A stretch of DNA of 64,000 bases, from NCBI RefSeq assembly GCF_963678635.1, contig NC_087064.1, positions 46,049,437 to 46,113,436 of the forward strand, in the 5' to 3' direction. Source of the DNA: Symsagittifera roscoffensis. Taxonomy: Eukaryota. Both the position numbers and the translations under genes were made by a program. Each line of letters begins with the position of its first letter. The stretch's first letter is position 1. The notes below the pieces were generated by a model, which was not told the origin of the DNA, searched no databases, and was given only the letters and a program-made list of their open reading frames with translations. Below, in pieces: positions 1 to 64,000 of the stretch.

Positions 1-2031
1 AGAAATCATCTGGTAAATTTTTGCCAAAACTTAAAAGTTTGATGCTTTCAGTAAATAGTTTGTGTAAGACAACTCTTATACAATTCAGGTCGTTTCCAAT
101 GCATTGTAATTGCAAGACCATGGAACCTTTGGTGACCCTAGTTTTGAGTAAACCATGGTTTTTGTAACTTGTGTTCACGAGAAATTAAACTGAAAAAAAA
201 AAAAAACAAAAAAAAAAACAATTTTTTGGTTAATGGGACAATGCTTGTCATACAATTTCCATATATGAAAAATCACTAATCATAGACCTTTCATGCAGCT
301 TTCCGTAGGTATGGATTTACAAAAAAAAGTGTATGAGTAGCATTTTTCCTATATGAAAGTTGTATGATTAGCATTTTTGGTAGTGGGATTTTAGCGAAAT
401 TGACTGATATCCCAATTCTATTTCAACGTCTACAATTTCAACGTTATTTTAACTATTATTACTCCTAATTCTTTGGTTCTTTTACCTAATTCAATCAACC
501 TTTACTGCAAACATACGTGAATTTATCTAATTGAGTCACCCTTTACTGGAAAAAATACTTAACTGAAAAATAAACTTTTTTATAGGTTGACTAAAATGAT
601 TTTTCGAGATCTCCCAAAGCACTACAAACACCTTGTTTTGGTCAAATTTTCAGCAGCAGGCAAAATTTCGAAAGAACAGGTCAAAAAAGCGTTTTTAGGC
701 ACTTTTTGGAAAATTATGACCAGAAAAATGGATGTCTCAAATTAGTACAAAGAGGGAACTTTTGCATCGGCAGGGATCGAATCCCTGAAGCCCCCCCAAA
801 AAAATCCTTTGGTGGTGGGCAGAACATTCTGTGCTACTTGCACAGCAACTTGCTAGCCTTGTTTCATAGTAACATCACGACAGTTCCATTTGTTCGAGAT
901 TCGTTGTTGCCGAAGTTTCCTTTGGAAATTAGACTTTTAATTACTATTCAAAAAAAAATAAACACCCCCAATCGATTTAGGGGAGGGCGGATAAAATGAC
1001 TGTTTTTCAGAAATTAACTTCTTCGAAGGCAAAATAAATTGGTCTAATTGATCAAAAAACGTAATCGATAGAAAATTATGATTAATATTTTAGGTTATTA
1101 AAACGTGATATGTTACAATAGCTGGTAATTTTGAGTGTAAAGCAAGTATTAAAATTTGAGAATTATAATACATAATTTAGTCATTTCATTTTCAATCAAT
1201 TATGCAACTACTAAGATAGTTTTTGTAAATACATTTTTCTGGCAGATGAAATGCTACTCAAAAATTCAAAATTTACATTTCTGCAAAAAAGTTTGGCCTT
1301 TGAAGCGAATTATAAATTATGTGCGAAGTAAAAGAAAAAGCGATCCAGCTATTCAATTTGAATCTACCATTTATTGAAATATATCAGCTATTAAAAGTAT
1401 AAAAGAGCTGCTCCGTATAAAAAATTTCTCAACTCGTTGATTCTGCGCACTTGTTTGAAATGAATATCTTATGCGGAATTAAATTTCAGAATTAATACAT
1501 GCTTGGGCAGGACATTCTACGGTAGGTCAAACAGAGGGTGAGACATTGTATGGTTGATCCGAAAAATATAGACCGATTCGAGTCTCTATTGTGTAATGCA
1601 TGTTGTTTTGACTGGGCTCTTTTTTCTCTGATTCAACAACTTTGTTGAAAAAATAATGATTTTTATCCCATATTATTTTTTGCTCACTTTAGGAAGAACT
1701 TTGGGCACCCAGTTTAGATTACAATATGTGACGCCACCGCTTTTGGTAGTTTTTGAGCACATCCGTTCGAGTCCATCAAAGAAAAGCAGGAAAGGTCTCT
1801 TCTGTCTCTTTAGGGAGAACAGTGACACAACTATCTGCAGCCACTTCAGGAATTCCTTTCTCAGCTCACTGAAACATAAAACATTGTCAACTGACAGTTG
1901 GAAAAGAGAAACGAACTTTGAATTTCTAGAACTATTTATGATGGGCGCTTTTTGATAAATTAACCCAACTTGAGAAAACTGGATCAAAAGTGCATATATA
2001 CCTAAGTGCATTCATAAATGAATTATTATGT

Positions 2032-5000
2032 ATGAATGCACATCTGTATATATTAGAGCATGACTTTTTCCTGAAATAAAAAAATCACCTATCTACGTTT
2101 ATTATTCTTCACTACGTTCATTATTCACAAAAATGGGCTTTTTACATAAAGGCAAAGCTGTCACTTCACAAACACAAGCGACAAATAACAAAAAAAGAGC
2201 TCCTTTAATTAGAGAAAATAAGCCGAGAAAAAATCTTTGAAAAACAAAAGCTTGTGAAGACTAGGAGATGCAAGTGAAGGACCACCCGAACAGGAGACAC
2301 CTGCCTTAAACACTTACCTTCAAAAACAAGGGGAGATTTTTGCGGAGTTTCGCAAAAGAGGCAATTCGAAAGCTAAAAATTTCTTTTTCAACCAGTTCTC
2401 TTGCCTCAAAACAAATTTTACAAAAGAATTCAACTCCAGGCAACACCTTTTAACACGAAAACCATCAACATGTCTGCAGTTAGAGTTAAAAGGACACAAA
2501 AAAGGCACCGCCACATCATCGTTAAAAAGTCGAGTCAGAGAGCAAAAAAAAATTGAACAAGGAGCCGCACTTTCAATTGAAATGCAGATTTGATTAAAAT
2601 TTCAATGATCTTTCCAGTCGCTCTCAGATCAGACATCCTTTTACATCAGTTTTTTCATGGTGATATTTAATAACGTATTTTGAAGTTTTTCGTGGGGTTG
2701 ATTCTTAGCATTCAAAATTTCGGCGCTAGAGCCTTAACGATCTGAAATACAACAAGAAATACAAAAAGAGGTAATTATTCCGACAGAAATAAAGCCGACA
2801 GCCAATAAGCTAAATATCAATTAAAACCTTTTGGCAAAACCAGATTGGAACAAAAAATGCATGAACTAACCACATACGATCCACAAGAATTATATATGTT
2901 TTATACGCAGGGTATTAAACATAATTCGGAAATTAAACCGACAAAGCTTAAGTCGACAAACAACAGCAAGAAACTAATACCGAAATTGTATACTTATGCA
3001 CACAATGGTTATAATTCTAGCTATTGAGTTTTAAAAAAAACTATACTAGCAGACACTAGTTAAATTTAATTTTTAAGACATTGAGCATTTCAGCAGCATC
3101 ACAAATGATTCAAAAGCTTTTATTAACTAAGTTCTTTACCCGAAAAAAAATCTGTATTCCGATTTGATAACACTTGCATCAAAAATTACATTATCTGCAT
3201 AAGTTTGAATTTTTTTTCTTCGAAATAAAGGAGAACAGAAACGTTATATTTAAAGAGCCATCAGACCGTAGTATCCTACCTTAAAGGCAAATGTTCCGAG
3301 AATAAACTGCTGACAAACCTAGTTATTTTAAAAGTGAGCGAAAAAAATAAACATGTTCATACAGTGCTGATTTAAATTATCCGGAAAAAACGAACGAAAC
3401 TTGAACTTTCAAACGCGTTTTCCTCAAATTGAGTGGAGATGAGACAAAAAGCGAAGAGAACAAAAGTTGCTTAGAATTTCACCAGAATTAATATGGTGCC
3501 ATTTTTTCCCGAAATTTTCAACAAAAATTTTACCCCAAAAATGGGTCATTTTGGCTTTTTTCAATTAATCAAGAATTGCGCTGAAATTACTTTGTTAATT
3601 GATAAGAAAATTATATCACAAGAAGCTTCCTATGCAGCTCAACAAGGTTTAAGAACGGTTAAGTCTCCAAAAATGAATGCACATCTATATATTAGAGCAT
3701 GACTTTTTTCCTGAAATAAAAAAATCACCTATCTACGTTTATTATTCTTCACTACGTTCATTATTCACAAAAATGGGCTTTTTACATAAAGGCAAAGCTG
3801 TCACTTCACAAACACAAGCGACAAATAACAAAAAAAGAGCTCCTTTAATTAGAGAAAATAAGCCGAGAAAAAATCTTTGAAAAACAAAAGCTTGTGAAGA
3901 CTAGGAGATGCAAGTGAAGGACCACCCGAACAGGAGACACCTGCCTTAAACACTTACCTTCAAAAACAAGGGGAGATTTTTGCGGAGTTTCGCAAAAGAG
4001 GCAATTCGAAAGCTAAAAATTTCTTTTTCAACCAGTTCTCTTGCCTCAAAACAAATTTTACAAAAGAATTCAACTCCAGGCAACACCTTTTAACACGAAA
4101 ACCATCAACATGTCTGCAGTTAGAGTTAAAAGGACACAAAAAAGGCACCGCCACATCATTGGTAAAAAGTCGAGTCAGAGAGCAAAAAAAATTGAACAAG
4201 GAGCCGCACTTTCAATTGAAATGCAGATTTGATTAAAATTTCAATGATCTTTCCAGTCGCTCTCAGATCAGACATCCTTTTACATCAGTTTTTTCATGGT
4301 GATATTTAATAACGTATTTTGAAGTTTTTCGTGGGGTTGATTCTTAGCATTCAAAATTTCGGCGCTAGAGCCTTAACGATCTGAAATACAACAAGAAATA
4401 CAAAAAGAGGTAATTATTCCGACAGAAATAAAGCCGACAGCCAATAAGCTAAATATCAATTAAAACCTTTTGGCAAAACCAGATTGGAACAAAAAATGCA
4501 TGAACTAACCACATACGATCCACAAGAATTATATATGTTTTATACGCAGGGTATTAAACATAATTCGGAAATTAAACCGACAAAGCTTAAGTCGACAAAC
4601 AACAGCAAGAAACTAATACCGAAATTGTATACTTATGCACACAATGGTTATAATTCTAGCTATTGAGTTTTAAAAAAAACTATACTAGCAGACACTAGTT
4701 AAATTTAATTTTTAAGACATTGAGCATTTCAGCAGCATCACAAATGATTCAAAAGCTTTTGTTAACTAAGTTCTTTACCCGAAAAAAAATCTGTATTCCG
4801 ATTTGATAACACTTGCATCAAAAATTACATTATCTGCATAAGTTTGAATTTTTTTTCTTCGAAATAAAGGAGAACAGAAACGTTATATTTAAAGAGCCAT
4901 CAGACCGTAGTATCCTACCTTAAAGGCAAATGTTCCGAGAATAAACTGCTGACAAACCTAGTTATTTTAAAAGTGAGCGAAAAAAATAAACATGTTCATA

Positions 5001-5312
5001 CAGTGCTGATTTAAATTATCCGGAAAAAACGAACGAAACTTGAACTTTCAAACGCGTTTTCCTCAAATTGAGTGGAGATGAGACAAAAAGCGAAGAGAAC
5101 AAAAGTTGCTTAGAATTTCACCAGAATTAATATGGTGCCATTTTTTCCCGAAATTTTCAACAAAAATTTCACCCCAAAAATGGGTCATTTTGGCTTTTTT
5201 CAATTAATCAAGAATTGCGCTGAAATTACTTTGTTAATTGATAAGAAAATTATATCACAAGAAGCTTCCTATGCAGCTCAACAAGGTTTAAGAAGGGTTA
5301 AGTCTCCAAAAA
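2032..5312. repeat. Direct tandem duplication, two copies of about 1641 bp (2032-3672 and 3673-5312), about 99% identical.
   Basis: The unit start atgaatgcacatct(g/a)tatatattagagcatgac recurs at 2032 and 3673. The ORF pairs 2320..2514 / 3960..4199 and 2845..3027 / 4484..4666 are identical, confirming the duplication. The unit begins within the tail of an R1-family copy. Confidence 0.85.
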
Positions 5313-5713
5313 CCAGTATATGAGAAAAAATTTTCATTGATAGTCAATAAATGTGATTTTTACTATATAAAACCCAGAATCTCTGTTGAAAAATAAATTT
5401 TAAACAATTTGCTCAAATTTTTGTAGACTTAACCCTTCTTAAACCTTGTTGAGCTGCGTAAGAGGCTTCTTGTGATATAATTTTCTTATCAACTAACAAA
5501 GTAGTTTCAGCGTGACCCATTTTTGGGGTAAAATTTTTGTTGAGTTTGTTGAGAATTTCGGATAAAAAATGGCACCATATTAACTCTGGTGAAATTCTAA
5601 GCAGCTTTTGTTCTCTTCACTTTTTGTCTAATCTTTACCCAATTTGAGAAAAACGCGTTTGAAAATTCATGTTTTGTTCGTTTTGTCCGGATAATATAAA
5701 TCAGCACTGTATA
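4999..5713. repeat. Inverted repeat or foldback. Arms of about 300 bp (4999-5302 and 5427-5713) flank a spacer of about 124 bp.
   Basis: 5427-5713 is the reverse complement of the 3' end of tandem copy 2. For example, 5560-5600 ggcaccatattaactctggtgaaattctaagcag is the reverse complement of 5110-5140. Identity is high. Confidence 0.8.
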
Positions 5714-8700
5714 CAGATACCTCCTCAGAAAAACTTGACGGAATGAATTTTTGAAACAAAAAAAAACAACTGAAAAAACATTAAAAAATGACGTAGCTGT
5801 TGATCAGAAATGTGTTTCGGTTTGTTCTCCTTTGATCATCATTATGTTTTGCATCGTTTTGATTGGCATAGTGATATTATGTTTCTCGAACTGATGCTCA
5901 CTCACGCGTTAAAAAAGTTCAGTTCTTCAACAGGTGTAACTTTTTGCAAGAAAACTATAATATATCGAATCTTGGAAAAAAATTCCGAAAAAAATGTCGA
6001 ATGAATTTCCACTTGCTTCTTCTTGTTCAGCAACTAGTGCAAAAAACACTTCGAATGGCACAAAAAAGACATTAAAAAAAGCAAATAAAATGAAAAAATG
6101 AATTGAAAAAAAATTGTAACGCTAACCAAAACATTCACAAGTTTGTCTCGAATGAAATTAAGCGTCAAAAACACTATTGCCAGCTTTCAATTAGCATTGA
6201 AAAAAACCGGGCGTTAACGAAAACGATAATACTCACAAAAACTAAATTGTTGACATAAAAAAAATTGAGCAGTGAATATTTGTTGAAGTCTTCTCAAGAC
6301 CAAACATGCAGGAAAACCAAAATTTGCACATCATATGACAAAAAAAGAGCCATATTTAACCAAATAACAACTAAACCAAAACCATTGCAGCCCAATGAGC
6401 ATTTTAAGCAAAAAAACTGACCGTAAACCGATAGGCTAAACCTGCAATTTAAAGTAAGATATCAAAATAACGTTCAGGCTCAGTACTCAAAACGTTCAAG
6501 CTTTATCTAGTGGTTTTCAGATATTCCAAACTTAAACTATGAAGTACGACGTAAAATGCCGACAGCATACAACTGCACATTCCATAATTGAGAAAAAGTT
6601 CTACAACGACTAGTTTTTTTTGTAAAAATCCTTATTTCTTCACAAGGATTCTTGTTCAAATTATTAGATTAAGTTATTATTAGGGTTGATTTTATTTATA
6701 ATTTACTGCCATCAATAGTTTGATTCAGCGTAATTAAAAATAAATATCAGAATTTTTTTTGAAAAATCTGTTTATTAAAATCGTCATATCTCAGAAACTA
6801 AGAAAGACTTAATTTCAAACCAAATGTGCAACGGCCGAGAAAGCACCAAAGCATCACATCATGGGGCTGAACTTTTGAATAGTATTTTTTAAACTGTTTT
6901 CGAAAAATCATAACACAAATTTCATATCTCGGAAACTAAGGCGATTTGAGCGATCATTATTTGAGTCCACATCTGCAACCTTTTGAAATTACCCAACCAT
7001 AGGGTCGAGCAGCTAAATTATTTTTTTAATTTAAATATTTGGAGGCAAGATTTGCAACGTTTGCTGAGATTACCATAGGGTTGACCATTACAGTTTTTTC
7101 ATATCTAAGTTAGTTAAAAGTTTTTGAAAAATCATACAAAAAGGCGAGCATTCATACTTTTAGGCTAAAATGGCAACCTTTGAGAAAGCACTCAGTGCAT
7201 ACCACCACAGGTTAGCTAGCTTCGAATTTTATGATTTCAATGCTGAAACGAAAAACTTCAAAGTTTTTCCTTGGAAATGAAGAAAAAACTGTTAAGACAT
7301 TCGCGTTCCACGAGTTGTATGGTGAAAACAAATGTTGACTTTAGAAGTTTGCAATCAGTAGTTTATATGAATAAAAAGCTTTCTTGAACACTCGTACAGT
7401 ATATTTCAAATCGTCGACTTCAAAAAACATTTTAACACTATATTGCCTTTATAGCATGTCAACATAGGGACTTCTTAAACATGTGACACGTGAAACACCA
7501 GTTAATTATAGTATAGATTGTTTGAATGGCGGAGTGCGTCTGCAACTGTAGGGATCGGATGCCGAGTTTTTTGTGAACCCGCTCGTCATTAGTTTCAATT
7601 AATTGTTTGCCCTCCTGTGTACTTACTGTAGTTTACTTTTGCTTGGAAGTATTCAAACTTGTCTTGTTTTAGTTTTCACTCTCGACTCTTGACCTGATGT
7701 TACTTTAAAATATGCTGCCCTTTGGAATATACTGTGTGGAGAGAGGAAGCTTCGATCATTACAGCATAGAAAACAGAAGTTAAAATAATTAACGTGACGT
7801 GACTGTTACAAGATTTTTTGCAGAAAAAACTTAGACGGTAAATGCTAATAGTGTTAATGATGGCTTAAGTTATACTTTATTTAAAAGCATTTAGTTTTGT
7901 GTCACAGAATACGTAGATTGAATTACGAGTAAGGACGATGGCCTCAATTAAGTTGGATCGCGTCATCGGTGACGTAAATTGAAAAAAATCAATTACAAAA
8001 CCGGCATTAAATGGAGTGAAATTGTAGTGGGGTGAATTGGCTACGGCGAGTACCTAGTGCTCGAAAACAAAATCGCTAAAGAATTTACCGTACCTCGACA
8101 ACAAAATTGATTCTCATGATTTTTACTCAGTTTTTTGTTTTAATCAATTTTTTGTTTTGACGAATTTTCGTTCCGACAAATTATTGTTTTTGTTCCTTTT
8201 AAGTCTTTGGGGATACTGAAAGATAAATGTACTAATGCGCCAATTGTACTATTTTGAAGAGCGTAATTTGCCTTCCATTTAGCAAATGCATTTGATAAGA
8301 ACTTTGAAAGAGAAATCAAAAGTTTGACCACAAAATCAAATTTGAGCCCAAACAATTCAATTGTTTCCAGAAAAATCATGTCTTCAGTTGGTTCATTGGC
8401 ATTATTCTGGCTCGACAACAATGATCGTATAAAAAAAAACATGGAACAAACCTTCAAAGCAAAAAGATTCATGAAATGACATGAAGGAAGCGCTCCCTGG
8501 AAAGATAGTGAGCGCCCCTTAATGATACGATTTTTAAGGCATCAAAAAGAGTTAAGTGATGCCTTCAAAGCGTAAAGATGAAAAGTTACGCTGATATTCT
8601 CATTCATGCGCAGCTGGCAAGAATAGTTCCACATCAATCGCAAATTGGTACAGTTTATGATCTCACAGTAAAGTTAAAACACTCGACTGTTCGAACCAGT

Positions 8701-10226
8701 GATAAAAATTTGATCAACGCAATTGCCACGTTATGTTTTTCCTTGGTTATGGCTACATATCAACAAAGCAGCGAGATAAGAGTTTTTTCATCGAGTGAAA
8801 ACAACCAACATGTCACCCATGTTTTTTCATTAAAAAATTCTAGCAAAATTATTTCGAGTTTACTAGCAAACTAACTTGAGCTGGCCATCATTCGAAATAA
8901 AAACGAAAATTTAGCATAGAACTTGATTTGATTAAAAACCTTTTCTCGATTAAACGTTTTCATATTTCTTCAGTATGAAGGCGTTTCCACGGAGATTAAA
9001 ACGGCCAAATCCATTTTTGATTAATTTTCAAACTATAATTATTCTACGTTGCGAACTCGTTTCCTCCGAAGAGTGAAAATGGTTTCTTGTTGATTAAAAT
9101 GTGAGCAACACAACAAAGTCAACTCAGCGGGACTGAGCTTTTAATTTTTGAGTCTTTTAGTGTTCTATGAAATCTTTGAAAATTAATTAAATCTGCCTAA
9201 AAATAGTGCGAGCCTTTTGTTAGAAATAATTCCCACAACATTCTCAAATATATCCCGCTTTGATATAACTTCACTTAAATTGAGATTGAACTAAAAATCT
9301 GACAATGAGATGAGCGCTGACTTTTTACGGAATTTTCTGCTAAGTTCCTTTTGAAACTAAGTCGAACCCAAAAGAAGATTTTTTTGTTTTGATTCCGCTC
9401 TTTTTGCGACTTTTGTTGTTCCAACTAATGAAAATGGAGAGGAACTTTGTATTCGGGTGTGTTTTGGTTGTTCTTTTTTTCACGCAAAATCAGGTTCCTC
9501 AAATAATTATCGTGAAGGAAGTTTACCTGCTATCCTTGTTGCACTTTAGAAACTTATAATTAATTGAACTTTACCGTCTACGCAATGTTAAATCATCGCA
9601 GAGTAGATATTTTAATTGAGAAAGAGAATTCTCAATGTATGGTCCCGTAGAGATTATTTTCCTGCCTGTTTTCAGCGATTGCGTCCACCAACTGTTGGTA
9701 ACAGAGAAGCAACCATTTTTTATTCCCAGCAAACAACAATCTTGAAATTTCAAAGTGAAACTTGGCTTCATGGTAATTGGCATAATGATTCCATTTCTCA
9801 AAAACTCAGTATATGAAAAAATCTTTTACTAAGCACAACTTTGTTTGTTAAAAAAATTATCGCAAAGTGGTGAAACCTGACGAGGACGTAGCTATAAGCT
9901 TTGTGTCTATACGCGAGCGATAATTGCTTTGATTGAGATAAAAAAACAAATAAGCGTAAATTTAAATTTCGTTTTGATAATCTCTTTATTCGTCAAGGAC
10001 ATGTAAAATTTCATTTTCGACCTATTTCGGCGAAGTGCATGCTGTTCAAATTTGATTCGACATGCGTATGCTGATTGACACGCATGCTAAGAGGCCATTC
10101 CAAATGGCATACAGGTCTTTTTTGTTTTTGTAAAATTTGACTGTTGACGTTCTGCGTGAGTATATTTGTGACGATAATTGTTGAAAATTGACAGAAATTG
10201 CCGAAGTTTTTATAATTATATATTTA

Positions 10227-10415
10227 TCAGACTAACTTGGAGCTCAGTGGAACTTCCATGTCATCAAGATGGAAGTCGATTTTGAAGTTCTTCAACAAGC
10301 GGGTCAAAATTGATTCCACACTTTCTGCACCCCCCACAAAATGGTAGAACAACCCGGTCTCCACTGAACATGTTTCATCCCCTCCTGTTCCTTCGAATTC
10401 CTTAATAAGCGAAGC
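10227..10415 (-). CDS. Candidate 3'-terminal coding exon of an unidentified gene.
   Basis: Minus ORF 10227..10481 has good acceptors at ttcatttcag|GCTTCG (10415/10416) or aaattgcag|GTGTTC (about 10463). The peptide is ASLIKEFEGTGGDETCSVETGLFYHFVGGAESVESILTRLLKNFKIDFHLDDMEVPLSSKLV*. It is not low-complexity and is about 42% GC against an AT-rich background. I found no family match. Upstream exons would lie beyond the satellite arrays. Confidence 0.25.
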   Translation of the reverse strand, partial: ASLIKEFEGTGGDETCSVETGLFYHFVGGAESVESILTRLLKNFKIDFHLDDMEVPLSSKLV

Positions 10416-10839
10416 CTGAAATGAAGTCGATGAAAAATTCAATAGAACACCTGCAATTTGTAATTGACAATTAAAATTCAATTTGACGCCTGCAAAGGTC
10501 TATAAAAATAGCCATGTTTTCAAATTGACATTTTTGAACCCAAATTTCAACAACTAATCGGAAATGGAAACGTATTTTTGCAATCTGAAAACTATTTGAC
10601 AGGAAATGATGAGCGCTTCAACATGCGTCAAGGCCCAAGCGTCAAAATATTCCAACATAGAAGAAATGCAGATTTTTCAACCTAAGGTTGGTATTTCGAA
10701 AAAAAAACCCAAGAAAAGAAACCATTTAATAATAACTAGCGTGTAACGCACCACCGGTGCTTCGAACTTTTGACAACTCAGGAAAAATCGCAAATAATGG
10801 AAACCAGATCTGCAGGCTTTTAGTGTACTCTGACAGCAC

Positions 10840-11800
10840 CCAATTACATGGTTAGGAATTTCAAACTTTCAAGAAAAAAAATTTACTCGAAAATTCTCAA
10901 AAAACGTCATATCTCGAAAACTATATAAGAATTTGAGCAGTCATATTTGGAGGCAAGATTCGCAACCCCTGAGAGTACCCTGAAATTTACTCGAAAAATT
11001 ACAAAAAAACGTCATATCTCGAAAGCTATAAGAAGTTGAGCAGTCATATTTGGAGGCAAGAATCGCAACCCTTGAGAGTACCCTGAAATCACACAACTAC
11101 AGGGTAAGGCATTTCAAATTTTGAAGAAAAAAAATCGTTAAGTTTTCTGAAATTTTTTTGAAAAATCACAAAACACGTCATATCTCGAAACTACAAAGAT
11201 TGGAGCAGTCATAACTGGAGGCAAGGTTCGCAACCCCTGAGAGTACTCTGATAGCCCCCAATTACAGGATTGGGAACTTCAAATTTTGAAGAAAAAAAAT
11301 CGTTAAGTTTTCTGAAATTTTTTTGAAAAATCACAAAACACGTCATATCTCGAAACTACAAAGATTTGAGCAGTCAACTTTGGAGTCAAGATTCGAAACT
11401 TCTGAGAGTACTCTGACAGCACTCAGATACAAGGTAAGGAATTTTAAAATTGAAAAAAAAAATAATTCAACTTTTCTGAAATTTTTGTGAAAAATCACAA
11501 AAAAACGCCATATCTCGAAAACTACAAGGATTTGAGCAGTCAAATTTGGAGGCAAAACTCGCAACTCATGAGAGTACTCTGACAGCACTCAGATACAAGG
11601 TAAGGAATTTTAAAATTGAAAAAAATAATAATTCAACTTTTCTGAAATTTTTGTGAAAAATCACAAAAAAACGCCATATCTCGAAAACTACAAGGATTTG
11701 AGCAGTCATATTTGGAGGCAAAACTCGCAATTCATGAGAGTACCCTGACAGCACCCAACCAAAGGGTAAGGCATTTCAAATTTTGAAAACAATTAAATCA
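10840..11800. repeat. 165-bp satellite array, about 6 units.
   Basis: The motif cg(t/c)catatctcgaaa(a)cta(c/t)aa(g)gatttgagcagtca(t/a)atttggaggcaag(a)ttcgcaac(c/t)c.tgagagtac(t/c)ctga.agcac recurs with periods of 163-167 bp, at 11011, 11178, 11341, 11508 and 11672. The adjacent ORFs 11343..11588 and 11566..11754 are near-identical translation artifacts. Related arrays lie at 6780-7185, 40780-41380 and 41515-41600. Confidence 0.8.
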
Positions 11801-11821
11801 AGTTTTTTGAAAATTTAAGTT

Positions 11822-12540
11822 TTAATTTAGATAAAAAAAGATACTAAAAAAATAGAAAAAAGATCGAAAAGAAGGATTGAAAAAGAAATCGAAAAAGGCT
11901 TGAAAAAATTTAAGAAAAAGGAGAATCAAAAAAATACAAAAAATAGAAAAAAAAGATCGAAAAGAAGGATAGAAAAAGATTGAAAAAGAAGGATCGAAAA
12001 AAGACAAAAATAAGATTTGAAAAAAAGATTGAAAAAGGATCGAAAAAAAGATAAAGATAAAAAAAAGATAGGAAAACACATCGAAAAAAAATATTGAAAA
12101 AAGAAACGACAGAAAAAAATAGAAAAAAGAGAACAAAAGGTCGAAAAAGAAAGATCGAAAAAAGATAAAAGAAAGATGAAAAAAAACATCGAAAAAGAGG
12201 GATCGAAAAAGAAGGATCGATAACATTGAAAAAAAAGATAGAAAAAAAAGTCGAAAAAGAAGGATTGAAAAAAAAAGATAAGAAAAAAAATCGAAAAAGA
12301 AGGATCGGAAAAAAACATCGAATATGATTGAAAAAAAAGATCGAAAAAGAAAGATCGAAAACAAAGATCAAAAAAGAAGGATTAAAAAAAGATAAAAAGA
12401 TCAAAGAAAAGATAGAGAGAAAAAAGATCGAAAAAGAAGGATCGAAAAAGAAGGATTGAAAAAAAACTTAGAAAAAAGATAGAAAAGATCGAAAAAGAAG
12501 GATCGAAAAAATAAGGATAAAGAAACAGGAAAAAAAATAT
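11822..12540. repeat. Purine-rich (AG) minisatellite of about 720 bp, with the degenerate unit GATCGAAAAAGAAGGA.
   Basis: The plus strand is almost entirely A and G, with (GAAAAAGAAGGATC)n-like units. The large minus-strand F/S/L-rich ORFs (11822..12763) are translation artifacts of this tract. Confidence 0.85.
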
Positions 12541-12744
12541 AGTAAATCCAACTAAAGATAAAGAGAAAGAATTGGAGACAACAGTTTGACAGTAGTATTA
12601 TTTTGAACTGAATCGTCGAAACCAAATTGAAAGTTAAAAAATTAGGAGACGGGTAGACAGGCATAATCAAATTAAATGAAAAAGCAGGTATACAGACAGA
12701 CAGACCTAATTTGGCCTCGAAAAAAAAATTACTGATAACTAATT

Positions 12745-12890
12745 GAAAAATTTTCTTAAGCATTGCAATATATGATATAGCTTAAACATGAAAAAATTCT
12801 TTCGTTAAACATGCAAAATTATTATGCTTAAACATGGGAGATAGCTGTCACTCGCATTTAAATATAGTATAGATAGATATAGATAGTGAT
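12745..12890. repeat. Short dispersed repeat. A second copy lies at 41685-41830.
   Basis: The shared sequence is ..cttaagcattgcaatata.gatatagcttaaac.tg.aaa....tt.cgtt.aacatgcaa.a....atagtatagatagata... Each copy sits at the distal edge of a satellite array. Confidence 0.6.
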
Positions 12891-15537
12891 AACCAGTGAA
12901 TTGTCCACGTTATACATATTACATAAAATAATCCTATTTGATATACGTAATGTACACCAGCACATTTATTCCATGCGTTATCAACTTGAAAGCTCTTTAT
13001 CTTCAATTAAAACTGCAGAGGGAAGCAGAAAACGGCTGAGAAGCAACATTACAAAAAATTTTAGGCTGCATTTTTATAGAACTGATTGCTCTTTTTGGTT
13101 GAAGGTTTTAAAAATGCTTCAAAAGCTCTATTTTTCTCAAAAAAATGACCAGCAAGTCGGAGCTTTTTGGTAAAATTTCTTGTTATACGGTATATGCCCA
13201 CCCTCCATTTTATTTAGGATTATCCGTTATGAGCACATAAATATGACACGATTAAACGTTTAAGATAAAGTGCCATATGACAAAACACAACTTAGCCAAC
13301 AGATAGTCAACAGAACGAAACCGAAAAAAAACTTGACTTCAAGCCCCCAAATTTTTACAAAAAATAATTGGAGGTAAAATATCTTTTTACATTTGAACTC
13401 AGGAAGCCCATATCTTCAATGGGGTATAAAAAAATTTTGTTGAAAATTATTATTTCGATCGGTGAAAATTGACTGAATAAAAAACCACAACGAGAATAAA
13501 TATTCCGTTTTCTTCAAAAGTCCGGGAAAAAATGAAACAAAAGCCACAGTCTAAAACAAATGAAAAATGTTAAGAAACCGCTTTTAAAAAAATTTCACAA
13601 TTTAGTCACGATGTTTAATTTGACAAAAACACAACCAGCATACAATTGCCGGTGAGAAATAAGTATTCATAAAAATCTATCGAACGGCAACTAAGCCTAT
13701 TACATTTTGGTAACTCCCAGTAAGCCAAGTGTGGCGGAGAAACCAAGAATTTTGAATTTATTAAAAACCAAGCTATCAAATAATTTAACTGATTTTATCG
13801 AACAAAATGCTATTAACCTGGAAAAAGTCTAGATTCCGATTTGATAACGCCTGCTAATTGCAGACGTGACTAGAGAGCGTCATTAGCTATAATTAGCGCA
13901 AATTAATTTAAGCTAAACTTGAAAAAAATCAACCCCCAAAAAGCTGAAGTTGAACGTGGACAACTTTTCAGACTAGCTTGAAAATTTTTTTTTAGAAAAA
14001 TCAAAACAGCCTATATGCTGATTTATCAACTAAAACAGAAAAAACTATATTTTTAGAAATTTAATTTAACAGTTTGTCTTAAATTAGGGAGATAATGGAC
14101 GAAGCGAGCGACAGAAAATTGGAAACGAACACAACAAGGAAACAGAAAAATGACGCAATGAAGAAACCAAAAAAATGACTTATGAATAAAAACTTTTCGC
14201 ATTTCAAGAAGAAAATATTTGGCCTTAAAGTTCTTCGAAGTTCAAAAACATACGATGATTGACAATTTTGTGATAAAACTAACCCAACTTGAGAACATTG
14301 AATGGAGGGCTAAATTTTCATTACCCTGGGAAAACTAGAAATTAAATAAACTTTTGAACTTATTCACGCCTGCGCTCCTAGAGCTTTCACAATTGGATAG
14401 CATGAATTACCTTCCTTTAAAACAAATCAGATTATCAAGACCTATTCAAGTGTCTTTAAAGGGTTTATAGACACTCAAAAAGTGATAGGAAGAAAAAATG
14501 CTCTAAATGTACCAAATATTATATGGTGAAACCTTTTTTTTGCAAAATTCAAGCCCAAAAAGGGTCAATTTCGGCACCTTTTTGTACATCTATTGAAAAA
14601 GAACTTAGAGAATAAAGGATTCAGTCAGTTTTTTTATTCAGCTGGAAATTCAGAAAAAAAAACTAGTTTTCAAGCAAGAAGTCATGCACGCACGGTTTTC
14701 GTGACTTTTACACTTTGCGGTCGATAAGAGAGCTTGTTTTCCTGTCAACAAAGGAATAGAAGTAAAAAAAAAATTCGAACCGTGAAAAATCGAAATTAGG
14801 CAGGGAAAAATTTCAGGGAAAAATTTCAAAAATATCACATATATAAGTGAAATAATTTACGATAATTTCACATTATCTGCGATAAATTACACTTGAATAT
14901 TTCAGAACTACCGAGTCAATTACTCAATAAAACTCATCAAATTAAGCTTCTAAGGTAAATCAAAAAAAACCTACGAGTATAATCGTCTAAATTTTGTTCA
15001 AATTAGTTTAAACTCAAAAAAATTCTTAATTCATGTTATGCGCAACGTTATTGAGATTATACCCTTGTTTAACTAGCTGGCTATAAAGAAGGCTCACTTT
15101 GATACAAACTGCTCAGCGACTGAATCGGTAAATTTGACATCAATTTTGGTACATTATCTCGGACCAGAAATTCGCGCTCCAAATTGACGACATTAATACA
15201 AGGCTAAACTCTCAAAAAGCGAAAAACTTTGTCTTTCTTAAAACGGAGTTAAATCAATTGCAAAAACGCATTTATATTTCTGATTTTGCACAAGTAGCAT
15301 AAGTAGCACTGTATAAGTATCTTCATTACAACTATTGGCAATAAAAAAGTACACATTTAGATGTCAAAGTTTGACAACAACCAAGCCAAAATTATTAATG
15401 CCAGTAAAAAACTGAAACATTCTATTCAAATCTGTGCTTCGTCTTCAGCAGCAATACTCGGTTACTTAATACAATTAGGTATAATTTTGAAAATATTGGA
15501 CAGGAGACAGTCAAACTGCAAAAATTGGCTAAGAACA

Positions 15538-15700
15538 GGGGCGGATTTAGGGGGGGGGGGGGGGGCGGACGCCCCCCCCCCCCCCTCAGGGATTCGAACC
15601 CCTGCCAACCCAAAGGGTCCCCCCTTTGGTACTTTTTAAGAAATCCAATTTTGGCCGACCGAATATAGCCAGTTCTAAAAAAGTCCATTAACTCCAGGAA
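15538..15700. mobile_element. hAT-type MITE fragment of the same family, with a G14/C14 inverted homopolymer pair.
   Basis: GGGCGGATTTAGG is followed by G(14)CGGACGC C(14), then by a tRNA T-arm-like hairpin cagggattcgaacccctg and internal sequence shared with 47959-48320. The 3' end is not defined. Confidence 0.45.
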
Positions 15701-16084
15701 CCCAAAAAATGAATTGAATTTTCTGAAAAAAAAATAAAATTAAAAAAGAACACATACATTATCTCAAACCTCGTTTCAATTTTTAAATCTTTTATGTTTG
15801 ACACCTATTTGATAAAACTGACCCCATTTTATAAAACTACCTCACGGATGACCTTTGATTCCGCCCTCAAATTGAAAACAAAACACTTTGGAAAAATATT
15901 CATTTCTTGGTCGCCATTTGAAATTTTATAGAAATTATATGTTCCCTTTCATTTGGCAACTAAATTGGAAACTTAAAAGAAATCAAAACTCAAGCCGACA
16001 AAACAAAACTGAGCGTAAACATCTAAGACTTATTCCGAGAAAAATGCCAGAATGCTTTCACGCTGCTCATTAACCCATAAAAAC

Positions 16085-16540
16085 ATAACCAATCGAAGAT
16101 TGGAAAAGAGTAATGAGCGCAAGTAAACAGAAAAAAACACTGACTTTGTTGAATAAATCTCAACTTTCGAAGAAAAAAAATAGATGCCTTTAAAGCTCTT
16201 TGAATTTCTAGAACGATTTATGATTGCGCTTTTTTGATAACATTAACCCAACTTGAGAAAACTGGATCAACAGGTGAAGTTGTAATTCCGCTGAAAATGA
16301 AATTAAATTCCACTTTCGAAACTAGAAATTGTTCGCGAATTTTCGCGCCATTTGCACGTTCGTAATTGGAGAAGGCTAATTATGTCACTTTCAGCAGATG
16401 AATTGCAATTGAACTCAAAAAGTGCATTATAACTAAGTGCATCATTATTCTAAGACTTTTTCCTGAAAAAAAAAACAAAAAAATTCAGCAAGACCTATAT
16501 AAGAGCCTTCACTATGTTCATTACTCTTGAACATATTCCA
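16085..16540 (+). mobile_element. R1 family, a nonautonomous interspersed element of about 430-480 bp (SINE or MITE-like, type undetermined). This is the representative copy.
   Basis: The consensus landmarks are CAGTTGGAAAAGAGTAATGAGCGCAAG, then (A)n, then GCTCTTTGAATTTCTAGAAC, then TTGAGAAAACTGGATCAA, then TCCACTTTCGAAACTAGAA, then CACGTTTTTCG, then GACCTATATAAGAG, then TTCACTACGTTCATTACTCTT. Other copies, all in plus orientation, lie at 1893-2031, 14105-14470, 17625-17870, 22545-23035, 24805-25205, 27325-27640, 30335-30770, 32340-32545, 40065-40575, 42425-42700, 43420-43500, 46905-47215, 52915-53300, 53725-54155 and 55690-55960. Confidence 0.55.
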
Positions 16541-17094
16541 CAACACCAAACCGATTCTTTATTAACAAATTTTGATTACGAAAAGGCTCACAAACAAAAT
16601 CTACCCAAGTTCAGCTATCAATTGCAATTGAGGGAAGTAATCCAGGCAAGCGAATCAACAACAATATTTCCAAAAAAAAATATTTTCCAAAAAAAAAAGT
16701 TCAACAATATTTTTAGAAATGAACTAATTTTTGCAAAAGCAAACTGAATCTCACGCACCCTAAGTAATATAAAAACAAGATTCCAACCTTGTTTGAACTG
16801 CTTTTTGAATTTTTTTAGGAAAAATTTACTGTCTAGTGGGCCGATAAAAAATAAGTAGACAATAATTCAAAAATTAAATTGTGTCATAATAGAAAAAAAA
16901 TACAGATTCTGACCTGGCTCGGCTCAATGCTCCTTCTCGTTCAAAAATATACGCTACCAAGTTTTCAGCACCTTTGCCCAGAAAACTTCTAATTATCAAT
17001 CAAGTTGACAATTAATCACTAATTTAGTTCGGGAATTGAAAACATAGCCAACAAAACCAACAAAGAGTTCGAAAATAGTCAATGAATGCAAGGA

Positions 17095-17615
17095 AAGAAA
17101 AATTAACACAGAGGCGAAGTTGCAATTCGCATACACAAGCAAAAACATAACCGATAACGCTACTGGGAAAAACTGAATGATTAAAATTTTGAGTCTACAT
17201 AATTGCTAAGTGACGCAAGCCAATTGTGACGCATTAGCAGTACCAGTCAATTCGAAAAAAAAAGAAATTTAACAACTAACATGCCTCAATTTATAAAGCG
17301 GACAAATTTAACTAGTACAAAAAAGTTCAGTAAAAATATCCGACCCTGCACAAGTTCGAACCCTCTTATTTTGTTGCTAGTCTCTTTCCCTACCTCTACG
17401 CTACAGATCCATGATACCTTGAAGCTAAAATGCTATTTGAAATAAAATAGTCCATGTTAATGTCCTTAGCATTGGCTGTAGTTAATAGCTGGATCAAAAC
17501 GAACACTTTCAAAATGAACCCATTTTGTCGCAACAATTGCATCGCAACAATATTTGCGACTTAGGTTGGAAAAAAAGAGTTCATACTATAACACAAGCTA
17601 TGTTTGTGTAAAAAC
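17095..17615 (-). mobile_element. tRNA-related SINE, subfamily A, about 520 bp, full length.
   Basis: On the minus strand it has an internal tRNA-like module: a D-arm-like tgtagcgtagaggtag and a T-arm-like GGGTTCGAACTTG (plus strand ..caagttcgaaccctc..). It has an internal T-run. Its 3' end carries the stem-loop GCGAAGTTGCAATTCGCATACACAAGC. It is near-identical to the copies at 20435 and 44395. Confidence 0.6.
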
Positions 17616-18069
17616 ACTGACTTGATAAAAATACTGAAATTCATAGAAAAAAAATAAGCTCTGCGAATTTCAAGAACCATTTATGATTGACACTTTTTCA
17701 TAAAACTAACCAAATTTGATAAAAATGGGTCAATAGGTAAAATTTATATTCCGCTGGGAAATCAGAAAATTAAAATCCACATTCGAAACAAGAAATCGAT
17801 CATGTTTTTTGAGACAATTACACTGCTGCTGATCGCTAGTAGAGGTTGAGTCCCCCTTTAACAAAAGAAATGATCTGAGCTTGAAAATGAACCTCAATAT
17901 GATTTAAAGTCAAACCTCGAAAAATTTCATTCATTTATATGAGTCTTTACTGCGTTCAATTCCTCTTCAAAAATTGACTCGTTCCCAAATGTAAATAAAT
18001 TAAATTCACAATACAAACTAAAATTTATTATTTGCCAAATTTGAGTCCGATTATAATCATCAATAAGTT

Positions 18070-18657
18070 TTAGCATGCATTTTCAGCTTGGTCTGCGCTG
18101 ACTCTCCTAGGAACTGCCAAGTAGCTGGTGGTCAGGGAGGTTCTCGTTGTTTCCTGCAAGTATACACCTCCATTCGGATTTCCGAGCCGATTCGAAGAAT
18201 CTCTTGGTGTACCTGTGCATCCTGGTTGCTGTCTTCTTGTATTCTGGCTCATATTCCTCACATTTCGCGCCCTTTCATTTCTAATAGCCCCTGGACATAG
18301 CCACATTTTTACTAAAGTTGCAGACGCGCTTCTGAAGCTTCGGTTGTATGTCAGAAAAAGCGGGAAATTAGACAGGGAAATTGTGAATATCAGGTAGGTC
18401 GTCAGTTTGTACACAATCGCAGGGGGGTTTTTGTATATAAAATCAACAGACATGTAAGGAACCCAGGTGAGAATGAAGATGACAGTGATAGTTAGGAACA
18501 GATTGTAGGCTCGTTTGATCACGTTTCGTTCCTCTTGTTCCTTCGCGTGAGATACATGTCGTCTGCTACAAGTGGACTCGGGGGTAACCGAGAAACGTTC
18601 AACAGAGTTGGATGCAATCATTTTGTAATTAGTTCCAGGTACCGAGGCTGCGCTTTC
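18070..18657 (-). CDS. GPCR exon 3. It covers the end of ICL3, TM6, TM7 and about 100 aa of C-terminal tail, ending at the stop.
   Basis: The acceptor tttcttttttgtttag|GAAAGC is in phase 0 and follows a 204-bp intron (18658-18861). TM6 is FLTITVIFILTWVPY, a CWxP-like motif. TM7 is SLSNFPLFLTYNRSF, an NPxxY-like motif. The ORF runs to the stop at about 18070. The assembled protein is about 449 aa. Confidence 0.65.
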   Translation of the reverse strand, partial: ESAASVPGTNYKMIASNSVERFSVTPESTCSRRHVSHAKEQEERNVIKRAYNLFLTITVIFILTWVPYMSVDFIYKNPPAIVYKLTTYLIFTISLSNFPLFLTYNRSFRSASATLVKMWLCPGAIRNERARNVRNMSQNTRRQQPGCTGTPRDSSNRLGNPNGGVYLQETTRTSLTTSYLAVPRRVSADQAENAC

Positions 18658-18861
18658 CTAAACAAAAAAGAAATTAATTATCGATGCTTGAGAACATAAA
18701 CATGTCGAACTCGCTAATTCAGTAAATACAAGTTATCAGAACTCTTTCCGTTTAGATGCTTTTCTTCATTAATTCCATTCTTAATTTGTTAAGTTGAAGC
18801 GACAGATGTCCCAAACAGTGAAAAATGAGGCCTAAAACAATAATGACTTGACTTGACTAAC

Positions 18862-19204
18862 GTTTGATTCCCTATGTTTGGTCAACGATGCCGTCTGTGC
18901 CATCAAGTTTTGCGCATTACCCTGACTAGCAGATGCACCTCCATGCTTAGCGCGACACAACGCCACAATAATCGCCGCATAACAGGTGACCATAATCACC
19001 AAAGGTATGACTGCATTGATCACAAAATTACACAGAGTGAATTGCAGAGAGGGTGAGTATATGAAACACAGGAGTTGTCCGTCGAAGTTGGGCGCGTTGA
19101 AGTAGATTGCAGAAGCAACGGGAAAGAAGGAGGAATAGAGGACGACGAAGAGCGAGAAGAGCAAGTATGTCTTCTTGGTCAGCGTTGACATCAAGTAGAG
19201 GTAT
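18862..19204 (-). CDS. GPCR exon 2. It covers TM4-TM5 and the start of intracellular loop 3.
   Basis: The acceptor ctatctaag|A enters in phase 2 and completes an R codon. The spliced peptide reads ..VTPI-R-YLYLMSTLTKKTYLLFSLFVVLYSSFFPVASAIYF...FVINAVIPLVIMVTCYAAIIVALCRAK.. The donor AAAC|GTTAGT is in phase 0. The intron back to exon 1 is about 4 kb and contains SINE copies. Confidence 0.6.
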
Positions 19205-20434
19205 CTTAGATAGTTACACGTTACAGAATGCACTTTCATTTTGTTCGCAGAAAACGGAACACGCTTTAAAACTTTTTCTCAACACATCACGTCTCAGGTT
19301 GAAGTTCAAAACAAGTTGACAACAAACAACGGATTTAATCCTTTTACTCCGTTATATCTAATATTGATTGAATTTACATTTTTGTCAAAAAATGAAATAT
19401 GAGTACTTAAAAAATCTTAATTGACTGGTTCAATATCTATAGTTTGTATTCACGAAAGCATCAAAAAAGTTCGCTCAGCTTAGAAAACGAACTTGAGTTC
19501 ATAAAAAAGATCGACTTCACTTTTTATTACCAACGCTCCGTTCATCTTGTCTCAATTTATGACATAAACCTTTCGCTCAAAGCATGAAGATTTAATTTAT
19601 ATTAGCCTAGCTTCGAAACTTATATTTGCCTAGCAATTTTCATTAGTGGGATTATAGCGATTCAGAAATAGGGAACAAGGGCATATTAACCTCAGAGTTT
19701 AGGAGGCTTTCAATTAATCAGTACTTTCCATTCTGCTTAGAGAAACCTTTTTCAATATTCTAATTTTCATTTAAATGACATTGCACGGCGAACTTTTGAA
19801 TTTTTTCAAGGTAATTTAGCAATTTCTGTAACTTCCCTGATCAACTACCAAATTTGGCATTGAAATTCTCAAATTATCGATAACAAAAAAGTTTTCTTAT
19901 GAGTTTAAGAGTAAAATCCAATTGTAACAAGCTAGGCTGGGTTTGATTCACAGCTAGACAATCCTCAAAATTTTAAAATAATTCCTTGTAGTTGAAGAAC
20001 ATAATTTTAGCTTTTAATCTAATTAGCCACATTTCGCAAACAAGATTGTTACGATCGGTCAAGTGTATGAGCATATAAGATTTTTAGTTGAAAAACTCTA
20101 CTTATACCTAATTTTGACTCGTCAAACAAAAATTCCTTTGAGAATCAGACGGAAACGTGATTACTAATGCTAACGTTCTCAGAAGACACATCCTTAGCCC
20201 CGCCTCTTTAAACAGAAAAACTATCAGTCCATTCGATGTTACACAAAAGAAAAACAAAACAAACCCCTCCTATTGAAACTCCTACAAACTCTCCTTTCAA
20301 AATTAAACGCCGAGCAGCAATTCCATTTTGGTTACCTGAAAGCGTACTTCGAGCTCCACCAAAAAAAAAGAATTCGAAAAATCAGCTTTAATACAAATCA
20401 AATGAAAAACCGCCTATACGCATAGCTAACAGAA

Positions 20435-20955
20435 CATTAACACAAAGGCGAAGATGCACTTCGCATACACAAGCAAAGATACGACCGATAACGCTACTGG
20501 GAAAACCAAGAAATTTTGTAGACTCAAAGTTTTACTCAGTCCGTCAGAAGTGACGCACGCCAATTATGAGTCTACATAATTTCAAAGTGACGCAAGCCAA
20601 TTATGACGCATAAGAAGTACCAATCAATTTGAAAAAAAAAAAAGAAATTTACCAACCAACATGCCTCAATTTATAGAGCGGACAAATTTAAATATTATCA
20701 AAAAGTTCAGTAAAAATATCCGACCCTGCACAAGTTCGAACCCTCTTATGTTGTTGCGCGTCTCCTTCCCTACCTCTACGCTACAAATCCATGATATCTT
20801 GAAGCTCAAGTGCTATTTGTAATATAATAGTCTGTGTTAATATCCTTAGCATTGGCTGTACTTAATAGCTGATTGTTGATCAAAATGAACACTTTCAAAA
20901 TGAACTTAATATTTGCGACTTAAGTTGGAAAAAAGACAGTTCATACTATCACACA
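20435..20955 (-). mobile_element. tRNA-related SINE, subfamily A, copy 2, in an intron of the GPCR gene.
   Basis: It aligns end to end with 17095-17615. Its 3' stem-loop is a perfect palindrome, GCGAAGATGCACTTCGC. Confidence 0.6.
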
Positions 20956-21419
20956 AGCTTTGCATGTGTAAAAAAGGACCAGTGAGCTCGAGGAAATTTG
21001 CCTTAGTAATTTGCCTTAGAATTTCAATTTGAATTGCAGTAATCAATTTACCAATCGCAAAAATCAAATTTAAAAGTTTTCCGCAAAAAATACAGGATCT
21101 AAACAAGTGATACATCAATCACATCGTCCATAGACACGAAATTTTGATTTTAATTATCAAGAAATCAGCCAATAGATAATAACAGAGTTCAGTATTCTTT
21201 TACTGCAATGAAACAGTCGACCAACAAATTAAACACTGAGTGATGATGAATTTCGCAAAAAGCAAAGAAAACTACCAAAACGAGCTCAGAAAATGCCCTA
21301 AAACATTAAATAGAGAAAGCCTCGGATACTACGGGATTCGAATCAAGACCGCCAAACTAGGAGTCTCAGACCTTACAACATAGGCAAAACTTCGCTTCGC
21401 AAACAGTAACGAGAAACGA

Positions 21420-21725
21420 AAAAAAGAGCTCTATAAAGTGCAATAAAGAAATAGAAATAAGCCTCGAATTAGTAAAAACTCGGCAAAATATTAGATTCGA
21501 GACTGCGACCTAGAAATTAAGAGTCTCAAACACTACACACTCAGCCACGGATGCTTTATAGGTCAAAACACTAGACACAAATCAAGCAGAGAGCAGATTC
21601 ATTTCAATTGCCAATGCTACAGTGAAATTTTCATACGAATGAACACTATTAATGACCACTTTTTTCGAGTTAGGTTAGAAAAATAGAAGGTTCGTAATTA
21701 TCGCTAGTGTAATCACTTACCCATG
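21420..21725 (-). mobile_element. tRNA-related SINE, subfamily B, about 300 bp, with a partial duplicated head at 21295-21415.
   Basis: The plus strand reads ..aagcctcgaattagtaaaaactcgg..gattcgag..ctcagccacggatgc....ttcgagttaggttagaaaaatagaaggttcgtaat. It carries a GATTCGAATC T-loop-like motif. It shares the gagttaggtt(a/g)gaaaaa..ttc(a/g)ta head motif with subfamily A. Confidence 0.5.
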
Positions 21726-22544
21726 GCGGCTTGATCTGGATTTTCACGCTTACTGTATTTTCAGTTTTGAGGGAGCGCATTAAAGTTTGGTTGGAAAAAA
21801 AAGACTGATCGTATACCACTCGCTTGTGTAAAGAACTCATGAATTTCACATGAGAGGTTTAAGCAAACCATAATTTAAAATTATGTTTATGGGTTGTTTA
21901 AACAAGCGAGCGTTATCACTTTGGACATGAAGCTAGACTCCTTCGCAATACGACACTACCTACCCTTATGTTAACATATTTATATTTAAAATGTAATTAA
22001 AAACTAGAGATTTGAAAATTGATATCACGGGCGACATAGAAAACGCCTATATCAACTATTTGAAGTGGCAAAAAACTTCGTAATTTAAGTTTTTTTCATA
22101 TTGAAAACTTGTTTCTCAGAAAAGCAATAGCATTTTTACGCATGACATCCATGAAATAATAGTGAGAAAAACGGAATTCGATGGAATCCTCCCAGCTTGC
22201 TTTTAGGTCAATACAATAGGTTAAATAAAAGTGATGGTTAAGTTGTTCTATACCTTTTTTGTTCACAGCCGTTTGTTTCTGCCTTGTTTAAGGAACGAAT
22301 GTTTCAGCCTCAACTTGTGTTGGTGATCTCAATTCCTAGTTATCTCAGATCGTGTCTGTGAACTGATGTCCTTTTGACATTGATTCCAAAACTTTGACAA
22401 TTATTTTGTTACTCGGGGAGTTTTTTACGCAGTTAGCTTAGTACTTCATTAAGCGTTTTCAAGGTTGACAATATGGAAAATAATAACTTTAAGAAAATGG
22501 CGATGACCTATATAAGAGCATTTACTACGTTCACGACTCTTAAG

Positions 22545-23035
22545 TAGCAAACTGACGGTTGGAAAAGAGAAATGCAAGCAAAGAAGCAAAAAAACTGACT
22601 TGTTTTTTGAAAAAACTTCAATTTTCGAAAATTAAAGAAAAAAATAAACACTTAAAGCTCTTTAAAATTCACGAATGGTGCTTCATCTCAATTGTGGTTG
22701 TTGCTGTTTTGATAAAAATAACGTTATTTGAGAAAACTGTATCAACAAGTAAAGTAATCATTTCGCTGAAAAATCTGATAACTAAATTCCGTTTTCGAAA
22801 TTAGTAGTCGATCACGTTTTTCATGACGTTTACATTTTCGCTGTTCAATAAAGGAGTTTATCTTCCTTTAAACAAGGAAAAAGCACTGAGCTTAAAAAAA
22901 ATCACAAGTCAAACAGCGAAAAATCAAAACAGCGTGAACTGATCTTTCCTAAAAAAAAACCAAAAAAAATCACTTAGACCTACATAAGAGTACTCACTAC
23001 ATTCATTACTCTTTAAAAACTAATATCTCACATTG
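22545..23035 (+). mobile_element. R1 family copy. It is the longest, shows the terminal direct repeats, and lies in GPCR intron 1.
   Basis: It begins gacctatataagagcatttactacgttcacgactctt, then cagttggaaaagag is reached. It ends cctacataagagtactcactacattcattactcttt. Each end therefore repeats a motif of about 40 bp. Confidence 0.5.
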
Positions 23036-23162
23036 GCTTTAAAGAATTGCCTTTAGTGGTGGAGCAATTAAGATACAATTTTCCTCCATTTAGAAAAATT
23101 GACTGGCATTGGAAATTGACTATTTGACCTGAATTATACGTGCATTCTGTAAATAACTATAC

Positions 23163-23581
23163 CTGATTGGCGTGACCAGCGCACAAAACCGGTCTACTGC
23201 TACTGTCATTAGCAATGTATTGGCCATATTCTGTACAAGTTGCAAAACCATTCCCTGAATTCCACAGAAAGATCGACCAAACTGCCATTTATGGTCAAGT
23301 GTCACTGTCACTGACATGGGAATGAGAAGAATAAAGCCACTTACGAAGTCAATGATACTTAGCCATGTCATTATGTAACCAGTTGGGTTTTTGAAATTAG
23401 ATCGAATTTGCCTGGGCGAGAAGAGAAAAATGATCAAGCAGAAGGAACTGAATAGAATAACAGTGATTGTAATCACAATGCAGAGAGTGGTCTCGAAAAG
23501 AGAACTCTGGTCTTCCCTTTCAAAATCTTCATCGAAAGTTGAGTTTTCATCTAAGAAAAGGTCAACAGATGAACCGTTCAT
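23163..23581 (-). CDS. Class-A (rhodopsin-like) GPCR, exon 1. It covers the N-terminus and TM1-TM3 through the DRF motif.
   Basis: ORF 23120..23581 (-) begins MNGSSVDLFLDENSTF, an N-glycosylated tail. TM1 is TTLCIVITITVILFSSFCLIIFLF. TM2 is LSIIDFVSGFILLIPM, carrying an LxxxD-like motif. TM3 ends in VAVDRFCALVTPI, a DRY variant. The donor CAG|GTATAG lies at plus 23157-23162, in phase 2. Confidence 0.7.
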
Positions 23582-23954
23582 TCTGATTTCTAGATTTGAA
23601 GATTAACTGCTATGAAGATAAATTTATGCCAATATAATAAAGAGATAACTACTTTCCTGGCAACCGTTGAAAAGAAAAGTAAAACGAGTCTCATAAAATA
23701 TCACTTTCATAAGTCAGTTGAATATTTTCCTCCAATAGAAAGGAGCAAAAAAACGTACCGTCTTCACATAATTAAAGAGGCGATGGGCGAATTTACGCAA
23801 AGCATATTGGAGGAAAATTATGTTTATTTCCATTTACTTGCGTGGAATTCAACATTGCATCACTCAAAAAAATGAATATATATATTTTTCATCTTAAATA
23901 ATCAGGATCTTGACCACTACAAACAAATTTTAAAAAGTTCGAAAGCTGCTAGAA

Positions 23955-24616
23955 CAGTGGCGGTTTTAGAGGGGGGGCTGGGGGGGCTCGAGCCCCCCCT
24001 TACGGATTTTAACAGTGAAAACGAGCAAAGGGGGGACCCTTTGAGGTTTTTAATAAAAATTATACCAGATATCGGTATTGCTTCGTCACATTCTCTTACC
24101 AAGGAGGAGAAATACTTTCTTTTAACTGACGATTTACTTCCTCCAGCCAACTTTCAATAGCCATACGAAGAGCGCAAAGATGGTGAGCGATTAGTTAAAC
24201 GTTTTCTGAGCAAAGATCATCTGACTAAGCACCCATATCTTGCATATTCGATTGAAAAGAAAGGTCTTTTTTGCAAAGTGTGTGTATTATTTGGGGATAT
24301 TACGGCAGCACAGAAAACTGGTTCGAGAGACATATTCTTTTTCACGAGGGCTTTTACGAAGTATGCAAGAATGTTCCGAGGAGGCTTTGCTCCGCATCTT
24401 TGCGACTATACCAGTGTCAACGGCTACTGCGGAGCGAAGTTTCTCTGCCCTGAAGTTACTCAAAAGCTACCTTCGTGCAACGATGTCAGAGCAGCGAATA
24501 AGTGCGCTAGCACTTTGCTATATACATAGTGACTTGGATGTGAAAACTGAATCTATAATTGATCGTTTTGCTAGAAAGTGAGCCCCTTCTTTGAAAAAAT
24601 CCTAAAACCGCCACTG
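23955..24616. mobile_element. Internally deleted hAT-family transposon (MITE-like, 662 bp) with a perfect 8-bp TSD.
   Basis: The TIRs are CAGTGGCGGTTTTAGRGG... on the left and ...CCTAAAACCGCCACTG on the right. The 8-bp target-site duplication TGCTAGAA sits at 23947-23954 and again at 24617-24624. Internally one frame encodes a TTF-type zinc-finger-like N-terminus (RFLSKDHLTKHPYLAYSIEKKGLFCKVCVLFGD). A second frame, ORF 24240..24581, encodes a hAT C-terminal dimerisation motif (IPVSTATAERSFSALKLLKSYLRATMSEQRISALALCYIHSDL). A subterminal palindrome GGGGGGGCTCGAGCCCCCCC is present. Confidence 0.8.
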
Positions 24617-25485
24617 TGCTAGAAGCAAGCTTTTTGTTGTGGCCAACACTTAAAGCTAAATGGACTTTTTTTATTATCATCGTGGCATCATAACCATTAG
24701 CGTATATTTCTGATTTGCATTAGTTTAATATGTACTACTCACTCACCAATTACACCAACTACTCACTCACAAAATCCAATTACAGAATATTGCCAGCCAA
24801 TCGACTGTTGGAAAATAGTCATGAACGCAATGAACACAAAAAAATATATTTTTTGAAAAAACTTCAATTTCCGAATTTCAACAAAAATCTATAGGCCCCT
24901 TAAGCTCTTTGAATTTCAAGAACAATTTTTGATTAGTGCTTCTTTAAAAAATACCCTATTTGAAAAAAATTGGATTAATAGGTATATTTTTAATTCCGCT
25001 GGGAAATCCGAACATTAAAATCCACTTTCGAAACTAGAAGCAGAACACGTTTTTCGTGCCATTTACACTTTTGCCATAGTGAAGTTTGCCTGGAAATGAA
25101 CTAAAATTAAACAGAAATTATAATTGAGCGTGAATTTTTTCCTGAAAGAAATCACGAAGATCTATAAAAAAGTCTTAGCTACGTTCAATCCTCTTAAAAA
25201 CTGGGGGAAATTTTATTATGTATTGCGCCTCTCAACTTTTATAAATGTATTTCAGCGTCATTTTTACTTAGAAAAAGGAAAGTGTTTTGAGTTTGTCCTT
25301 AAATTGAACTTTATGAGTTTCGCCTTATATTGAACTTCGAATGATGACTGCCTATTTCTGAATTTGTGCGATATATATATCATTGTAAGTTGATTCATGA
25401 AACCAAATGAGTTTTTGTTAAAATTGGCACAATTTAAGAAAACCAGGTTAACATGTTTTAACTGATACAAAAAATCTCAACTCCA

Positions 25486-25487
<2 letters not shown>

Positions 25488-25549
<62 letters not shown>

Positions 25550-25560
25550 AAATATAAAAT
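25488..25560. repeat. (TA)n microsatellite of about 32 units, followed by a degenerate (AATATAA)n tail.
   Basis: The uninterrupted atatat run is directly visible. Confidence 0.9.
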
Positions 25561-27944
25561 AATATAAATATATAAATAATAAAATTTTCAAATGCGGCTG
25601 ACTACAAACGATAGCATCACTTCTTATAACCAAATAAGAGGCCGAACTTATTTAAAAAAATTTCAGTCTATTTTCAATCAACGAAGTGTATCGATCTTAA
25701 ACAATCAAAATGAATTTCAAGACATCGCCTTTTGGTTATGACGCTGAAACAACTGTCGGATGCTAGCTAACAATTTCTATCTCTTTTGGCCAGCTCACCG
25801 GAAAGACTTCATGAATAACTTCAGTGTATTATTGCGAACAGAAAATGGCATCAAAATCAGCCAAATAGACTGCGTATCATTTAATAGACGTCATATTGAC
25901 AAAGTTTAAAACGTTGGGAAGCTGAACGAAGAATCATTTCCAAAACATCCAAAAACCACTACAGTTGAATTTACTGAATGAAAAAAACTTGGTCCGATAA
26001 GCTTTCAATAACTTCAGCTGACTGCTCCAATAAATTCAATATAATTCATATCAACTCGTCTCAATAATCAGCTGGCGAGTTAATAAGCACTTTGGTGTCG
26101 ACAAAACTGTTGCTCCTAATTGCCAATTTTACTGTCTGACGTCGATTCGACTATGAAACAACGATAGCAACCGAAGCGTTCTGGGATTTTACGAGGGCAC
26201 AGATTTACAAAAAACGGCAATTTTTTTCGAGGCTGACCGAGTTAATTTACGAGTACAGGTCATTGAATTACGAAAAGCAAGACCCTATATCAAGTTGAGA
26301 CCAAAATTTCCTCAACAGCTATGCTAAAAAAAGGTGAGAAATCATACAAAATCAAATGATCAAATTAGATAAGGTGAATCGAATGAATACGAAGCATCGT
26401 AATTACTAGGTACTTAAATAGGGTAAATTGGAAAATTCAATTACAGGAAATGAATCCCGCACAGAGATTTTTTACTTAAAAGATGGCGTTTGAATAAAAA
26501 TTTTAGTTACTGAGGAATTAAACGGTGTCAAAAATCCAATCAACCAACAACGCAGCAATTTCAAGTCAAATAAGAATGCAGCAACCAAAAATCTAGCAAA
26601 ATTGCCCAATTAAGGCATTCAGGAGTACTTTACTGTGTTCACATTGGCATTAACTACACAATAACAACGCTGCTAACTAAAAACAGTACATGTGACTTGG
26701 ACAGGTATTTACGGTTGCCAGTCCAGCATGATTGTCAATCAGACTTATAATTGAACCGTTGTTATAAACTCGATTAGATAGAGTATCGTTAAGATTAAAT
26801 CCAAAATTTTAATAAAATCGGAATCACTCAGTACTGCTAAAGAGTTTGAACGATAGATGGCGAAAAGATAAAAACTATCAGAATAGAAAGCATTTTTTAT
26901 TATTTATCATGATGCAGATAATGCAGAATTTTTTCATGGATAATTTTTTTTGAGAAATCTGATTATATTGAAAGCCGCTAAGCCAAAATTTTTCATATCT
27001 GTCTTTTTTTTTCAAAAAACGATAATAAGAAAAATGAAAGTTACATTTAAAAAGATACAAAGCGGTATTGAAAGTTCAATTTTAAAAAAACGATAATAAG
27101 AAAAATGAAAGTTACCTTTACAAAGATTCAAAGCGGTATTGAAGCCGACGATTTTCGAGCAGACACCCGTTGAGCCAAAATAAATGATTTAATAATAATA
27201 AAAAACGTTTTGAGTCTCAAAATCTTAAATTACACCCTTCAATAATCACAAGCGTAGAAAAATCGTTTCGCTTGTCCAACGATCATATGATTCCACTCAA
27301 TCGATTAAGTATAAACCAAATATAGCCAACAGACAGTTATGAACAAAAGGAAACAAAAAATAATGACTTGTTTCTAGAAACAATTTCAATTTACTAATTT
27401 CAAAGAAAAATATTGGCCTTAAAGCTCTTTGACTATTTGTGATTGACCGTTTTTACGAATGAATATCCCATTTTAGAAAAATGGATCAATGGATAAAATG
27501 TTTCTTCCGCTAAGAAACTGAAAAATAAACTCCACTATCGAAACTAGAGTAGATCACGTTTTTGGCGACCTTACTACTTTTGCTGTTCGATACTATAGCT
27601 TACCTTCCTTTGAACAAGGGAAATGAAATGGAGTTTTTGTAGCTGTAGTTTTTCAATTTTGTCAAGTTATTTTTCCAACTAATTTTTTCCAACATAATTT
27701 TCAGAAGCATTTTTGACTTTTGTGGTTTTTTCATTCACTTTGTTTTTTCTTTGCATCTTTGCGTCTTTGTGTATTTTTCTTTGCGTCTCTGTGTAAATTT
27801 TTTTTGTAAGTTTTTTTTTCAGGAAAAATCTTGATCGCTAAAACTCGATGTTGCGGTTTCACTAACGATTTTTTTTCATCGAATTTTAGCGAACAAATTT
27901 CAAGATTTTTCCAGAAAAACAAAACAAATTAAAAACAGAGGCGA

Positions 27945-28600
27945 AGCGGAGTTTCGCAACACTTGCGATGCAAAAAAAAACACATAGTGAATGAAAAAAT
28001 GGACAAAATGAAAAATACTTCTGAAAATTATGTTGGAAATAATTACTTGGAAAAATTACTTGACAAAAGTTGAAAAATTACAGCTACAAAAACTTCATAC
28101 TTGTATTGGACAAAGTTCATAAACAGGCCTTAATAAATAGGAATCCTTTACCGAGCGGCAACAAAGTTGACAAAAATTGGGTCGAAACCTGTTTAGCCGA
28201 AAACAAAACTGTTGTCATAAAAAATTTCATAAAAATTAAAAATAGTTACGACCCATCCGAACTGAAACACATAATGCAAAACAGATATATATTTTGATAT
28301 ATATATATATATCTCGAAATAACGCAAAATAATTTGACTAAGTCAATACTTCATTAACTGAAATTTTTTCATTATAAAAAGAAAGAAAAAATTTTAAAAA
28401 CTCAAAACCAGGCATGGTAAATTTACAAATTTGTGAAGTTCCGGTTATAAAAATTGTTTAAACTGAAACAAAACCCATGCTTTAAAAAAAAGCAATATTA
28501 AAACCCTGCCAAATAAAAAATCGATGACGTTTAAAAGACCAGAAAAAGAACCAACAGGAACTAGACGAAAACCACGAACACAAAATGTAAAATTAAAAAA
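27945..28600. mobile_element. R4 family, a nonautonomous repeat of about 650 bp with a terminal GCGAAG..CTTCGC stem-loop.
   Basis: The start is CAGAGGCGAAGCGGAGTTTCGCAACACTTGCGATGC. Related copies lie at 31180-31700 and 31795-32335. Head fragments lie at 28875-28925 and 56625-56700. Orientation is uncertain. If the stem-loop marks a 3' end, as it does in SINE-A, the elements are on the minus strand. Confidence 0.4.
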
Positions 28601-31600
28601 AAAATTGAAAAGATAATCACCACCTGAAACGGGTTTTAACTTATTACTACTTAACTTCTTCTTGCGGAAGATACTACTTAGAAGTGCCGATCTTGTGGAC
28701 AAAGTTGTTTACGGGAAAAAAAACTAGTACCCGATTACAATACCCTTGCTCATCGCAAGGGTAAAGACCTGTATAAGACCATTCACTACTATCATGGCTC
28801 AAAACTTCTTACTGCGTAAACCAAAATATTTAAGAAAACAAAAACCACAAGTATACCAGACCTGAGTAAAACTAACATAAACACAAAGGCGAAGCAGAGC
28901 TCCGCAACACTTGCAATGATTAGAAAAAGATATGAAAGTCGGACTTTTTTGAAAAGTAAAGCTGAAAAATCACTAGAAAAGATAAATTGAAAAAATGACA
29001 ATCAGGCGGCAACTAAGGCAAACAATTCTGGTTGAACACCAAAAGAAAATTTGAGCTTAAAATTTTTTAATGGTCTCAACTCATACCCTTAGTGGTTTAC
29101 GGCATTAAAATACGACATTAGTCGCCTATGTAGGGGAGAAACTACATTCTTTAAAGAGAACTGAATACCAGATTTGGCTGTGTAGTTTTCAAGAAATGAA
29201 CCATACCTGCTTTTCTACACAAAAAATTAGGGTGTAACCATCTGTGCAGGGAAGATCTTTACATCATATTCTTCGAACTGAATCATTAACCTCAGAATTT
29301 GCGGGTAGTGTTTGAGAAAAAAAAGAAAATACCAAAAAACGATCGAAATCTCAAAAACTTGACGAGCAATATGGAGAAGCTTCTTTGGTTGAAAAAACGC
29401 ATATTTCAGAAAATGATTCAGGGATTCGGAATTGATAAGACTTGCTAATCGCAAGCACAATAATCGCACACGTAATAGATCATTGCCCACGTAATAATTC
29501 AGTGAACGGAGCAGACAGAAAATTAAGAAAAAAACGTTTGTAGTGAAAAATTTTCAAATAAATAAGACTTCATTAAAAAATCATGAAACTCAATTACCTC
29601 CACCAATGGGTCTTTAAAATGGAATAAAGGAATTTAGAAGGAATTAAGGAATTTAGAAGAAAACTGAATCTTCAAAAAGAGTCCTTGCTTTGGGATCTAA
29701 GCCGACAAAAACAAACATTAATAGACGGACGATAGTCTGAACAAGCAGAAAGATTTTAGTTTTTAAAAAACGGCAGCAGGTCGGATTAGCACCAAAGACC
29801 TCTGTCGTCTCAACTAGCTGTGTTGCCTCTAAGGCAGATGCTCTGGGTGAAGCAAGATGAAACAGATACGAAATCTTAATAGTATTCTTTACAGAAAAAA
29901 GTCTTGTACAGAGTTGTTTGCCAGAAAAAAGTCTGGTAGTATGTTGCAATATCCTCGCTTGTCTCAAGAGTAACTAGTGACTTTAGCATAACGCATAACT
30001 GTGTACAGTTGTTTTCAAAATTAAAACAAAAAAACTTATCTTTCTGCATAGTGTACTCCTGCCCTAAGATAACACCTAGCTGCCCGCTTTAATAGCTCAG
30101 AACAAATAAAGCAAAACAGTCAAACCGGTATTTCTCGACACCGAGAAAACTTTTGTGAAAATTATAAATGTCGCTTCAATCACGACTAAAAATGCTGTAA
30201 AATGATATATCACTCAGCCCATAGTGATGATTAATTGTGATATCTGGTTTTAGTGTGAAAAAGTAAAACACACACGAAGACAAACTTCCTCCCCACTTTA
30301 ATTGCTTGGAACATTAACACTCAAGAAAATAGCCCACAAACAGTTGGAAAAGAGTCAATCAACGCTATGAAACTACACATCAACAACAACAATTTATGAT
30401 TAACACGGTTTTTATATAAAAAAAAAACTAACAGATTTGAGAAAAATGGATCAATGGACTATTTATTTTATTTCGTTGAGTCTCGAAATTAAATTCCACA
30501 TTCGAAACTACAAATCGATCACGTCTTTTCGCGTCATTTCCTTTTTGGCAACTGGAGAGCGAAATTAACCTACCACTAAACAAATGAACTTGAATTGAAC
30601 TCAAAATGAGCACATATACCGAAGTGCATTCTTATACGCATTAATATGAACGCACTTCTGTAGTTAAAAGAGCATTTCAAGACTTTGTTTTCCTGGAAAA
30701 TAGTCACCAAGACCTTTACAACAGTATTCACAACTCTCATCAGCTCGTAACAATCCTCTTTTCAATCTCTTAAAAGAAATCATATTTATATTCAAATCAG
30801 AGACGGTTAAAATAAAAAGAATCTAAAAAGATTGGAAAACAATTGAAAAACTTTACCCAGAAAAACTTCATATAGTTAAATTTAACTGAAAACTCGAACA
30901 AAGTGTACCCTTGAACGTAAATCCAAAACTTTCTTTAAATTGGAACCATTTTGAAATACGAGAAAAGTTCACTGGTAGCAACTGAAAGAGAAGAAATCGC
31001 CGTATTGGAATGTCATTTTTAATTTATGGTGCAGATATTTTAGTCTCCAGATATATGACAATGCTTTCCTTTGCTTTTACAAATTGCGAGTTAAAATTAA
31101 AAACAGAAACTGAAAAATTATTGAAAAAGTACTTCAACCAAAAAAATGAAACAAAGTATTGAAAATAAACTCAGAGGCGAAGCAGAGCTTCGCAACACTT
31201 GCGATACCAAAAATAGTGTTCTAAGATAGTGAATGGAAAAAAGACGAATTTTTTCTGATGATCATGAGGATAAATAATTTGAAAAAACCGAAAAACACTA
31301 CACGTACCAGAAACTTCATGTTTGCATTAGAGATTTTCATTGCCTTAAAAAGCAATGAAAATCATATACCGACAAAACCTACTGATTAAAACCTATTGAA
31401 CAAAACCTACTGAAACAAACAATCGAATTAGAACATAATATGCCCTCGACATTACGCAATATAATTTGACTAAACTGATATAGCATAAACCGAAAATGCT
31501 CAATTCAAAAATAAAATTGTTAAAATCAGACTAGGTAAATGTGCATTTTACTTCAAATTATATTTTAAAAAATATGAAATAAAACAAAATTCATGCTTTA

Positions 31601-33899
31601 TAAAGTAAACCAAAAAACCGTAGCAGATAAAAATGGCATTGAAGTTGAACGGAAAACGAACCGACGGAATCCAGGACGAAAATCACAAATCCGACAAAAT
31701 CAACATTTTTTCGAGAAAATTATTTGAAAAAAATTATTACTTACACCTTATTACTCACTAAATGAGGAAGTGTGACCAATGAGAAAAATAGTAGAAAACC
31801 GATTGGAATACCCTTGATAATGACATAGGTTAAAACATTGCATTATTAGATAGTGAACAGAAAAAGAAGAAAATTGTGAGAAAAAATTACTGAGAGTACA
31901 AATATTGAGTAAAAAATTACACAGACAAAAATTTCATAATTGTATTAGATGATGTTCATAAACAGCCTTGAAAAACAATGGGAATCAATTAACACGCGGC
32001 AATAAAGGCTAAAAAACTGAAGTCGACTGTCATTGAGCCGGAAAAAAAGTTTTCATGAAAAGTTTTGAGGTAATAAGTTTTAAACGTTTTTACGACCCAA
32101 CCGTACTCAATACATAAAAATATTTTGCAACTCCGCAATATAATTTGAAAAAGCCGACATAAGAAAAACCAAAACCGTTAAATCAATTTGGAAATTAAAT
32201 AAACAAATTAATTCGCAATCAGATTTAGTGAACTCATAAATTACAGAATTTTCAATTAATAAAAACTGTTCACATCAAAGTAAAATCCATGCTTTGGAAA
32301 ATATGCCCACAGAAAGCCGGACAAGATAATATAAATGCCAATTAAAAACATCGGCAACTGACAGTTAAAAAAGAGTAACGAACGCAAGGAAACAGGGAAA
32401 AACACTGATATGTTTTTTGATAAAACTTAATTTTCGAATTTCAAAGAAAAAAAATATATGCCCTTTTAAAGCTCTTTGAATTTCACGAAAAAATTATGAT
32501 TGGTGCTTTTTTGTTTAAAATAACCCAATTTGAGAAGTACGTAGCCACTTTTTGATGTTGAAAAACGGTTCTGATATTTCATAGTTCCCATGATGAAACT
32601 ATGTTGACTATTACCAAATTACAACCATTTCAATTTTTTCGGACTAGTCTTTTTACTCTGATTTGGCCAATTTCTACCAAATTTTTTGGCTGAATTGTCT
32701 GCATTTGAATAAGATTGAAATCAATTGACTTGTGTACTAATGTTGATACTAGACTAAGGAAACCTTGAGAGCTAAGCGAGTACCCCTCGCAAATGCGATG
32801 ATTTTATAACCCAAATCAACAAATAATGCCTTATCTTGTTTTAAAGAAAGTTTTTGAAAATCACACCAGCTTAAAATAATTACTTCTCAAAAGTGTCATT
32901 AATGCGAGTTAGTTCCAACCTGATAATCTCAAAAAAAAATACCTCCAAAAGTGAACTAAATGCTTTTCGCCATCATGGAAAAAGATGATTAATTTAGCAT
33001 ATAACATGAGTTTCTGTACAAGCAACAATCTTTTCAAAATTCTTCTTGATATTTGACTATCAAACTAAACTTATTTGCTCTAATAACTTAAATTATAACC
33101 TTTTGAACTTTATTTAAAGTTAAACTAGCATTTGAAGTGTCCACGCTTACAAATATTTCCATAGCAACTATAACTATACTGAGATGTTTATTTGCAGCAT
33201 TGTGAAATGAAACCAGAAACCTGTTGTTCCGAACACGTCCAAACTTTGAACTCGGACGTTTTTTAAATGCTTAATCAGGTACCAAAAACAAGCCCCATAG
33301 CGCTGAGTGAGTGCTATAGATGTATCATAATTAAGTCTCGCTTCGATTTGAAATATTTTTGTTCTAAAATTTCGTAAAAGTTCTGTTGAGAAACAACGGT
33401 ACAAAACTTTGCTTATGACAATTTTGAAAGCGATTGAGTTAACAAAACGTAGCAATCGAGAAAACTAAATGAAAAAGTCAAACAAAACACTTGTTTAGCG
33501 TTCAACTTATTTCGATGTAATCGGTGAGTTAAAGCACCACAAAAAAAAAACGAAAAAATTATTCTGCTTCGATAAATAAGGTAAGAAAATCAAGCGATAC
33601 TTGCACAGTATACTTGCATTTTTCGGTACTTGAAAACTTAGCTCGAAGACCATGACCAAAGCTTTTTCCAATAATATCAATTTGACGCCCCTAAATTAGC
33701 GTTACATAACAAAAATCCAGGTAACCATTGTTTACAATGCCATTATTGTAAAAAGGATATAGCTCACACATAGCATTTCGATCCTGAGCTGAATAAAGTC
33801 AGAGTTGAACTGCAAGTGAAATTTAAAACAAATAGAACTCTCTTTCGTTAAGATAATCAGAGAATCAGAAAAAGCATCTAACTCAAGCATCCCTCAGTG

Positions 33900-36250
33900 A
33901 AAGATTCGCCCAACCGCACAATAATTCATGCAGAAAAAGATATCTAAAGGAAAAGCCATAAGCAAATGACATTAGGCCATTGAGGGAATATCGTGACGGA
34001 CGTGGAAGATGGTACCAATGGATTTAGAGACATTGATGAAATGAGATTAAAGGCTAAAGACGACAACTACTAACACAACAACAACCCGATGACAACTGGT
34101 ACGATCAACTGAGACAAGTTCACTAGTTCTAGCAGCGTTGCAGGCAGTGACCATAGGTAGACAGATAAGAACAACTGTGAGAACAACAGTCTATGGGAGA
34201 CGGACTAGGTGTTGGTGTTGATCGGATGGCAAACTTCATTTTCCAACTTCACTTGAAGAATACACAAAAACTTCAAAAAACAGTTACTCAATCCAAAACT
34301 TTCCGCGCAGTAAATTGATTATCCCAGGAAACTAATAGGTGCTCAGTCCAGGAAAGCCAAACCAACCAATTGGCAGCAGATTTACCAAAACAAATGAGTA
34401 GAAAAAAATTAGGGCCGTGGAACACCGATTCAAAAGTAGAAAAAAAATACCATATTTAAACTATTCAAGTACGTAACACTTGAGACTTTAGCGTCAAAAG
34501 GCCACTAAGATTCCAAGCAAAATTACAGAAACTAATTAGAAAAAGTTTCTTGACTTTAAATTGGGGCTTTTCCTATTCCTAGCTGAAATCAAAAATGGCA
34601 ACAAACTGAAAGACTTCTATTTGCAATAAACTGACTTAGGCCTTAATCTCAAAGCGCCGATCGAAGCAACAGAAAAAGAAGACTTTTCACATTTCGAACA
34701 AATGTTCCAAGGGAGTGTCCGCGTAGCAGGGATCCACTCCGGACGACAAGCGAACTTTCTCCAGTTACAATTGCGAAAAGACTAGTTGATGTTTCATCAG
34801 AAGCTAGGAACAGCTACACGAGTGAACGTATCTGCAAGCTTGACAGCTTAAAGGGACTATATTTGCGAACCTCGTCTACATGACGCTCACGTCTTTAAAT
34901 TCGAACAGCTACCGTTCGGCCTGAAAAAGAATACACCAGAAAACTATCTGGTTCATTTGACAGAAAAGGCTCACCGAACTTATCTAACAACTCCTCTACC
35001 AGTCAAAAAAGCCAATAGATACAACAGCAGCAGCAGATGCGACAAAAGGCAGCGCGCTTCAATAGAGAAACCGAGCAAAGACAGGAAAGGCTCGACGCAG
35101 TAAACGACAATAGCAATGACCAAATTAAACGGTTATTTTTTTTTTAAAGAATTGCAGTTTGGCTTCGATATAGGAACAGTGACCAAAGCTAAAACTACGG
35201 TGCAAGAACTTTGTAGCCTTGCACGGGAAAATTTTTTTGGCGACTGACGGAACAGTAACCAAAAACTACGGTAGAGAACTTCGTAGCCTTGCACGAGAAA
35301 AAATTACCATCCTCGAGATTTGCCGCAACGAGGACTACCCAGTAGATGGTTTCGACGTAATTAGTACGAAGATCTCAGAAAATTTACTACGCTGACCAAT
35401 ACTCAGTATTAGAATGAAGAACAGCTGAAAGAAGAAAGAACTCAGATTTTGGAAGAACATAAGAAGACCTCATATGAACCATCGCCAGCACCGCAAAATC
35501 ACGGGAATATGCAGTCAGCAACATAACGCTACTTCAAGTAATCCCTTCCACAAATTGGAAAAAGTTATCAGCAATTTAACATCCAAACCAAAACACCTGG
35601 TTCAGACCAGCTCGAGAAGATAGAGTTGAAGAATGCAAGAATAATTGGCAACCACGGTTCATGGGTGGATACAATTATCAAAGATTATAACCAAGAAGCC
35701 AAACTTCACTTAGAGATTTCGATCCAAAAGTCAAAAGCAACAGTACCCCCAAACGCAACAATATCCTCAAAAACCGCAGTACTACCCAAATGCAACAGAA
35801 CAACCAAGCCAAATCATCTAAGCCAAGCAAATGACTTTTATTTACTAAATTTCAAGATGAAATAATCGACCTTTATGCATTAATTCCAGCAGTGGGTAGT
35901 CTTAACTTACCCAAACACGCTTTGGTTCAAGCCTAGCGAAGAGCCCTCACAGATACAGGCGCTTGTGCATGCTTGATATCAAAACAAACGTTTGATGAGC
36001 TTACGAAAGAAATGTTGTTCCGACCACTTAAACTCGCGAAACCGATTCTCAAAAGAGTGCGAATGGCAGGACGACAGCGACTTACCGTCAAAACAGGTTA
36101 CAGTCGAGTTCCAATTGCCATTCCTAACAATCACAGAAACGCTTCTCGTTCTCCAATCAGCATACTCAATCAGCGAAAACTACCAAACATTAGAAAACAA
36201 GGATAATAATACTTTCAATACTTAAAGTCGTGAAATGAAAAAACAAAAAA
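33900..36250 (+). mobile_element. Degenerate LTR-retrotransposon-derived region holding retropepsin and possible RT fragments.
   Basis: At 35930-36130, reading across a frameshift, the sequence gives ..RRALTDTGACACLISKQTFDEL..RPLKLAKPIL..RVRMAGRQRLTVKTGYSRVPIAIPN. This is the D-T-G-A aspartic protease signature and flap region. At about 34880-34920 the peptide HVFKFEQLPFGLKKNTPENY resembles the RT ..F.V.PFGL.NAP.. motif. The composition is GC-richer than the surroundings and no intact ORF exceeds 80 aa. Element order is inconsistent, so the region is fragmentary or rearranged. Confidence 0.4.
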
Positions 36251-37319
36251 AAACGGCAAATATTACCTTTCAGTTAGATGAAAATATTATTTTCAGCTAG
36301 ATATTCCAGTTCAGCCACTTTTTACAATTAGATATTCCAATTCGTCTAGATTTTGAGGAAATACCAGTGCAACGAACATTCTGGTTACAAACCTCTTGCA
36401 ATATTGCTTTCTTTAAGGGTAGAGCACCAGTATGAGATGTAAAATTCTCAATGGGAAAAAGTAACCAATTATAAATCCATCAACTAGTGCTCTGTGAAAA
36501 GTACAATTGATTGCTTAAGGTTTTCAGTAGAAAAAAAAACGCGAACACTTTCAAATGCAAACGAAAATCTTCGGCAAAATTTAAATTGCTGACAAGAATT
36601 TTATAAAAGTGCAGCATTTAAAATTGACTATAATAACAACAACAGCATCTTCAACGTCTACAATAACAGCGCCATCACAATCTCTGAATAGGAGAAAGTA
36701 AAAATCAAAGATAAAACCAAGCAATGTGAACAAAAAGGAATCGACGAACAAGAAGAACCTGCAATGGGGCGGACCAAACAATTAATATGTATCTCCAGCA
36801 TCAGTGTGCCAAACGTCAACGATACGACCGTGAAAACATTTTGAAGCAGTTACAGCTGATTCGTCATTGACAATTCAATTAATGCTTGATCATTAAAACT
36901 GATTCTCATGACTTAATAGAACTTGTCGGCTCAAAAGTTTTATTTTGTAAATATTTTACCCAGATCTTTAAATTCTGGCCACTAAATTTAATAAATTTAT
37001 CAGACGCTCAAATCCACACTAACTTTGCATGTAATGTACACAGAGGCGAAGTTGCACTTCGCATACACAAGCAAACATTGACCGATAATGCCAAACATTG
37101 ACCGAAAAAGTCTTTGGGAATAACTGAACAATTCGCGTTACGCTATCAGCGATATGAATAAATTCTTCAAAGCGCGCATAAATTAGTCCACAACATGGCC
37201 AATTTGACTTTTTAAACCCCCACAACTTTACAAAAAATAATCGGAAGTAAAATATCTTTTTACTTTTGAACTGAGGAAGTCTTCAAGATATCTTCAATGG
37301 GGTAAAAAAAAGTAAACAG

Positions 37320-38235
37320 AAACAATAACTTGTTTTTTTTTAGTTTAAACTTTCAAATTTCCGAGAAAACAAGACGCCTCGTATATCAGGTCAAAACCCT
37401 GAATGTTCCGACTACCCCTTCTTAATTCATATCGAAAAGTTTTTGGGAAAAGAATATACTGAAAACCTACAAATTTTGGACAATATCAAAGTGTGAAATG
37501 TTGAGTCGTACAAAAATAATACGACCGATCTCATTAGCTACCCTCAATTCACTTTGGATCGATTTTGTTGTGCGGGATAAATTGTCACGCATTAAAAATT
37601 CGCGTTACGCTATCAGCAATGTGAACAAATTCTTCAAAGCGCGCATAATTTAGTCCAGAACAAGGCCAATCTGACAATTTTTAAACCCCCAAAACTTTAC
37701 AAAAAAAATCTAAGTAAAATATCTTTTTAGTTTTGAACTAAGAAAGTCTTCAAGATATCTTCAATGGGGTATAAAAATTTCAGGCGCAAATCGACTGAAT
37801 AAAAAAACCACACCAAGCAAAAATATTTTCCATTTTCTTTGAAAATCGAAATAAATGAACAAAAACAGATGCTCTCAAAGATATTTGAATTTCCAACCGC
37901 GAAAAATCAAATTAGAGGCTTTTCCTGAACAAACTAACAATCATCACGACCTATATAATCATCACGACCAAATTTCCGATGTATTTGCGTTCGAAAAAAA
38001 ACTCGTAATATAACACTACGCTCGCTTGCATAAAAAATTGATATAAACCTGATTACAAAATGCGCCCCATCTATCAGTACAAAAAACATGTGGTTCGCTT
38101 AAAATATAAATAAGTACAGTTCGTTGTTCATTACTGCCTAATCAAAAACCGTTCGAAAAGTTTAGTTGAAAAGAGGAAAGCCTGTATAACATATAGTTTG
38201 GAAAACCCTAGAGTACAGACCTCGAAGAACCAAAC
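37320..38235. repeat. Copy A of a roughly 0.95-kb duplicated block. Copy B is 43440-44395, at about 95% identity.
   Basis: Long collinear matches include ..tttccgagaaaacaagacgcctcgtatatcaggtcaaaaccctgaatgttccgactacccc..tgttgagtcgtacaaaaataatacgaccgatct..attcgcgttacgctatcagcaatgtgaacaaattcttcaaagcg..cacgacctatataatcatcacgaccaaatttccg... Each copy is followed by a SINE-A copy, deleted at 38285-38470 and intact at 44395-44940. Partial related copies lie at 13330-13560, 37110-37330 and 41340-41500. Confidence 0.75.
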
Positions 38236-38878
38236 TTTAATTCAACTTTATTTGTTTGCCGTTCTAAAGTGTCTTCCTTTCAACTGAAAAAAGATGACCG
38301 ATAACACTACTTGGAAAAAAACGAATGAGTAAGTCTTTGAGTCTACAAAATTTCTTCTGTGACGCACAGATATAATTGCTAAATGACGCAAGCCAATTTG
38401 TAATATAATAGTCTGTGCTAATATCCTTAGGTTGGAAAAAGAGAGTTCATACTATCACACTAGATTTGCCTGTGTATACAAATTGGTAAGCATAAAGTCA
38501 CATTATGTATAAATTTTGCATTTTAAGAAATTGCTAGATATAGTGAGAAAGAAAATTTCTGAAATCGAGTTTTTGTTATGTTGTTTGAAATTAATAGCTT
38601 TTTTCGGTTCATTTGATGATTTGAAAATGCATCAACTGTGTTAACTTATTACTGTTCGAATGTCAAAGCAGATACTATCAAAAAACTGTAAAGGAGCTCG
38701 AAAAAAGGCACCAATATTTGCGACTTAGGTTAGAAAAAAGAAGGGTCTTAATAGTACACTAAGCTGATGCTAATGTAATAATCGGAACGAACACGATACT
38801 ACCTTCCTACGAACCAATTCGTACTTGAGTCTTAAATCAGGGCTGCTCAATCAAAAACTCGCATAAACCTGTACTTAC

Positions 38879-50019: not shown

Positions 50020-50294
50020 CTCCTTGGGTTTTCCGAATGCCCTTGCAGATGTACATGGCTTGTACATGATATCTGAAGTATTACAGAAGATCCACGTCTT
50101 ATTCGGAATAGGGCTGACATTGTACATGGTGGCGATCTTCACACTTTTGCCCAAAGCCTTCTTGTAAGCTGCGATTTGGGTTCGATTGTAGAGAAGTGGT
50201 TTGGGTTTCTTGGTCACATACGTTTTCTTCTTGTGCGATTTTGATACTTTTTTCTTGATTACCGGCTTTTTAGGCGCAGGCGGTGCATCTTGCT
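50020..50294 (-). CDS. TEP1: TEP1-like gene, start of the vWA-like domain, including the degenerate MIDAS region.
   Basis: The acceptor is atttaaatag|AGCAAG, entering in phase 1. The peptide is (E)QDAPPAPKKPVIKKKVSKSHKKKTYVTKKPKPLLYNRTQIAAYKKALGKSVKIATMYNVSPIPNKTWIFCNTSDIMYKPCTSARAFGKPKE. It aligns with Ro60 ..ALDAAFYKTF..FLLAVDVSASM. The exon must splice out at GGAG|GTGACT (phase 0). If it does not, an in-frame TAA follows 4 codons later. Confidence 0.55.
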
Positions 50295-50460
50295 CTATTT
50301 AAATCACATACAAGATAAAGTCTCAATTTTATTTAAAAGATCTAATCCATAGTTTACTAATAAATGAACGCAAAAGAGGTCAGCTCTTCATGTGTTGCAC
50401 CACTGGTCCTTCATAATAAAGTAGATCAATTTGAGGATTGAAATAAAGGACGCTACTTAC

Positions 50461-50557
50461 CCTTCTCGGCCTTTTCGAGTTCCTGCACCAGATCATCAAG
50501 AGCCACGAAAGCCGAGAAAAATCGGAAAGGAAACTGTCGGCTCCTGATAATGGTTTT
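50461..50557 (-). CDS. TEP1: TEP1-like gene, end of the TROVE domain.
   Basis: The acceptor is tttattgtttcag|AAAACC. The donor is AGAAGG|GTAAGT, in phase 1. The peptide is KTIIRSRQFPFRFFSAFVALDDLVQELEKAEK. It aligns with Ro60 KKARIHPFHILIALETY. Confidence 0.65.
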
Positions 50558-50819
50558 CTGAAACAATAAACATGATTTTAACGTGGTTTAGATTTTTTAA
50601 TCTCATCGTTAGTATGAGTTGTATCTGGATAAAAAACTGAATTTCATCATAGTTTGATTTTTCAGATGAAAATTTTCTTGCATAAAGGTTGGTTGTTATG
50701 GAGTAGTTAAAAGCTTGTATAAAACATTTCAAAATTCAACTTCCAACTGGGCCGGCAAAAATTTTATATGCTAAATTGGTGTTCTCATTGTCAACCCTAA
50801 ATCATTTTACGATGATCAC

Positions 50820-51028
50820 CTCGTCCATCAATTTTCGAACGACCTTCTTGTGATGTTGCTCTGAAATGCCCGCTTTGATCAGGTTACGAAGATTACGCAA
50901 CATAGCCATAAATGGGAGTTTGTTATGATCGAGTAGCTCCTCCCACACCGCTGCTTTGTTTCCTCTTGCGGACACCTGTGTCTCCCAAGTTTCGGGAGTA
51001 GCCAGTCGCATCCTTTTCCCGGCCTTCT
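50820..51028 (-). CDS. TEP1: TEP1-like gene, TROVE domain exon carrying the conserved xLLRNL motif.
   Basis: The acceptor is atatggtttcag|AGAAGG, entering in phase 1. The donor is GACGAG|GTGATC, in phase 0. The peptide is (E)KAGKRMRLATPETWETQVSARGNKAAVWEELLDHNKLPFMAMLRNLRNLIKAGISEQHHKKVVRKLMDE. It aligns with Ro60 [20 protein letters not shown]. Confidence 0.7.
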
Positions 51029-51772
51029 CTGAAACCATATAGCACATCAAACTCTTTAAATAAGCATCACATTAGCTAAACCAGTCTTAGTAGTTTGCTC
51101 GCATTATGAATACAGTGAAGATAATTCAGCTAGAATTCTGCCAACCGCTGCTGGACCCCTTTAATGCAAAATACTATCAATTTTGCTGGATTGCTTTGAT
51201 AGCCATCTACATAGTGCGCTATGAGAATAAATAAGACACTTATTTATATTTGGACAACATGGCTCCCCATCTTCAGTGATAATGAATCCCTGGCACCATG
51301 AAAATTTTGAATGACAATCATTTCAACGAATTAAATATGCCAGACAATTTTGCATTCGCAATAGCCATTGAAATTCTTTTAGCTCGAATGGCTTCATATC
51401 ATCACGACAAAAAACTCATGGCATGATATGGCACCAAATTTTAGCCAGGAGGCGGTGGAGCAGCCGCAAGAGTCCGTGCCCGATGCGGTAGATTCGGACA
51501 TGAACAGAAACAAAAGCCTATTGTGCCTCTATTCGTAACCGACGACAATTTGTCATAAACTACTATAGTTTAAAGGCAACAACTCGTGACAAGCTACAAG
51601 CGACAAATCGTAACAAGGCATTGTTAAGTAGCGATCGCTTGCTCCACTTCGCTCTACTTTCATTCACCACGATTGGTATTGTGAGCCAGAATCAGGTACT
51701 GCCGCTAGATCTAATGTTACTAAGTGCAACCTGTTACGATCTGCCGTCGCCTCACGCGAAAACCTTACACAC

Positions 51773-51935
51773 CTGAATCAAAGACACCTGTCATTTGCAG
51801 CTTGTTGAACTCCTCTGGACTGTCTGGATACTTCTTGCCGAGGATGCTCATGACATGATTCACTGGCTTCGTGATGTGAGTCATTCTTATCAACTGCTTC
51901 AGGGTGAACTTCTTCTTCTGTCCATTGTTACTGGT
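51773..51935 (-). CDS. TEP1: TEP1-like gene, TROVE domain exon.
   Basis: The acceptor is ttttatgttcag|ACCAGT. The donor is GATTCAG|GTGTGT, in phase 1. The peptide is TSNNGQKKKFTLKQLIRMTHITKPVNHVMSILGKKYPDSPEEFNKLQMTGVFDS. LIRMTHITKP aligns with Ro60 LLRLSHLKP. Confidence 0.65.
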
Positions 51936-52147
51936 CTGAACATAAAAGCTATCAACACCAGATACCAAATAAAAGCGCCAGAAACTCCATTCTTCAACCC
52001 AAAAACTATTTTTCAAGACATACTTGGTTGTTCAATCATCTCGCTGCGCTTGTCACAACTTATTTTTGATTGAATTGCTAATTTTTACTCATTACAAGTA
52101 GTAGTGACGCTATGATCAATTAATTTGAGACCATTTTAAAAATATAC

Positions 52148-52327
52148 CTGCACAATTTTGACCACTTTCCCCTTGACTTTTTTGGTAGTCACTTTCTTTG
52201 CTCTCTTCTGTTTGTTGTACTTTCCAAGTTGGTATTCGTCAAAATCCGGGAACTTCTCAATAAGAGCCTTCCTCAGTGCTGCCGACACCATTCCATGTTT
52301 GCTCGCCTTCGGACTACTCACATAGTT
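52148..52327 (-). CDS. TEP1: TEP1-like gene, TROVE domain exon.
   Basis: The acceptor is ctgtttgcag|AACTAT and the donor is GTGCAG|GTATAT, 60 codons, phase 0 to 0. The peptide is NYVSSPKASKHGMVSAALRKALIEKFPDFDEYQLGKYNKQKRAKKVTTKKVKGKVVKIVQ. ALRKALIEKF aligns with Ro60 ALRKAIADWY. Confidence 0.65.
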
Positions 52328-52736
52328 CTGCAAACAGAACTATCGTATGAGAACAGTCGATTAAATCTTGCACTTATTGCATTGTATATAAAACAGCTTT
52401 ATGCACGTTTTTACAACCCAAGCAACATAACTCATCATACCCCAAAATGAAAGGCCCTAAAAGAAAATGTCCTTGTAAACATCCTCAGTAGTTCTCACTC
52501 ACAATATTCACTACCCGCAACTCCAAAAATTTCTGCCATATTTCATTTCAAGTCGCTCTCCAAAGAATGATTCTATACATAACAGTGAAACCCAACTCAT
52601 CGTCTACCAACTTAAACATTTAGATCAATCGACGCATGTCACCGTCCAGTCTCAGTTTGGGCATTTACAAGGTAGCACTTCTTTAAAAATCTAACCTCTA
52701 AAAGGAAGCGTTAACACAAATAGAATCAGACATTAC

Positions 52737-52898
52737 CTGGTACAGTTCTGCCACTTCAATCCAGTCTGTTGGTAGGACGATACTTTTCTTGAAGTATCTC
52801 TTCAGGTAGGGTCTGCATGCTGGTTCGTAGGAACTGTAGGCAAGCAAGAAGTTGCTCACAGTCCTCAGATTCAACTGCTGTCTCGAGTACAAAGCAAG
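52737..52898 (-). CDS. TEP1: TEP1-like gene, TROVE domain exon.
   Basis: The acceptor is ttttaattttcag|CTTGCT and the donor is GTACCAG|GTAATG, phase 0 to 0. The peptide is LALYSRQQLNLRTVSNFLLAYSSYEPACRPYLKRYFKKSIVLPTDWIEVAELYQ. An R1-family repeat is inserted right next to the acceptor. Confidence 0.6.
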
Positions 52899-52914
52899 CT
52901 GAAAATTAAAACGT

Positions 52915-53300
52915 AGCCAGCAGACAGTTGGAAAAGAGTCATGAGCGCAAGGAAATAGAACAAAAAACTGACTTGTTTTTGGGAAAAAAAACTTCAACTT
53001 TCGAATTTCAAAGAAAAAATATAGGCCCCTAGAGCACTTTGAAATTAATGAACAAAAATAAAATTAACTTTTTTTGATAAAATTAACTCAATTTGAGAAA
53101 ACTGGATTCAAAGGTTGATTTTTTTTATTCCGATGTGAAATCCAAAAATTAAAGTCCACTTTCGAAACTTGAAGTAAATCACGTTTTTAGGGATCTTTAA
53201 ACTTTTTCTGTTCGACAGTGCAGTTTAGCTTCCTTTTAACAAAAGAAATGAACTAAAAAGAAATCAAAAGTCAAACCGCGAAAATTCAAATTTTAGCGTG
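52915..53300 (+). mobile_element. R1 family copy inserted directly next to a TEP1-like exon acceptor (52898/52899).
   Basis: The R1 head cagcagacagttggaaaagagtcatgagcgcaagg begins 17 bp from the ttttaattttcag acceptor. Confidence 0.5.
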
Positions 53301-53374
53301 ATTAATTTTATATGTTTTTCAAAATAAAAAACAGCGAGAACACGGCAAAAAGTATCTCAATAAATAGCAATAAA

Positions 53375-53645
53375 AAAGTTGAAACAAGCCTCGAATTAGT
53401 TTTCAAAATTCTTTTCAGTTTCGGGCTCGATCCTGTGACCTATAGATTATAAGTAAAACACACTAACCACTCAGCCACTGTTGCTTAACTGATCACAAAC
53501 ACTAGCCAAAAAAAGCTGAGAACAGATGCTATGAAACTTTCAATGCTACATATCGTGATTATAGCAAAAGTGCCAAATAAGTGAACACTTTAATTTGCGA
53601 GTTAAAAAAAAGAAGGTTCGTACTAGGTCGCTAGTGTAAAAAAAA
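53375..53645 (-). mobile_element. SINE subfamily B copy, in a TEP1-like intron.
   Basis: It aligns with 21420-21725. The plus strand reads ..aagcctcgaattag..ctcagccactgttgc....tttgcgagttaaaaaaaagaaggttcgtacta. Confidence 0.45.
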
Positions 53646-54370
53646 ATCACCAACACAGAAATCAGAGTATTCACTACGCTCATGACTATAAACAAAATTA
53701 GACTTTCAAAACATAGCCAACTTACAGTTGGCAAATGGTAATGAACGCAAGAAAACAAAAAAAAAACGCTTGTTTTTTTATCAAAAATCTTCAACTTTTG
53801 AACTTCGAAGTAAAAATTAGATGGCCTTAAAACTCTTTGAATTCGTAGAACAGTTTATAATGGACACCTTTTTGTTAAAATTTCCCCAATTTGAGAAAAC
53901 TGGATCAATAGGTAAAACTTTTATTTCGCTGGGAAATCTGATAATTAATTCCCATTTTCGAAAATAGAAGTTGATCACGTTTTTCGTGACCTTTACAATT
54001 TTGCTATTCGATAGTGGAGTATGCCTTCCTTTCAACAATAGAAATGCACTGAACTGAAAAAAAACAAGTCAAACCGCGAAAAATCAAAACTGAGCGTGAA
54101 CAAATTTTAAGACTTTTTAAGACTACGTTCATTACTCTTAAAAGTAGTTTAAAAATTGATAGTTTTTAGTTGATTAGGACTTAAATCTTACAGTTTTGAA
54201 ACATCTTCACAAATCAGAGAAACAAGATGTGTATTAAAATGCGTTATGATAACCAAAACCGATCAAAAAACTTGGTTCGGTTATCAATTATAGGACTTTT
54301 TCGGTTTTCCACGCAAATCGCTCTGGTTAATTTTTCTTGAAAACGGTCTTTTCCTTTTGTGGTGACGAAC

Positions 54371-54508
54371 CTTGAGGATAAATTCAGGGTCTTGACTTCT
54401 CGCAATTTTGTTCAACTGCTGTGTTATATTGATCACAGCCTCATCAGCTGGGTTTGTGAAGTTTGGAGCAGCAATGAGAGCTCCGCTGATTGTGTTTATC
54501 AGCGTTTT
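54371..54508 (-). CDS. TEP1: TEP1-like gene, start of the TROVE domain.
   Basis: The acceptor is acattttag|AAAACG and the donor is CTCAAG|GTTCGT, phase 0 to 0, 46 codons. The peptide is KTLINTISGALIAAPNFTNPADEAVINITQQLNKIARSQDPEFILK. Joined to the next exon, PEFILK-LALYSRQ aligns with Ro60 EPMLFALAICSQ. Confidence 0.5.
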
Positions 54509-54677
54509 CTAAAATGTTACACTACTTCATTCAACAATTTATTAGAACAAAAAAAATTGAAAATCCCTTTAATTCCTTCACTTGGAAATATCCTTCATTT
54601 CACCTATTTATATGCAATACGGTAACAATCATAGCTCGGCTTGAAATGCAGCCAACCAATGATAAAGTTGTCTTTAC

Positions 54678-55020
54678 CTTGATTTTATCAAGAGCCTGTA
54701 TCGGTGATTCATCTGCGTCCCTCGACTCATTCAAAGGAGGGAAGATCGGTTTCTCAAATTGGAACCTGCGTTCCTCGTCTATTTGAACAGCATCCGATGA
54801 AAAATCATCTAAATCCACTAACACGGGAGCATCTTTAGGACCACCGAATGACACGCGAGGTTTCTCTATCAGTTTCTCATGCGACAAGACCGACGTCGGC
54901 AGATTCTGAGTAGTGGTTTTCCCATCGGAAAGATTGGAACCCTGTAGGTTCCCTGAGACCAGAGAGCTATGAGTTACTACTTCGATACCTACACGCGTTT
55001 CGAGAGCCCTCGTTTTCAAT
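54678..55020 (-). CDS. TEP1: TEP1-like gene, N-terminal region exon.
   Basis: A 58-nt intron precedes it, bounded by the acceptor tctattttag|ATTGAAAACG. The donor is ATCAAG|GTAAAG, in phase 0. The peptide is (R)LKTRALETRVGIEVVTHSSLVSGNLQGSNLSDGKTTTQNLPTSVLSHEKLIEKPRVSFGGPKDAPVLVDLDDFSSDAVQIDEERRFQFEKPIFPPLNESRDADESPIQALDKIK. Confidence 0.5.
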
Positions 55021-55078
55021 CTAAAATAGAGCGTATAATAAGCAGCAGCTCGAATCAATTAGTGTATAAAAACTTTAC

Positions 55079-55318
55079 CTTGTCTCTAAGGCTGATCGGC
55101 ATTGAAAACACTTTAACTCTGGTTTCAAATTCGAGTTCAAGTTCGATTTCAGTTTATTTGAACTGTTCTCAATCCCAGCTAGTCCGGGAGCCGCTTTGCT
55201 GCTGGAAAGCAAAGGATTCTCGAGTTGATGCTTCAAGCCACTATCCCCGCTGCTCAGTACTGTACTGTTTTTAACTGAAAATTTTCCAGGCAAGTTGGAT
55301 GATAGGCCTCCAGATAGC
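55079..55318 (-). CDS. TEP1: TEP1-like gene, N-terminal low-complexity exon. It is TEP1_N-repeat-like and more 5' exons probably lie upstream.
   Basis: The acceptor tgtcttttttag|G and the donor GACAAG|GTAAAG are both in phase 2. The peptide is ..LSGGLSSNLPGKFSVKNSTVLSSGDSGLKHQLENPLLSSSKAAPGLAGIENSSNKLKSNLNSNLKPELKCFQCRSALET(R). The SALETR motif recurs in the next exon as RALETR. Confidence 0.45.
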
Positions 55319-57829
55319 CTAAAAAAGACAAAACTAAGACATAAAAAGATAAGCTATGTGAAAAAAAAACAAAGTAAAAACAAAAAACTAACGGAGAAAA
55401 ATGAAAGATCTTTCCTATTTTTCAGTTAACTTTTGCTGTTTTTAAGACCAACAACAACCGAACCATTTAACAAGAGAATTTCATAATAGCTCATTTAAAT
55501 TCAACCTATGCGAAGCAATCTAGTGTGCGCAGAGGCGCAGCACGTCATCGCATCACTTTCATAACAAAACTATATGCTATTTAAAAACAATCAAATGATT
55601 TGAAAAATTGCAATATACCTTTCAAATTATAGCCAACAAGTAAATGGATAAGTTAATGAGTTCAGGGCAACCGAGATAAAAAATGATTGACTTTTTTTAA
55701 CCATATTCAATGATGATGAAATACCTCACATTACAGCTCTTTCAATTTCAAAAATCTTTTATGATTGAAACTTCTTTCAGACAATTATCTTAGAGAAAGC
55801 TGGGTCAATGCACAACTTTTCATTCCGCTGGGGTTTCTCATAAAAAAAAATTTGAACCCAACAATTTTTGTGCACCATTCTGCCAGAGCGGAACCTGCCT
55901 TCCTTTTAGCAAATAAGTTTGTATTCAATACCAAGCAAACACGCCGGACATTTGAAATTTAAATCAGCAACAACGGAACAAAATTTACGTATAAGAAACT
56001 AAGCCGACAATCTTTGATCCGATTATAATTTAAATTATGATTTAAACAAATCATCTTGAACAACAATGGACAACGGTTGCAACTGCAAGTAAAAGGAAAA
56101 ATTTTTACAGCACGAGCCAAATCAGTGATGGGGCAACTCAGCCAACAATATTTGAGCTGAAACCACTTAAACCGAAAACAATATTTTTTAAGGTTTTTCA
56201 CAAATCTTTCAAGTCCCCCCTGAAATAGAATAAACAACACTTGCACATGCAACTACAATGAAAACTGTCTACAGCACAAGCAAAATCCGTTGTGGCAATG
56301 TAGGCAAAAAAATTAAGCGAACAAACGAACAACCAAAATTTCCCTTTTCTCCGACTTTTTTTCTTCATTTTCCTTGATACTGAAAAAAAAACAAGGTCCG
56401 GCCATAACTCGAACCCCAGACCTCAGGGTGCAAAGGCAACTGCTTTACCTCCGTGCCAAGGGGGAAGCAACCTGAAAGATGTAAAGAGAAAAGAAGAGAA
56501 GTGAAAAGAAATCAGCTGCATGGTCAGCAGGGGATTCAACTGAGTTAATACGCTAACCGGAAAAAGGCCCTATATAGCGTAAGCAACCAAAAAAATCGGA
56601 CTTTTGTAACAAATAAATGCACACTTTTAGACACAGAGACCAAGCGAATCTTCGCATCACTTGCGATACGACAAAAACATGCATTAGATACGGATTAGAT
56701 GCAAATGAACAGAGACATTTTAACGAGCTTTACAACATCTACTAGTGACCTCTGCGAAACTATTGCATAGTTATCAATCAGAATTGCCAAGGAAAATTTT
56801 GAATTCCTATACTGCTATAACGCATGCCGCTTTACAGCGCTTGACAAAAAACGCGGAGTACGACCAATTAGTGTCGGGTAGGTGATTCGACGAACAATTG
56901 CGCGCAGTATTATACAATGCTTACAAAAAATCTCAGTCTACTTTGCAGAAACACTGAGCTCTGCTTAAGTAAAAATCGGGTATCGAATATGCAATTCATT
57001 CACTCAAAAATTTTCAATACGGAGGAATCACACGCAATGCTTTTAATGGATGCAAAAAAAAAACGTTTTTAACCGTTTAAACCGCGACCTCGCGCTAAAA
57101 AACAAAACGTTGCTTTAGAAACAACTTTAAAAACCTTTTGATAATCTTGACGTCAATGAAATTAACGATAATTGTGTTCTGGGCTCCGAGGATTCTCTGA
57201 AGATTCGCAAGAAAGCATTCGCATTATAGGCTCTGAAGATTCGCATGAAAGCTTCATATATGAATAAGCTGAATAACATTCCAATATTTAGACGAAATTA
57301 GCGGAACATGCAAAACATCGGTAATAACCTAAAATTTATATGAAGAAATACTTCAAACTGCAACAATCTCTTGGAGACTCCTGATTATATACTATCAAAA
57401 GAGATAATGTCCAACTTACTAGACCACTCCGCATACGACATGAAATACCGTAAATCTTTTCCCGTCCAGTTAGAGACGGCGGCCTGAATCTGCTGTTACC
57501 TAAAGATCGTGAATATGAAAACTCGCGATATCAGGCTGTTTGCAAACCAACTACGAGTATACAAGAAAAATTGATAGGTAATTAAAAAATGAAAAAGCGA
57601 AGATGTTGAAATAAAAGAATTAGCAACTAAGAGCCAAATTAACTGACAAAGAGATATATATATACTCGCTTAGCCTCGAAGAAAGCATCATCGAGTTGAC
57701 CTAATGCACTCCCACTGAAACGTTAGAACTTGAATCTGACCAAATCTGAATTCAGATATGGTATATCTTTCAGATACGGATGGGAACCTAAGAATATGAC
57801 AATGGCATGTGCATGCGGCGAACAGTTCA

Positions 57830-58400
57830 CAATCGCACAATCACTTCAATGTCGAAAAGAGGGCTACTCCATCATCAGGCACAACGAGATATGAGACACA
57901 TTTGCAATTTATTAGATGATGAATGTTATGATGTTGAAATCGAGCCCAGTCTTCAGCCGTTACAAGGTGAGCACTACGACTAAAAATCAACGATCACTGA
58001 AGATGAGGCAAGATTAGACATCAAATCGAACGGTCTATGAGAGTCCAGATTTAACAAGCATTTTTTGATGTTGAAGAATTCAATCCCCTAGCAAAAAGTT
58101 CTCCGAAAACAATAAAAGATTCATTTAGTTATGATGAAAATCTGAAAAAATGATGAAAATCTGAAAATAAGAACAAAGAATCATCAAAGTCGACAATGCC
58201 ACCTTCGACCCATTAATTTTTGCATGCACTGATGGAACGGGGCCTTCTGCCATCAAAGTTTTAAGAAGAATTGCATCTAAATTAAGCGCCAAGAGAGATG
58301 ACTCCTACGCAAATGCAATCACCTTCATCAGAACCAAAATAAGTTTTGCACTCTTAAAAAGTACAATTATATGTATCAGAGGATCATGATCCCTAAAATA
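57830..58400 (+). mobile_element. Degenerate selfish-element ORF relic. The family is not determined.
   Basis: Reading across frameshifts and stops gives CACGEQFTIAQSLQCRKEGYSIIRHNEI*DTFA..DECYDVEIEPSLQPLQGEHYD..DIKSNGL*ESRFNKHFFDV... ...FDPLIFACTDGTGPSAIKVLRRIASKLSAKRDDSYANAITFIRTKISFALLKSTIICIRGS. These motifs recur in transposon-derived proteins of many invertebrate genomes. There are multiple in-frame stops. Confidence 0.3.
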
Positions 58401-59217
58401 AAACTCTTATACATTTGACTCATCAATAAGAACAGAGGTCGATGAGAGAAGGCTGTAATGACGCAGGCTATCCCCACCTCAAACAAACATGTGGCTGAAA
58501 TACACAATATCTATCGACTCAACACCCCTGTGTCTTCCGATATCTTAACTTTCTTTGCATAAATTTATTTTAATTGCGTTGTGAAGCATAAGTTTATTTT
58601 AGTTACGTTGATACATCTGCAAAAAAATAGATTTAAATATTTACATATACTGACATTAATTATGCCCATTTTTTTTATCTTACTGTGGCTAGTTTATCAT
58701 TTTTGTTTGCCCACTGATTGTTGCCTGACATAGGTTAACAGATACCGGGACTTTCTGATTAATTATTTTGATTTCTCAAATTAAGTGGCCATTGATAATC
58801 ATTTAGTAAGCGGCAATCAAGTCCACAAAACTTGGGTCGACTCCCGTTAAGCCGAAAAAAAGTTGTTCTTATATATAATTTTAAACTAATCCCTCTTGAA
58901 TCGCTACAAACGTAAGAAATTATTCTGCGCTCTGAACTACGCCATACTAGTTGACTTAAGCGTTTTTCAAACAAAATTTTCTTTGTAAAAAGTGAGAGAA
59001 TGATGCAAAATCAGAGTTGATGATTTTACAAATTACCGTACGGAGAGGAACGGAGAATGAGACGACGGAAATTAGGACAAAAAACTTCATTCAGAAATTA
59101 TTCAAAAATTTTTCTCAAAATATTGATTTCTGCTTAATATGGTAATTACCTAATAAATCTTTACTACTTAAAAAACTACTACCATTAGTTTTATTTGAAA
59201 TTTTAAGAAATTGAGCT

Positions 59218-59335
59218 TAACAGTTTCCGGTTACAGCCTAGTTTCCGGTTACAGGACTGTTGATTTCCTAGTTTCCGGTTACAGGACCTAGTTTACGGTT
59301 ACAGCCTAGTTCACGGTTACAGGACTGTTGATTTC
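59218..59335. repeat. Minisatellite of about 5 units, each about 20 bp (CCTAGTTTCCGGTTACAGGA).
   Basis: The sequence reads gtttccggttacagcctagtttccggttacaggactgttgatttcctagtttccggttacaggacctagtttacggttacagcctagttcacggttacaggactgttgatttcg. Confidence 0.8.
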
Positions 59336-60999
59336 GCAAGTGTAACAATATGAAAACGGCTGTAAGGCAGATAATATAAGAAAACAAATGTTATTTCAGA
59401 AAAAATCATTCTTAGATCGTAGATTAAAATTGCTTCAGCCAGAAGATGACAAAATCCGTGCTGCATTTGCTGCATTAACTATGCCGATAAAATATAAGCA
59501 AAGAATCGATAGTCCGACATTTAAATTTTGTTGACCCAAGCATGTGCGATACCTCTATATCCATGGCAAAATTCGCAGCTGGATCGGATCTTTACCATTA
59601 CATCCCCCAGCCTAGTATCACAAACATAGCAACTTCACACCAATTTTCGTGATATGCTAATGAACTAATCTCTCGGGTAAAACTATTGACTGGATTAATT
59701 ATAGCTGGCCCCGCCTGCCTGGTAGTAAAAAAAATATATCCCCTCCGCACTGTGATTTTACTATTAAAATGCAGACATGTTCAAATTATATCTGTTGGCT
59801 GCCGAAATAACAAATTTGGAAATTCAACAAAGTCACCCTGAGAGCAGATTTGTTCCGGGAAAAAACCTCTAATAACGCGTTGCAAGACCTTTGCTAATTG
59901 AAATGATAAACAGCTTTTTTTCATAATATCGCTCAATCGATACAGCAACTGACAACGATACAGCAACTGTAATTCTGACAACGAATTGAAGTTATTCAGT
60001 TCGAGGTATAATAAATTGGGCAGCTAAATTACATGATAACTGTACCTTTGCCACTTTCCTCCAAAAAATATTTAGTCGTTTTGTAAAATGACCACGCTAC
60101 TTCCGCTAACTTAGTTATTTTGGGAAAACAGAATCAGTACGAAAAATGAATTTAGGATTTCCCAACTTTCAATTGTGACTGAGCTATTCTCGGTCACAAT
60201 ATTAATAAGGGCTTCTTCCCAAGACTCACCTGTGGTTCAGTGTATAACTTCGTCCAATAGGATAATCTAAGGTAGCTTTCAGCGGGTTTGTTTTTGTCAG
60301 AATCTTTGAGCCAATGTTTGTATTTGCAGTCAGCAATACTTTGGCATTACTCAATTTTGATTCCGTGCAGATATTGGGATCACAGGTCAGATTTCTAAAT
60401 TTAAAAAAAATATATTTAAACACTTCCTAGGCAAATCAATAGATTAAAGATTCATACTTTCTGAGAGATGGGTTGCTCAGTTGCAAGTTTGACTGCGTCA
60501 GGACTACCATTGGATTTTCTGGAAAATACATTTACATTAAAAGAACTGGTTTGGTCTTAACATGTGTTTCAGTTTTAACATTAAGTTTTGTTTAAAAACT
60601 TGAATAGTCATTGTGTCAATGTGTTAGAATTGACATGCCCGAAAATAACGAACAGAAGCGGTTCAGAGCAAAAATTGACAAAGAAGAGAGAGCGTGATCT
60701 GAAAATTCGAGAGAAAATGGCTCTAGAAGGAAAAGGAAGTTTAGAAGCCAAAGGAAGTTAGCAATGTACGCACAATGTAGCAATGTACTTACACTTCCTT
60801 TTCAACCTATGATTTTTAATGAATAAAATAATGTTTCTTTTCTTTTTTTTTGTAGAAATTTCAGTGAGATGTTTGAGAAATTTTTTAATAAAAAAAAGAA
60901 TGTATAAAAGATTATCGTTGTAACTGGGGTTACTTCACGAGTCCTTCATCATTTCACCCAGTCAAAAAACAATTGGAATTTCAAAAACTAGGTTTTCAA

Positions 61000-61400
61000 G
61001 GTTATTTTTTTGCTTTCTGTTTTTAATTTGGAAAGGAAAAACATTCTTTGAGGCTGAATAGTAATGCATTTTTGCACAGTCCAGCTAGGTAGATAGTTGA
61101 GGTCGCACTTAAGTTTCCCAAAATCTTTTCCTTGCTTCGGAAAACAAGCTCCAGGTCGTCTGCAAAAAAACGCTAGCGATGAAAAAATCGGGAGGCCGTT
61201 AACGTAAAAAGGAAACAGGACTGTTATCATGACGGAACCTTGCAAAACACCTGATTCGATAGCTCTTTCACTCGATTTACTTTTTGTTCCGACCATTTGA
61301 AAAAAGGTGAGGAACTTTGTATTCGGGTGTGTTTTAGTTTCATTTTCTTTTTAATTACCACGGAAAATCAAGTACCACAAATAATCATCGGACTGGTGCG
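61000..61400 (-). mobile_element. LINE reverse-transcriptase fragment.
   Basis: Minus ORF 60988..61296 contains ..ESGVLQGSVMITVLFPFYVNGLP.., the non-LTR RT motif GVPQGSVLGPLLF..YINDL. Its 5' flank, gaggaactttgtattcgggtgtgtttt, recurs at 9410-9540. Confidence 0.45.
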
Positions 61401-63759
61401 AAAGATATATCACATCAAAGCCACTTCAGTTGGAATTCGAACATTGTGATTCGAACAAATTTTTGATGTGATTCGAACAAATTTTTGATTTTTCGTCTTA
61501 ATTCGAGCAAATAAATCAAGCAATCAGGCTTACAACAGCTGAATTATGTCTAATTTAAGGCCTTAAAACTTAAATTTGAGCAAAAAAACTAGTTTTAGAG
61601 TTTTTTTAGCTTCATTTTGGGAACCAGAAATTTTCTATAAAAAATTTTGTTTTTCTAGTGATTTTTAAAAAAAAGTTTTTGTCCAATTTGCCTATATTAC
61701 TCTGATTGTCTAATATGCCTAAAAATAATTCTATGTGAGATCTTTTTTATCACATCAAGCAGAAGAAACTACACTATTTTGGAAAAAAAAAACTTCTAAA
61801 ACGTAGTTTTCTAAACCATGGTTGGAACATTCTGTGCTCCTTGCACAGTGACCAGCTATCTTTCTTTCTGGTTGCGTTGTCCCCATAAAAATAGTTTTCA
61901 ACAGAATTCAAAAGTTTTCTTTACCGGTCAGGTTGAAGGGTTTACTGTGGAGCTTGTTATGTTTTAGCCAATCGAAAAACTTGGAGAAATCAAAAAATAA
62001 TAGAAGACAGTGCTGATTTTTTGCACCTTTATCTTCGTTTATGTTAACAAAAATTTTACATTTACAGACTTTTTTGGCAGAAAACCAAGCTGGTAAACAG
62101 ACACTGTTTCTAAAAACGGTTAGTTATTGCGTGTAACATGAATTTTTCTTTTTAAAAAATCGATGTTTAAATTAGGAGAATGTTTGGTTTTGAATCCGAT
62201 ACTTCGTTTCTATCTCTGTCTTAAGCCATTGGCAAAACAATACCTCTCAATTTTTTGGTTGGAAGTTTTCTGGGCCTTCTAATATTGAGAAACAGATTTT
62301 TCAAGGAACATGAGGCGATTGTCTAGGCTCGTTTTAACGGAACTTTGGCAATTCGTCACGTTTTCGACTTTAACTCTCAATTAGATAAAATTTCTTTTTC
62401 TGTGTCATCGATTATTTGACTTTCTTTTTGTCAAAAACGTCTTCGCTAACAGTCAATATAAAGTAGTTCTTTATCAGATCCGCTTTAGTCTCATCCGTAA
62501 TTGCTTCTCTGTGGGTTTCTTTGTGATGCATTTTGAAAAGAAGGTTACTTTTTTGAAGAATTTTAGGATATTTGAAGCTAACATTCATGTTTTGTCCCAC
62601 AGAGTTTTTTCTACTCTGTTTTTATCAGTTTACTGCCTTTTGTCACAATAGGTTTCAAAATGTAATCACTTTTCATCTTAATTTGGGTTAATACCACTTT
62701 TTGTACTTTTCTATGGTTTGTCGAAATCTTGTTTATTAAGTGCAATGTTGGGGGAGTTATCCACGGTTGATTGTTTTTTGACATTTCTTTGTCCTCTTCG
62801 GTGTGTGCCTTTCAAAAAGTTCGATTATTTAGTCATACCACACCTGTGTGGTAACATCGATATTAATTTAGCAGCAAGATTGAAACTTGTGACTGCTCAT
62901 TTGTGACAACATTTCATGGTAGTTGCACTTGAAAGAGCTGCAATAATTCTCTAACTGGTTCCTAGCAATTAGTTGGTTTGTTATAATGTGAAAAGATATA
63001 GTAAAAGACTTGAGAAGCCTCATATGGACTAAGAGTTTCATCTGATGGTAAGATGAGGTCAAATTTTGAGGGTTTAGTAGTCCAAAACAGTCAAAAAGTT
63101 AACAGTCAGATTAATTTGAAAAAAAAAAATGAGGAAACTCACTCTTCGTTTTTCTCGCTAATCGTTCCATGTGTGTCCCATTCGATTTCGGCTAAGTTAA
63201 AATTCCTGGCCAATATTAGGTTCACAGGGTTGAACCCCTTTTAGACATTTGAAATTGTTTTTCATATCTGATTGAGTTATTCTGCATAGACTGCCTGATG
63301 GTTGATTGTAGAAAAATGCAATATGGTTTGAATCACATTTTTTAAGGATTCAAAATCAAGATTCGACAGATTCCAACGGCGAATGGATGTTCAAAATTTC
63401 AAGTTTGTTTGGCGTTTTAACTACAACCACCACATCAACATCACACGATATTTCGTTTGCAGTTGGTCTACTTGTGTATATCTATATTAAAATAAGTCAA
63501 CATCAGCCTTTTTCAATTTGATAATTGAGCTCAATTTCAGTAATTTCAACAGGCTTTTACATTTGTTGCGATGAACAAAATCTACAAACTTCAATCATCT
63601 TTATAGGCTCAAAAGGATTCGTGTGTTACGAAGTGAAACTCATTTATTTTCCTCTTGATCGTTAATAGTTTTTCGTTATTCGAGTCGACCAACTGTTCCA
63701 CGCACCGTGTAAATAAAATTTGAACTTCATTACATTTGAACTTCTCCACATTCTGCCCA

Positions 63760-64000
63760 CATTCCCTCTAGGGGTACTTTGTTGAGTGACGTCTTGTTTT
63801 TCTCGCCCTAGGAAGATTTAGAAAATGCTCAAAATTTGACCCCTACTATCCGAAAAAGTTCTGGAGTTACGTACGCCAAAAAAACTACCATAAGAGAATC
63901 AATCCCCGCTTTAATAAAACCAAATGGTATGCTAGCTGACACAGACGACTAAAGGGCAGAAGTACTCTCAGACTTCTTTGCATCGGTTTTCACTGACGAA
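63760..64000 (+). mobile_element. CR1/L2-type LINE ORF2 fragment (pseudogenised), running off the window end.
   Basis: Two frames together give ..KFWSYVRQK..NPRFNKTK.. and ..GMLADTDD*RAEVLSDFFASVFTDE. These match the conserved stretch just upstream of RT in CR1/L2-like ORF2 (..FW.Y......; ..D.EKAE.LN.FF.SVFT.E). There is an in-frame stop. Confidence 0.5.

What the first reader, a model, noticed from the sequence alone, without database searches (positions are those of the whole stretch)
17095..17130. Shared terminal stem-loop GCGAAG-N5-CTTCGC across unrelated nonautonomous families
SINE-A copies have the stem-loop at their minus-strand 3' ends, at 17100, 20445, 37045 and 44400. R4-family copies have it at their ends, at 27950, 28885, 31190 and 56645. 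Both carry a near-palindromic GGCGAAG(N5)CTTCGC hairpin followed by A(A/T)(A/C)CAC(A/T)(A/T)GC. The SINE-A instances read GCGAAGATGCACTTCGC and GCGAAGTTGCAATTCGC. The R4 instances read GCGAAGCGGAGTTTCGC and GCGAAGCAGAGCTTCGC. By analogy with known SINE-LINE partnerships, a conserved 3' hairpin is the usual recognition element for a partner LINE's reverse transcriptase. This suggests a single LINE lineage mobilises several SINE families here. The CR1/L2-like relics at 61 kb and 63.8 kb are candidates.
Basis: inference. Interest (0 to 1): 0.5.

Follow-up and report, generated by a model that had tools for sequence, protein, structure and literature searches.

The report
Rolling-circle transposon end hairpin, not SINE/LINE
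The shared GCGAAG-N5-CTTCGC hairpin is real and terminal, but it looks like the 3' end signal of small non-coding Helitron-like (Helentron/HLE2-type) DNA transposons, a known kind of repeat, rather than a SINE tail read by a LINE reverse transcriptase.

Summary
GCGAAG-N5-CTTCGC occurs six times with at most one mismatch, all on the + strand (0.04 expected by chance). Degenerate copies lie at 2152, 3792, 21384, 44403 and 56639. Flanks diverge exactly 7 nt outside the stem, so the motif is terminal.

The SINE/LINE reading does not hold. The far end of each element is also conserved. Read on the minus strand, every family has the same layout:
- a short T run;
- a 10-13 nt subterminal repeat with its own complementary partner at the 5' end;
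- the inverse of that repeat at the 3' end, followed by the hairpin, CTCTGTG and a flanking T.

The repeat sequence differs between families, but its two copies co-vary. One copy sits in a paralogous empty site inside an A/T run with no target duplication. Forty-nine copies in a related eukaryote's metagenome contigs show the same terminus, and 45 of them have the same flanking base. No tRNA-like head was detected.

This layout matches HLE2/Helentron non-autonomous elements (HINE, DINE-1-like). The hairpin is most likely the termination signal for a RepHel transposase. No autonomous partner was found. A striking orientation bias of the elements was also noticed.

The parts
17107..17614 (-). 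Family A copy ('SINE-A'), complete. It has the 3' heptamer CTCTGTG (17107-17113), hairpin (17114-17130), 3' subterminal repeat (17133-17143), 5' repeat plus complementary partner forming a palindrome (17591-17609), and a T run (17610-17614).
   Evidence: Alignment of three copies. End profiles. Paralogous empty site in a family-B copy. Inverted-repeat table.
20441..20975 (-). Family A copy, complete. Hairpin at 20448-20464. The 5' palindrome ACACAAGCtttgCATGTGT is at 20951-20969.
   Evidence: The subterminal repeats match 12/13. The hairpin folds at -6.1 kcal/mol, z = -3.7.
37039..37076 (-). Family A 3' end (hairpin 37046-37062) of a copy whose interior is interrupted. The matching 5' end is at 38424-38484.
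44403..44938 (-). Family A copy truncated within the hairpin at its 3' end. The 5' palindrome is at 44917-44935.
   Evidence: The 5' palindrome folds at -7.6 kcal/mol.
27934..28765 (-). Family R4 copy, complete. Hairpin at 27941-27957, 3' repeat ACACTTGCGATG (as read on the + strand) at 27959-27970, and 5' palindrome ACCCTTGCtcatcGCAAGGGT at 28742-28762.
   Evidence: The repeats match 11/12.
28882..28920 (-). Family R4 3' end, with hairpin at 28889-28905 (one stem mismatch).
31170..31834 (-). Family R4 copy. Hairpin at 31177-31193 and a decayed 5' palindrome at 31810-31830.
   Evidence: The hairpin folds at -7.5 kcal/mol.
56632..56669 (-). Degenerate R4-type 3' end (ACCAAGCGAATCTTCGC).
   Evidence: Profile E = 3e-5.
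2141..2181 (-). Old copy of the same 3' end with both CpGs decayed (GCAAAG..CTTCAC, then ACACAAGC). It is duplicated at 3781-3821 by a recent 1.64-kb tandem duplication.
21378..21836 (-). Family C copy with a degenerate hairpin (21384-21400) and an A-like 5' end (21786-21836). Further C copies at 48913-49260 and 53329-53640 lack the hairpin but keep the ACACTAGCGA / TCGCTAGTGT repeats.
   Evidence: C48 repeats match 10/10.
16083..16534 (-). Family B copy. It has the same architecture but a different 3' hairpin (CCAATCgaaGATTGG, 16089-16103) and different repeats (AAGAGTAATGA at 16107-16117, TCATTACTCTT at 16518-16528). There are about 19 copies or fragments in the window.

Best explanation
The hairpin is the 3'-terminal stem-loop of non-autonomous Helitron-like elements of the HLE2 group (Helentron/Helitron2). 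These are the elements called HINEs, or DINE-1-like elements.

Read on the minus strand, each element has this layout: 5'-T(2-5), then a subterminal repeat (ACAC-NN-GC...), a 3-5 nt spacer, the complement of that repeat, the interior, the inverse of the subterminal repeat, 1-2 nt, GCGAAG(N5)CTTCGC, and CTCTGTG-3', followed by a flanking T.

The inferred mechanism is as follows. A RepHel (HUH nuclease plus helicase) transposase encoded elsewhere in the genome nicks the 5' end and unwinds the strand 5'->3'. It recognises the right-hand repeat plus stem-loop as the stop-and-cleave signal. The excised strand is then integrated in a T-rich site without target duplication. Families A, R4 and C, plus an older one, share the hairpin and heptamer module but have different co-varying repeats. 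They are therefore probably mobilised by one related set of Helentron-type transposases.

What is shown here: the anatomy, terminal position, end complementarity, target preference, absence of target duplication, head-to-tail arrays, and conservation in a second species. What is inferred: the rolling-circle mechanism and the terminator role of the hairpin.
For: 1. The motif is terminal. Flanks diverge just outside CACAGAG in 6 window copies and in 49 copies from a related eukaryote (JAAUXW01 contigs).
2. The flanking base is A on the + strand (T on the element strand) in 45/49 copies, against an A frequency of 0.32.
3. The opposite end is also conserved and shared between families.
4. Inverted repeats of 10-13 nt sit at fixed offsets in each family, and their sequence differs between families: A 12/13, R4 11/12, C 10/10, JAAUXW01 10/10, B 11/11.
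5. On an 8-element alignment, the repeat helix has 87.5% of cells paired against 32-43% when the partner is slid. Four of its 10 pairs change on both sides.
6. The 5' repeat is accompanied by its complement and forms a palindrome.
7. The flanks of A17 join into a contiguous family-B sequence, so this is an empty site. It lies in an A/T run with no duplication.
8. Head-to-tail junctions occur at 22488-22545 and in L038.
9. Another element in the window has 166-bp central repeats and a GATA microsatellite, as oyster HINEs do.
10. This layout is the published definition of HLE2/HINE: 12-16 nt inverted repeats, a stem-loop after the right repeat, and T-T insertion without duplication (PMC4067079, PMC7492417, PMC11417382).
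Against: No autonomous element with Rep/helicase (or endonuclease) coding capacity and these ends was found. The window and the 50-odd related contigs have no HUH motif in any frame, and the source genome could not be searched. The exact 5' boundary cannot be resolved within the T run, so 'between T and T' is shown only for the 3' side. The stem itself hardly varies, so structural covariation in the hairpin is limited to the 7th pair (T-A versus C-G). In the metagenome copies the stem was fixed by the search pattern. The distance from the palindrome to the 3' end (7 nt) is at or just below the 8-35 nt reported for mite HINEs. Without an ORF, a 'reverse' HLE2 layout, with the stem-loop at the 5' end, cannot be excluded.
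Confidence: 0.85

Rival explanations
1. The elements are SINEs, and the 3' stem-loop is the recognition element copied from, and read by, a stringent-type CR1/L2-like LINE reverse transcriptase, as in UnaSINE1/UnaL2.
For: The hairpin is at the 3' end of the minus-strand elements. Family A has A-box-like and B-box-like motifs on the minus strand around 17340-17410. An ORF with an RT-like 'GVLQGS..LF..YVN' stretch lies at 60988-61296.
Against: There is no tRNA, 5S or 7SL hit. ARAGORN reports only inconsistent noise-level hits, and only once its threshold is lowered to 70-80%. The box-like motifs lie about 200 nt inside the element, not at its 5' end. The 5' ends are conserved across families and are complementary to the sequence next to the hairpin. 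There is no target duplication and no 3' repeat tail. Pfam does not call the ORF an RT, and the motif is absent from 57-64 kb.
Confidence: 0.04
2. The elements are MITEs of a cut-and-paste (DDE) transposon, for example hAT-like since the + strand end begins CAGAG, and the hairpin is part of a transposase-binding subterminal region.
For: The elements are short and non-coding, with inverted repeats near both ends.
Against: The extreme termini are not inverted repeats of each other (5'-TTTACAC... versus ...CTCTGTG-3'). The right-hand repeat lies 25-26 nt inside the end, beyond the hairpin. No target-site duplication appears at the empty site or in four complete related copies. Precise head-to-tail arrays occur.
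Confidence: 0.04
3. The elements are non-autonomous canonical Helitrons (HLE1).
For: They have a 3' hairpin close to the end, no target duplication and tandem arrangement.
Against: There is no 5' TC and no 3' CTRR. The 3' flanking base is T with the element ending in G, not an A|T site. Subterminal inverted repeats are present, and HLE1 lacks these (definitions).
Confidence: 0.03

Closest known systems
HINEs / DINE-1-like elements, the non-autonomous partners of Helentrons (Thomas et al. 2014, PMC4067079; Drosophila, mite, mosquito)
   Same: Both have subterminal inverted repeats a few nt from the 5' end. The 5' repeat has its own complement or is palindromic. The 3' repeat is followed by a short stem-loop near the 3' terminus. 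T runs sit at the boundaries, the target is T-rich or TT, and there is no target duplication. Terminal modules are shared between families that differ internally.
   Different: The sequences of the repeats and the hairpin are unrelated to published ones as far as could be checked. The palindrome ends only 7 nt from the terminus. The families that carry this hairpin have no central tandem repeats. The autonomous partner is unknown.
Cg_HINE elements of the Pacific oyster (PMC7492417)
   Same: The layout is the same: 11-12 nt repeat plus a 7-12 nt complementary partner separated by 1-12 nt on the left, and repeat plus palindrome on the right. Another element in this window (10.7-12.9 kb) also carries about 166-bp central repeats and a tetranucleotide microsatellite.
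   Different: The oyster monomers listed in that paper's supplement look unrelated to the 166-bp repeat here. Oyster HINEs are reported in both orientations, whereas here nearly all copies share one orientation.
UnaSINE1/UnaL2-type SINE-LINE pairs with a conserved 3' stem-loop
   Same: A conserved 3'-terminal stem-loop is shared by non-autonomous and autonomous elements and serves as the recognition signal.
   Different: Those are RNA-level signals on retroposons that have pol III heads, 3' repeat tails and no 5'/3' inverted repeats. None of these defining features was found here.

Membership tests
HLE2 (Helentron/Helitron2) non-autonomous elements (HINE) | Short (about 11-16 nt) terminal or subterminal inverted repeats | tested here: met
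   Repeats of 10-13 nt with at most 1 mismatch, at fixed offsets, in families A, R4, C, B and the JAAUXW01 copies. Pairing is 87.5% against 32-43% for slid controls, and 4 pairs change on both sides.
HLE2 (Helentron/Helitron2) non-autonomous elements (HINE) | [quoted passage not shown] | tested here: met
   A 6-7 bp stem begins 1-2 nt after the repeat and ends 7 nt before the terminus. Orientation is assigned by analogy only, because no ORF is available.
HLE2 (Helentron/Helitron2) non-autonomous elements (HINE) | 5' repeat accompanied by a complementary inverted repeat or itself palindromic | tested here: met
   ACACAAGC-tttg-CTTGTGT (A), ACCCTTGC-tcatc-GCAAGGGT (R4) and ACAGTTGC-tatc-GCAACTGT (JAAUXW01).
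HLE2 (Helentron/Helitron2) non-autonomous elements (HINE) | Insertion between T and T / T-rich target, no target-site duplication | tested here: met
   The 3' flank is T in 45/49 related copies. The paralogous empty site lies in an A/T run without duplication. The 5' junction cannot be resolved within the T run.
HLE2 (Helentron/Helitron2) non-autonomous elements (HINE) | Autonomous partner encoding Rep/helicase (with or without endonuclease) with the same termini | not testable with these tools
   No HUH or Rep motif in six-frame translations of the window and loci. The source genome is not available. Scans of viral and prokaryotic collections gave nothing relevant.
tRNA-derived SINE mobilised by a LINE | Pol III promoter-bearing tRNA/5S/7SL-derived head at the 5' end | tested here: not met
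   ARAGORN found 0 genes (at default). Rfam gave no tRNA, 5S or 7SL match at E<=10. Box-like motifs lie about 200 nt inside the element.
tRNA-derived SINE mobilised by a LINE | 3' tail shared with a partner LINE; simple-repeat or poly(A) end; target-site duplication | tested here: not met
   The element ends in the unique heptamer CTCTGTG with no repeat tail and no duplication. No motif lies near the RT-like ORF, which Pfam does not recognise as an RT. LINE 3' ends elsewhere in the genome could not be examined.
Canonical Helitron (HLE1) | 5' TC, 3' CTRR, hairpin about 11 nt from the end, insertion between A and T | tested here: not met
   The ends are 5'-T(n)ACAC... and ...CTCTGTG-3', with T as the 3' flank.
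MITE (cut-and-paste TIR transposon derivative) | Inverted repeats at the extreme termini and a fixed-length target-site duplication | tested here: not met
   The right-hand repeat is 25-26 nt internal, and there is no duplication.

The most novel reading that the evidence does not exclude
In this unidentified, fast-evolving eukaryote lineage, Helentron-type elements may integrate in a strand-specific way coupled to transcription or replication. About 40 copies from at least five families in the 64-kb window lie in one orientation, the same as the genes, with one or two exceptions. In a related species, 10 of 11 copies next to Pfam-supported genes are co-oriented with the gene. If the cause is the mechanism of integration rather than selection in introns, it would be a new property of eukaryotic rolling-circle transposons.
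Probability: 0.1. Interest if true: 0.6.

Novelty: new member of a known kind. Interest (0 to 1): 0.25.

Why it matters
The result corrects a repeat annotation. These abundant short repeats should be filed as Helitron-like (HLE2/HINE) DNA elements, not as SINEs, and no SINE-LINE partnership should be inferred from the hairpin.

It supplies precise termini (5' T(n)-ACAC-NN-GC... and GCGAAG-N5-CTTCGC-CTCTGTG-3') that can be used to find the autonomous Helentron in the source genome and to mask or classify a large share of its repeats.

The shared hairpin-heptamer module, combined with family-specific co-varying repeats, gives a natural dataset on which end features the transposase reads. The orientation bias is the only aspect that could go beyond routine annotation.

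Tried and rejected
- tRNA and Rfam searches of the window and of family A found nothing.
- Supplement text of the oyster HINE paper was searched for the hairpin and repeat strings. Only chance occurrences inside unrelated monomers turned up.
- Organism identification failed. A GPCR exon found only three unnamed metagenome proteins. An EF2 fragment from a related contig gave at most 77% identity to unnamed sequences.
- L001, a 20-kb locus from a closer relative, has none of these elements.
- The genome-contig scan returned only bacterial look-alikes, and the viral-contig scan returned nothing.
- A regex scan for Rep HUH, Y2 and Walker motifs in all held DNA gave no credible hit.
- A Pfam scan of raw six-frame references failed because of stop codons. 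The RT-like ORF was not recognised by Pfam.
- A hAT-like 'CAGAG' terminal inverted repeat was rejected because the other terminus is not its inverse and there is no target duplication.
- A canonical Helitron was rejected because there is no TC or CTRR.

Full report
**Observation.** The pattern GCGAAG-N5-CTTCGC occurs six times with at most one mismatch, at 17114, 20448, 27941, 28889, 31177 and 37046. All six are on the + strand. Shuffles of the window give 0.04 matches on average and never six. A profile built from the six copies also recovers two CpG-decayed copies (2141-2181 and 3781-3821: GCAAAG...CTTCAC) and a weak one at 21378-21408. The conserved block is CACAGAG + hairpin + A(T)ACAC(AA/TT)GC. 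Sequence to the left of CACAGAG is unrelated between copies, and sequence to the right is family-specific. The motif is therefore real, non-random and terminal, at the 3' end when the elements are read on the minus strand.

**The other end.** Alignment of the three long 'SINE-A' copies (17107-17614, 20441-20975, 44403-44938) shows a sharp right-hand boundary...TTAGGTTGGAAAAA..GTTCATACTAT-ACACAAGC-tttg-CTTGTGT-AAAAA. This right-end motif recurs about ten times in the window, always on the + strand. It also occurs in a different family (C: 21378-21836, 48913-49260, 53329-53640). The R4 copies end in ACCCTTGC-tcatc-GCAAGGGT-AAA (28742-28765), with a decayed version at 31810-31830. Both termini are thus conserved and shared, which is a property of DNA transposon derivatives rather than of SINEs.

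**Architecture.** Read on the minus strand, every family has the same layout:
- a run of 2-5 T;
- a subterminal repeat (A: ACACAAGCAAA; R4: ACCCTTGCGATG; C: ACACTAGCGA);
- a 3-5 nt spacer and the complement of that repeat;
- the interior;
- the inverse of the repeat, then 1-2 nt, then the hairpin, then CTCTGTG.

The best inverted match between the two ends is 12/13 (A20), 11/12 (A44, R27) and 10/10 (C48). It always lies 25-26 nt from the 3' terminus and 2-9 nt from the 5' terminus. On an alignment of eight complete elements, the ten repeat pairs are 87.5% complementary against 32-43% when one side is slid by 1-3 columns. Four of these pairs change on both sides between families. The hairpin stem is nearly invariant and the loop varies. 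The seventh pair switches from T-A (family A) to C-G (R4 and the related species).

**Insertion site.** The 200 nt left of A17 and the 300 nt right of it join into one continuous match to other copies of an abundant family, B. This is a paralogous empty site. The insertion lies in an A run of the + strand (a T run on the element strand), and nothing is duplicated.

**Related species.** A scan of public metagenome contigs with CACARAGGCGAAG-N5-CTTCGCA returned 53 loci. Forty-eight of them come from one assembly (JAAUXW01), which also holds a 55%-identical homologue of the GPCR gene in this window. The remaining five loci are GC-rich bacterial contigs.

In the 49 eukaryotic copies the upstream flank is again unrelated and stops exactly at CACAGAG. 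The preceding base is A in 45 of 49, against a base frequency of 0.32. The interior is unrelated to the window families. The repeat next to the hairpin is ACAGTTGCGA, and complete copies (L013, L044, L053, L032; 460-594 bp) end in ACAGTTGC-tatc-GCAACTGT-AA. This is once more the inverse of the repeat beside the hairpin. In L038 one element's 5' end abuts the next element's 3' end with no spacer. A similar head-to-tail junction of family B lies at 22488-22545.

**Tests of the SINE/LINE reading.**
- ARAGORN and Rfam find no tRNA or other small-RNA gene in the window.
- A sensitive Rfam scan of A17 gives only noise (E>1) and no tRNA, 5S or 7SL match.
- ARAGORN reports inconsistent 'tRNAs' on both strands only when its threshold is lowered to 70-80%.
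- A-box-like and B-box-like strings exist near 17340-17410, but about 200 nt inside the element. They could be a captured fragment or chance.
- The ORF at 60988-61296 looks RT-like by eye but is not recognised by Pfam.
- Neither the hairpin nor its profile occurs in 57-64 kb.
- There is no 3' repeat tail and no target duplication.

**Comparison with known systems.** Published descriptions of Helentron/HLE2 elements and their non-autonomous HINE or DINE-1-like derivatives list the same layout found here:
- 11-16 nt (sub)terminal inverted repeats;
- a complementary or palindromic partner at the 5' repeat;
- a stem-loop after the right-hand repeat;
- T runs at the boundaries;
- insertion between T and T without duplication;
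- tandem copies;
- often a microsatellite and about 166-bp central repeats (PMC4067079; PMC7492417; PMC11417382).

Canonical Helitron hallmarks (TC, CTRR, A|T target) and MITE hallmarks (terminal repeats plus duplication) are not met. I therefore file the elements as HLE2-type non-autonomous elements. The hairpin plus heptamer is most likely the right-terminal signal at which a RepHel transposase stops and cleaves. That role, and the rolling-circle mechanism, are inferred from the family and not shown here.

The partner should be a Helentron-type transposase, not a LINE.

**Limits.**
- No autonomous element was found. There is no HUH motif in any frame of the held DNA. The prokaryotic scan found only bacterial look-alikes and the viral scan found nothing.
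- The organism could not be named.
- Orientation (3' versus 5') is assigned by analogy, so a 'reverse' HLE2 layout remains possible.
- The 5' junction cannot be placed to the base within the T run.

**Also seen.**
- Family B (about 19 copies) has the same architecture with a different hairpin (CCAAY-N5-RTTGG) and different repeats.
- The 5' region of family A contains a B-like 3' end remnant.
- A unit at 10.7-12.9 kb, with a second copy at 40.7-41.85 kb, has a palindrome, 166-bp repeats and a GATA microsatellite.
- Almost every repeat in the window lies in one orientation: 130 direct against 14 inverted self-matches, and most of the inverted ones are an (AT)n tract.
- In the related species, 10 of 11 copies next to Pfam-supported genes are co-oriented with the gene.

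Noticed in passing
whole window; loci L004-L056: There is a strong orientation bias. All 10 hairpin-end hits, all 10 opposite-end hits and about 19 family-B hits are on the + strand, so the elements lie on the minus strand, the same strand as the GPCR gene. In the related species, 10 of 11 copies next to Pfam-supported ORFs are co-oriented with the gene. Oyster HINEs are reported in both orientations. The cause, selection in introns or strand-specific integration, is unknown.
   Followed up: partly
window 16083-16534 and about 18 other sites (e.g. 22543-23036, 40021-40595, 52894-53341, 53683-54169): Family B is the most abundant repeat in the window. It has the same end architecture but a different 3' hairpin (CCAAY-N5-RTTGG) and an 11-14 nt repeat pair, AAGAGTAATGAACG / CGTTCATTACTCTT. 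It probably has a second, related autonomous partner.
   Followed up: partly
window 17561-17590, 20920-20950, 44885-44916: Just inside its 5' end, family A carries a sequence collinear with the family-B 3' end (GTATGAACTCTTTTTTCCAACCTAAGTCGC versus CGTTCATTACTCTTTTCCAAC-N5-GTTGG). This suggests a chimeric origin.
   Followed up: no
window 10678-12891 and 40728-41850: This is a HINE-like unit with central satellite-like repeats. It has a palindrome CAACCtaaGGTTG (10678-10690), a 166-bp tandem array (10980-11789, 4.9 copies), A-rich low-complexity repeats (11.8-12.5 kb) and a GATA microsatellite (12864-12891). A second copy has its array at 40728-41353.
   Followed up: partly
window 2032-5312: A recent tandem duplication of a 1.64-kb unit (99.5% identity) includes an old hairpin end. 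An 81%-identical inverted partial copy lies at 5417-5712.
   Followed up: no
window 27628-28098: A 470-bp imperfect palindrome is formed by an inverted, degenerate R4-like 3' end (27635-27800, ending CTCTGTG|T) facing the R27 3' end. It is one of the very few elements in the opposite orientation.
   Followed up: partly
window 18070-23581 (minus strand): A rhodopsin-family GPCR gene lies in at least three exons (ORFs 23120-23581, 18832-19239, 18070-18621; Pfam 7tm_1). Only three distant homologues exist in the protein collection, so the source lineage is poorly sampled.
   Followed up: partly
loci L017, L026, L042, L057-L064: The same 25-nt pattern occurs in bacterial contigs (Oscillospiraceae / Ruminococcaceae MAGs and others), followed by a second palindrome (ttcttttg..ttttctttcaagaaaag..). 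This looks like an unrelated bacterial palindromic repeat and not a relative of the eukaryotic element.
   Followed up: no
Pfam gives no RVT hit at E<=0.1. An 18-20 nt tandem repeat lies downstream at 59222-59325.
   Followed up: partly
window 47463-47861 (minus strand): This ORF matches Pfam DUF5920 (E = 1e-6). It is probably an exon of another minus-strand gene.
   Followed up: no
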